Origin: Nemertoderma westbladi
Lineage: Eukaryota; Animalia; Xenacoelomorpha
Direction of reading: 5' to 3'
Assembly: GCA_032718475.1 (NCBI GenBank)
Contig: JAUCBJ010006774.1
Location: 62,001-126,000, forward strand
Length of the DNA: 64,000 nt
The position numbers and the translations under genes were made by a program. The notes under the pieces are model-generated. The model was not told the DNA's origin. It ran no database searches and worked only from the letters and a program-made list of their open reading frames with translations. Below are positions 1 through 64,000 of the stretch, piece after piece (position 1 is the stretch's first letter; each line of letters starts with the position of its first letter).

Positions 1-420
1 GTAAGGTAGGTTATTGAATCATTATGGCGGCTTCAGCCGCAGTAAGGTAGGTTATTGAATCATCATGGCGGCTTCAGCCGCAGTAAGGTGGGTAATTGAA
101 TCATTATGGCGGCTTCAGCCGCAGTAAGGTAGGTTATTGAATCATTATGGCGGCTTCAGCCGCAGTAAGGTAGGTTATTGAATCATTATGGCGGCTTCAG
201 CCGCAGTAAGGTAGGTTATTGAATCATTATGGCGGCTTCAGCCGCAGTAAGGTAGGTTATTGAATCATTATGGCGGTTTCAGCCGCAGTAAGGTAGGTTA
301 TTGAATCATTATGGCGGCTTCAGCCGCATTAAGGTAGGTGATTGAGTCATTATGGCGGCTTCAGCCGCAGTAAGGTAGGTTATTGAATCATTATGGCGGC
401 TTCAGCCGCAGTAAGGTAGG
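1..420. repeat. 41-bp tandem repeat, about 10 copies, cut by the window start
   Basis: Unit GTAAGGTAGGTTATTGAATCATTATGGCGGCTTCAGCCGCA repeated head-to-tail with few substitutions; each unit has a GCGGC-TTCA-GCCGC hairpin. Confidence 0.97.
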
Positions 421-973
421 CTTATATTTTACATAGTGACATTATGACGTTGTTTATGAAAATATTTGTTGGAAATCGATATGATTTTAGGAGTTATTGG
501 CGCAAAATGACCGCAAATACCAACGAGGTATTTAATTTAATTTAATTTAACTATTATGGAAAAGGAGCAGGTTACTGAAACAATAAACGAAACTTTATTT
601 TTTATGCGACCAATTGGCGCTGCAGTATACACATTCTTCACTTGCGGTCAATCTGCGCCACTATCTGCTTTTTGTTGTTTACGATTGTGCTTCCAGTCCC
701 ATGCAGTTTTCCTATATATCCTGTTTGAATTAACCCCATATTGATGAATTGTTTGTTTGTACGTTGTTTTACTACCGTATGTTGTACCGTATGTACCGAC
801 AATGTGTGTTATTGTTGGAATAATTTAGTTAAACTCGAGCCGTGTGAGCTTGAAAATCGATTCTTCTAACATTATTGTCGCTTTTTGGATCCATAGCTAT
901 GGCTAATCTCAATGTTATTTACTAAACCCAAAGTTAGTTCAACAGTCTCCAGATAGGGGGCGTTATACATAAA

Positions 974-2143
974 GGGGCAGTGCACAAATGATGTCACACC
1001 TTTTTTTGACGATTTTCGACACCCCCTCCCCCCACTACTGTCACAATCTGTCACGAATTTAGTACCCCCCATCCCCCCTTGAACGTCACATCACAAAAAA
1101 TACATAGTTAGCAAGTCGTTAGACTTGATTACTGTAATGTAAGAAAAAAAAGCTACTGACTAGACTACTACTAACGATTTTGATAAGCATATAAGTATAT
1201 TACTTGCCAAGTTTAGTAAGGTTGTGTTTACTCAGTCACGCTATCCCAGCCAGTAAGCAAACATCAACTGTTACCCAGCTGATAGCTCTTCCAGGTGAAT
1301 CCTATAGAATATCTACAAGGTTACTCACTGTGCTGTGTTGTGTGGCAGGCCAGCTGATTAAATTTTAGTTAAACAGAGTACATCTATTGACTATCTGGGC
1401 TAAGTGTACTGAAATGTACTTATAATAATATAATTGTTGTATTTAATTAATATCGTGGTTACATTGAACAGTGTAAATTGTTAATCGCGGTTTACATTGA
1501 AACATCTCAACTTGTTTTATTTATTACAAAAATAAGAATGAATTTGTCTTATCACTTCTTGTGCGCGATTGTATTGAATTCATGACAACTGCCGTTATTA
1601 TTATTAATCAATTGACACCTCGACTCCTCTCTGAGACTCCGACTACTCTATCCGATAGAATAAAATAATCATTTCGCTAACTGCTCTCTATCTTCTATAA
1701 TCACAACAGCTTTTATAATTCATTAGATAATTACAACATAATAATTATAGTTTGAAGTTGTCTAGAAAATTTTTCGTACACCACCGGGACTACCCTCACA
1801 CTAATTTATTATCAGACCGAACAAAAAGCTTTTACTTTACTCGTCTCCTACGACTTGCTTCACGGGCCGCTAGCCCCGAATCTAGTTAATACAAATTGTT
1901 AAATTTGAAATTATTATGTTATTAAAACTAAATGTTAATTCCTCTTGCTAGAATTAACACTTCATCCCCTCGATTCGCGATTACTTCAATAGATTTCACT
2001 CTGGCTGTTGATGTTGTTGGTATGTATTTTATTTGTTTACCAAAGTGCTATTATGACGTCACAAGTATAGCCCCCCCCCCCCCCCCCCCATGTCACAAAT
2101 TATCACAAAATCGACCGTGACATCATTTGTACACGGACGCCCC
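974..2143. mobile_element. Putative non-autonomous DNA transposon (MITE-like) with imperfect TIRs
   Basis: Left end GGGGCAGTGCACAAATGATGTCAC (974); reverse complement of the right end (2117-2143) is GGGGCGTCCGTGTACAAATGATGTCAC. Internal poly-C/TGTCACAA motifs; no ORF. Confidence 0.5.
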
Positions 2144-2308
2144 GGATGTATTACACAGAAATCTCGCTAAGTTCGCTGGTAACTCAGCGTACACGGACGC
2201 CCCGGATGTATTACACAGAAATCTCGCTAAGTTCGCTGGTAACTCAGCGTACACGGACGCCCCGGATGTATTACACAGAAATCTCGCTAAGTTCGCTGGT
2301 AACTCAGC
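2129..2308. repeat. 60-bp tandem repeat, 3 copies
   Basis: GTACACGGACGCCCCGGATGTATTACACAGAAATCTCGCTAAGTTCGCTGGTAACTCAGC x3, starting inside the right TIR of the preceding element. Confidence 0.95.
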
Positions 2309-2907
2309 TGGTGGTTATTGAAATCGTTTTTTTTTTTTTTTCGTTTTTTTGAAATTTTGTCTAATGAGTCAGAACTAATTGAATGGAAAGTTCCATTATG
2401 ATAACTATATAGCAGTACTAAAGCATTATATTGTTCACGTGGTGCGCGAAGTCTTGTGTGGGTGGGCGTATTAATACCTAGTAGTGTGTATTAGTTTGGT
2501 TTGGTTTAGTTCAGTTTGGTTTGGTTCAGTTATTTATTTAGTTATGAATTATTTCACATATTATTTAACATTGTATTTCTATTGTATGATAATAATGTAA
2601 CGTCACTCTACTGTAGGCCTATCTATTAATTAACTAGTTTGTACTTATGGTAGGACTATCTTATTGTCTTAGTGTATTGGAATGAATGATGGTGATTGTT
2701 TGATATATTTGGAAACAGTTGTGAGGCAATACTTTATGTGCTGGTTTCTATAGTTACTGGTTGAAAAACAGTTACAGTGTAATAATATTTTTTGAACTTT
2801 ATTATCAATTATTTTGGAAATAAGAAATAAATTAGTAATTTCATTATTTTGTTTTCCGCGATTGTTAATTGTGGCTGGGACTGTAAAGAACTAACGGTAT
2901 ACTTAAT

Positions 2908-2942
<35 letters not shown>

Positions 2943-3474
2943 AATGTCACAATTTTGTCCTTTTTTTAACGGCCTTGCGAGATGTCATGAAGTTCTCGAG
3001 ACGGAGATATTGTATCATTGTCTCATTTAGAAAAACCGACTCTAAAGGAATTTCGCCCTAAATTGTTTCACTTTTAGTATTTGTAGTGAAATAAATTTTC
3101 ATTGGCGGCCGCTAGGAGGCGTGAGACTCCCAACAGTACTTTATAAGGCCCTGTGCATTTTCACGTTTCCTTGTACATTGATTATAGTTTATTGTTATAG
3201 TTAAAATATATATATTTAATACAAAGTTAAATATATTATATTTAGGTAAAAATAACTATATAAATAATACACCATGTCCCGTAATATAGTGTCATTTTCT
3301 GATGACACGGACCCCCCCCCCCCCCCCCAAATTTTTCTACAAATCTTTATCATATTGCTTGAAATTTGAAACACAACTAGTTCAACTCACCGTGGTTGTT
3401 ACCATGAAGCCGGAATTTTCGATTTCGCGATCTATAAGCGTTTTAAAAATGTGTCTTTTGTAGTAATTTATCAG

Positions 3475-4300
3475 TCACCACAGCATCAAAAGCTTTGGCG
3501 TAGCAGTATAGACAATCTTTTTCTTATTTACAGCGTTTGCCCAATTATAGGAACTATTTAATAATTGTGCCTCGGTACTGCGACCACTGACAAATCCATA
3601 TTGATCCTCGCTTATTAAATTATTGCTATGTATGAAATATGAAATATCCACAACTAGTATACGTTCTAATAAACGACATACAGACGCCGTCTGTGATATA
3701 GGTCTGTAGTTAGGGGCTAAAGAGGTATCACCCTTGTATTTCAATGGTAATTTACAAAGGTGTTTGTAAACCTTTTGTTCTGATATGCTATGTATATCGA
3801 ACAGTATAGTATCTGTTACCGGGGGAAATAAAGGAGTAACATTGTTACCATAAACACCAACTGATGAAAATTGCTCGTTCAGACATTCGCATTTTTCTAT
3901 ATCTGTTTCAGCTAATGACCCATCAGCTCTTTTAAGAGTTGATACTGATGGTCGACTAGAAACTCTGTTCTTCGCATATTTATAGAATGCTTTTTTACAA
4001 GACCCAGTAAGGACTTTAATTTCTTTTTGCGTATTAAAATCGCGAATGGCTTTTTCACAAATAAAACAAACACGTCTATAAGCACGCAAATCAGTTACGG
4101 AATTATTCTTTTTACGCCACATCAACTGCTTAGAAGCCTGCAATTTTCGGATATGCAAGGGGCGGTTTTTATTTTTATTTGGTATATATTTAGGCACAAA
4201 CCGTTTCATGGCCAGCTCTCCATTTGTACCAACAAACAGCTTTAAGGTAGAAGAATAATAACTGCGGTGTAACTGGTGTAATATCGCTGGAGACACTTTT
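3475..4300 (-). pseudogene. Degenerate, internally deleted non-LTR retrotransposon ORF2 fragment (CR1/L2-like)
   Basis: Translation contains KAFYKYAKNR, EKCECLNEQFSSV, NYRPISQTASVCRLLERI and QYGFVSGRST, typical of the region before and at the start of a LINE RT; later RT motifs are missing. Confidence 0.8.
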
Positions 4301-5013
4301 TTTAAACGCATGTAGCTAAAGATTGAAAGCAAATATAAAAATTCTGGCTCACCCAGTCAGTGGTCGGGAGGTGAAACTATCTCTGTTTCAAATTTCATGC
4401 AATCTGAATTGCGATGAAAATAATTAATTAATAATTGCGATAGTGTCACTGAATTCAATTTCAATTTCAAAGCTCGGTTTACGCCCCGGCAGGCTATATT
4501 GATAAAATTATAGGGTGATAACTGTTAAAACAAAATTTAAAACGCACGGTATATAGGTTAAGTAAAATACACAATTACAGTAAAATGGTGAGGTCTAAAA
4601 AACACACCGTAAATATATAACTGATAATGTCAGATTTAGATTATGTTGGATGAAATGACATTAATGAATATATATAATATGCTGAAGAGACAGTATTTAC
4701 AATCAATTATTTTAAATGATAGAAAGGAAGGGTGAAATTATAAAATTATATTATAATAATGATTATGATATTTATATAAGTATGTTGATTTATCGGCGGC
4801 TATTATTGGTAAAATGGTCTAACAACATCAAAGTAATTAAAATAACATACAAAATAAGAGCAACAACATACAATGACAATACAATACGGCTGGTTTTGGC
4901 ATGTAAGGGCCGAAAAACTAATAGTATCATATCAGTTAAAAATAACACGTATCATTAGGAGTATTATTGATTAAGTATTATTTATTATACTTATACTTTT
5001 ATAGGTATTATTA

Positions 5014-8000
5014 TTATTGATAAAGATTATAAAAGTCCAATACCACTAAATGGCGAGCTGCATGTGAGCCAGTGGTGCAACTCAGTATGGTACCAATAAA
5101 AAAGAGTTTATACTGACTAGCAGGACTCAGTTCGGTGGCTTGAGATTTTCCATGTCGATTCCGTATGGCCTTGAAACTGTATCTAGAGACACTCAGAGAA
5201 GACAAACTTGGTAAACCGAGGTGCCATGCGGAGACACCATAACGGAAAAAAATCTGAGCACTAGACAGACCTGCAAGGTGCAGACAGATTAAATGATGAA
5301 AGAAGAAAATAACCTTTCTATTAGGACAATTTAAGATGCTGTAGGTAAATGACGCAGTTTTGAAGTATAGGAAATCTTCCAGGTTGATCATACCAAAGAG
5401 TTTACATAGAATTCCATTAGAAACATAGTTTCCTATTGCACATATAGTTCTCATTGCTTGATGAAGTTGTAGCGATATCTCTGCAATATTAGGCTTATCA
5501 AGTTCCGAGCATCCATACAGTATTGACGGGAGGCACATCACCTTCCATATTTTAACAACAACTGCCAGTGGAACACTGTTAATGCAAAGACCACGTGCCT
5601 CCATTCTGCTGACACAAGTCCAAATTTTACATTTTACAAACTGAGTCAAAGATTGCGACGTCATGGGAAAGGGCAACCCTAGATAGTTGCAATCCTTCGC
5701 AGAAACCAAAATAATGCTGTCTGTCCCATTTATGAATTCCAATGATTCCTCTCCATTGCTCGTTCTAGCACCATTCAGGTATATGAAATGAGTCTTTTTT
5801 ATGTTTAGAAGCAACTTATGTCTTTCAAAGTAATTGCAGCATAGGGCCATAAGTTTCTCTGCATCAGACTTCATGTTTGCTGCAAGAATGATATCATCAC
5901 CATAGCTCATTCCACCGAAAGATTCTGCCTTTATGTGCACACCAAGACCACTGTTATCAATCTCCTTAAAAAGACTAGACATATAGAAATTAAAAAGAAT
6001 TGGGGATAACATCCCGCCTTGTCTTACACCTCTCTCTAAGGGGAATGCTTGACATATCCGTGTTCTAGATGCCAAGAAAGCTGAAGCTGAGCAGTAATAG
6101 TTTCTTAGTGTTTCCAATAGGTTGTGTTCAGTTTTAGCATCCTCTAATTTCCTAATTAACATTGTGTAGTCGACGGTATCAAAAGCAGATGACAAGTCTA
6201 ATGATACTATATACATTGATGAACCCTTTTTTGTGAATTCATTTACTAAGTTGTTGACCAGTGCATACGTCATTTCTGTATTTGTTTTTTGTTTATAACC
6301 CATCTGCAAGTCATGAGAGTCCAATGGCAATTCAGGGAGTATAAGCATTTCCCAAAGTTTGGCGATAACAGCTACAATTGCAATTCCACGATAGCTCTTA
6401 GTTGAAAATTTATCCAGATTCCTGCCCTTATATAATGGCATTAACAGAGACATGCTCAACTTCTTAGGACATGAACAGGAGGCTCTCATAGAATTGAATA
6501 TGTATGCTAAGGCGCTGCAGAGCCCATCAGAGATTCCAAAAAATAAATGTTCTGACTTTAACCCGAAGCAATCAGCAGCTTTTTTCCTGTTTAAATTGCG
6601 GATACCACTTGCAATGCATTCTGTGGACAGGATTGATGTGTCGTTTAATGTTTTCGCTTCATGAGATGCTATATTTTCCAACGACTTACCATTTAAGGTG
6701 CTATCCTTGTATGTATCCTCATAGTGCTGCTTCAGCTTACTGAACATTTCGTCTGTCATTTCCTCCTGGGGAGCACGGTTCTTGGTAAGCTTCCAGAACT
6801 TTACATCATCATCTCTGCAGGACTCTACCAACTCAGTAATATGATTGGAGTACTCAATTCTACTTAGCTTCATAGCAACTTGATTGTATCTTCTTGTGGC
6901 AGCCCAATATCCTATGTAGGAGACATTAGATGGATCCTTTATACTGCCTTGATTGATCCAGATCTCCTTTGCCCTGTCAACGATACATTTTAGTTTACCA
7001 AGACTGGCGTTGTCAGCATAAGATTTCCATCTAGAGTTTACAGATCTTGGTTTCCTATTATCAATAAAGCTGGTTGGAATGTAAACATCGGATGTTTTCC
7101 TCAGGACAGCAATGACTTTATCCATTACAATCTCTGCATCGTGTGGATTTGTAGAATAATTGTTATAGGGCTTGATAAAGGATGATAGCTTCTCTGATAC
7201 AACCTTGCGATACTGTTCAAGCTGTTTAGTGGTTGCTTTACTGAAATATACAATTTTTCTCTTGTATGTGCGATGAGATGATGCAGTCCAATTATCGTTC
7301 TGTCGTTTGGCTGAAAGACTCAGTGTTGTTCTAACTGGAGTGTGGTCTGAGAGATTACTTGGATCCAACCCAAAGACCATGCTAGATGTTATATTTGGAG
7401 CAATATCTGGTGACAAAAGAATGTGGTCAATGTAAGAAGATCTTTGCACAATACCATTTGATCTAAAGAAAAATGTTGAAAGCAGTTCATTTGGAGCAAA
7501 ACAAAAATTGCTAACCACCAAACCATGGGGTTGTGCTACATTTTGAACAAAGATGTCACCAAAACGGGAGGTTGCAGTGTTGACGTTTCCACTGTCACTA
7601 CTCAAACGACCAAGGCTACCATTGATGTCTCCTAAAACAACTACTGGAATGTTTTGAGTTCTATCATCGATCAATGTTGCCAGTCTCGCACACTGTTGAA
7701 TGTAAGAATCCTTATCAGATGGAAGGTTGCAGTCAGCTGGCATGTAGACAGCCATAAGCGCGATATCCATAATAGTTGGGTGATTCTTTAGTTCCACAGC
7801 AATGATGCGGTCTGAGTTGGTTGTGACTGGGGTGGAGTACTGCATCAAATCATCCCGCATTAACAACATGATGCCACCCTGAGGCCGGCCACTATAAAAA
7901 GGGTCTTTCATTGCATCAGCAATTGTTGTGAGAATTTTATAACCACTAAAGGGTTTGTCCTGATTCAAATAAACCTCTGTTTCAAGAGGACCTAGCCAGG

Positions 8001-8259
8001 TCTCTTGAAGAGCAAGTATGTCAGGCTTATGTCTATCAATTAAGGTTTCGATGTACAGTCTATTACGCACAAAACCCTTGCAATTTAATGTAAAAATGAC
8101 TATGTCTTCAGACTTTTTGCACTTTGCTGTTCCATCTTTGGAAAAGCTTGATTGTGTTTTGGTAGTCCTATTAATATCTTGTATAGTGTTTGCCTTGTGG
8201 AGTGTTTGTTGCAGGAACAGTGACTTTCTAAAAACGATTTGTATTGTAGCATGGAGTTT
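5014..8259 (-). CDS. LINE ORF2: AP-endonuclease + reverse transcriptase; the frame is open from 8259, upstream of the track's GTG start at 8070
   Basis: APE motifs IVIFTLNCKGF (upstream of 8070), LQETW, VLGDIN, SYIDHIL, SDHTPV. RT motifs YRGIAI, LDLSSAFDTV, GVRQGGMLSPILFNFY, SYGDD, YLG. Confidence 0.95.
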   Translation of the reverse strand, partial: KLHATIQIVFRKSLFLQQTLHKANTIQDINRTTKTQSSFSKDGTAKCKKSEDIVIFTLNCKGFVRNRLYIETLIDRHKPDILALQETWLGPLETEVYLNQDKPFSGYKILTTIADAMKDPFYSGRPQGGIMLLMRDDLMQYSTPVTTNSDRIIAVELKNHPTIMDIALMAVYMPADCNLPSDKDSYIQQCARLATLIDDRTQNIPVVVLGDINGSLGRLSSDSGNVNTATSRFGDIFVQNVAQPHGLVVSNFCFAPNELLSTFFFRSNGIVQRSSYIDHILLSPDIAPNITSSMVFGLDPSNLSDHTPVRTTLSLSAKRQNDNWTASSHRTYKRKIVYFSKATTKQLEQYRKVVSEKLSSFIKPYNNYSTNPHDAEIVMDKVIAVLRKTSDVYIPTSFIDNRKPRSVNSRWKSYADNASLGKLKCIVDRAKEIWINQGSIKDPSNVSYIGYWAATRRYNQVAMKLSRIEYSNHITELVESCRDDDVKFWKLTKNRAPQEEMTDEMFSKLKQHYEDTYKDSTLNGKSLENIASHEAKTLNDTSILSTECIASGIRNLNRKKAADCFGLKSEHLFFGISDGLCSALAYIFNSMRASCSCPKKLSMSLLMPLYKGRNLDKFSTKSYRGIAIVAVIAKLWEMLILPELPLDSHDLQMGYKQKTNTEMTYALVNNLVNEFTKKGSSMYIVSLDLSSAFDTVDYTMLIRKLEDAKTEHNLLETLRNYYCSASAFLASRTRICQAFPLERGVRQGGMLSPILFNFYMSSLFKEIDNSGLGVHIKAESFGGMSYGDDIILAANMKSDAEKLMALCCNYFERHKLLLNIKKTHFIYLNGARTSNGEESLEFINGTDSIILVSAKDCNYLGLPFPMTSQSLTQFVKCKIWTCVSRMEARGLCINSVPLAVVVKIWKVMCLPSILYGCSELDKPNIAEISLQLHQAMRTICAIGNYVSNGILCKLFGMINLEDFLYFKTASFTYSILNCPNRKVIFFFHHLICLHLAGLSSAQIFFRYGVSAWHLGLPSLSSLSVSRYSFKAIRNRHGKSQATELSPASQYKLFFIGTILSCTTGSHAARHLVVLDFYNLYQ

Positions 8260-11200
8260 CTAGAAGTACTCGTCGTTGTACAGATGAAACTTCTTTGAGG
8301 GGTGACTTGAATCCATTATTGTTATAGTTCTTTGGTAATGAATCTTTTAGTAGATGCTGATTTAAATGTATCTGGCTATTGCATGATGTAATTGCTGGAG
8401 TGCCCCTCGATTGATGCCACTGTTGATCAGGACTTAGATACTGCCCTGTGTTGTTCTTGAATTGATGATGACCCTTGAAATGTTCTTGTTGGATAACGTT
8501 TTGATTATTGGTTAGATTGGTCCTATTATTGATGTTGTGTTGGATGTTGTCCAGTGATTGTGGATGATGGCCTTGTTGCCATTGAGAAGAGTGAGAGTAA
8601 TGTTGAAAGTTGTTCAAAGGCATTCCCCTATGCACTTGATGGCTGACATAATTGTTAATGGTAGGTGGGCCATGCCAGTTGTTTTTTCTTTCCCTGTCAG
8701 GGTCATGTGCAAACCCATATCTCGTTTCATGAAGAACCTGTGGTGGAAATGATTTAGTGGAAAGTTTATAGTCCTTTTGATTCGTGTGCTTATTCGTGGA
8801 ATATCTAGGCCCCTCCCCCTTGCGATCTCCTTGTTTATACTCCCATACTTTGGTATTATTCCCTGGCCAGATTGATGCATCCAAGAAAATATTAAGATGT
8901 TCTTCTAGGATTGTTACTTTGGCACTTTTTGGTGATCCCCTGTTTCCAATTATCCACACATGGATAGGTTCAATCCCAGTTTGCCTATAACAGAAATCAA
9001 TGAGCTGGTTGCGGCTGCAGCTTCTTTCCAGACCGGATATATATATATACCGCAAGTTAATGCTAGATTTTTGAGAATGATCTTTGATTATAAGCCTTTT
9101 CGAGTCTGAATTATTGAACTCGAGAAGTTCTTTCAACATATTGTTCTGGTCTCTTAGTAGACTGGATACCTTTAACTCAATATCAAGGTCAGAGAACCTG
9201 TTTTCAGTTTTGATTTCATCAATTTTACTTGCAAAAGTACAGGTTTTGGACGATGCTGTTTTATGTGGTCTAAACCATGTATTCTCAGAGTCCAGTACAG
9301 TCGCCATAGAAGCCGGATAAGGTACTGATACTTGATGACTGAGATTGATTGGGACATTTTCATTGCATTTGCTGTCGTTCCCACCAGTTTCACTCTCTTT
9401 AAGCTCCTTTGTATCTATGGTGAGAATATCCGAGTCACTAGGAACATCTGTGGTGTGTCCAAGTCCAAGCTTCGCTAAACTTAGTTGCTTACGCTTTTTC
9501 TTACTTCTATACTTTGACAATTTAGGAGATTGATTTTTCTTTAAGATAGGTTGTGACTGCTGCCGTTCATCAATGGTGGCCTGGTCGGTTGTATTTTCCA
9601 CTCCCACTGTTGTTTCAGTATTTCTCCTCTTTACCACTTCCTCCAGATGCTTTAATTTAGTAGCAGTGAGGTCAGAGGTATGTTGAAGCAATTTGAGTTC
9701 TATTTGCATATTGACTACCTTTTCTATCAAATCAAGAATTCCGACAGTTTCCATATTTGAGATATTTACCCGCTTTCTTGTACTGGGTGTTATTGATTTT
9801 GATTCTGCCGCCAGTGAGAACTCCACAACATCCATGGCCAACTCATCAATTGAGCGTCTATGGATAGCAGAAACCTTTGCACCAATTTCAGACCCAAGGA
9901 ATTTTTTTATGCTGCATAAAAGCATTGATTGAAAATATTGCAACATATCAATTCCTAGTGATGATAGTGCTTTTGCGTAGTCACTCTTTGGATTTTGCAT
10001 AATTCTCAATCGCCTAGCTGTGGAAATGAAGTCTTCAGTGCTCCTAACATCGTGAAACTCTGCCGACAGGCTGCTGTCAAGAGGAGATTCTGGCCACTCA
10101 GTAGATAACAATGGCGCTGAGCCAATTGTAGTGCTATCCCCTGCATCAGTATAAGCTTGTACTTTGCTCTTGCTATACATAGATTTTGCGATTGAGTCTA
10201 GAGAATTACTTCGTACACGTTTTTTGGAAAGTCCCTGTTGACACATTAGACCTTTATTGACAGAGATCGGATTTAATTCACTGCCAGTTATTTTGCACAT
10301 TTCAAGACATTCTCTTAACCATTGTCGCAGTTGGGGGCTGTGATTATGGATAGGTAGAATATTGTTTAATCCCTCAGATAGTGCATGGGCATATAAACAA
10401 ATAAAAGGCCCACAATCATGAGCATTAACCTGTTTTGCAAAACTTGAGTTTGTATTGACTGTTGCTGTCCATCTCCTCTTGGATGCCTTTCTCCATTTGT
10501 TGTGTTCATCAATTTGTGACAATAGATTTGCTATTGCGAAAGTTACCTTAGTGGGCATGACTGTCTGTTTTGCCAAAGGATCTAAGATGTAAATAGTTTT
10601 GGAAGTGACATCTGCCACATGCATAATGTAATGGTTAGATCTACACTCTGGGAAGAAAATTATCTGAGGAGGAGTAGACAAGTGGCGCGATATGTACCTT
10701 CTTGCAACATATTTTACTGCACTGACTGGATCGTGATTAGGTGTTCCAAGTTTGTATGTTAGTTGACAAGGGATAGCTGTTGTTTGGTGAAAATTTCGTT
10801 CTAAAAGTCCTAGAAATCCATCCACTATGCTATCACTTACCCAGGTGTTATGATTCAATGTATTAAGTTCCTGCAGTGTTGGAATAACAATTCCTGGGCA
10901 GTCTTTGTTAAGTGCATCCAAATATGATTTAATTTCTAATGTGATGTCTCTGGTTTCTACAGCCTGGCTACTGTCTGGATAAACTTCAATTACTGAATCC
11001 CAGCTGTTTCCCAGTTTAGTGTCTTTTACTTTGGCTACTGACTCAACTGATTGTATGGACTCACGGACTATATCCACCTTATTATGACTGGCTAACTTAA
11101 GGCCTGAAGCATTGTCCATTTCACTGCTAATCCCTTTGTCATTCCTTTCTGTTTGTCTTACCTTTGCGATATACTTGCATTCTGTTTTTAGAGCCAATTT

Positions 11201-12139
11201 CACTGATGTCAGTGGATAATGATGATCACTTCTGTGTGATTTATGGAAGTAATCAGTTATTTTACTACCATGTGGGTGTAGAGATTTTGGGAGTGCTGAG
11301 GGAGATAGAAGTGTAGGTTGAGAGACTGGTGTTGATGGAGATGTGGAAGCTTGATCAGACATTAGCGTTGATGGAGATGACACCATTTGTTGGGGGAAAA
11401 GTGTCTGTTGAGGCAGTAGTGTTGGCTGATAAAAGGGTTGTGATTTTTGCTGAGGTGTTGGTTGAGATAGGGAAATTGGTTGAGGGGGAGGTGTTTGATG
11501 GGAAGGGAGAATTTGTTGATATGGAGGAGTTGGTTGAGAAATGGATAAGGGATGAGAGGGGTGTGAAAGGAGTGGATGTTGATCAAGGGATAATGAAAGT
11601 TGAGGTGGGACTGTTTGTTGCTGTGAAAGTGTTGATTGAGTAAGTACTACTTGATGGGGAAGGTGTGTTGATGGAGATGGTGGTATTGTTTGAGAAGGGC
11701 GTGTTGGTTGAGAATGTGAAGTTGGTTGAGGGGAGTGTAATGGTTCAGGTGAGGGTGTTTGTTGAGGGTGTTTGATGAGGATCTGTGTTGTTTGGGAAGG
11801 GGATGGGGAAGTCATGTGTTCATTTTCCTTGTAAGAGGCCTCTGTAGTAGAGTCTAAAAGGATTAGTTCAATGTCATGTTCATCTGTCTCTAATCTCGGA
11901 GTTATTATGGAGTTTACTTGTTGGTCTAAGACCTGGTTCAGATTTTCAGATGAATCCAGAGCCGGACTTGGTGTTTTGGTGTTCTTGCATCGCTTCAGGA
12001 ATCTCTCAGCTCTAAGCAGTAAGGCCGCCCGTGTTCCAGAGGATGAAAGGTCATGGTTGGAGAGAAAACACTTCAGTCGTGCAGTGTTCATTTTCCGAAT
12101 GTCTGGGGTCTTCTCCAGACATTCAGACAGTGAATCCAT
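8228..12139 (-). CDS. LINE ORF1, 1303 aa: SAP domain, P/Q/S-rich linker, Ulp1/SENP-like C48 protease, coiled-coil, RRM-like domain, N/Q/H-rich tail
   Basis: SAP-like IRKMNTARLKCFLSNHDLSSSGTRAALLLRA. Ulp1-like LNTLNHNTWVSDSIVDGF...IFFPECRSNHY...IYILDPL...QVNAHDCGPFI. RRM-like YIYISGL...SAKVTI...IWPGN. Confidence 0.9.
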   Translation of the reverse strand: MDSLSECLEKTPDIRKMNTARLKCFLSNHDLSSSGTRAALLLRAERFLKRCKNTKTPSPALDSSENLNQVLDQQVNSIITPRLETDEHDIELILLDSTTEASYKENEHMTSPSPSQTTQILIKHPQQTPSPEPLHSPQPTSHSQPTRPSQTIPPSPSTHLPHQVVLTQSTLSQQQTVPPQLSLSLDQHPLLSHPSHPLSISQPTPPYQQILPSHQTPPPQPISLSQPTPQQKSQPFYQPTLLPQQTLFPQQMVSSPSTLMSDQASTSPSTPVSQPTLLSPSALPKSLHPHGSKITDYFHKSHRSDHHYPLTSVKLALKTECKYIAKVRQTERNDKGISSEMDNASGLKLASHNKVDIVRESIQSVESVAKVKDTKLGNSWDSVIEVYPDSSQAVETRDITLEIKSYLDALNKDCPGIVIPTLQELNTLNHNTWVSDSIVDGFLGLLERNFHQTTAIPCQLTYKLGTPNHDPVSAVKYVARRYISRHLSTPPQIIFFPECRSNHYIMHVADVTSKTIYILDPLAKQTVMPTKVTFAIANLLSQIDEHNKWRKASKRRWTATVNTNSSFAKQVNAHDCGPFICLYAHALSEGLNNILPIHNHSPQLRQWLRECLEMCKITGSELNPISVNKGLMCQQGLSKKRVRSNSLDSIAKSMYSKSKVQAYTDAGDSTTIGSAPLLSTEWPESPLDSSLSAEFHDVRSTEDFISTARRLRIMQNPKSDYAKALSSLGIDMLQYFQSMLLCSIKKFLGSEIGAKVSAIHRRSIDELAMDVVEFSLAAESKSITPSTRKRVNISNMETVGILDLIEKVVNMQIELKLLQHTSDLTATKLKHLEEVVKRRNTETTVGVENTTDQATIDERQQSQPILKKNQSPKLSKYRSKKKRKQLSLAKLGLGHTTDVPSDSDILTIDTKELKESETGGNDSKCNENVPINLSHQVSVPYPASMATVLDSENTWFRPHKTASSKTCTFASKIDEIKTENRFSDLDIELKVSSLLRDQNNMLKELLEFNNSDSKRLIIKDHSQKSSINLRYIYISGLERSCSRNQLIDFCYRQTGIEPIHVWIIGNRGSPKSAKVTILEEHLNIFLDASIWPGNNTKVWEYKQGDRKGEGPRYSTNKHTNQKDYKLSTKSFPPQVLHETRYGFAHDPDRERKNNWHGPPTINNYVSHQVHRGMPLNNFQHYSHSSQWQQGHHPQSLDNIQHNINNRTNLTNNQNVIQQEHFKGHHQFKNNTGQYLSPDQQWHQSRGTPAITSCNSQIHLNQHLLKDSLPKNYNNNGFKSPLKEVSSVQRRVLLETPCYNTNRF

Positions 12140-12389
12140 ATTTTAATGAGATTTAGGGTAAGCCAACAATCATTAGTTATTTGTGATAGCAGATTGAAAT
12201 TATTGACAAATATAGACAATAATTTGGATGGTTTGATTTATTACAGTCATATGAATTATCAATTAAGAATAAGAATGAGAATGAATGATAGGAGAACAGT
12301 TACTAATATGATATATAGAGAACGGACTTGCAATTCGGTAGGATTGTGATATGAATGAGCAGTTAATGAGTTTAGTGTAAACAGACCGG

Positions 12390-12700
12390 CGTTCAAATAC
12401 TAACCACGTTGCTATAGAAACGCGTCCTCCTTTGCAACTGGAGGTCACTATTGAGTGGAGTACGACGGAAGGCCGTCGTATTCGGTAGGGTTGTGTATTG
12501 TGATCCTGTAGATGAGGTGGCGTGGGGTCCAGGGCGACTAAGCTTGGGCTCGCTCGAGTTGGCGGGTGGAAGCCCGGAAGGGACTCTATGGGAGAACGCT
12601 CGGTTGGCTCGTATACCGATAGGGAGGTCGGTATTCCCACGTCGCGGTTGCAATAAATCCCGGAAATTAGATGAAGGACCATCCGGTTCGGGTTACGAAA
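12390..12700 (-). promoter_or_regulatory. GC/CpG-rich 5' UTR of the LINE, candidate internal Pol II promoter
   Basis: Abrupt GC/CpG enrichment just upstream of ORF1 in AT-rich surroundings. Promoter function is inferred from general LINE biology. Confidence 0.4.
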
Positions 12701-13249
12701 ATCTAAATTTATTTTATGTGGGCCAATACTCATGCAGGCAGTCTGGCAGTCAGTATAAGCAGTCAATGTAGGACTGTAGGCTGCAGTGCTGTAAGGTTTA
12801 CAATAGCCAGCTCATGCAGTTACAATCAGTCGAATTACGACACTATATTCTGGGACATGGTGTAATATTTGATAAAAAAAATTGAAAGTGTAATATTTTT
12901 TGTTCATGACCTGCCCTGTACATGTAAATGGTGTCTACCCCCACTAAACCGATGATTGCGGTTCTAATGATCCTAACAAGACCTTCATACGACAATAAAA
13001 AATGGCAAAACAAAATAACCGCCCTTTCGCGAAAGAACCGGCCCCTTCGGTAGACTGAGCAAACATAAACATGAGTTGGGGGACCTCTAAACTATCTTCA
13101 AAAGGAGGAGCAACACATTATTGGGTGAGAGTGAAGAAATTCAAAATATTTGTTTTTTTGGGACAGTCTAATGAGTATACCAGAATACCATAAACAATAT
13201 ACAATGATACATAACAATGAACAATGTACAGTGGGTGGTATTAATGAAT

Positions 13250-13500
13250 ACTTAAAAAGCTGTTCATTAACTTCTGCCACGAACTCACGTCCCTGATCTG
13301 ACATCACGATCTCCGCCACCCCGTAGCGAGTCAACAATTCGTACAGAATTCCGCAACGCGAGTCTTTTACAGGAAGAGCCTTGGCTTCGGGTCATTTAGT
13401 AAAGTAGTCCGTACATGTCATTATATACGCAATTCCCTTCAGCGTCAACGGTAGCGGCCCTATTAAATCGATTCCAATTCGAGACCAAGTCTGGCTCTTA
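13250..13500 (-). pseudogene. Gypsy/Ginger-type integrase core relic
   Basis: Minus strand reads WSRIGIDLIGPLP...YIMTCTDYFTK*PEA, then RYGVAEIVMSDQGREFV (first two DDE motifs), with a stop in place of the conserved Trp. Confidence 0.85.
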
Positions 13501-14797
13501 ACTTAATTAAGAGCAAGGTTCGATTTCAGTTTAGTTACACAAGATAGCCCACGAATGCCCATATAGGGCCGCGAATGCCGCAATAAATTCATCCCTCTCC
13601 AGGGGAAATTCGATGCAAATAACAGTTGATTATTCTCAAAAATAAAACTGTAACCTGTTATATTGTGCTTAGTTTATTGTTTTGGTTAAAATAACGTGCC
13701 ACTGTAACCTGCTCCTTTCCCTAAATTGAGAATTTAACATTGAGGCGGGATATTAATTCGCAGCCCTACCGTTACCGTTACTGCTGCACTGTCTGACTGT
13801 CAGCTCATGACTTAGTACCGGTATCTTAATTCTGAATCTTATCTTAATTCTTTGCAGTTGGGGTGGGGCATTTGGCTTGGCGCGGAAGGGGGTCATTACC
13901 GGTACGCGCTAGGCGAGTATACCCGGGGGGTCATTACGCGCTAGGCGATTACGCCCGGGGGGGGGGGGGGGGGGGGGCGTATTCTACAGTTCTACAGGGG
14001 GGCAATTTCGACTGGGACACCGGACACCGGTACATGATTTCCAAATACAATACTGCAATATAGGCAGTAGCTGAGTACCAAATAGTTTATCTTATAGCGG
14101 CGTGTACGTAGTGTAGTGTACGTGTAGTGTAGTGTAGTGTAGTGTACGGTAATACTGTACTGTACTGTACTGTCTGACTGTAATATCTTCGTTATTTATT
14201 AAAGTTTTGAAACTTCCTGGGGCCGTCCCGTTTGCCGTTGAGATTCCGGGATTCAGATTATAATCTGAAAGTGATAATGTAGAAATAGATATTGTGGAAT
14301 TGTGGATACATTATACCCTATTACAGTACCAGTATTATTCTACATTATACAGTTATATCCACCACCACCATCGCACCATCCTGCCATCCAACCATATATA
14401 ATAAGAATAACTAACGACAAGTTTAATTCATTAGGCTAGGCATATGCCAGTATGCTATATATGGCTAGGCCTTGTACCGGTAGTTAAACTGTAAAATATT
14501 CACTGTGGAGATAAAGTACCGGTATTACTTTTTTTCCTTAATGATACAGAAATAATTCCTTATCACATGACCTGACTGCCTGATCACTATCATCAACCTA
14601 TTCATTATATGCATCACATTGTATCACAGTATTGGTATTTATTTCGAAAAGAAACATCAGCCAGTTAAGGCTATTACAGTATTAGTTCACTGCATTATCA
14701 TTCTGTCATTATTAGGATTACCTGTTATATTAGTACTGTACCAGTAGGTAATATCGTACTTGTAATTAATTTTCTTACAAAAATTAAACGATTAAAT

Positions 14798-16393
14798 ATG
14801 GAGTTCTTAAGATCGTTTTACTTATTATTTATCTTGGTGGTCTATGTTTCTATGGAGGGACATTGTCACTCCCATAGTCATTCACATGGTGGACACGCCC
14901 ATTCACATGGTGGTCATGCCCATTCACATGGTGGTCATGCCCATTCACATGGCGACTCTAGTCAGGATAGTCACCTGGATCACCACCATGAAGAACCGGT
15001 TAATCTCCGAGCCGCGGCTAAGAAGTATTCCAGGGAGTTGAACGTCCCCTTGGAACCAACAGCGGATCCATTAGTAATGGAACAAGAGCCTGTGGTTGAA
15101 TCTGAGGAGGATGGGGATAAGTCAGGGGGGGATAAACGACATATAGAAACAAATAAACCTGAGTATGGCGGGAATGATCACGGACACCAAGATGAGCCAC
15201 ATGGTCACTCACATGATCCACATGGCCACTCACATGAGGCACATGGTCACTCACATGAGGCACATGGTCACTCACATGAGGCACATGGTCACTCACATGA
15301 GCCACATGGCCACTCACATGAGGCACATGGTCACTCACATGAGGCACATGGTCACTCACACGATAGCCACCCAGACATACACACTTACCACGGTGACAGC
15401 CACACCCACCATAAAATTCCCCGTGACCTCTCCGATATATGGGTCCACGCGATGCTGTCAACCTTAGCGATCAGCATCGCTCCTTTCATTATTCTCTTCC
15501 TGATTCCGATCGACGCGAACACTGAGGAAAGTCTTCCCTTCCTAAAGGTTCTCCTTAGTTTCGCGTCGGGGGGGTTACTGGGTGACGCGTTTCTCCACCT
15601 AATCCCCCATGCTCTGATGGAGAACGGGGGCCATTCTCATTCACACGGCCCATCCCACCAACCCCACGGGGAGGCGGAGCCGCACCAACCCCACGACCTA
15701 TCTGTGGGTCTCTGGGTTCTAGCCGGGATTGTGTCCTTTCTTATCATCGAGAAGTTTGTTCGGTACGCCAAGGGAGGCCATGGCCATTCCCACGCAAAAC
15801 CCACGGAAAACCATGGGAAATCTACAGAGAACCACGGTAAATCTACAGAGAACCACGGTAAAGCGACAAGGAGCCCCGGTAAACAGACGGACACGAAACT
15901 AAACGGAACCCCGACCAAGCAGCCAGTGGCCCCGGCCCACGAGGTTAAGGTGGCGGGTTTCCTCAACCTGGTTGCCGACTTCGCCCATAACTTCACGGAC
16001 GGACTCGCTGTGGGTGCTAGTTACCTCGCCGGGGACGCCGTCGGTATGGTCACCACGGTAACCATCCTCTTCCACGAGGTCCCCCACGAGATCGGGGACT
16101 TCGCCATCCTCGTGCAATCCGGATTCACTAAGCGGCGCGCCATGGCCATGCAGTTAGTGACCGCTGTGGGCGCGCTGGCCGGCACCGCTACGGGACTCCT
16201 GGCCGAATCCTTCCAGACGACCTCGGCCTCCCATTGGGTGCTCCCCTTCACCGCGGGTGGCTTCATCTACATAGCGACGGTCTCAGTGATACCCGAACTG
16301 CTTGACGACGGTAAACCTTGGCAGAGTTTCAAAGAGATATTGGCGATGGGAGTCGGGGTGGCCATGATGGTGGTTATCGCGTTCTACGAATGA
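14798..16393 (+). CDS. SLC39A7: ZIP7/Catsup (LIV-1 subfamily) ER zinc transporter, single-exon CDS
   Basis: Signal peptide; His-rich N-terminus; [75 protein letters not shown]; AATAAA at ~16490. Confidence 0.95.
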
Positions 16394-17350
16394 TACTCCC
16401 TGAGTATCTACAATAGCTATGGTGCAGTGGAACTATATATATATTATTATCTATTTATCTACGCAATTTAATTTGTGCCGCTTTATTATAATAAATTCAT
16501 TCTAACTAGTTAAATACCAAAAACATTCTGAGTTTTATTTCAATTTATGTAAATAAATATATAAAGTTTGACAAAATCGGCTACAGAAAGATTTATAACA
16601 CTAAAATAGAAGGAAGACCTCCCATCCCTCAGTATAAGAGCCTCTCGTCTCTCTGAGAGTCTCATTTACTGAATCAAAGTAAAGCAACACTAACTGGGAT
16701 CTATAACATTTGGTGTCTCAAACTTATAAACTAATGATTTAATGTTTTCTGTAACAATTATCCTTCCTGCACAAATATTATAATAAATTGATGTACAAGT
16801 AAATCTCCCTTTTATTATCAGTACAGAACTCACAGAGGATATATAAAAAGGGGGATTAGTTTATTGTTGTTTTGGTTAGAAACACTGTAACCTGTTCCCT
16901 TCCTCTAATAGCCCCAGTTGCATTCCTGTCTTATTTTAGATTTGTTTTTGTCTGATCTGGATTATAATTAGTTATATTGTTAATCTTAGTAACGAAATAA
17001 TATTAAATAAAATTATTTAGTAATTAATTCGATTTGATTACGAATTTTGAGTTAATTTTAATTTTAATTGTCATAAAATCGTGTAATAATTCCAGCCAGT
17101 AGTAAAACTTTTATTTAATAAACTACTAGAGCCACCTATTAAACAAACCGTCCCAAAGATCAATATTATATTATATTGGGTTTAGGTTTTATAGGTAAAG
17201 AATTCTAGTGATCGTTTAACTTTTTAAGTTTACCTTTCATAGTTTAAATAAATATATGTAAGCAATTGCTAATATAGTTTATTTCATCCAAAATCCTTAT
17301 TACATTACATTTTATTATCGGGAATTACATTTATTTCTTTACAGGTGCAG

Positions 17351-19295
17351 TTTTAGCCGTGGCCATCTGGCTAATCTGTTTTAGCCCTGGCCTTTCTGGC
17401 TAATCTGTTTTAGCCTTGGCCTTTCTGGCTATTCTGTTTTAGCCTTGGCCTTTCTGGCTATTCTGTTTTAGCCTTGGCCTTTCTGGTTAATCTGTGTTAG
17501 CCGTGGCCTTTCTGGCTATTCTGTTTTAGCCTTGGCCTTTCTAGCTATTCTGTTTTAGCCTTGGCCTTTCTGGCTATTCTGTTTTAGCCTTGGCCTTTCT
17601 GGCTAATCTGTTTTATCCTTGGCCTTTCTGGCTATTCTGTTTTAGCCTTGGCCTTTCTGGCTATTCTGTTTTAGCCTTGGCCTTTCTGGCTATTCTGTTT
17701 TAGCCTTGGCCTTTCTGGCTATTCTGTTTTAGCCTTGGCCTTTCTGACTATTCTGTTTTAGCCTTGGCCTTTCTGGCTAATCTGTTTTAGCCTTGGCCTT
17801 TCTGGCTATTCTGTTTTAGCCTTGGCCTTTCTGGCTATTCTGTTTTAGCCTTGGCCTTTCTGGCTATTCTGTTTTAGCCCTGGCCTTTCTGGCTAATCTG
17901 TTTTAGCCGTGGCCTTTCTGGCTGTTCTGTTTTAGCCTTGGCCTTTCTGGCTATTCTGTTTTAGCCTTGGCCTTTCTGGCTATTCTGTTTTAGCCTTGGC
18001 CTTTCTGGATATTCTGTTTTAGCCTTGGCCTTTCTGGCTATTCTGTTTTAGCCCTGGCCTTTCTGGCTAATCTGTTTTAGCCGTGGCCTTTCTGGCTATT
18101 CTGTTTTAGCCTTGGCCTTTCTGGCTATTCTGTTTTAGCCTTGGCCTTTCTGGCTATTCTGTTTTAGCCTTGGCGTTTCTGGCTATTATGTTTTAGCCTT
18201 GGCCTTTCTGGCTAATCTGTTTTAGCCCTGGCCTTTCTGGCTATTCTGTTTTAGCCCTGGCCTTTCTGGCTATTCTGTTTTAGCCTTGGCCTTTCTGGCT
18301 ATTCTGTTTTAGCCCTGGCCTTCCTGGCTAATCTGTTTTAGCCGTGGCCTTTCTGGCTGTTCTGTTTTAGCCTTGGCCTTTATGGCTATTCTGTTTTAGC
18401 CTTGGCCTTTCTGGCTATTCTGTTTTAGCCTTGGCCTTTCTGGCTATTCTGTTTTAGCCCTGGACTTTCTGGTTAATCTGTTTTAGCCGTGGCCTTTCTG
18501 GCTATTCTGTTTTAGCCTTGGCCTTTCTGGCTATTCTGTTTTAGCCTTGGCCTTTCTGGCTATTCTGTTTTAGCCTTGGCCTTTCTGGCTAATCTGTTTT
18601 AGCCTTGGCCTTTCTGGCTATTCTGTTTTAGCCTTGGCCTTTCTGGCTATTCTGTTTTAGCCTTGGCCTTTCTGGTTATTCTGTTTTAGCCTTGGCCTTT
18701 CTGGCTATTCTGTTTTAGCCTTGGCCTTTCTGGCTATTCTGTTTTAGCCTTGGCCTTTCTGGCTAATCTGTTTTAGCCTTGGCCTTTCTGGCTATTCTGT
18801 TTTAGCCTTGGCCTTTCTGGCTATTCTGTTTTAGCCTTGGCCTTTCTGGCTATTCTGTTTTAGCCCTGGCCTTTCTGGCTAATCTGTTTTAGCCGTGGCC
18901 TTTCTGGCTGTTCTGTTTTAGCCTTGGCCTTTCTGGCTATTCTGTTTTAGCCTTGGCCTTTCTGGCTATTCTGTTTTAGCCTTGGCCTTTCTGGCTATTC
19001 TGTTTTAGCCTTGGCCTTTCTGGCTATTCTGTTTTAGCCCTGGCCTTTCTGGCTAATCTGTTTTAGCCGTGGCCTTTCTGGCTATTCTGTTTTAGCCTTG
19101 GCCTTTCTGGCTATTCTGTTTTAGCCTTGGCCTTTCTGGCTATTCTGTTTTAGCCTTGGCCTTTCTGGCTATTCTGTTTTAGCCTTGGCGTTTCTGGCTA
19201 TTATGTTTTAGCCTTGGCCTTTATGGCTAATCTGTTTTAGCCTTGGCCTTTCTGGCTATTCTGTTTTAGCCTTTGCCTTTCTGGCTATTCTGTTT
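17351..19295. repeat. 29-bp minisatellite, about 67 copies
   Basis: Unit TTTTAGCCTTGGCCTTTCTGGCTATTCTG with recurrent variants (CCCTGG/CCGTGG, CTAATC). Confidence 0.97.
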
Positions 19296-21926
19296 TTAAT
19301 TAATATATTCTAATTGTTTTATCTGCTTATATAATCAGTGTTAGCCTTTGAGTCATCGAATGTCTATAATTATTTATTATCTTTCTTTTACGATGTTATT
19401 TATATCTCTTATAGATTTTAAACCATTTCGACATCAATATTAATCAAAATCCCTCCACCGCAGAATGTTGATTCTCATTTTCACTCCTAATTTTCACTTT
19501 ATTTCATTCAATTACATAAATCGAATAGATATTAATTTGATATTTAAAGATATCGCGCCACTAACTCATAATCACTTCCGCTGAGATTTATTTGTGTTTT
19601 ATATATTTGAACGCTCTACTGCGTGGCTCGCCCCACATAAAAACAACTTGTTTATAATTATATCACAACCGAATAAATTTATTAAATCAACTTATTTTCT
19701 ATATATATAGTAAATTGTGGTAATTCGTTATTATTATATAATTATTTATGGTTTTCTTGTACTTATTATAATTTGGTGTGGTTGTTTGTTGCTTTGTGAA
19801 AGTTTGTGGATTAAATAGCGAAGTTTATAATGTTGTTTATTCATGTCGATTTATATGTGTAAGCTGAGTAAATACGGTAAAAACGGATGTAAAAACTATT
19901 ATATTATTATTGATTACGCGGTGACCCATTAGTCAAGTAAATCTAGAAAGAAAGAAAGGGTAACCCAAAACTAATTAGCGAATTATCAGGTAAGTTTATT
20001 AATTGCCAATTGGGGCGGCGTTTATTCGAGGGGGGCGTTTATTCTGGGAAGGCGTTTAGGTTACAAATTGTGTGGTTCGAATATTCTAGATTTTTAGTAT
20101 TTTGAATCTATATACCCTAATAAAGAATGTTGTTAAACAGACTGACAGACGGACACGACATTTGGCCCTACATATTAATGATAGTTGTTTATCGCAGTAA
20201 TTGTGTATCTATGGGCATCGCTCACAAATCGTGGCTCGCCCCACATTGTATTATTATTAAACGCCGCCCCAGTGTAGCGTTGTAGCGTTACAGATATGGA
20301 CGTTTATGCTTTCTATATTGACTTTGTTAAACATAAATGCTTCCCAAATGAGATTGCCTTGTCCTTTGTATGTGATATTTGGCCTATATATGTTAGAAAC
20401 CCTGTAGATTCTAAATATATCAAAACTGTAAACCTACAGTTACTACTTCAGATTCTAGACGTAAATGTTACAGATGTGACATAAAAAATGAAAATTCCAT
20501 ACCCATTTTATGTCTCGATCTCAAATGGTTCAATATGAATATTATGGCCTGAAATATATCGGAAAAGAAAGCAAAACATCTAAGCTTCCCAACAATATAT
20601 AGGTTTCCTATATATTTGCCACTTGGGGTGATAAAATTTACAGTTGTTTGTGGTCTTGTCATGTAAGGGACAACTGATTTTCACGATATTTCAGTCTTTG
20701 ATGGGGCATATTTTTTGACTGCCTTAACAGATTTTCATAATTTTTTATGCGTAAGCTGCGCAAATAAATTAGCTACAGAATAATATATAACTTTATTACA
20801 TTCGAATAAATTAAAGCATTTAAAATTATATCTTAACTTCCGGACAAACCATTGGCCACTTTTAAGCTTATTGACCCCGGGGCGTTTATTCGGGGAAGGC
20901 GTTTATTCGGGAAGGCGTTTATACGGGGAGACGTTTCAGTTGCTAATTTAAAGGTAAATTAATTCGGGGGGGGGGGGGGTAATTTGTGTAAATGTGTAAA
21001 ATCATTCGAGATCGATAACACAACTATCGGTTTTGGTGCTTGTCTGATGGGACGAAAAATACAAGTAGCATAAAATTTCAAACGTCAAAAAATGTAATTC
21101 GGTTTAATAATACGATATTCTCGAGTGTCATATTCGTGAACAGCATCGCAGAAAACCCATAAATATCATAAAATCAGATTGATTTGGTAATGATTTTTGA
21201 TTATCAAATTTGTGCTACTTGTACAGTATTTTTCGTGCCACACATTGGCACATATCCAAAAATTATCTAATCAACAACGTACGATATATTTCAATGTCAT
21301 ACGGTACTGTATTCGTGATCATCGTCCCAAAAACCCATAAAGATCATAAAATCAGTTTTACTTCGTGATGGTTTTCATTGTCATATTTGCAGAACTTGGT
21401 TTTTCTCTTTCCCCAGGGTGCACGTTCAAAATTTATAAACGAATGTTATATTTTAGTTCTATATACGTGATCAGCAACCAAAAAACCACTATATACCGCA
21501 AATAAATTTGCTATTTTAGTGAGCCTTAAAAACTTTTGACAATTTTTGCATGAACAATACTCGAGATGGGTGCCAGAAAGGGACCACAGCACGAAAACTA
21601 ACATCAGTAGCAATATATTTGGCGTTTGCGCGGTGGGATAGCCCATTGAATTTTGGGAAAAGTCAGAAAATTTATGTTTCCAAACAAATCTGGCATAAAG
21701 ATACAGATGAATTACAAAAAAATATTTAAAATGACCCCCCCCCCCCCCCCGGGCCAAATACTGTAAGGTTAAGAATTAAAGTTAAGTAAAAGGAATCCGC
21801 GATCACCATTGTATTCTTTCAATTCTATCATTTGTATCAAATAAATTCGTCTGTCCCTTTATAAAAGATCTTCGTAAGCTTTGGCTTGGATGGTTAGCAG
21901 GACTTGGTAGCTAAATGCGACTGCAT

Positions 21927-23325
21927 GCGCGAGTGGGGCCCCCCAAGTGTGCAGGCGGAGTGAGACGGCGTCTTCAATGCGCGAGTGGGGCCTCGCAAGT
22001 GTGCAGGCGGAGTGAGACGGCGTCTTCAATGCGCGAGTGGGGCCTCGCAAGTGTGCAGGCGGAGTGAGACGGCGTCTTCAATGCGCGAGTGGGGCCTCGC
22101 AAGTGTGCAGGCGGAGTGAGACGGCGTCTTCAATGCGCGAGTGGGGCCTCGCAAGTGTGCAGGCGGAGTGAGACGGCGTCTTCAATGCGCGAGTGGGGCC
22201 TCGCAAGTGTGCAGGCGGAGTGAGACGGCGTCTTCAATGCGCGAGTGGGGCCTCGCAAGTGTGCAGGCGGAGTGAGACGGCGTCTTCAATGCGCAGGCGC
22301 AGTGAGACGGCGTCTTCAATGCGCGAGTGGGGCCTCGCAAGTGTGCAGGCGGAGTGAGACGGCGTCTTCAATGCGCGAGTGGGGCCCTGCAAGTGTGCAG
22401 GCGGAGTGAGACGGCGTCTTCAATGCGCGAGTGGGGCCCCGCAAGTGTGCAGACGGAGTGAGACGGCGTCTTCAATGCGCGAGTGGGGCCCTGCAAGTGT
22501 GCAGGCGGAGTGAGACGGCGTCTTCAATGCGCGAGTGGGGCCCCGCAAGTGTGCAGACGGAGTGAGACGGCGTCTTCAATGCGCGAGTGGGGCCTCGCAA
22601 GTGTGCAGGCGGAGTGAGACGGCGTCTTCAATGCGCAGGCGCAGTGAGACGGCGTCTTCAATGCGCGAGTGGGGCCTCGCAAGTGTGCAGGCGGAGTGAG
22701 ACGGCGTCTTCAATGCGCGAGTGGGGACCCGCAAGTGTGCAGGCGGAGTGAGACGGCGTCTTCAATGCGCGAGTGGGGCCTAGCAAGTATGCAGATGGAG
22801 TGAGATGGCGTCTTCAATGCGCGAGTGGGGCCCCGCGAGTGTGCAGGCGGAGTGAGACGGCGTCTTCAATGCGCAGGCGCAGTGAGACGGCGTCTTCAAT
22901 GCGCAGGCGCAGTGAGACGGCGTCTTCAATGCGCAGGCGCAGTGAGACGGCGTCTTCAATGCGCGAGTGGGGCCCCGCAAGTGTGCAGACGGAGTGAGAC
23001 GGCGTCTTCAATGCGCGAGTGGGGCCCTGCAAGTGTGCAGGCGGAGTGAGACGGCGTCTTCAATGCGCGAGTGGGGCCCCGCAAGTGTGCAGACGGAGTG
23101 AGACGGCGTCTTCAATGCGCGAGTGGGGCCTCGCAAGTGTGCAGGCGGAGTGAGACGGCGTCTTCAATGCGCGAGTGGGGCCCCGCAAGTGTGCAGGCGG
23201 AGTGAAACCGCGTCTTCAATGCGCGAGTGGGGCCTCGCAAGTGTGCAGGCAGAGTGAGACGGCGTCTTCAATGCGCGAGTGGGGCCTCGCAAGTGTGCAG
23301 GCAGAGTGAGACGGCATCTTCAATC
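21927..23325. repeat. GC-rich 52-bp tandem repeat with interspersed 30-bp deletion units
   Basis: Unit GCGCGAGTGGGGCCTCGCAAGTGTGCAGGCGGAGTGAGACGGCGTCTTCAAT; short unit GCGCAGGCGCAGTGAGACGGCGTCTTCAAT. Confidence 0.96.
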
Positions 23326-23911
23326 AATCAAACTTATTTTATTATATTAATAATGTAATAATCAATACACCCGAAATGAATACACCTTAACATGAATAAT
23401 ATTGATTAATTTACAAGAAAAATATACGGTAAGATAAACAGAGATGAGATTTAAATTTCCCACCCAACCGGTAACTATTAGCAGCCAATGAACAGTGAGC
23501 TACAAGTTGCAGCTAATTTCCATCCCCACTGTCCAATAATATCCCAGCTCAACCTGATGTTGATATAACAGAATGCAGGGCTTATTGGTGGAGGTTCTGG
23601 CTCTGGTGCACTAGAAAAACCAATATCCTGCTAGTATTATATTTACAATTTATCATTTAACAAAAACAGCACATTTATATGTATTACTCTATTTTATTGT
23701 TTAAAAATATAAAATGTTGTTTTATACCACTGGCTTACCATAATATTGTTGTGTCAATCTTATCTTCTAAACCATGCGAACGCAGTGTAATATGTACCGT
23801 TTTTCTGTTTTTTTGTACTGGTACTTTTATTACAGTTAATTACAAATCATTATCATATAGGCTATAATATAATTATCATATCATTAGGCAACACTGATAA
23901 ACTCAAATACA

Positions 23912-26900
23912 ATGGAATCCCTAGATAATGGTATTATAGTCTGCCCAATATGTTCCCAAACAATAGAAAACTCTTCAGACTGCGTTGAACACATCAATAT
24001 GCAACATAATGGATTCAACTACTTCAAGGATTTCTTGTACAAAACAGGAATACTGCGAGCCAAAGATGATGGAATTTGCGAATGCGAAATTTGTCACATT
24101 GAATTTAAAATAAAACAAATTGGCGGCCAACTTCTTAATGAAATACAACTTATTCGACATTTTTTTGTTCAACATTTCAAGACATATGAATTGAACTGTA
24201 CCACTGAAGTTGATTCCAGCGCAAATAAATTCCCTAAGAGAAACGGTCTGCTTCGATTGAAAGAAACAACCTGTGATAACGCCGACTATAACATAGCTTA
24301 TGAAGGGGAGAGGAGCCATCATCGTGGTCACTCAACAAACGTTATTAGTCGAGGAGGAAACAATATGTGTAATATAAGGAAGTTGGGGGTATCAATAATT
24401 AAAAAGCCCGCACCCATTCTCATTAGGCCAAAGAAATCAGGAACCATTGTGTCTATGACAGCGCCACTTAGCGGTAATGTTCCCGGGAGTCCACTATTAA
24501 ATTGTGAACCTAAAGCAGAAACATATAGTGGTAATATTCCTAAGGGATCTTTACCAATAGCTGCTAATGGCAAGTCTAGTTCCAGAAGCATCTCCCACGC
24601 TGTCGCAATTAAACCAGTAAATGTTACCTCAGGTGATCAACTTATTCATTATTCTTCCGTGAATCGATGTCACTCAACTGTCACTCAGCTATCTGTATCA
24701 AACCCTGGCACATGTACCATCACAACTGTAGTACCATATAACCAAATTATACCAATACCCACCCCATCAGTAGTACCAGTTATCCAAACTATACCAATCC
24801 CTTATACCACCCCATCTAGACCTTTAGTACCAGTTAACCCAACTATACCAATCCCTTATACCACCCCATCTAGACCTGTAGTACCAGTTAACCCAACTAT
24901 ACCAATCCCTAGCACAATAGCATCTGTAACGTCTATAAAGCGATCATCTCATCACCTCAAAGTCCCATCCACAACTTTACCGAATATAAAACCAAAGCCA
25001 ATCAGGAACGACGGGAGACGACTGGGTCCCGCTCCAGTAAAACTAACTGACTCAACCGTAGATCAATTGAATAATTATTCATTAATTCCAGTAACATCTA
25101 TGTCACCCGTAATATTATCGAGACAAACATTGAAGACAAAGTTATCTGCAACAGTAAGTTTCCCACCATCTATACTGGGGAGAATAAATAATTCGTTAAG
25201 TGTCCCACCATCTATACTGGGGACAATAAATAATTCGTTAAGTGTCCCACCATCTATACTGGGGACAATAAATAATTCGTTAAGTGTCCCACCATCTATA
25301 CTGGGGACAATAAATAATTCGTTAAGTGTCCCACCATGTATACCAGGGACAATTAATTCTTTAAGTGTCCCACCATGTATACCAGGGACAATTAATTCTT
25401 TAAGTGTCCCACCATGTATACCAGGGACAATTAATTATTTAAATGTCCCACCATGTATACCAGGGACAATTAATTCGTTAAGTGTCCCACCATGTATACC
25501 AGAGACAATTAATTCGTTAAGTGTCCCACCATGTATACCAGGGACAATTAATTCGTTAAGTGTCCCACCATGTATACCAGGGACAATTAATTCGTTAAGT
25601 GTCCCACCATGTATACCAGGGACAATTGATTCGTTAAGTGTACCATTATCTGTAGCGGGGACAAATAATTCATTATCTGTAGCAGTGAATGCCCCACCAT
25701 CTGTAATTGAGACAAATAATTCCTTATCTACCAAACCACATGTCCCCCCACTCCCCTCATTTAAGTTACTCGCCCCTAAATATGTTTCACAACCACTAGA
25801 AACTCACCCAGAGCGCTCACAGGAACTACTACAACCTCGTGAAACTCATCCCCCAGAGCGCTCACAGAAACTACTACAACCTCGTGAAACTCATCCCCCA
25901 GAGCGCTCACAGAAACTACTACAACCTCGTGAAACTCATCCCCCAGAGCGCTCACAGAAACTACTACAACCTCGTGAAACTCATCCCCCAGAGCGCTCAC
26001 AGAAACGACTACAACCTCGTGAAACCCATCCCCCAGAGCGCTCACAGAAACGACTACAACCTCCTGAAACCCATCGCCCAGAGCGCTCACAGAAACTACT
26101 ACAACCTCGTGAAACTCATGCCCCAGGTCGATCACATAAACCAGAGAAATGTCTGAATATAAGTAATATTAAGTCTGCAACAAACTACTCTTCTACCAAG
26201 TTAGAAATAAAAACATCGACTTTGAAACCAAAGGCTAAAATTGATAAGTTAAAACGATTACAGCCGATATTGACTTTGGATAAAAGATTTTATATCAATG
26301 TAACTGGAGCGGATGAGAAAAGAAAAAACAATAAAGTAAAGAAAAAAATATTATTGAGGGAAATACGAAAAAAACAAAAACCTAATATATCAACTCCAAT
26401 GGTTAGTTCGCCGAGCGTCTCTACACCAGCAAATAGAAATGGATTACGTTCTGGTAATGAAACTTTTACCACCAAATGTGTACCCTTGGTCAGCCAACGG
26501 GTGGTCGGGATATCCCCGAGTTCTACCTTTTATAAACCAACGCAGTATCCCACAGTATATACTGCAAACGGAGTTAGGAAACCTCGATCTGGTATCGGTG
26601 TATCTAAGATTGGGATATCACGTAGAAATCAGTTTCATACGCGCAAAGAATCCCGGTACAGACGATTAGCTACAATCCTACGCTGTGGCCAACGCCTCAC
26701 TAAATCATATCGGATGATATCAAACATCGACTCCTGCGGTACAATACAGCCCCCATTCAGTCCCGCTATCCCAGACACCGCAGTCTCTACTAGAGCTAGA
26801 AATACACCGGAAATGGTCACCAGTGAACACTCTTATGCGAAGCAGCCCAAGTTAGCTATCGACAGACACTCGACACTGTTATCGCTCGATAGAAACGCGA

Positions 26901-27043
26901 CAATGGTTTCGGGTGAGAGACAACCGACACTGATTTCGGTAGACCGACACCATTCAGACGCTGGTATTCCCGAAGATAGTTATCTCATACAGTCACCCAG
27001 ACGGAGGAAACAACAGTTAACTTCTAGACTAGGACTGGGGTAA
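23912..27043 (+). CDS. Putative nuclear protein with two C2H2-like zinc fingers, in-frame tandem repeats and an HCF-1-binding-like EHSY motif
   Basis: 1043-aa uninterrupted ORF. CPIC-x8-C-x2-HINMQH and CEIC...HFFVQH near the N-terminus; basic KRKNNKVKKK segment; SEHSYAK near the C-terminus. May be one exon of a larger gene. Confidence 0.7.
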   Translation: MESLDNGIIVCPICSQTIENSSDCVEHINMQHNGFNYFKDFLYKTGILRAKDDGICECEICHIEFKIKQIGGQLLNEIQLIRHFFVQHFKTYELNCTTEVDSSANKFPKRNGLLRLKETTCDNADYNIAYEGERSHHRGHSTNVISRGGNNMCNIRKLGVSIIKKPAPILIRPKKSGTIVSMTAPLSGNVPGSPLLNCEPKAETYSGNIPKGSLPIAANGKSSSRSISHAVAIKPVNVTSGDQLIHYSSVNRCHSTVTQLSVSNPGTCTITTVVPYNQIIPIPTPSVVPVIQTIPIPYTTPSRPLVPVNPTIPIPYTTPSRPVVPVNPTIPIPSTIASVTSIKRSSHHLKVPSTTLPNIKPKPIRNDGRRLGPAPVKLTDSTVDQLNNYSLIPVTSMSPVILSRQTLKTKLSATVSFPPSILGRINNSLSVPPSILGTINNSLSVPPSILGTINNSLSVPPSILGTINNSLSVPPCIPGTINSLSVPPCIPGTINSLSVPPCIPGTINYLNVPPCIPGTINSLSVPPCIPETINSLSVPPCIPGTINSLSVPPCIPGTINSLSVPPCIPGTIDSLSVPLSVAGTNNSLSVAVNAPPSVIETNNSLSTKPHVPPLPSFKLLAPKYVSQPLETHPERSQELLQPRETHPPERSQKLLQPRETHPPERSQKLLQPRETHPPERSQKLLQPRETHPPERSQKRLQPRETHPPERSQKRLQPPETHRPERSQKLLQPRETHAPGRSHKPEKCLNISNIKSATNYSSTKLEIKTSTLKPKAKIDKLKRLQPILTLDKRFYINVTGADEKRKNNKVKKKILLREIRKKQKPNISTPMVSSPSVSTPANRNGLRSGNETFTTKCVPLVSQRVVGISPSSTFYKPTQYPTVYTANGVRKPRSGIGVSKIGISRRNQFHTRKESRYRRLATILRCGQRLTKSYRMISNIDSCGTIQPPFSPAIPDTAVSTRARNTPEMVTSEHSYAKQPKLAIDRHSTLLSLDRNATMVSGERQPTLISVDRHHSDAGIPEDSYLIQSPRRRKQQLTSRLGLG

Positions 27044-27370
27044 CTAACCAACCGTGTCTCGCGTAACCTCAGCAACCGATTCTCTCCGGTAACCTTAGCA
27101 ACCATAACTCGGGGAACCTTATCAACCGTCTCTCACTAAATCATATTAAAAACCCTGCAATCCGTGTAATTTTTCCGTGGTGCGAATATTATTAATAATT
27201 TAAGTTATAGATTATAACAATAATAAAGAATAATGTAATTAACTTTCGTAGCCGGAACAGGATACTTTAATCCACAAACATATTTATACATTTTATACAA
27301 ATTCTGTACAAATATTGACCAATGTTTTTTTCCTAAAAAAGGTAAATCCCCCCCCCCCCCCCCCCCCTAA

Positions 27371-29559
27371 CCCTAATCCGACCGGGGGGGGGGGGTAAAT
27401 TTACCCCACCCTGTTTTTTTGTCATGCATCTCGAAAATTTGTACACCTGTTGCCTTGAAACTTTTTGACTTTTAATATTTTTCTATTTGCAACATTTCGT
27501 GAAAGTTTCGCGAATTTTAGGCACCTCAAAATTTTGGTCTCTCAAATTTTTAATTCGAGCGGAGGGGGGGGGGGGGGGGTGTAAATTTTACCTGTTTTCT
27601 GTTTGTGGTCATGTTTATTGCTTTTATCGAGTAAGGTTGATGCCTGTAGAGGTGAATAGTATCTCTAATAATCCCTTTGTATAATTTTTAAAGCACCCAA
27701 ATATTAAAAGTGCAAGTAAATAGCACTTTTCAAATTCTAAAGTCGAATTATCTCAATCACTTCTATATTTGGATATTTAGGTTTCCAAGGGTCCTGGTTC
27801 CGATCTCATTCATTATTTTCAATGATTATGATGATTTGTCGGTTTTTGGCCTTGAGGCTAACTGAAATTTTTCAAGTATGAAAAATGTACCCTTGAGAAA
27901 ATTAGAACGATACCGGTAAAACACAATTTTTCTTGGTTTTCGAATCGGATTTCGGTTTATTGTTTATTTTATATTAATTACATAAGAGAAAATATTGTTT
28001 GTTTAGGCCAACTTGTAATTTTCCTTTTTGATGTGCTGCCAAAAATTGGTATTGGATCAGTTTCATTGAAAATAATCACTGCCATCGGAATCAGAACTCT
28101 TGAGAACCTGTTCGCGCTTTTAGACCTTTAGCAGTTTAACCTGCCAAATTTAGGTGTCTTCTAGGTTATAAATCGACTTTAGCCTATAACAAGTATTTGA
28201 TACACATAAAGTTACATTAGCCGAAGCCAGCCTATGCGCGATCATTCACCCACGGTTAAGGGAGACTGGATTCGGATGCTCTGACCTTATTGCGGTGTAG
28301 ACCTACTGTACTATTCGATTGATCGTTAATATATAATCTCTGACAAATATTATTCACTTTCGGGAAATATTAACAGTTCCTTTAGGACGTGGCGCTCTAA
28401 GTATGTAAACAGAGTTATGACTTACACTAAACACAACGGGATGGCTAATGATTTACGTATAAAGCGCATTCTTTAGGAAATGCTTTGTTATCTATCACAC
28501 TCATGCACACTACCGCACACTGCTGCACACTGATCTGCCGTCCTTCACTAAATTTGATCATATATAAGGAGAACAGCAACTGACACATGTAGGGTCTATG
28601 AAATAGCATTCAATTCACTCCAAAACCACTATAATGTAAGTCGCAATTGCTATATGTAACCGGTCTCTCTAACCTTCAGTATATCAAGAAGATTGGGGTT
28701 TTATGATTATTTATCGATATTCTCCAAATATAACAACATTCCATCAACTGATAACAATTAATAACCGACAGTAAATAGCAGTAAAATAATGCGGTGTTTG
28801 TATGTGATCAGGTTTGACAATATGAGCAGTTTGTGATGTTTTGGTTGATAACAGTTATACGTTTCTATGATCAAAGCCGTTCTAATGTTTGGCTAAAGTC
28901 TGAAACACAGAATAATTCCACAGCCGATGTTCTGGGCTCAGGAAAAAAGGTAAACAAAGACCATAATGCATTGCGCGATTTCCCGGAGGCTTCTGTGCAA
29001 ATAAAATGAAAATCGCTCTGATTGGTCGAGTGAGTGAGCCTGAACAAAGAAAGCCAAAAGCTCCACATCGACATATCAGCTGATAGATGTCGTCATCTGA
29101 ACTACACTGTATTAAGAGTATTTTGGCGCATTGCGGCATAAAATGGCTTGTTATGTCCGCTAAAGTACACATACAGAAAAATGGCTTTTTATGTCCACTA
29201 AAACACCTACACAGTAAGAAAACGGCTTTTTATGTCCGCTAAAACACCTACAGAGTACTTTGCGGGGAAAATGACTAGCTAGATCCGCAAAAGCCTTTAC
29301 AGAACCTAAATAGAAACAAATTTGACTTATTCTCTAAGTATTTTTTTTTTAATTTGAAAATTTTACTAGTAAATTTCGTGTTTGGGTAATATTCGTTATG
29401 TTGCAAATATATAAAAATTATAGTTCAGAAAGTTTCGGCCAAATAGCTGCTCAGATTTCGAGATACTCAGCATTACATTTGGTGGGGTAAATTTAACCCC
29501 CCCCCCCCCCCACCGTACATTACCCCCCACGTAAATTAAAAAGCCCGGTTGAAATAGGG
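27371..29559. mobile_element. piggyBac-like non-autonomous element
   Basis: Left end (c)TAA-CCCTAATCCGACCGGG; right end CCCGGTTGAAATAGGG-TTAA (reverse complement TTAA-CCCTATTTCAACCGGG). Subterminal GGGGTAAATTTA(C/A)CCC palindromes at both ends; no transposase ORF. Confidence 0.65.
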
Positions 29560-29719
29560 TTAATGCTCCTACTACTGTACTACGGTAAAATGTGTGTTTT
29601 CAATACCCGGGAACCAGAGACCTATCGAGAGACCAAAAAATAGCCCGGAGAATCCAGAGATCAGAGAACAGAGACAGGTTTCTGTTACAACTCTAAGTTA
29701 CTATGGTTACTATGTGCTA

Positions 29720-32700
29720 CAACTCCAAAACCTGAAGAAGCCAATTCGTCAAAGAGGTCGGCGAAATAAATGTTGAAAAGATATGCTGAAAGGATGCCAC
29801 CATGTCTTATGCAGCACGTCAAGGAGGCTGAAAGGATGCCACCATGTCTTATGCAGCACGTCAAGGAGGCTGAAAGGATGCCACCATGTCTTATGCAGCA
29901 CGTCAAGGAGGCTGAAAGGATGCCACCATGTCTTATGCCGCACGTCAAGGAGGCTGAAAGGATGCCACCATGTCTTATGCAGCACGTCAAGGAGGCTGAA
30001 AGGATGCCACCATGTCTTATGCAGCACGTCAAGGAGGCTGAAAGGATGCCACCATGTCTTATGCCGCACGTCAAGGAGGCTGAAAGGATGCCACCATGTC
30101 TTATGCAGCACGTCAAGGAGGCTGAAAGGATGCCACCATGTCTTATGCAGCACGTCAAGGAGGCTGAAAGGATGCCACCATGTCTTATGCCGCACGTCAA
30201 GGAGGCTGAAAGGATGCCACCATGTCTTATGCAGCACGTCAAGGAGGCTGAAAGGATGCCACCATGTCTTATGCAGCACGTCAAGGAGGCTGAAAGGATG
30301 CCACCATGTCTTATGCAGCACGTCAAGGAGGCTGAAAGGATGCCACCATGTCTTATGCAGCACGTCAAGGAGGCTGAAAGGATGCCACCATGTCTTATGC
30401 AGCACGTCAAGGAGGCTGAAAGGATGCCACCATGTCTTATGCCGCACGTCAAGGAGGCTGAAAGGATGCCACCATGTCTTATGCAGCACGTCAAGGAGGC
30501 TGAAAGGATGCCACCATGTCTTATGCAGCACGTCAAGGAGGCTGAAAGGATGCCACCATGTCTTATGCAGCACGTCAAGGAGGCTGAAAGGATGCCACCA
30601 TGTCTTATGCAGCACGTCAAGGAGGCTGAAAGGATGCCACCATGTCTTATGCAGCACGTCAAGGAGGCTGAAAGGATGCCACCATGTCTTATGCAGCACG
30701 TCAAGGAGGCTGAAAGGATGCCACCATGTCTTATGCAGCACGTCAAGGAGGCTGAAAGGATGCCACCATGTCTTATGCAGCACGTCAAGGAGGCTGAAAG
30801 GATGCCACCATGTCTTATGCAGCACGTCAAGGAGGCTGAAAGGATGCCACCATGTCTTATGCAGCACGTCAAGGAGGCTGAAAGGATGCCACCATGTCTT
30901 ATGCCGCACGTCAAGGAGGCTGAAAGGATGCCACCATGTCTTATGCCGCACGTCAAGGAGGCTGAAAGGATGCCACCATGTCTTATGCAGCACGTCAAGG
31001 AGGCTGAAAGGATGCCACCATGTCTTATGCAGCACGTCAAGGAGGCTGAAAGGATGCCACCATGTCTTATGCCGCACGTCAAGGAGGCTGAAAGGATGCC
31101 ACCATGTCTTATGCAGCACGTCAAGGAGGCTGAAAGGATGCCACCATGTCTTATGCAGCACGTCAAGGAGGCTGAAAGGATGCCACCATGTCTTATGCAG
31201 CACGTCAAGGAGGCTGAAAGGATGCCACCATGTCTTATGCAGCACGTCAAGGAGGCTGAAAGGATGCCACCATGTCTTATGCAGCACGTCAAGGAGGCTG
31301 AAAGGATGCCACCATGTCTTATGCAGCACGTCAAGGAGGCTGAAAGGATGCCACCATGTCTTATGCAGCACGTCAAGGAGGCTGAAAGGATGCCACCATG
31401 TCTTATGCAGCACGTCAAGGAGGCTGAAAGGATGCCACCATGTCTTATGCAGCACGTCAAGGAGGCTGAAAGGATGCCACCATGTCTTATGCAGCACGTC
31501 AAGGAGGCTGAAAGGATGCCACCATGTCTTATGCAGCACGTCAAGGAGGCTGAAAGGATGCCACCATGTCTTATGCAGCACGTCAAGGAGGCTGAAAGGA
31601 TGCCACCATGTCTTATGCAGCACGTCAAGGAGGCTGAAAGGATGCCACCATGTCTTATGCAGCACGTCAAGGAGGCTGAAAGGATGCCACCATGTCTTAT
31701 GCAGCACGTCAAGGAGGCTGAAAGGATGCCACCATGTCTTATGCAGCACGTCAAGGAGGCTGAAAGGATGCCACCATGTCTTATGCAGCACGTCAAGGAG
31801 GCTGAAAGGATGCCACCATGTCTTATGCAGCACGTCAAGGAGGCTGAAAGGATGCCACCATGTCTTATGCAGCACGTCAAGGAGGCTGAAAGGATGCCAC
31901 CATGTCTTATGCCGCACGTCAAGGAGGCTGAAAGGATGCCACCATGTCTTATGCAGCACGTCAAGGAGGCTGAAAGGATGCCACCATGTCTTATGCAGCA
32001 CGTCAAGGAGGCTGAAAGGATGCCACCATGTCTTATGCAGCACGTCAAGGAGGCTGAAAGGATGCCACCATGTCTTATGCAGCACGTCAAGGAGGCTGAA
32101 AGGATGCCACCATGTCTTATGCCGCACGTCAAGGAGGCTGAAAGGATGCCACCATGTCTTATGCAGCACGTCAAGGAGGCTGAAAGGATGCCACCATGTC
32201 TTATGCAGCACGTCAAGGAGGCTGAAAGGATGCCACCATGTCTTATGCAGCACGTCAAGGAGGCTGAAAGGATGCCACCATGTCTTATGCAGCACGTCAA
32301 GGAGGCTGAAAGGATGCCACCATGTCTTATGCAGCACGTCAAGGAGGCTGAAAGGATGCCACCATGTCTTATGCAGCACGTCAAGGAGGCTGAAAGGATG
32401 CCACCATGTCTTATGCAGCACGTCAAGGAGGCTGAAAGGATGCCACCATGTCTTATGCAGCACGTCAAGGAGGCTGAAAGGATGCCACCATGTCTTATGC
32501 AGCACGTCAAGGAGGCTGAAAGGATGCCACCATGTCTTATGCAGCACGTCAAGGAGGCTGAAAGGATGCCACCATGTCTTATGCCGCACGTCAAGGAGGC
32601 TGAAAGGATGCCACCATGTCTTATGCAGCACGTCAAGGAGGCTGAAAGGATGCCACCATGTCTTATGCAGCACGTCAAGGAGGCTGAAAGGATGCCACCA

Positions 32701-35700
32701 TGTCTTATGCAGCACGTCAAGGAGGCTGAAAGGATGCCACCATGTCTTATGCAGCACGTCAAGGAGGCTGAAAGGATGCCACCATGTCTTATGCAGCACG
32801 TCAAGGAGGCTGAAAGGATGCCACCATGTCTTATGCAGCACGTCAAGGAGGCTGAAAGGATGCCACCATGTCTTATGCAGCACGTCAAGGAGGCTGAAAG
32901 GATGCCACCATGTCTTATGCAGCACGTCAAGGAGGCTGAAAGGATGCCACCATGTCTTATGCAGCACGTCAAGGAGGCTGAAAGGATGCCACCATGTCTT
33001 ATGCAGCACGTCAAGGAGGCTGAAAGGATGCCACCATGTCTTATGCAGCACGTCAAGGAGGCTGAAAGGATGCCACCATGTCTTATGCAGCACGTCAAGG
33101 AGGCTGAAAGGATGCCACCATGTCTTATGCAGCACGTCAAGGAGGCTGAAAGGATGCCACCATGTCTTATGCAGCACGTCAAGGAGGCTGAAAGGATGCC
33201 ACCATGTCTTATGCAGCACGTCAAGGAGGCTGAAAGGATGCCACCATGTCTTATGCAGCACGTCAAGGAGGCTGAAAGGATGCCACCATGTCTTATGCAG
33301 CACGTCAAGGAGGCTGAAAGGATGCCACCATGTCTTATGCAGCACGTCAAGGAGGCTGAAAGGATGCCACCATGTCTTATGCAGCACGTCAAGGAGGCTG
33401 AAAGGATGCCACCATGTCTTATGCAGCACGTCAAGGAGGCTGAAAGGATGCCACCATGTCTTATGCAGCACGTCAAGGAGGCTGAAAGGATGCCACCATG
33501 TCTTATGCAGCACGTCAAGGAGGCTGAAAGGATGCCACCATGTCTTATGCAGCACGTCAAGGAGGCTGAAAGGATGCCACCATGTCTTATGCAGCACGTC
33601 AAGGAGGCTGAAAGGATGCCACCATGTCTTATGCAGCACGTCAAGGAGGCTGAAAGGATGCCACCATGTCTTATGCAGCACGTCAAGGAGGCTGAAAGGA
33701 TGCCACCATGTCTTATGCAGCACGTCAAGGAGGCTGAAAGGATGCCACCATGTCTTATGCAGCACGTCAAGGAGGCTGAAAGGATGCCACCATGTCTTAT
33801 GCAGCACGTCAAGGAGGCTGAAAGGATGCCACCATGTCTTATGCAGCACGTCAAGGAGGCTGAAAGGATGCCACCATGTCTTATGCAGCACGTCAAGGAG
33901 GCTGAAAGGATGCCACCATGTCTTATGCAGCACGTCAAGGAGGCTGAAAGGATGCCACCATGTCTTATGCAGCACGTCAAGGAGGCTGAAAGGATGCCAC
34001 CATGTCTTATGCAGCACGTCAAGGAGGCTGAAAGGATGCCACCATGTCTTATGCAGCACGTCAAGGAGGCTGAAAGGATGCCACCATGTCTTATGCAGCA
34101 CGTCAAGGAGGCTGAAAGGATGCCACCATGTCTTATGCAGCACGTCAAGGAGGCTGAAAGGATGCCACCATGTCTTATGCAGCACGTCAAGGAGGCTGAA
34201 AGGATGCCACCATGTCTTATGCAGCACGTCAAGGAGGCTGAAAGGATGCCACCATGTCTTATGCAGCACGTCAAGGAGGCTGAAAGGATGCCACCATGTC
34301 TTATGCAGCACGTCAAGGAGGCTGAAAGGATGCCACCATGTCTTATGCAGCACGTCAAGGAGGCTGAAAGGATGCCACCATGTCTTATGCAGCACGTCAA
34401 GGAGGCTGAAAGGATGCCACCATGTCTTATGCAGCACGTCAAGGAGGCTGAAAGGATGCCACCATGTCTTATGCAGCACGTCAAGGAGGCTGAAAGGATG
34501 CCACCATGTCTTATGCAGCACGTCAAGGAGGCTGAAAGGATGCCACCATGTCTTATGCAGCACGTCAAGGAGGCTGAAAGGATGCCACCATGTCTTATGC
34601 AGCACGTCAAGGAGGCTGAAAGGATGCCACCATGTCTTATGCAGCACGTCAAGGAGGCTGAAAGGATGCCACCATGTCTTATGCAGCACGTCAAGGAGGC
34701 TGAAAGGATGCCACCATGTCTTATGCAGCACGTCAAGGAGGCTGAAAGGATGCCACCATGTCTTATGCAGCACGTCAAGGAGGCTGAAAGGATGCCACCA
34801 TGTCTTATGCAGCACGTCAAGGAGGCTGAAAGGATGCCACCATGTCTTATGCAGCACGTCAAGGAGGCTGAAAGGATGCCACCATGTCTTATGCAGCACG
34901 TCAAGGAGGCTGAAAGGATGCCACCATGTCTTATGCAGCACGTCAAGGAGGCTGAAAGGATGCCACCATGTCTTATGCAGCACGTCAAGGAGGCTGAAAG
35001 GATGCCACCATGTCTTATGCAGCACGTCAAGGAGGCTGAAAGGATGCCACCATGTCTTATGCAGCACGTCAAGGAGGCTGAAAGGATGCCACCATGTCTT
35101 ATGCAGCACGTCAAGGAGGCTGAAAGGATGCCACCATGTCTTATGCAGCACGTCAAGGAGGCTGAAAGGATGCCACCATGTCTTATGCAGCACGTCAAGG
35201 AGGCTGAAAGGATGCCACCATGTCTTATGCAGCACGTCAAGGAGGCTGAAAGGATGCCACCATGTCTTATGCAGCACGTCAAGGAGGCTGAAAGGATGCC
35301 ACCATGTCTTATGCAGCACGTCAAGGAGGCTGAAAGGATGCCACCATGTCTTATGCAGCACGTCAAGGAGGCTGAAAGGATGCCACCATGTCTTATGCAG
35401 CACGTCAAGGAGGCTGAAAGGATGCCACCATGTCTTATGCAGCACGTCAAGGAGGCTGAAAGGATGCCACCATGTCTTATGCAGCACGTCAAGGAGGCTG
35501 AAAGGATGCCACCATGTCTTATGCAGCACGTCAAGGAGGCTGAAAGGATGCCACCATGTCTTATGCAGCACGTCAAGGAGGCTGAAAGGATGCCACCATG
35601 TCTTATGCAGCACGTCAAGGAGGCTGAAAGGATGCCACCATGTCTTATGCAGCACGTCAAGGAGGCTGAAAGGATGCCACCATGTCTTATGCAGCACGTC

Positions 35701-38640
35701 AAGGAGGCTGAAAGGATGCCACCATGTCTTATGCAGCACGTCAAGGAGGCTGAAAGGATGCCACCATGTCTTATGCAGCACGTCAAGGAGGCTGAAAGGA
35801 TGCCACCATGTCTTATGCAGCACGTCAAGGAGGCTGAAAGGATGCCACCATGTCTTATGCAGCACGTCAAGGAGGCTGAAAGGATGCCACCATGTCTTAT
35901 GCAGCACGTCAAGGAGGCTGAAAGGATGCCACCATGTCTTATGCAGCACGTCAAGGAGGCTGAAAGGATGCCACCATGTCTTATGCAGCACGTCAAGGAG
36001 GCTGAAAGGATGCCACCATGTCTTATGCAGCACGTCAAGGAGGCTGAAAGGATGCCACCATGTCTTATGCAGCACGTCAAGGAGGCTGAAAGGATGCCAC
36101 CATGTCTTATGCAGCACGTCAAGGAGGCTGAAAGGATGCCACCATGTCTTATGCAGCACGTCAAGGAGGCTGAAAGGATGCCACCATGTCTTATGCAGCA
36201 CGTCAAGGAGGCTGAAAGGATGCCACCATGTCTTATGCAGCACGTCAAGGAGGCTGAAAGGATGCCACCATGTCTTATGCAGCACGTCAAGGAGGCTGAA
36301 AGGATGCCACCATGTCTTATGCAGCACGTCAAGGAGGCTGAAAGGATGCCACCATGTCTTATGCAGCACGTCAAGGAGGCTGAAAGGATGCCACCATGTC
36401 TTATGCAGCACGTCAAGGAGGCTGAAAGGATGCCACCATGTCTTATGCAGCACGTCAAGGAGGCTGAAAGGATGCCACCATGTCTTATGCAGCACGTCAA
36501 GGAGGCTGAAAGGATGCCACCATGTCTTATGCAGCACGTCAAGGAGGCTGAAAGGATGCCACCATGTCTTATGCAGCACGTCAAGGAGGCTGAAAGGATG
36601 CCACCATGTCTTATGCAGCACGTCAAGGAGGCTGAAAGGATGCCACCATGTCTTATGCAGCACGTCAAGGAGGCTGAAAGGATGCCACCATGTCTTATGC
36701 AGCACGTCAAGGAGGCTGAAAGGATGCCACCATGTCTTATGCAGCACGTCAAGGAGGCTGAAAGGATGCCACCATGTCTTATGCAGCACGTCAAGGAGGC
36801 TGAAAGGATGCCACCATGTCTTATGCAGCACGTCAAGGAGGCTGAAAGGATGCCACCATGTCTTATGCAGCACGTCAAGGAGGCTGAAAGGATGCCACCA
36901 TGTCTTATGCAGCACGTCAAGGAGGCTGAAAGGATGCCACCATGTCTTATGCAGCACGTCAAGGAGGCTGAAAGGATGCCACCATGTCTTATGCAGCACG
37001 TCAAGGAGGCTGAAAGGATGCCACCATGTCTTATGCAGCACGTCAAGGAGGCTGAAAGGATGCCACCATGTCTTATGCAGCACGTCAAGGAGGCTGAAAG
37101 GATGCCACCATGTCTTATGCAGCACGTCAAGGAGGCTGAAAGGATGCCACCATGTCTTATGCAGCACGTCAAGGAGGCTGAAAGGATGCCACCATGTCTT
37201 ATGCAGCACGTCAAGGAGGCTGAAAGGATGCCACCATGTCTTATGCAGCACGTCAAGGAGGCTGAAAGGATGCCACCATGTCTTATGCCGCACGTCAAGG
37301 AGGCTGAAAGGATGCCACCATGTCTTATGCAGCACGTCAAGGAGGCTGAAAGGATGCCACCATGTCTTATGCAGCACGTCAAGGAGGCTGAAAGGATGCC
37401 ACCATGTCTTATGCAGCACGTCAAGGAGGCTGAAAGGATGCCACCATGTCTTATGCAGCACGTCAAGGAGGCTGAAAGGATGCCACCATGTCTTATGCAG
37501 CACGTCAAGGAGGCTGAAAGGATGCCACCATGTCTTATGCAGCACGTCAAGGAGGCTGAAAGGATGCCACCATGTCTTATGCAGCACGTCAAGGAGCTGA
37601 AAGGATGCCACCATGTCTTATGCAGCACGTCAAGGAGGCTGAAAGGATGCCACCATGTCTTATGCAGCACGTCAAGGAGGCTGAAAGGATGCCACCATGT
37701 CTTATGCAGCACGTCAAGGAGGCTGAAAGGATGCCACCATGTCTTATGCAGCACGTCAAGGAGGCTGAAAGGATGCCACCATGTCTTATGCAGCACGTCA
37801 AGGAGGCTGAAAGGATGCCACCATGTCTTATGCAGCACGTCAAGGAGGCTGAAAGGATGCCACCATGTCTTATGCCGCACGTCAAGGAGGCTGAAAGGAT
37901 GCCACCATGTCTTATGCAGCACGTCAAGGAGCTGAAAGGATGCCACCATGTCTTATGCAGCACGTCAAGGAGCTGAAAGGATGCCACCATGTCTTATGCA
38001 GCACGTCAAGGAGCTGAAAGGATGCCACCATGTCTTATGCAGCACGTCAAGGAGCTGAAAGGACGACACCATGTCTTATGCCGCACGTCAAGGAGGCTGA
38101 AAGGATGCCACCATGTCTTATGCAGCACGTCAAGGAGGCTGAAAGGATGCCACCATGTCTTATGCAGCACGTCAAGGAGCTGAAAGGATGCCACCATGTC
38201 TTATGCAGCACGTCAAGGAGCTGAAAGGATGCCACCATGTCTTATGCAGCACGTCAAGGAGCTGAAAGGATGCCACCATGTCTTATGCAGCACGCCAAGG
38301 AGCTGAAAGGATGCCACCATGTCTTATGCAGCACGTCAAGGAGCTGTAAGGATGCCACCATGTCTTATGCAGCACGTCAAGGAGCTGAAAGGATGCCACC
38401 ATGTCTTATGCAGCACGTCAAGGAGCTGAAAGGATGCCACCATGTCTTATGCAGCACGTCAAGGAGGCTGAAAGGATGCCACCATGTCTTATGCAGCACG
38501 TCAAGGAGATCTTTGATTTTGAGATTCGCCCATTCATCACCATAGAAGCTTTTGATTGGATGTAGTCATTGAAAACTTTGCTAACCATAAGATCTTCATC
38601 AGTGAGCTTAGTTGATATAATATGATCAATGAAAGATGTT
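29720..38640 (-). pseudogene. Internally deleted LINE ORF2 relic interrupted by the 42-bp array
   Basis: The minus strand entering the array reads TSFIDHIIST...QSKASMVMNGRISKSKISLTCCIRHGGILSA, and leaving it reads ...GGILSAYLFNIYFADLFDELASSGFGV. This is an APE 'IDH' motif joined to the RT QGG-motif region. Confidence 0.8.
29785..38507. repeat. 42-bp satellite, about 208 near-identical copies
   Basis: Unit GCTGAAAGGATGCCACCATGTCTTATGCAGCACGTCAAGGAG; A>C variant units mostly in the left part; 41-bp deletion units clustered at the right end. Confidence 0.98.
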
Positions 38641-38799
38641 ATTTTAACCCTTATTGTTTAGAAATTACTCAATGTGAACCTTCCAAACTTTGAGGCGCTG
38701 AACATTTTTATTCATGCATCCTGTATACATTTGACATAGAGATGTCATAGACTATTATTGAAAGACATGAAAACGCTCGCCGACAGACATGGCTAGCTC

Positions 38800-40646
38800 C
38801 ACGCAACATCATTCTTTTTCATAGAAATGGAGTGAATATTATTATTCGCATACCAACGCAAGATTGGTTCGGACATAATAATTGGGTGTATCCTTGAATT
38901 CCTTGAAGCACAGCGATCGAGTGGTAAATCGGTTTTTCTATGCCAGATCGACATCAAAGGGGCCTTTGATAATGTTGACCATATATTATTGTTCCGCAAG
39001 TTGTTACAACACATTAATCCGCATATATGTTTTGCTCTATACACTTACTATACATGCACAATGGCATTCCTGAAATTTGGCGACTACATTGATAGCGACG
39101 GGATACACCTAATCAAAGGAGTCAAACAAGGATCCTTATTATCACCCTTATTATTTTTGTTGTATACTAAAGATGCGCTACACAATATGAATGATGATGG
39201 CGCTGGGTTCAATATAACTTTGATGTGGCTTGGTATCGTGGCTTATGCCGACGATTTTCTTCTTTGCGCCGACACAGCTGCCAAACTTGAGACACTTGTT
39301 GCTCGCCTTATTGATGTACTAAATGATCTGAAACTTCATGTCGAACATAGCAAGACAAAATGGATCTGTCATCGTGGAATTGGGACTACCACTGCACCGA
39401 TACCTTGCTTTATTAACGCAGGCGGTACTCTAATAAGCGAAAGTCCTACGTTTGTTTTCCTTGGATTCAATTTATTATCCGCACCCAACTCAAACCTCCA
39501 TAAAGACTGTATCCAGACAATCTCGATACTCTCAGATATGTTCCATCGGAAAGGTTGGACAGTCCGCAACATCGACATTGATACTATTTCCTATCTGTGG
39601 CGAACTATTGCCGTCCCATCTATTTCGTATAGTCTGAAATTCAACATAGGGGCACTCAGTAAGGTTGCCATTGAGAAGGTTGATGTTCACTACCGCAAGG
39701 CATTGCGTGGTCTCCTGCATATTGGTTCCTACGTTGACAACAACATTGTATACAAAATTTTAGGCTGCCATCCCATATCCACAATAGCATATCAACTATG
39801 TGTTGGGACTATACTGAGGTCTCGTTATTGCCCTAATATAATTTTACAAGCTCTGCTGGGGGTTTGCTTAAATGATACAATGGCCGGTAACCGCCGCTAT
39901 GTTGGTCTCGGCTCGACCTATGATGCGTGTAGATGTACTTTCCCACTGCCACGTCTGTCATCATTACTGAGTTACAGCTACAGTATGCGTTCATTGAAAG
40001 AGAGATTACAACCTGACCAACTCACATATCTAGAGACATTTCAACTCAATTTTATTCGCAGCTGCTATTACTCATCCGGTACTTTCACTGATAAGCATGA
40101 ACGTATCCTAAGTTTTTTCAACATTTCATAGTACAAACGGCAATGTTTTATTTTTTTATGTACTCTCAGTGACAGCATACTCTTTTCCATACACTATATT
40201 GATTATAACATAATGTTGCCTTCATTGATTATATATTTATTTTACAATTGTGACAATTTCCTCTGCTCGATGTAATAATATCAATTTATAATATTGACTA
40301 CAACCACAGGGATGTACCGTTGTAATATTTAAAACTTGGATCAGATTTCAATCGTTAATTATATATTGTTATTTATTGTATTGCGTATTGCTCATTGTCC
40401 GGTAATGCTCTAAATCATTTGAACTATTCAGTACACAGTTTTTGCATGCAAAGTAATTGTGTCCACGAGTGGCGACTGACAACTAACTCCTTGTATTCTT
40501 CAGCCACCTCTATGATATTTTAATCACATACTTTATATTTTTAGCCAGCTGTTTTATTGTGCATTTGCGTGCATTTTTATTTACATTTACCCTGTATTGT
40601 CGCCTCGTGCGAATTAAATCAAATAATAATAATAATAATAATAATA
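38800..40646 (+). mobile_element. 5'-truncated LINE (RT C-terminal half, 3' UTR, (AAT)n tail), same clade as the 55682 element
   Basis: QIDIKGAFDNVDH, GVKQGSLLSPLLFLLY, AYADD; C-terminal HRKGWT / YRKALRGLL / YVGLGSTY; ORF stop at 40131; (AAT)n at ~40622-40645. Confidence 0.9.
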
Positions 40647-41256
40647 TTACAATAGGACAGTATATACCAATATATCAGTTAGCACTGTAGTGTCGCCACT
40701 CTATAAGTTTGTTTCTACATAGAATTGCGCAGAGATTGCAGCCTCAGATAATAATTTACGATTATTATCGTTTCCTACAGTACAGTTATACAGCACATTC
40801 AGTTATAGTTCGTTCAACACACTTAGACTCACACGTGTCTCTCGTACAGTAGGCCGACATACAGTTGGTCTGTCCAACACACTCCACGTGTCTTGATATA
40901 GTATCCCGTACCGTATATACATACGGTTAACTCGTTCAATACACTCACAAGTGTCTCTGTCTGCTACTTTTTGTGGAAATCTTTTAATTTTGTTTACGGG
41001 AAAGACTCTGAATTTGCAAATACTACTGTAAATGAAAATGTAACTACAGTATTAATAAAATAATAATTCAGGAGTGAAATATTATATTCTCCATTGCACT
41101 GTAAAATATTTGTATGTTTTTAATAGTAAGCCTATACAATACATACTGTAAATAATAAATAATAAAACCGCGATGCAAAAAAAAAGATTATTGTGGGAAA
41201 GTGAAACTTTGATTAAAAAAAGCAACAAACAGTAGGCCGGAGGCGACCGGAAGGCT

Positions 41257-44200
41257 GCTACCGGAATGTATGTGTGGGCGCTGCTCCTACCTACTACCAG
41301 AATGTATGTGTGGGTGCTGCTCCTATCTGTTACCGGAATGTACCTATGTGTGGGCGCTGCTCCTATCTGCTACCGGAATGTATGTGTGGGCGCTGCTCCT
41401 ATCTGTAACCAGAATGTATGTGTGGGCGCTGCTCCTATCTGGTACCAGAATGTATGTGTGGGCGCTGCTCCTATCTGTTACCGGAATGTACCTATGTGTG
41501 GGCGCTGCTCCTATCTGCTACCGGAATGTATGTGTGGGCGCTGCTCCTATCTGTAACCAGAATGTATGTGTGGGCGCTGCTCCTATCTGTTACCGGAATG
41601 TACCTATGTGTGGGCGCTGCTCCTATCTGCTACCGGAATGTATGTGTGGGCGCTGCTCCTATCTGTAACCAGAATGTATGTGTGGGCGCTGCTCCTATCT
41701 GCTACCGGAATGTAGGTGTGGGCTCTGCTCCTATCTACTACTGGAGTGTATGTGTGGGCGCTGCTCCTATCTGCTACCAGAATGTAGGTGTGGGCGCTGC
41801 TCCTATCTGTTACCGGAATGTACCTATGTGTGGGCGCTGCTCCTATCTGCCGCCGGAATGTATGTGTGGGCGCTGCTCCTATCTGTAACCAGAATGTATG
41901 TGTGGGCGCTGCTCCTATCTGTTACCGGAATGTACCTATGTGTGGGCGCTGCTCCTATCTGCTACCGGAATGTATGTGTGGGCGCTGCTCCTATCTGTAA
42001 CCAGAATGTATGTGTGGGCGCTGCTCCTATCTGTTACCGGAATGTACCTATGTGTGGGCGCTGCTCCTATCTGTAACCGGAATGTATGTGTGGGCGCTGC
42101 TCCTATCTGCTACCGGAGTGTATGTGTGGGCGCTGCTCCTATCTGCTACCGGAATGTATGTGTGGGCGCTGCTCCTATCTGTAACCAGAATGTATGTGTG
42201 GGTGCTGCTCCTATCTGGTACCAGAATGTATGTGTGGGCGCTGCTCCTATCTGTTACCGGAATGTACCTATGTGTGGGCGCTGCTCCTATCTGTAACCGG
42301 AATGTATGTGTGGGCGCTGCTCCTATCTGCTACCGGAGTGTATGTGTGGGCGCTGCTCCTATCTGCTACCGGAATGTATGTGTGGGCGCTGCTCCTATCT
42401 GTAACCAGAATGTATGTGTGGGTGCTGCTCCTATCTGGTACCAGAATGTATGTGTGGGCGCTGCCCCTATCTGCTACCGGAGTGTATGTGTGGGCGCTGC
42501 TCCTATCTGCTACCGGAATGTATGTGTGGGCGCTGCTCCTATCTGTAACCAGAATGTATGTGTGGGTGCTGCTCCTATCTGGTACCAGAATGTATGTGTG
42601 GGCGCTGCTCCTATCTGTAACCAGAATGTATGTGTGGGCGCTGCTCCTATCTGTTACCGGAATGTATGTGTGGGCGCTGCTCCTATCTGTAACCAGAATG
42701 TATGTGTGGGCGCTGCTCCTATCTGTTACCGGAATGTACCTATGTGTGGGCGCTGCTCCTATCTGTAACCGGAATGTATGTGTGGGCGCTGCTCCTATCT
42801 GCTACCGGAATGTAGGTGTGGGCGCTGCTCCTATCTGCTACCGGAATGTATGTGTGGGCGCTGCTCCTATCTGTTACCGGAATGTATGTGTGGGCGCTGC
42901 TCCTATCTGCTACCAGAATGTATGTGTGGGCGCTGCTCCTATCTGTTACCGGAATGTATGTGTGGGCGCTGCTCCTATCTGCTACCAGAATGTATGTGTG
43001 GGCGCTGCTCCTATCTGCTACCGGAATGTATGTGTGGGCGCTGCTCCTATCTGTTACCGGAATGTATGTGTGGGCGCTGCTCCTATCTGCTACCAGAATG
43101 TATGTGTGGGTGCTGCTCCTATCTGGTACCAGAATGTATGTGTGGGTGCTGCTCCTATCTGGTACCAGAATGTATGTGTGGGCGCTGCTCCTATCTGTTA
43201 CCGGAATGTACCTATGTGTGGGCGCTGCTCCTATCTGTAACCAGAATGTATGTGTGGGTGCTGCTCCTATCTGGTACCAGAATGTATGTGTGGGTGCTGC
43301 TCCTATCTGGTACCAGAATGTATGTGTGGGCGCTGCTCCTATCTGTTACCGGAATGTACCTATGTGTGGGCGCTGCTCCTATCTGTAACCAGAATGTATG
43401 TGTGGGTGCTGCTCCTATCTGGTACCAGAATGTAGGTGTGGGCGCTGCTCCTATCTGCTACCGGAATGTATGTGTGGGCGCTGCTCCTATCTGCTACCGG
43501 AATGTATGTGTGGGCGCTGCTCCTATCTGTAACCAGAATGTATGTGTGGGCGCTGCTCCTATCTGTTACCGGAATGTACCTATGTGTGGGCGCTGCTCCT
43601 ATCTGTAACCAGAATGTATGTGTGGGTGCTGCTCCTATCTGGTACCAGAATGTAGGTGTGGGCGCTGCTCCTATCTGCTACCGGAATGTATGTGTGGGCA
43701 CTGCTCCTATCTGCTACCGGAATGTATGTGTGGGCGCTGCTCCTATCTGGTACCAGAATGTATGTGTGGGCGCTGCTCCTATCTGTTACCGGAATGTACC
43801 TATGTGTGGGCGCTGCTCCTATCTGTAACCAGAATGTATGTGTGGGTGCTGCTCCTATCTGGTACCAGAATGTAGGTGTGGGCGCTGCTCCTATCTGCTA
43901 CCGGAATGTATGTGTGGGCACTGCTCCTATCTGCTACCGGAATGTATGTGTGGGCGCTGCTCCTATCTGTAACCAGAATGTATGTGTGGGTGCTGCTCCT
44001 ATCTGGTACCAGAATGTAGGTGTGGGCGCTGCTCCTATCTGCTACCGGAATGTATGTGTGGGCGCTGCTCCTATCTGCTACCGGAATGTATGTGTGGGCG
44101 CTGCTCCTATCTGTAACCAGAATGTATGTGTGGGCGCTGCTCCTATCTGCTACCGGAATGTAGGTGTGGGCGCTGCTCCTATTTGCTACCAGAATGTATG

Positions 44201-47200
44201 TGTGGGCGCTGCTCCTATCTGCTACCGAAATGTATGTGTGGGCGCTGCTCCTATCTGCTACCGGAATGTATGTGTGGGCGCTGCTCCTATCTGCTACCAG
44301 AATGTATGTGTGGGCACTGCTCCTATCTACTACCCGAATGTATGTGTGGGTGCTGCTCCTATTTGCTATCGGAATGTAGGTGTGGGCGCTGCTTCTATCT
44401 GTAACCGGAATGTATGTGTGGGCGTTGCTCCTATCTGCAACCGGAATGTATGTGTGGGCGTTGCTCCTATCTGTAACCGGAATGTATGTGTGGGCGCTGC
44501 TCCTATCTGCTACTGGAATGTATGTGTGGGCGCTGCTCCTATCTGCTACCGAAATGTATGTGTGGGCGCTGCTCCTATCTGCTACCGGGAATGTATGTGT
44601 GGGCGCTGCTTCTATCTGTAACCGGAATGTATGTGTGGGCGTTGCTCCTATCTGCTACCAGAATGTATGTGTGGGCGCTGCTCCTATCTGCTACTGGAAT
44701 GTATGTGTGGGCGCTGCTCCTATCTGCTACCGAAATGTATGTGTGGGCGCTGCTCCTATCTGCTACCGGAATGTATGTGTGGGCGCTGCTCCTATCTGCT
44801 ACCGGGAATGTATGTGTGGGCGCTGCTCCTATCTGCTACCGGAATGTATGTGTGGGCACTGCTCCTATCTGCTACCGGAATGTAGGTGTGGGCGCTGCTC
44901 CTATTTGCTACCGGAATGTAGGTGTGGGCGCTGCTCCTATTTGCTACCAGAATGTATGTGTGGGTGCTGCTCCTATCTGCTACCGGGAATGTATGTGTGG
45001 GCGCTGCTCCTATCTGCTACCGGAATGTATGTGTGGGCGTTGCTCCTATCTGCAACCGGAATGTATGTGTGGGCGCTGCTCCTATCTGCTACCGGAATGT
45101 AGGTGTGGGCGCTGCTCCTATTTGCTACCAGAATGTATGTGTGGGTGCTGCTCCTATCTGCTACCGGGAATGTATGTGTGGGCGCTGCTCCTATCTGCTA
45201 CCAGAATGTATGTGTGGGCGCTGCTCCTATCTGTAACCGGAATGTATGTGTGGGCGCTGCTCCTATCTGCTACCAGAATGTATGTGTGGGCGCTGCTCCT
45301 ATCTGCTACCGGAATGTATGTGTGGGTGCTGCTTCTATCTGCTACCGGAATGTATGTGTGGGCGCTGCTCCTATCTGCTACCGGAATGTATGTGTGGGCG
45401 CTGCTCCTATCTGCTACCGGAATGTATGTGTGGGCGCTGCTCCTATCTGCTACCGGAATGTACCTATGTGTGGGCGCTGCTCCTATCTGCTACCGGAATG
45501 TATGTGTGGGTGCTGCTCCTATCTGCTACCGGAATGTATGTGTGGGCGCTGCTCCTATCTGCTACCGGAATGTACCTATGTGTGGGCGCTGCTCCTATCT
45601 GCTACCGGAATGTATGTGTGGGCGTTGCTCCTATCTGCAACCGGAATGTATGTGTGGGCGCTGCTCCTATCTGCTACCAGAATGTATGTGTGGGCGCTGC
45701 TCCTATCTGTAACCGGAATGTATGTGTGGGCGCTGCTCCTATCTGCTACCGGAATGTATGTGTGGGCGCTGCTCCTATCTGCTACCGGAATGTAGGTGTG
45801 GGCGCTGCTCCTATCTGCTACCAGAATGTATGTGTGGGCGCTGCTCCTATCTGCTACCGGAATGTATGTGTGGACGCTGCTCCTATCTGTTACCGGAATG
45901 TACCTATGTGTGGGCGCTGCTCCTATTTGCTACCGGAATGTAGGTGTGGGCGGTGCTCCTATCTGCTACCAGAATGTATGTGTGGGCACTGCTCCTATCT
46001 GCTACCGGAATGTAGGTGTGGGCGGTGCTCCTATCTGCTACCAGAATGTATGTGTGGGCGCTGCTCCTATCTGCTACCAGAATGTATGTGTGGGCGCTGC
46101 TCCTATCTGCTACCGGAATGTAGGTGTGGGCACTGCTCCTATCTGCTACCGGAATGTATGTGTGGACGCTGCTCCTATCTGTTACCGGAATGTACCTATG
46201 TGTGGGCGCTGCTCCTATTTGCTACCGGAATGTAGGTGTGGGCGGTGCTCCTATCTGCTACCAGAATGTATGTGTGGGCACTGCTCCTATCTGCTACCGG
46301 AATGTAGGTGTGGGCGGTGCTCCTATCTGCTACCAGAATGTATGTGTGGGCGCTGCTCCTATCTGCTACCGGAATGTAGGTGTGTGCGCTGCTCCTATTT
46401 GCTACCAGAATGTAGGTGTGGGCGGTGCTCCTATCTGTAACCGGAATGTATGTGTGGGCGCTGCTCCTATCTGCTACCGGAATGTATGTGTGGGCGCTGC
46501 TCCTATCTGGTACCAGAATGTATGTGTGGGCGCTGCTCCTATCTGCTACCAGAATGTAGGTGTGGGCGCTGCTCCTATCTGTTACCGGAATGTACCTATG
46601 TGTGGGCGCTGCTCCTATCTGCTACCGGAATGTATGTGTGGGCGCTGCTCCTATCTGCTACCGGAATGTATGTGTGGACGCTGCTCCTATCTGTTACCGG
46701 AATGTACCTATGTGTGGGCGCTGCTCCTATTTGCTACCGGAATGTAGGTGTGGGCGGTGCTCCTATCTGCTACCAGAATGTATGTGTGGGCACTGCTCCT
46801 ATCTGCTACCGGAATGTAGGTGTGGGCGCTGCTCCTATCTGGTACCAGAATGTATGTGTGGGCGCTGCTCCTATCTGCTACCAGAATGTAGGTGTGGGCG
46901 CTGCTCCTATCTGCTACCGGAATGTATGTGTGGACGCTGCTCCTATCTGTTACCGGAATGTACCTATGTGTGGGCGCTGCTCCTATTTGCTACCGGAATG
47001 TAGGTGTGGGCGGTGCTCCTATCTGCTACCAGAATGTATGTGTGGGCACTGCTCCTATCTGCTACCGGAATGTAGGTGTGGGCGCTGCTCCTATCTGGTA
47101 CCAGAATGTATGTGTGGGCGCTGCTCCTATCTGCTACCAGAATGTAGGTGTGGGCGCTGCTCCTATCTGCTACCGGAATGTATGTGTGGGCGCTGCTCCT

Positions 47201-50200
47201 ATCTGCTACCAGAATGTAGGTGTGGGCGCTGCTCCTATCTGCTACCGGAATGTATGTGTGGGCGCTGCTCCTATCTGCTACCGGAATGTATGTGTGGGCG
47301 CTGCTCCTATCTGGTACCAGAATGTATGTGTGGGCGCTGCTCCTATCTGCTACCAGAATGTAGGTGTGGGCGCTGCTCCTATCTGCTACCGGAATGAATG
47401 TGTGGACGCTGCTCCTATCTGTTACCGGAATGTACCTATGTGTGGGCGCTGCTCCTATTTGCTACCGGAATGTAGGTGTGGGCGGTGCTCCTATCTGCTA
47501 CCAGAATGTATGTGTGGGCACTGCTCCTATCTGCTACCGGAATGTAGGTGTGGGCGGTGCTCCTATCTGCTACCAGAATGTATGTGTGGGCGCTGCTCCT
47601 ATCTGCTACCAGAATGTATGTGTGGGCGCTGCTCCTATCTACTACCAGAATGTATGTGTGGGCGCTGCTCCTATCTACTACCGGAATGTACCTATGTGTG
47701 GGCACTGCTCCTATCTACTACCGGAATGTACCTATGTGTGGGCGCTGCTCCTATCTGCTACCAGAATGTATGTGTGGGTGCTGCTCCTATCTGTTACCGG
47801 AATGTATGTGTGGGTGCTGCTCCTATCTGTTACCGGAATGTATGTGTGGGTGCTGCTCCTATCTGCTACCGGAATGTATGTGTGGGTGCTGCTCCTATCT
47901 GTTACCGGAATGTACCTATGTGTGGGCGCTGCTCCTATCTGCTACCAGAATGTATGTGTGGGCGCTGCTCCTATCTGCTACCAGAATGTATGTGTGGGCG
48001 CTGCTCCTATCTGCTACCAGAATGTATGTGTGGGCGCTGCTCCTATCTGCTACCGGAATGTATGTGTGGGCGCTGCTCCTATCTGCTACCGGAATGTAGG
48101 TGTGGGCGCTGCTCCTATCTGCTACCAGAATGTATGTGTGGGCGCTGCTCCTATCTGCTACCAGAATGTATGTGTGGGCGCTGCTCCTATCTGCTACCAG
48201 AATGTATGTGTGGGCGCTGCTCCTATTTGCTACCAGAATGTATGTGTGGACGCTGCTCCTATCTGCTACCAGAATGTATGTGTGGGCGCTGCTCCTATCT
48301 GCTACCGGAATGTAGGTGTGGGCGCTGCTCCTATCTGCTACCGGAATGTAGGTGTGGGCGCTGCTCCTATCTGCTACCACAATGTATGTGTGGGCGCTGC
48401 TCCTATCTGCTACCAGAATGTATGTGTGGGCGCTGCTCCTATCTGCTACCGGAATGTATGTGTGGGCGCTGCTCCTATCTGCTACCAGAATGTATGTGTG
48501 GGCGCTGCTCCTATCTGCTACCAGAATGTATGTGTGGGCGCTGCTCCTATCTGCTACCAGAATGTATGTGTGGGCGCTGCTCCTATCTGCTACCGGGAAT
48601 GTATGTGTGGGCGCTGCTCCTATCTGCTACCGGAGTGTATGTGTGGGCGCTGCTCCTATCTGCTACCGGAGTGTATGTGTGGGCGCTGCTCCTATCTGCT
48701 ACCAGAATGTATGTGTGGGCGCTGCTCCTATCTGCTACCGGGAATGTATGTGTGGGCGCTGCTCCTATCTGCTACCGGAATGTATGTGTGGGCGCTGCTC
48801 CTATCTGCTACCAGAATGTATGTGTGGGCGCTGCTCCTATCTGCTACCGGGAATGTATGTGTGGGCGCTGCTCCTATCTACTACCGGAGTGTATGTGTGG
48901 GCGCTGCTCCTATCTGCTACCGGAGTGTATGTGTGGGCGCTGCTCCTATCTGCTACCAGAATGTATGTGTGGGCGCTGCTCCTATCTGTAACCGGAATGT
49001 ATGTGTGGGCGCTGCTCCTATCTGCTACCAGAATGTATGTGTGGGCGCTGCTCCTATCTGCTACCAGAATGTATGTGTGGGCGCTGCTCCTATCTGCTAC
49101 CGGAATGTATGTGTGGGTGCTGCTTCTATCTACTACCGGAGCGTATGTGTGGGCGCTGCTCCTATCTGCTACCGGAATGTATGTGTGGGCGCTGCTCCTA
49201 TCTGCTACCGAAATGTATGTGTGGGCGCTGCTCCTATCTGCTACCGGAATGTATGTGTGGGCGCTGCTCCTATCTGTTACCAGAATGTATGTGTGGGCGC
49301 TGCTCCTATCTGCTACCGGAATGTATGTGTGGGCGCTGCTCCTATCTGCTACCGAAATGTATGTGTGGGCGCTGCTCCTATCTGCTACCGGAATGTATGT
49401 GTGGGCGCTGCTCCTATCTGCTACCGAAATGTATGTGTGGGCGCTGCTCCTATCTGCTACCGGAATGTATGTGTGGGCGCTGCTCCTATCTGCTACCAGA
49501 ATGTATGTGTGGGCGCTGCTCCTATCTGTAACCGGAATGTATGTGTGGACGCTGCTCCTATCTGCTACCGGAATGTATGTGTGGGCGCTGCTCCTATCTG
49601 CTACCGGAATGTAGGTGTGGGCGCTGCTCCTATCTGCTACCAGAATGTATGTGTGGGCGCTGCTCCTATCTGCTACCGGAATGTATGTGTGGGCGCTGCT
49701 CCTATCTGCTACCGGAATGTATGTGTGGGCGCTGCTCCTATCTGCTACCAGAATGTATGTGTGGGCGCTGCTCCTATCTGCTACCGGAATGTATGTGTGG
49801 GCGCTGCTCCTATCTGCTACCGGAATGTATGTGTGGGCGCTGCTCCTATCTGCTACCGGAATGTATGTGTGGGCGCTGCTCCTATCTGCTACCAGAATGT
49901 ATGTGTGGGCGCTGCTCCTATCTGCTACCGGAATGTATGTGTGGGCGCTGCTCCTATCTGCTACCGGAATGTATGTGTGGGCGCTGCTCCTATCTGTAAC
50001 CGGAATGTATGTGTGGGCGCTGCTCCTATCTGCTACCAGAATGTATGTGTGGGCGCTGCTCCTATCTGCTACCGGAATGTATGTGTGGGCGCTGCTCCTA
50101 TCTGCTACCGGAATGTATGTGTGGGCGCTGCTCCTATCTGTAACCGGAATGTATGTGTGGACGCTGCTCCTATCTGCTACCGGAATGTATGTGTGGGCGC

Positions 50201-52679
50201 TGCTCCTATCTGCTACCGGAATGTATGTGTGGGCGCTGCTCCTATCTGCTACCGGAATGTATGTGTGGGCGCTGCTCCTATCTGCTACCGAAATGTATGT
50301 GTGGGCGCTGCTCCTATCTGCTACCGGAATGTATGTGTGGGCGCTGCTCCTATCTGCTACCGAAATGTATGTGTGGGCGCTGCTCCTATCTGCTACCGGA
50401 ATGTATGTGTGGGCGCTGCTCCTATCTGTAACCGGAATGTATGTGTGGACGCTGCTCCTATCTGCTACCGGAATGTATGTGTGGGCGCTGCTCCTATCTG
50501 CTACCGGAATGTATGTGTGGGCGCTGCTCCTATCTGTAACCGGAATGTATGTGTGGACGCTGCTCCTATCTGCTACCGGAATGTATGTGTGGGCGCTGCT
50601 CCTATCTGTAACCGGAATGTATGTGTGGACGCTGCTCCTATCTGCTACCGGAATGTATGTGTGGGCGCTGCTCCTATCTGCTACCGGAATGTATGTGTGG
50701 GCGCTGCTCCTATCTGCTACCGGAATGTATGTGTGGGCGCTGCTCCTATCTGTAACCGGAATGTATGTGTGGACGCTGCTCCTATCTGCTACCGGAATGT
50801 ATGTGTGGGCGCTGCTCCTATCTGTAACCGGAATGTATGTGTGGACGCTGCTCCTATCTGCTACCGGAATGTATGTGTGGGCGCTGCTCCTATCTGCTAC
50901 CGGAATGTATGTGTGGGCGCTGCTCCTATCTGTAACCGGAATGTATGTGTGGACGCTGCTCCTATCTGCTACCGGAATGTATGTGTGGGCGCTGCTCCTA
51001 TCTGCTACCGGAATGTATGTGTGGGCGCTGCTCCTATCTGCTACCGGAATGTATGTGTGGGCGCTGCTCCTATCTGCTACCGAAATGTATGTGTGGGCGC
51101 TGCTCCTATCTGCTACCGGAATGTATGTGTGGGCGCTGCTCCTATCTGCTACCGAAATGTATGTGTGGGCGCTGCTCCTATCTGCTACCGGAATGTATGT
51201 GTGGGCGCTGCTCCTATCTGCTACCAGAATGTATGTGTGGACGCTGCTCCTATCTGTAACCGGAATGTATGTGTGGACGCTGCTCCTATCTGCTACCGGG
51301 AATGTATGTGTGGGCACTGCTCCTATCTGCTACCGGAGTGTATGTGTGGGCGCTGCTCCTATCTGCTACCAGAATGTATGTGTGGGCGTTGCTCCTATCT
51401 GCTACCAGAATGTATGTGTGGGCACTGTTCCTATCTGCTACCAGAATGTATGTGTGGGCGCTGCTCCTATCTGCAACCGGAATGTATGTGTGGGCGCTGC
51501 TCCTATCTGCTACCAGAATGTATGTGTGGGTGCTGCTCCTATCTGTTACCAGAATGTATGTGTGGGCGCTGCTCCTATCTGCTACCGGAATGTATGTGTG
51601 GGCGCTGCTCCTATCTGCTACCGAAATGTATGTGTGGGCGCTGCTCCTATCTGCTACCGGAATGTATGTGTGGGCGCTGCTCCTATCTGTTACCAGAATG
51701 TATGTGTGGGCGCTGCTCCTATCTGCTACCAGAATGTATGTGTGGGCGCTGCTCCTATCTGCTACCGAAATGTATGTGTGGGCGCTGCTCCTATCTGCTA
51801 CCGGAATGTATGTGTGGGCGCTGCTCCTATCTGCTACCAGAATGTATGTGTGGGCGCTGCTCCTATCTGCTACCGGAATGTATGTGTGGGCGCTGCTCCT
51901 ATCTGCTACCGGAGTGTATGTGTGGGCGCTGCTCCTATCTGTAACCGGCATGTATGTGTCGGCGCTGCTCCTATCTGTTACCGGAATGTTTGTGTGGGCG
52001 CTGCCCCTATCTGCTACCGGAGTGTATGTGTGGGCGCTGCTCCTATCTGCTACCGGAATGTATGTGTGGGCGCTGCTCCTATCTGCTACCGAAATGTATG
52101 TGTGGGCGCTGCTCCTATCTGCTACCGGAATGTATGTGTGGGTGCTGCTCCTATCTGCTACCGGAATGTATGTGTGGGCGCTGTTCCTATCTGCTACCAG
52201 AATGTATGTGTGGGCGCTGCTCCTATCTGTTACCGGAATGTTTGTGTGGGCACTGCCCCTATCTGCTACCGGAGTGTATGTGTGGGCGCTGCTCCTATCT
52301 GCTACCAGAATGTATGTGTGGGCGCTGCTCCTATCTGCTACCGGAATGTATGTGTGGGTGCTGCTCCTATCTGGTACCGGAATGTATGTATGGGCACTGC
52401 TCCTATCTGTTACCAGAATATATGTGTGGGCGCTGCTCCTATCTGTAACCGGAATGTATGTGTGGGCGCTACTCCTATCTGTTACCATAATGTATGTGTG
52501 GGCGCTGCTCCTATCTGTTACCGGAATGTATGTGTGGGCACTGCTCCTATCTACTATCGGAGTGTATGTGTGGGCGCTGCTCCTATCTGCTACCGGAGTG
52601 TATGTGTGGGTGCTGCTCATGTCTGCTACCAGAATGTATGTGTGGGTGCTGCTCCTGTCTGCTACCGGAATGTATGTGT
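41257..52679. repeat. 36-bp minisatellite, roughly 310 copies, with 37- and 40-bp variants
   Basis: Unit AATGTATGTGTGGGCGCTGCTCCTATCTGCTACCGG; +TACC and +G variants; diagnostic SNP variants recur in blocks. Confidence 0.98.
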
Positions 52680-52776
52680 CGATTTTGTTGATGGAGGTCA
52701 AACATGCCAATTCTTCCAACACGTGGGGACATTTGGCAGAGAGGACAGGGATATTTGGCATCCTTCTTTAAACGCC
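52583..52776 (-). CDS. Possible terminal coding exon of an unidentified minus-strand gene
   Basis: After AG dinucleotides at ~52777-52783 the frame reads GRLKKDAKYPCPLCQMSPRVGRIGMFDLHQQNRHIHSGSRQEQHPHIHSGSRHEQHPHIHSGSR*. The acceptor is weak and upstream exons were not found. Confidence 0.3.
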
Positions 52777-53550
52777 CTGTTCTATATACATTTACAGACT
52801 AATTTGCATATTTATTATTACTAATAATATTAATATTATTATTACATATTTATCCTATATCGTATAGTAACTATCAGCTGACAAGCTCTATTTACATTAT
52901 GTTAATATTCTCTAAGTTTAACTTCAAGATTTACTCTTTGCGTAATTCGGAATTCCCTGGGCCATTGATGGTTCCTTTCCGTTGTTGTTTGCTGGAGGGT
53001 AGGGGTAGTATGTGGGGAGTGTTCAAGGGGTGGTATATGGGAAGTGGTCATATGTTCAATTGGATTCTTATTAAATTCGTAGCATAGAATAAAAAATTTA
53101 GGACGGGGGGGTGGGGGGGGGGGTGGGGGTGTTCACCTAGATTCTCATTAAATTCGTAGCATAGAATAACGAATTTAGTATGGATTAGACTAAAAAAGTT
53201 GAGGCTAATGCAAAATAACTAAAATGTTTACAATAATGATAATAATATTCAAGTAGAACTATAGCAATTAAACAATGCAGTGCAATACTGTAATAAGAGA
53301 CTCATTGAAATATAAAAAAATTCAGTGCACTAATAAGAGACTCATTGAAACCTTATCCCACCCAACCTGGTACTCCGGTACCGGTAGCTGTAGGCCTACC
53401 AGTTTGACACTTTGAGAAATTTTTTAGGCAGTTTGAAGTTAGGTTTTACAGCAATAATTCGTTTGAGGGAGTATTTAAGTACAAGTAGTCTAGGCAAGAG
53501 TGGTGACCCCAAATGAGGCTCTTATATCAAAGTAATTTTTAGAAAACCGA

Positions 53551-54133
53551 ATACCTTCGAATACGTAAGGGAAAGGCATGGGCAGCCTTGAATAGGCTTT
53601 CCAGGATTTGGAAGTCACCAAGAATTAATCGAAACTTAAGGTCCGGTTATTTAGAGCAGCAGTAGTTCCAGTACTCCTCTATGGGAGTCCATGCTGGGCT
53701 CTAACTGCTGAGGACACCAAATCTCTGGACGGCACATTCACAAGAATGCTACGCCGGGTTCATTGTGTCAAGTTCAATGCACACATCTCCAACCAGACAC
53801 TATATAACATTGGAGATGTCTCATTGGTTCCCCCAAGCTTGACACTAGAACAAAATCGCCTCCGCTTTGCAGGACATTGCTTTCGCCGTGAGGACCAGCC
53901 AGTGCATAATCTTGTACTTTGGCACCCTCATGGAGTGAATAAGCATGGTGGACAGCCCATGACTTTCTTGAGACGCATCTTAAAGGACACTGGCCTTGAA
54001 GATGCGGATGATCTAGCAAATGTCATGGGTGATAGGGAGTTGTGGCGGTGCAATTTTGTCGATAAGCCGGCACAGCATTCTTAAAAATGCAGCTGCAATG
54101 CAGCATGCCGATCCTAGTAGTAGTAGAAGTAGT
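53551..54133 (+). mobile_element. 5'-truncated RTE-clade LINE 3' fragment with (TAG)n tail and TSD
   Basis: RIRKGKAWAAL...VLLYGS..W...LDGTFTRMLRR...RLRFAGHC; (TAG)n tail; direct repeat AGAAAACCGA at 53541-53550 and 54134-54143. Confidence 0.88.
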
Positions 54134-54949
54134 AGAAAACCGAGAAGTCAGAAAATGTTGGTGAGGCCTACTGGTACACCACAATAATAAATCAATAATT
54201 AACCAGTGTAATGATCAAGCTGTCAGCCAATTACTGAACAGCGAACAGTACCTGAAGTAGCTAAATTCAAAAAAACAACTGGTGGTGACTGGTGAGGCAT
54301 TCAGGTTTCTGGGCTACTTCTACTTCAGCACTTAGGCTTAGGGGTACCGGTAACTACTGCAGTACTGAGTACTGCACTGCAGTGAAAAGGCAGTATATCT
54401 AGACACCAATAGGCTACTGGCAGACTATAATGATTACTTTGAAATGCCAAATATCCCTAGCACACAAATGCCAATTGTCCCAACCTGGGGAATTTTAAAA
54501 ATAAATATACAAGATTATTTTAAAGACATATTCTGTCAACTTTAACATAATACCAAATAGCTGACGATCATTTTCATGAGATTTTCATTTTCATTTTCAT
54601 CATTTCCAAAAGTACCAGTGATGGTACTTATGAAAGGGGGTTTCCTGGAATACAAAAAATAAAAAATTATAGTTTTGACCGGAAAATTACAAAATGTTAT
54701 CCAGAGAATCGCCAGTTGCATTAAATTAAATAATTTTTTCAGTTTCCATATTCAGATATAGTATTATAAGTTGAGTAAAAAAGTTGCTTCAATCCACATT
54801 CAGGAAGTCACTCAAAAGGCAGGCATGCCAAATCTCCCCACGTGCCAAATCTCCCTGGTCTCCCCTGGTAATTGACGGGACAAATAATAACTCGAGAAGT
54901 AAAAGAGATCTCGCTAAGCCATTTTTAGCTTGGCAATCCCCATGGTTAT

Positions 54950-55034
54950 GACGGCGCATTTTGTCGACAAGCCGGCACAGCATATATATTTATATAATGC
55001 AGCTGCAATGTAGCATGCCAATAGTAGTAGTAGT
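54950..55034 (+). mobile_element. Short copy of the same RTE 3' end (truncated LINE or partner-SINE tail)
   Basis: TTTTGTCGACAAGCCGGCACAGCA...ATGCAGCTGCAATG..GCATGCC..(TAG)n matches 54053-54126. Confidence 0.75.
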
Positions 55035-55233
55035 AAAACTTTCTTTCAACTCTTTCAACTCTTTCAACTTTCTTTCAATTGAGCTACCCCGTCTACTGCC
55101 ATTAAAAATTGACTAGCTAAGGTATATTTCAAACATCGATTCTCCCCCCTAAATCGACTTCCAAGTTTTATGTTACAACAAATTATTTTGTTTTTAAATT
55201 TTTTTGTTAAAACACATAACATTTCTGTAAAAA

Positions 55234-55350
55234 ATGCTTAAATTGTTGGTATTTGCAACATTTGTTGTAGTTGGATTCAGTTTGCGTTGCAAACGTACAA
55301 TGTCGGATGGAGATATCAAAGATAGAGGAGATCTTTGCGATTTTTGCTGG
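55234..55350 (+). CDS. Exon 1 of a small secreted Ly6/uPAR (three-finger)-like protein
   Basis: AAAATG start; MLKLLVFATFVVVGFS (signal peptide) followed by LRCKRTMSDGDIKDRGDLCDFCW; donor TGG|GTATGT, phase 0. Confidence 0.75.
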
Positions 55351-55629
55351 GTATGTACAGTACCATGTCTTTTGCATGAAACGTTACACATACTGTAGGT
55401 AGATGCCACAACAAAAGAGTGAGCCCAATATACCAAAATAATTTCCTAGTTTAACTTTGATAGGTCGGAATTATTGTTCGGGTCGGAAATCTCCTAGTCT
55501 ATATGTTAAACGAACATGTTAATTTATATTTGGTCAAAATCCCATATTCTGTATATTAAAGCAATAATAATACTTTAGGCACTAAATGTATACATAGAAC
55601 ATAGCACTAAGTTTCCTTCGTACCCATTG

Positions 55630-58600
55630 AGGCAGCGTCTTTAACAAAAAATCATGGAAAAAGCAATCCAGGTTATGCCAAATGGGAGGACTTCATCATC
55701 TACAGGCAGATACAACGGCAGGTCTAATATCACCAGAATCTAGCTCAACTGACATGCACTGTAAAACTGAGCGATTAGATATGTCAACAAATGATGTTAT
55801 CTATAGGAAAGAATATCTTGCAACAAAGGATGCATTGCCATTAACTCAACTTAGAATATCCACATATAACTGCCGCGGGTTCAACGGAAATGCTCCATAC
55901 ATAACTGATCTACTGGAAGATTGTGATGTTTTAGGAATTCAAGAACACTGGTTAGATGCACAGGAATGTGAACTTTTTCTCAGAAATCTGCACATCGAGT
56001 TTGAAGTTGAGTTTACAGTCAGCAAACAAATGTCAAATCCACTCAGAAAAAGAGGAGTTGGTGGAACAGCACTTTTCTACCGCAAAAACATTTTCAATGT
56101 CATAAATAAGTTTGAATCTGGTGGTGATATAACTGGTATTGTGACGAATGTCAAATCTCTCAATGTCAATCCCATTGCCCTAATTGCAGGATATGCTCCA
56201 GACAGTGGTAAGGATGACCAAACATTTAGCTCTTTCCTGGGGAGATTGGAGGCAACTTTGACGCATTTCAGTCATGCAACACCATTCATCATGATTGATG
56301 CTAATGCCGATATTGGCTCCAGTCAAGGACCACGGTGTAACCAACAACAACCAACAAAGCGTGGTAAAATGCTATTAAATTTTCTCACAGATAACAAACT
56401 TACAGCTGTTGATACCCTAGAATTATGCAATGGCCCGTGTCATACATTCCAGGGCCATGGAAATTCTTATATTGACCATGTACTCACAAACCTCAATGGA
56501 CTTCGACTCTGCACAGAAGGTCAGGTGTATGACCATGACGAACTCAGGAATGGATCAGACCACAGCCCAGTATCAATTAAACTATATCCTATTTTAGCTC
56601 CAGCAACCGAACCTAAAGAGGAAGCCATAAGCAACACCACAGTGAGAATGAAATGCACCAAGAAACAACTGTTACTTAATTGGAACAAAACATCGGCTGA
56701 AAATATATCCAAATATAAAATAGAGGTGAACACCAATCTCAAAGCACTCCAGGAAGAGTATGGCAATAACCCTATTACCTGGACAGAAAAAATAATGAAT
56801 GTGTATCTAGAGAAAGTGACACACACCATTCAGCAAGCAGCTTCAAAGTTTATCATGAAAATCACAATCAGAAAGAAAACCAAAAACCTTAGAATAATAA
56901 ACAAGAAGCTCAACTCTCGGAGCAAAACAACAAAAGGTTTATATAAACAATGGTGCAGTAATGGAAAGTCACCTTATGACCCACTTGGGGAGGCCTTTAA
57001 AGAGTCCAAAAAGAATAGCCGTAGACTCAGAAACTGGTTGGCAAACAAGCTGACAGCGGATCAGGTATTGAGGGCAACAAGCAACAAGAACACATCACCA
57101 AAAGACTATTGGAAATTCTTCAGCACTAAAAAGAATAGTCCGAAAGCAGCAGATCCAACAACTGAGGAAAGGATAAAATCATATTTCTCAAAAAAATTTC
57201 GATGTGAAAATGATAACACAAATACTCAAGACCTTCTCACTCTCAACAAAGACCTAGATGATGAATGTGATGGCTCTTGTACCCCGGTGATCTCAGAATT
57301 GTGGGTAAAATGCGCGATCTTTTCTCTGAATCGAGGGAAGGCACCAGATTTTGACACATTGACTGTCGAACACCTTTTAAATCTTGATCCAATAGTAATT
57401 TCGGTATGCTTAAGGAATGTTATTCAAGCTGCCCTCCTGCTAGGAAAAGTTCCCACCTCTTTTGGTAGAACATTATTAAACACCATACACAAAGGCTCAA
57501 GAAAGGATCCTTACTGCCCAAAATCATTCAGGCCTGTGTCAACAATTAGTATCTTTGCCAAAATTATGGAAGCGATAATCTTGAAACACTACCTAACCAA
57601 CATTGCTCCAGCTGAACTCCAAACAGCTTACCGTAAGGGCTTGGGAACAGATATTGTGGTAGCAGCATTGCTTGAGTTAATCCACAACAATGAAAAGCAA
57701 AACCAAGGAACATATGTGTGTCAGATGGACATACAGAGTGCCTTCGATGAGGTGAATCATTGCAAACTTTTCAACAAACTGAGACATAAAATCAACCCAT
57801 ATGTTTGTAGAATGTTGGTGCATTACTACTCAAATAGCTATATGTTCATCAAGTTTGGTCAATGTATTGACACTGATGGGTTCAAGGTAACAATTGGAAT
57901 ACTTCAAGGTTCAATCCTCTCACCACACCTCTTCAACTTCTTCCTAAGAGAAGTCTTCACAGACATGGAGAATATCAAACTTGGGTGCTTCATCAATAAT
58001 CAATGGCTTGGCTGCCTTTCGTATGCAGATGACATACTCCTAATATCTACATTATCCAGTGAAATTGAAATGATGAGTGCACGCCTAAATGAGTCACTCA
58101 GAAAAATTGGACTTGGCATAGCCACTGATAAAACAAAATGGACGTACTGCAAGCCCCCTAGAAGTAACAAGTATATACCATGCTTCCTTAACCTGATGGG
58201 TGATCTTGTTCCCTTTAGTAGGAGCATAACATTTCTCGGCTATAAGGTATTTCATGAGCCCATTACAGCTTACCATGATGTTATCTGCAAAATCACGTTG
58301 CTATCGGAGATTTTCCACAGAAATGGTTGGACATCGCGTAAGCATGAGGTAAAGGACGTTAGAAAAATTTGGAACTCATGCGCATTACCTTCTCTACTCT
58401 ATAATCTTACCTTCCAAATTGGCACACTTACTGATACTCAAGTGAAATCACTCGATGCTTACTACCGAAAACATCTGAGGGGACTACTATGCGTCGGCAA
58501 CTACTTGAGTAACAGCACTGTAATAGGGCTCTTTAACACAGGAAATCTGTCAAACGAAGCTTTCAAGAGTATGCTCAGACTTATCCAGCGAGTGAAGTAC

Positions 58601-59647
58601 TGCCCTAGCCTCACCCTCCAATACTGCCTCCGTATTAACCTTGATAAATCTTGTAATACTTCTAAAGACAATTACCTAGGACTAGGTGGAACTTATAACA
58701 GAGCAAATCAGGAGTACGCAATTCCATCTACCAACTCACTTTTAAATTCAGTGTACAACAAGAAGTCTCTAATGAAATACGTCTGTGAAGGCACAACAAG
58801 TTACATTGAAGATCGACATATTGATTTCATCACATCTGTATTTACCCTCAGAAGAGAACATTTCTCCATTAAAAATCAACGAATCAGGGAATACTTTAAT
58901 GTATAATACCACACCACACACACAGATCATTGGTACTAACACTCGTTATTTTACCTTAATGCTGGATTAGTGACTTCCAAAATTAAAGTTATAAAAATTG
59001 TATTGTGTATATTGAGATGAACCACTTACATCAACCAACATAACGGTTTAGCTGTGCTCTCGTGACTGGGTGACTTAGTCACCAATTTTATATGTGCAGC
59101 TATTAAATACTACCACTATGCTATCAAACCAACTACCGTCGACTGGCTGTCATGCTATTAGTCTTGTTATTAACCATCCAAATCGTAATCCTGCTTGTTT
59201 CCACCCTACCGGTAATTAATTTCCGTATCAATCAAATCATTATTACATTACTATCGCTTCATTTGATGTCTGTGAACCTAACTAATGAACTGCATAATGT
59301 ATAAATATTGTCTCCTTTTGCTTCATAATCAATGTCAATCATAATGTTATTTCAACTATTGTTTCTTATTTAACTTTGCCCAAATCTCATACCAAACCAA
59401 TAATAAACACAATCTACTGATTATGTTATACTTATGCACACTTATTGCACACTTACTATATATATACATATGCCTATGACATCTTATTGTAAATTTTAAT
59501 CTGTGCTGTGTAATTTTTAAATTTTAATTTGTATCTCTGAATGTCTTATACCGATTTTAATGTGTCAATCTTGTGCACTTTTATTATATGTTCTTGTGCA
59601 ATTTTATGTCAATTTTATTTGATTAAAACAATGAAATGAAATGAAAT
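55630..59647 (+). mobile_element. 5'-truncated LINE (ORF1 absent) with (ATGAA)n tail, intronic in the Ly6-like gene; 5' end approximate
   Basis: ORF2, ~720-bp AT-rich 3' UTR, tail ATGAAATGAAATGAAAT at 59631-59647. Confidence 0.85.
55682..58906 (+). CDS. LINE ORF2 (APE + RT), intact, 1074 aa
   Basis: STYNCRGF, IQEHW, SYIDHVL, SDHSPV; FRPVSTI, MDIQSAFDEV, GILQGSILSPHLFNFF, SYADD. Confidence 0.95.
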   Translation: MGGLHHLQADTTAGLISPESSSTDMHCKTERLDMSTNDVIYRKEYLATKDALPLTQLRISTYNCRGFNGNAPYITDLLEDCDVLGIQEHWLDAQECELFLRNLHIEFEVEFTVSKQMSNPLRKRGVGGTALFYRKNIFNVINKFESGGDITGIVTNVKSLNVNPIALIAGYAPDSGKDDQTFSSFLGRLEATLTHFSHATPFIMIDANADIGSSQGPRCNQQQPTKRGKMLLNFLTDNKLTAVDTLELCNGPCHTFQGHGNSYIDHVLTNLNGLRLCTEGQVYDHDELRNGSDHSPVSIKLYPILAPATEPKEEAISNTTVRMKCTKKQLLLNWNKTSAENISKYKIEVNTNLKALQEEYGNNPITWTEKIMNVYLEKVTHTIQQAASKFIMKITIRKKTKNLRIINKKLNSRSKTTKGLYKQWCSNGKSPYDPLGEAFKESKKNSRRLRNWLANKLTADQVLRATSNKNTSPKDYWKFFSTKKNSPKAADPTTEERIKSYFSKKFRCENDNTNTQDLLTLNKDLDDECDGSCTPVISELWVKCAIFSLNRGKAPDFDTLTVEHLLNLDPIVISVCLRNVIQAALLLGKVPTSFGRTLLNTIHKGSRKDPYCPKSFRPVSTISIFAKIMEAIILKHYLTNIAPAELQTAYRKGLGTDIVVAALLELIHNNEKQNQGTYVCQMDIQSAFDEVNHCKLFNKLRHKINPYVCRMLVHYYSNSYMFIKFGQCIDTDGFKVTIGILQGSILSPHLFNFFLREVFTDMENIKLGCFINNQWLGCLSYADDILLISTLSSEIEMMSARLNESLRKIGLGIATDKTKWTYCKPPRSNKYIPCFLNLMGDLVPFSRSITFLGYKVFHEPITAYHDVICKITLLSEIFHRNGWTSRKHEVKDVRKIWNSCALPSLLYNLTFQIGTLTDTQVKSLDAYYRKHLRGLLCVGNYLSNSTVIGLFNTGNLSNEAFKSMLRLIQRVKYCPSLTLQYCLRINLDKSCNTSKDNYLGLGGTYNRANQEYAIPSTNSLLNSVYNKKSLMKYVCEGTTSYIEDRHIDFITSVFTLRREHFSIKNQRIREYFNV

Positions 59648-59654
59648 ATTTCAG

Positions 59655-59816
59655 AGTTTGAAAATAGGAGATAACACAGTATATGACGGCGTAGTGGGAA
59701 TGGCGGGCATCCTGCCAGATTACCGACAATATTGCGACATTGCAGAACCATTGCTTTGTGCGGATCACCCGGATTGCGAATTAATTTGCTGTGACGATAA
59801 AGACATGTGCAACTAA
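59655..59816 (+). CDS. Exon 2 of the Ly6/three-finger-like protein
   Basis: Acceptor TTTCAG|, phase 0; SLKIGDNTVYDGVVGMAGILPDYRQYCDIAEPLLCADHPDCELICCDDKDMCN* ends in the CCxxxDxCN LU-family signature; AATAAA at ~59893. Confidence 0.8.
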   Translation, partial: SLKIGDNTVYDGVVGMAGILPDYRQYCDIAEPLLCADHPDCELICCDDKDMCN

Positions 59817-59914
59817 ATAACTATTATTTTAAATTAATTGTGTTCGCATGAGTACCGGTTCCTCTGTACTTACTTGTGAATGGTGGTGGATTAATAAACA
59901 ATAAGTCTGAATTA

Positions 59915-60865
59915 CTGGGTTTCGGGTATAGTTTGTACTACCCACAACAGCTGGGTTTGGGGTATAGTTTGTACTACCCACAACAGCTGGGTTTGGGGTA
60001 TAGTTTGTACTACCCACAACAGCTGGGTTTGGGGTATAGTTTGTACTACCCACAACAGCTGGGTTTGGGGTATAGTTTGTACTACCCACAACAGCTGGGT
60101 TTGGGGTATAGTTTGTACTACCCACAACAGCTGGGTTTGGGGTATAGTTTGTACTACCCACAACAGCTGGGTTTGGGGTATAGTTTGTACTACCCACAAC
60201 AGCTGGGTTTGGGGTATAGTTTGTACTACCCACAACAGCTGGGTTTGGGGTATAGTTTGTACTACCCACAACAGCTGGGTTTGGGGTATAGTTTGTACTA
60301 CCCACAACAGCTGGGTTTGGGGTATAGTTTGTACTACCCACAACAGCACATCATATTTTAGTCTTTATATTACTGGGTTTGGGGTATAGTTTGTACTACC
60401 CACAACAGCACATCATATTTTAGTCTTTATATTACTGGGTTTGGGGTATAGTTTGTACTACCCACAACAGCACATCATATTTTAGTCTTTATATTACTGG
60501 GTTTGGGGTATAGTTTGTACTACCCACAACAGCACATCATATTTTAGTCTTTATATTACTGGGTTTGGGGTATAGTTTGTACTACCCACAACAGCACATC
60601 ATATTTTAGTCTTTATATTACTGGGTTTGGGGTATAGTTTGTACTACCCACAACAGCACATCATATTTTAGTCTTTATATTACTGGGTTTGGGGTATAGT
60701 TTGTACTACCCACAACAGCACATCATATTTTAGTCTTTATATTACTGGGTTTGGGGTATAGTTTGTACTACCCACAACAGCACATCATATTTTAGTCTTT
60801 ATATTACTGGGTTTGGGGTATAGTTTGTACTACCCACAACAGCACATCATATTTTAGTCTTTATA
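59915..60865. repeat. Compound tandem array: 36-bp unit x~12, then a 62-bp unit x~8-9 that contains the 36-mer
   Basis: CTGGGTTTGGGGTATAGTTTGTACTACCCACAACAG, then the same unit plus CACATCATATTTTAGTCTTTATATTA. Confidence 0.96.
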
Positions 60866-63800
60866 GGTAATAAACAATTATTTACTTATATTTAAAAAAT
60901 AGGTAATTTGGTGAAAATATCGAGACTTGAAAAATATCGAGAGTAAAAATAACGAGTATTGAAAAATAACGCGATTTAAAAATATGGATAGTACTAGATT
61001 GTGACAACAGTCGAAAACAGGCGAAAACAGTTGGAATGTGGGGAAAACAGACGAAAACAGTTAGATCGTTTAAAAATAATCATCCATGCATCTAGGTGGG
61101 ATAAATATTTCTCCATTTGACGCAACACCGCCGCGGCCGCTATGAGGGAGGTGAATACCGCGGCCGCTCCTAAAGCCGCAGGCCATCGCTAACTATATAG
61201 GTTAACTTGGGATTCTGGGGGACTTTTCGATGAAGGAACAGACCAAATTTTTTTATTTTCTCACCAGGGGAGCGGCTCGGAATTCTAAGATATTAGCAAC
61301 TCTAACATTATTAAATCTAACCCTTCGACGGACACGGCGGACAAAAAACCGTCATTTTTTCGACAATTTTAAAAAATTTTTGAAAGGCGCTCTACAGTGG
61401 CTCGAAAAAACCCTAGGTTATTGCTTAACCGACGCCGGGATACGATAGAAGGGATTAATTAGTGAATTCGTTTTTTTTTTCAAAAAAGATTACCACGCCT
61501 TTTTTCCGAAAATGTCCGTCAAAGTTGAAAAAACGGACAAAATGACTTTGCGGGATCCGCTATAACTCGGCTAATATTAATCGTACGGGGACGAAAGTAA
61601 CGCGGTTGGAAAGGGGAAGAGTGGTACTACCTTCGTATCGAATGGGGGTAAGATATTTATTAAAATTTCGGGTGGAAAAAGGGGCTGTAAATTTATACGT
61701 TTTTGTCCGTCTTTTTTGGAAAACTTATTTCCGAAATGTTTAATTCGACAACGCGGGTAGGAATCCACTAATTCTTTTATGAAACTCGTAGAAGACCATT
61801 GGGGCTACGTTCCTATCGAATGGGGGTACAAAAAATATGTCGGCAATAGGGGCCAATAAGGGCCAGAATTTGTAAAGTAGTTTTTATCGAATAATTTTTT
61901 ATTTTTAAATTTAGTTGGTTAAGGTACATTCTATACAGTCAATATCCATACGGGGAATTCAAATATGCTATTGGTTATGCTCCAAGGATGATATTAAAAA
62001 AATGAGGGCCAAAATTATAATTTCGCGCTTCAAACTTGCTTCGCGGGAAATCGTCTAGCTCGAAAACTATTTAACTTACGGGAGATTTGTTTACACAGAC
62101 TTATAGTGCGTTAAATTATCTATCTAACAGCGTTAATCACAGCGCCGGAGGTATTATAAAACTGGAGCGGCAGGCGATCGTGTGAAATATAATATTTATA
62201 AAAAGGGACGAAAATTTTTTTTTTTTAACAAATCGCTATTCCATTATAATTTAGCGTATTGCGCCAAAAGTACCTGTAAAAAGTATCAAATTAACTCCGC
62301 TATCTTTTATCTTAACATATATAATTAAAATTACGAATTTTAATGGTCGAAAAATATCGCGTTATTTTGGCCCTTTTTTTAAATTTTTTTGGGGCCAAAA
62401 ATAACCCCTTCTCAAAAGATTAAGAAAAAAATTACGGCAAAGAATATACCAATTTTATTGAATTTGGACCACCAGAACCGAAGTTAGAGCGATTTTAGTG
62501 AAAAAATAAAAATAATTTTTTTTGCAAAAAAATTAAGAATGGTCAGGTCAATATTGAATTTCGAACCCGCGAACTTAGGTTTCATTAACGTGATTGATAA
62601 TCACTAGACTATGTGACCAAGTGAATTTGAAATTTTCGAGTGACTATTTTTAAACATAAATAACTTCGGTTCTACTGGGCCGTTTGATCTGAAACTTTTT
62701 TCATTGGATAGAGGATAGATTGTAGTGTGTGAAATAGGATAAAACTTGGGAAAAGACTTATGTGCACTTAGTGCAAAATGCACTTAAATAGTGAACATTT
62801 TTTCGATATTTCAAACACTATTATTTCCAGTTCTATTCATCGTAGAATGTTATTTTTTGTATTAAAATGTAGTTTGGAATGATTTCTAACTATAATCGAA
62901 ACATTTGTTTAACTTTTTATGTCTATGAAGTGACTTAAAATGTCCATGAATATGGTCCAAAATCGCAAATCCAGATTTATTCAATTGGATTTTTGACACT
63001 TTTAGCGACTGACACTTGATCATACACCATCGTAGATCGGTAGAGGATAAACATAAGTTTGTTAAATAAGAGCCACCATTACGATCTGCTAAAGTGCATT
63101 TGTACAAATAAGTGTGCAAATAAAAGTCATGAAAATAAAAGTGCAAATTTTTTAATAAGGTCAAATTATATAGTATTGGGTTATTTTCTTTGCAGATACT
63201 TTATTTTCATATTAATATGTTGTTTGAACCTTACTGAGCGCATTAGGGGATATGCGTACAAATAACCGGCCCTTATGAGGCTTCGATTGGGTAAATTAAT
63301 AAAACATAAGGTTGTATAGTATAATATTCTAAAAACCAGTGTGATATTAAATGCACTTTAAATAATAAATAGAAATCAAATAACAATTGGACCACACAAT
63401 TAAAAACTCGCACAATTTTGTACTTATTATATCGCTTCAAATTAATTCAACAGTGGATATTTGGGGGAAGGGGGAAGTTACAGTGTGCATTCGGGGGAAG
63501 TTTGGTGAACTGCATTTATGCAGTGAATCCAAACTTCCCCCTTTGATATATCATATACTTAAGACATGCTAGGGTGACGGGGAAATATTTGTTACTGTCA
63601 CACTTTGCTTCCATTTATCCTATCCTTTATTATTACCCCAGTCAGATAAGAGATAATAAATCAGTAAAAACTAAACTAAACTGTCTTTCATGCAAACAAA
63701 TTTCTAACTAAAGACGGGTGAATGACCATGACCATGGAAATAATTTTAAATATAATTGTATATCAACTATTTGGGGAGGCTTCCAAGTTAAACCCGAAAA

Positions 63801-64000
63801 CAATTATTTTGTTACATAGTAAATTAACGTTGTATGTTCTTCTTCCTTTCATAATAACATATAAATGAAATATCTCAGATCGCTATGCCCTGTAACATTT
63901 CACAACCAAAATATTTAAATGTGAAAAGTGTAGGCCTACCACACTCCGCCCAAACAACCGCAAACGCATAGCCAACAAATTTAACAAAAGGTTACATACA

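Follow-up and report, generated by a model that had tools for sequence, protein, structure and literature searches.

Within the 64,000-nt stretch of Nemertoderma westbladi DNA that we analysed (the window) lies a full-length APE-RT LINE whose ORF1 carries a protease domain clearly of the C48 Ulp1/SENP type, behind a probable SAP motif. Proteases in transposons are already known; what appears to be new, as far as our searches reached, is one in the ORF1 of an APE-type LINE. The literature that we searched, as distinct from the Repbase and Dfam catalogues, reports no such protease, and within literature and sequence searches the architecture is as unusual as the preliminary description had suggested. 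The features of the element are as follows.

4451..4455, no strand: target-site duplication GAATT, 3' side
4456..12831, minus strand: full-length APE-RT LINE of 8,376 bp, with GAATT on both flanks
4456..5013, minus strand: 3' UTR, AT-rich, with a short (TTGAAA)n tail at its end
5014..8259, minus strand: ORF2, 1081 aa from stop to stop
8228..8259, minus strand: 32-nt overlap of ORF1 and ORF2, candidate +1 shifty stop
8228..12139, minus strand: ORF1, one open frame of 1303 aa
8825..9058, minus strand: candidate RRM-like segment, aa about 1028-1105
9380..9391, minus strand: ETGG, aa 917-920, candidate self-cleavage site
9605..10072, minus strand: helical region with a long helix at its end, aa 690-845, possible coiled coil (low-confidence model)
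10280..10942, minus strand: C48 (Ulp1/SENP-fold) protease domain, aa 400-620
11240..11812, minus strand: Pro/Gln/Ser/Thr-rich linker (65% P/Q/S/T), aa 110-300
11993..12103, minus strand: borderline SAP motif (PF02037), aa 13-49
12140..12831, minus strand: 5' UTR of 692 nt with five upstream ATGs
12832..12836, no strand: target-site duplication GAATT, 5' side, within a high-copy repeat

The element has the marks of a LINE, namely a 5-bp target duplication (GAATT twice), a 3' repeat tail and more copies of its 3' end than of its 5' end. In the X1 run, depth rises from 55 over the 5' UTR to 134 over ORF1 and 250-347 at the 3' end, with X2 and X3 behaving likewise. Of its two open frames, the downstream ORF2 carries APE (aa 57-306) and RT (aa 617-863, with YGDD), as had been claimed, with matches to PF03372 (E 2e-12) and PF00078 (E 6e-30) and the motifs GDIN, SDH and YGDD. 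Elsewhere, copies of the host repeat lack the element, contigs joining 4405 directly to 12832. The loose-end consensus before 12832 ends in GTGTCACT, and the same ending is found in the window before 4451. The LINE at 4456-12831 is likely very young. Rfam and tRNA scans gave no match.

The C48 domain that had been proposed in ORF1 is upheld by Pfam, by the register of the catalytic residues and by the predicted fold. PF02902 matches the whole of ORF1 at 34.3 bits (E 2.8e-8) and the domain alone at 38.4 bits, against a curated cut-off of 20.7 bits. A phmmer search of the PDB returned SENP1, SENP2 and Ulp1 (E 3e-7 to 1.4e-4), and no gap interrupts the alignment to SENP1 between His and Asp or between Gln and Cys. 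The AlphaFold model of the domain (pLDDT 85.8) rests on an alignment of C48 hits and so leans towards the C48 fold. It has SENP2 as its first Foldseek match (E 6e-11) and is closest in VIA to SENP5 (Z 24.4, rmsd 2.0 A over 186 residues), with Z scores of 20.6-24.4 for SENP1/2/3/5 and Ulp1, 18.5-19.1 for NEDP1, 16-17 for SENP7/Ulp2 and 14 for ASFV pS273R. H503, D520, Q570 and C576, as well as Y504, stand at the positions first given for them; among 42 relatives the four catalytic columns hold H in 42/42, D in 37/42 (N in 5), Q in 41/42 and C in 42/42. W433 and D436 are also kept, even though the protease is at most 35% identical to any of these relatives and is the longest of 26 branches in a tree (3.21 changes per column). 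Since these residues were retained despite the longest branch, their retention argues for past selection on activity somewhere in the history of the protease. The enzyme is likely to be catalytically active, judging from sequence and model.

The protease belongs to the LINE family and not to the window copy alone, because single contigs lead from ORF2 into the domain (X1 6859-11679, across the whole domain; X3 6859-10675) and no difference between contigs and window falls within aa 400-620. The main contigs of three DNA runs carry an identical domain, and their contiguity excludes a chimeric assembly as well as an insertion that only the window copy has. A DNA transposon nested in ORF1 is ruled out by the single open frame and by the lack of a long inverted repeat around the domain. 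Depth over the protease, which is no copy number, is ∼4 to 9 times that over the neighbouring zinc-transporter gene and hints at several LINE copies. In a sister subfamily the ORF1 N-terminus matches at about 84-87% and no piece is at least 80% identical over the protease, so the protease is either more diverged there than the low-complexity linker, or absent. In each of the four runs the contigs stop at 12148, and the 5' UTR is apparently common to the sister subfamily up to about this point. One run, X4, looks RNA-like; ORF1 and ORF2 are uncovered in it, and it is uninformative on expression.

ORF1 is the single open frame originally described, and the parts around its protease are less clear-cut. 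The claim of a SAP-like N-terminus stands in part: the first 60 aa, scanned alone, match PF02037 over its full 37 positions at 24.7 bits, above the cut-off of 23.9 bits, but the whole-protein scan gives only 19 bits, and a comparison with the PDB gives no match. From its sequence, the SAP motif is probably real but marginal. The linker that follows is a decayed 18-nt repeat (repeat family D1). A coiled coil with an RRM-like core, also proposed, was not confirmed. No Pfam family and no named Atlas entry matched the core, and its PDB matches were all weak, including the SART3 protein at E 0.25, where the matching part is presumably an RRM. A low-confidence single-sequence model of aa 688-1120 (pLDDT 38) contains a 50-residue helix and a strand-helix-strand pattern and found no fold match, and a heptad count was reached by 275/500 shuffles, at chance level. 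Such a core, which would be that of a type II ORF1p (coiled coil-RRM-CTD), is nevertheless plausible.

The domain had been called an intact SUMO protease; this holds for the four catalytic residues, but two positions of the substrate channel differ. Tyr504 follows the catalytic His, in a column where 40/42 relatives have Trp (the others His and Phe), so that HY indeed replaces HW. A Trp after the catalytic His has a role in the substrate tunnel. In two alignments Q459 falls in the column of the first Phe of the SENP 'NTFF', which we take to be that of Ulp1 Phe474; among the 42 relatives this column holds Phe in 20 and Gln in none. Two traits of SUMO-specific proteases, the Trp after His and a hydrophobic residue at the Phe474 position, are thus replaced. 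According to PMC4822132, Phe474 is required in Ulp1, its place is taken by Gln in SENP8, a NEDD8 protease, as well as in XopD, and ubiquitin-like specificity cannot be deduced from sequence. Because Y504 and Q459 depart from SUMO proteases, SUMO specificity is not established. Four SUMO-binding-like motifs are present, which is no enrichment (at least four in 75/1000 shuffles). The protease would likely strip a ubiquitin-like tag from host proteins, and SUMO would most likely be that tag.

With this in mind, we tentatively favour a role for the SAP-protease ORF1 in which a likely active enzyme de-tags host proteins on chromatin, with SUMO as the most likely tag. In this view the ORF1 protein consists of a probable SAP motif, a long linker and the protease, followed by a probable ORF1 core. 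According to this speculation, the SAP motif would hold the ORF1 protein on chromatin DNA, the protease would there remove a ubiquitin-like tag from host proteins, and this removal may in turn relieve the element of silencing or favour its integration. The need for SUMO in piRNA/SETDB1-type silencing speaks for the proposal; that ORF1p normally acts on its own RNA, not on chromatin, speaks against it. What was directly observed, and what the proposal starts from, is how the element is built, the Ulp1/SENP fold, the presence of all four catalytic residues, and a domain sequence that recurs unchanged in independent DNA runs. Against it stand the atypical Y504 and Q459, the SUMO-binding-like motifs at unenriched numbers, the sister subfamily with its lack of an 80% match over the protease, and the result that no protein, viral or metagenome search returned a relative joining SAP and C48 in a LINE.

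It is also possible, though rather less probable, that the protease acts mainly on the protein of the element itself, cutting after ETGG (aa 920) in the way that precursors are processed by CE-clan proteases of viruses. Cleavage would yield a 383-aa ORF1-core piece, similar in size to look-alike clusters in the Atlas (364-419 aa), and, with a +1 slip at TTT-TAG, an ORF1-core-APE-RT product. Self-processing is a real rival because ORF2 lacks an AUG and lies in the +1 frame behind TTT-TAG, and because ORF1 has a single ETGG. The first Met of ORF2 is residue 117, inside the APE domain, and no in-frame AUG precedes the APE motifs (aa 57 and aa 84). ORF1 ends in TTT TAG, which the +1 frame of ORF2 reads as TTT AGA, allowing TTT-to-TTT re-pairing at the stop; stop-like triplets preceded by TTT number 12/428 in the element. 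Contigs of three runs cross the junction gap-free with the same frame layout, ruling out a sequencing error there. ETGG is the sole Gly-Gly in ORF1 and resembles the end of SUMO; the pattern [QE][TI]GG, set from SUMO ends and chosen post hoc, occurs in 1.9% of block shuffles and [TI]GG in 14%, but 75% of shuffles contain a GG somewhere. According to PMC4822132, viral Ulp-like proteases cut precursors and Ubl conjugates alike, and +1 frameshifting or re-initiation has been proposed for Paramecium LINE ORF2s (PMC5405496). However, no stimulatory hairpin follows the ORF1 stop (z 0.44), and the fold resembles SENPs (Z 24) more closely than it does ASFV pS273R (Z 14). A fusion protein is moreover not required, since near-cognate starts (two CTG, several ATN) exist upstream of APE and PMC5009743 favours initiation without an AUG for L1 ORF2. 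The polyprotein processing raised in the preliminary description gains support from the AUG-less +1 ORF2 and the lone ETGG, which had gone unnoticed there.

We consider it unlikely that one young subfamily took up the SAP-linker-protease block from a DNA transposon in its own genome and has since carried it without need, as a passenger or as a weakened module that binds tags. A phmmer search with aa 1-840 against 1.84 billion proteins gave 42 matches, all confined to the protease, and Pfam found SAP or RT in none of them. A metagenome search with the protease alignment gave 11 loci (1.1-5.8 kb) from 196 matches, none with APE or RT; since the metagenome patterns derive partly from the two hits aligned, retrieval was biased. 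In these loci the protease relatives stand behind transposase-like ORFs in 5/11 cases and beside an RT in 0/11, and a tree joins our protease weakly (72) to a metagenome protease family, as capture from a DNA transposon would have it. FastTree and IQ-TREE place this very long branch differently, and the second protease tree dropped 17/43 rows (near-duplicates, partial rows, long branches). Word searches gave 0/358 candidates with the protease region and 0/4265 with aa 690-1115 at E up to 10, and ORF2 pattern matches were confirmed in 0/2 viral and 0/29 metagenome contigs. In an 8-row tree three LINEs of the window group together (100/99), apart from all 5 database matches, the closest of which in that comparison has 20% identity. 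Candidate clades for the element are the RTE group, with RTEX or Proto2, and the Jockey group. One ORF2 relative, P0049, combines OTU, APE and RT, its OTU at 21.2 bits being under the cut-off of 23.3. A passenger is also consistent with the free shuffling of domains among ORF1s (PMC4120745), with the sister subfamily that has no 80% match over the protease, and with W-to-Y and F-to-Q as possible decay. However, 660 nt are still open with all catalytic residues in place, and GC3 of the protease (0.31) is close to the values elsewhere in the element (0.35-0.45, linker excluded, against 0.58 in the zinc-transporter gene), for which selection is an easier explanation, and no close donor was found among the 42 phmmer relatives.

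It is quite improbable that the domain is a deubiquitinase or deneddylase which keeps the ribonucleoprotein of the element from being degraded, with the SAP motif bound to nucleic acid within the particle rather than to chromatin: SAP is mostly a DNA/chromatin module, and in sequence and structure the protease resembles SUMO proteases more than it does NEDP1 or bacterial deubiquitinases. In favour of this reading are the Gln at the Phe474 column, shared with SENP8/Den1 and XopD according to PMC4822132, and APE-carrying LINEs with Josephin or OTU deubiquitinases on ORF2p (PMC13405545), among them the precedent of the Dualen Josephin, proposed to disrupt protein degradation (bioRxiv 2021.04.23.441226), and perhaps P0049, with its OTU below the cut-off.

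Ulp1-type proteases occur in many unrelated transposons, and their role is only speculated on in the literature cited here. The present LINE lends itself to a direct functional test, being full-length, open and apparently very young and having its protease on a separate ORF. Should the enzyme act on chromatin-bound SUMO, as we favour, the diversity of LINE ORF1s would be tied to escape from silencing by the host; should it cleave the ETGG of its own protein, this would be polyprotein processing in a LINE. As a natural W-to-Y, F-to-Q variant of the SENP channel, it may also be useful for the open question of ubiquitin-like specificity. One may even combine the two activities, with ORF1p cutting itself at a SUMO-mimicking ETGG, a SAP-tethered deSUMOylase set free to take SUMO off silencing complexes on chromatin, and the core, joined to ORF2 by a +1 frameshift, building the retrotransposition particle. 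We regard this as the least probable of the readings; if true, it would make this the first LINE ORF1 with a catalytic counter-defence.

Among known systems, SENP1/2/3/5 and yeast Ulp1 share with the ORF1 protease the fold (Z 21-24), the His-Asp-Cys triad, the oxyanion Gln and the first Trp and Asp of the W-x-x-D motif, but differ in sequence (14-22% identity in structural alignment), with Tyr here for Trp and Gln for the Phe474-type residue. The non-LTR retrotransposons NeSL, in which Ulp1-like proteases also occur, and Utopia-1_TSP have (PMC4640811) a single ORF and a restriction-like endonuclease, whereas the present LINE has APE, two frames and its protease in ORF1 behind a SAP motif. With APE before RT and two frames, membership of NeSL/Utopia is rejected. 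Zisupton, a DNA transposon defined by a transposase with a SWIM finger and no RT, reportedly carries a SUMO protease (Bohne et al. 2012), and the likeness lies in SAP and a SUMO-type protease within one transposon protein. For the SAP of Zisupton we refer to bioRxiv 2021.04.23.441226, where SAP is called 'putative DNA-binding'. In contrast, our element is a retrotransposon with target duplication and tail; it encodes APE and RT, Pfam finds only SAP and C48 in ORF1, with no transposase or SWIM, and membership of Zisupton is rejected as well.

Ginger1 and Mutator transposases repeatedly carry Ulp1 domains, for which PMC2836005 proposes a role in transposition. There too a captured C48 is fused to a transposon protein, the partner being a DDE transposase rather than a LINE ORF1. 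Dualen/RandI elements with Josephin, and those with an N-terminal OTU on ORF2p, likewise place a ubiquitin-type protease in an APE-carrying non-LTR element, but these belong to other protease families, on ORF2p and without SAP. For the Jockey group, the main text and three supplements of PMC4120745 cover 448 elements and mention no protease, SAP, Ulp1 or SUMO. Its ORF1 types I-V, with PHD or esterase add-ons, are likewise modular, with a chromatin-related domain placed before an RNA-binding core (PMC4120745).

The preliminary description of a SAP motif joined to an intact Ulp1/SENP-type protease in ORF1 of an APE-type LINE holds as an observation, and its interpretation only in part. The element is laid out as follows:

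4456-12831, minus strand: whole LINE, 8,376 bp, with a 692-nt 5' UTR and a short (TTGAAA)n tail at the 3' end
4451-4455 and 12832-12836: two flanking copies of GAATT
8228-12139, minus strand: ORF1, 1303 aa
5014-8259, minus strand: ORF2, 1081 aa from stop to stop, APE and RT

Pfam, PDB sequences, the predicted model and the alignment all agree on a C48 protease in ORF1 with His503, Asp520, Gln570 and Cys576. The domain scores 34.3 bits against a Pfam cut-off of 20.7, its top PDB sequence matches are SENP1/2 and Ulp1, and its predicted structure (pLDDT 85.8) matches SENP2, SENP1 and Ulp1 at E 6e-11 and SENP5 at Z 24.4. The four residues sit in near-invariant columns of an alignment with 42 database relatives. 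The N-terminal SAP motif (aa 13-49) is borderline, PF02037 passing the cut-off when scanned alone and missing it in the whole protein; a P/Q/S/T linker derived from a decayed 18-nt repeat separates it from the protease. The coiled coil and RRM-like core once proposed downstream are plausible but were not confirmed: the C-terminal core matched no Pfam family, a PDB match to the RRM protein SART3 is weak (E 0.25), heptads are no more numerous than chance, and a poor model puts a long helix over aa 795-845 and strand-helix-strand elements over aa 1031-1064. In the Atlas, aa 690-1115 resemble unnamed eukaryotic clusters of 364-419 aa (0.91-0.92), a lead only. In ORF2, APE (PF03372, E 2e-12) and RT (PF00078, E 6e-30) both have their catalytic motifs.

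Comparison of run contigs with the window places the LINE in a copy of a high-copy repeat. In empty-site contigs from other repeat copies, position 4405 is linked to 12832 through a few repeat letters, and loose contig ends of other copies agree with the LINE target. Around the insertion (4366-4450 and 12832-12870) this repeat contains a G-run together with an inverted GTGTC..GACAC pair, and it occurs once more, oppositely oriented, at ~3250-3370.

The LINE probably has several copies and probably belongs to a young family. Contigs nearly identical to the window occur in three DNA runs from two samples (X1, 6 differences and 0 gaps over 4,821 nt), and in all three read depth climbs from the 5' UTR to the 3' end, the pattern expected from 5' truncation. 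Protease depth is about 4x (X1), 5-9x (X2) and 5-7x (X3) that of the neighbouring zinc-transporter gene, a ratio that does not equal copy number. Nine listed differences from the window are common to the three runs, and 7 are not silent (2 silent), which fits drift of the window copy alone. Within ORF1 aa 400-620 the contigs show no difference (one base lacks coverage in X2).

These runs also contain a sister subfamily. Its contigs (1.5-2.6 kb) match the ORF1 N-terminus, part of SAP included, at ~84-87% with roughly frame-preserving indels, and extra depth near the RRM-like part is consistent with a further match of ~70 nt. No sister piece matches the protease at 80% or more, the domain being absent there or more diverged. 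In X4, an RNA-like run, a 1,018-nt contig matches the 5' UTR at 12148-12793 with 6 differences and then runs for 314 nt unlike the window ORF1; contigs of all four runs branch at 12148, and several ORF1 variants may be under the control of a single 5' UTR.

The window also holds:

14798-16393, plus strand: ZIP zinc transporter, single frame (PF02535, E 6e-75); its His-rich tandem repeats of 21 nt differ in number in X4 (12- and 21-nt gaps)
23888-27043, plus strand: 1051-aa frame, zinc-finger-like N-terminus, three internal tandem arrays (54-, 39- and 45-nt units), no family over cut-off
29685-38508: 42-nt unit, 208 copies, 99% identity, its minus strand reading a LINE RT motif (..RHGGILSA..)
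38836-40131, plus strand: third related LINE, 5'-truncated RT, 35% identical to the LINE at 55.6 kb
41255-52679: 36-nt unit array, 11.4 kb, 315 copies, 92% matches
55631-58906, plus strand: a second open frame with APE and RT, 1091 aa, sharing 24% identity with ORF2

The 42-nt array continues at 29.7 kb into more RT-like sequence matching ORF2 (E 3e-5), and this satellite apparently grew from an RT coding stretch. In the second APE-RT frame in-frame Mets precede APE and no ORF1 lies within 2.8 kb upstream; the element either has one ORF only or is a copy truncated at its 5' end.

The protease relatives show 23-35% identity, Pfam detects no SAP and no RT in them, and no SAP, C48 and LINE architecture was found among relatives in protein databases or viral and metagenome contigs. 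Among 11 metagenome loci the protease stands behind a transposase-like ORF, a label that is our reading of DDE-type motifs, in 5 and with RT in 0; neither of the 2 such ORFs scanned has a Pfam family. Loci L002 and L008-L011 hold a family in which a C48 protease follows the transposase-like ORF and an additional domain stands at the C-terminus. The ORF1 protease is the longest branch of its tree and joins the transposase-associated family weakly (72). ORF2 shares 20-26% identity with its 5 database matches and clusters at 100/99 with the two other LINEs of the window; one relative, P0049, has a weak OTU protease match preceding APE and RT.

We tentatively favour, at somewhat under even chances, an active isopeptidase that removes a ubiquitin-like tag, most likely SUMO. 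SAP would hold the enzyme on chromatin, and removal of the tag would ease silencing or integration of the element; beyond the protease fold and residues, all of this we infer. Toward SUMO count the structure comparison, in which the nearest SUMO proteases score 2-5 Z units above NEDP1, and the retained W433, D436 and D440. A plain SUMO protease is harder to reconcile with Y504, where 40 of the 42 relatives have Trp, and with Q459, which stands where the SENP 'NTFF' motif has its first Phe (Phe in 20 relatives, Gln in none), presumably the position of Ulp1 Phe474. Nor are SUMO-binding-like motifs enriched (count reached in 75 of 1000 shuffles).

Rather unlikely, and not mutually exclusive with the chromatin isopeptidase, is self-processing of ORF1 at ETGG, with or without frameshift fusion. 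The APE motifs of ORF2 (residues 57 and 84) precede its first Met (residue 117), and a start at that Met cannot yield the whole endonuclease. ORF2 overlaps ORF1 by 32 nt in the +1 frame, ORF1 ends in TTT TAG, where a +1 slip would re-pair on TTT (12 of 428 stop-like triplets in the whole element follow TTT), and ETGG (aa 917-920), which we take to resemble the SUMO end, is the sole Gly-Gly of ORF1. However, no hairpin was found downstream of the ORF1 stop, and near-cognate starts are present upstream of APE. [QE][TI]GG turns up in 1.9% of shuffles, but it is a pattern picked post hoc, and any GG turns up in 75%. Cleavage at ETGG would release a 383-aa piece that includes the second stretch of heptads along with the RRM-like part and the tail. 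In the available parts of the papers, frameshifting (PMC5405496) and AUG-independent initiation (PMC5009743) both have precedent for LINE ORF2.

Less probable again is a passenger or weakened module. Least probable is a deubiquitinase or deneddylase that would protect the particle formed by the element; the Gln at the Phe474 column speaks for it. According to the available part of PMC4822132, Phe474 is required in Ulp1 and is Gln in XopD and the NEDD8 protease SENP8, and preferences are still hard to predict.

A young, open LINE with an ORF1 protease is easy to test. Zisupton carries a SUMO protease. SAP with Ulp1 in an APE-type LINE ORF1, unfamiliar at first sight, remains so: we found no paper with such a Ulp1 domain, and Repbase, Dfam, reviews and supplements may still have the architecture. 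What is available of the ORF1 surveys PMC4120745 and PMC5203782 mentions neither protease nor SAP, and 'protease' is absent from the main text, as available, of PMC10294476 and PMC5753468. It is a case of a captured protease of a recurring sort, at a location for which we found no printed precedent. In the accessible portions of the literature, Ulp1 domains have been noted in NeSL/Utopia (PMC4640811), Ginger1 and Mutator (PMC2836005) and Polintons (PMC10175614), and SAP in Zisupton and one Penelope-like family (bioRxiv 2021.04.23.441226); in APE-carrying elements Josephin and OTU sit on ORF2p (PMC13405545; bioRxiv 2021.04.23.441226).
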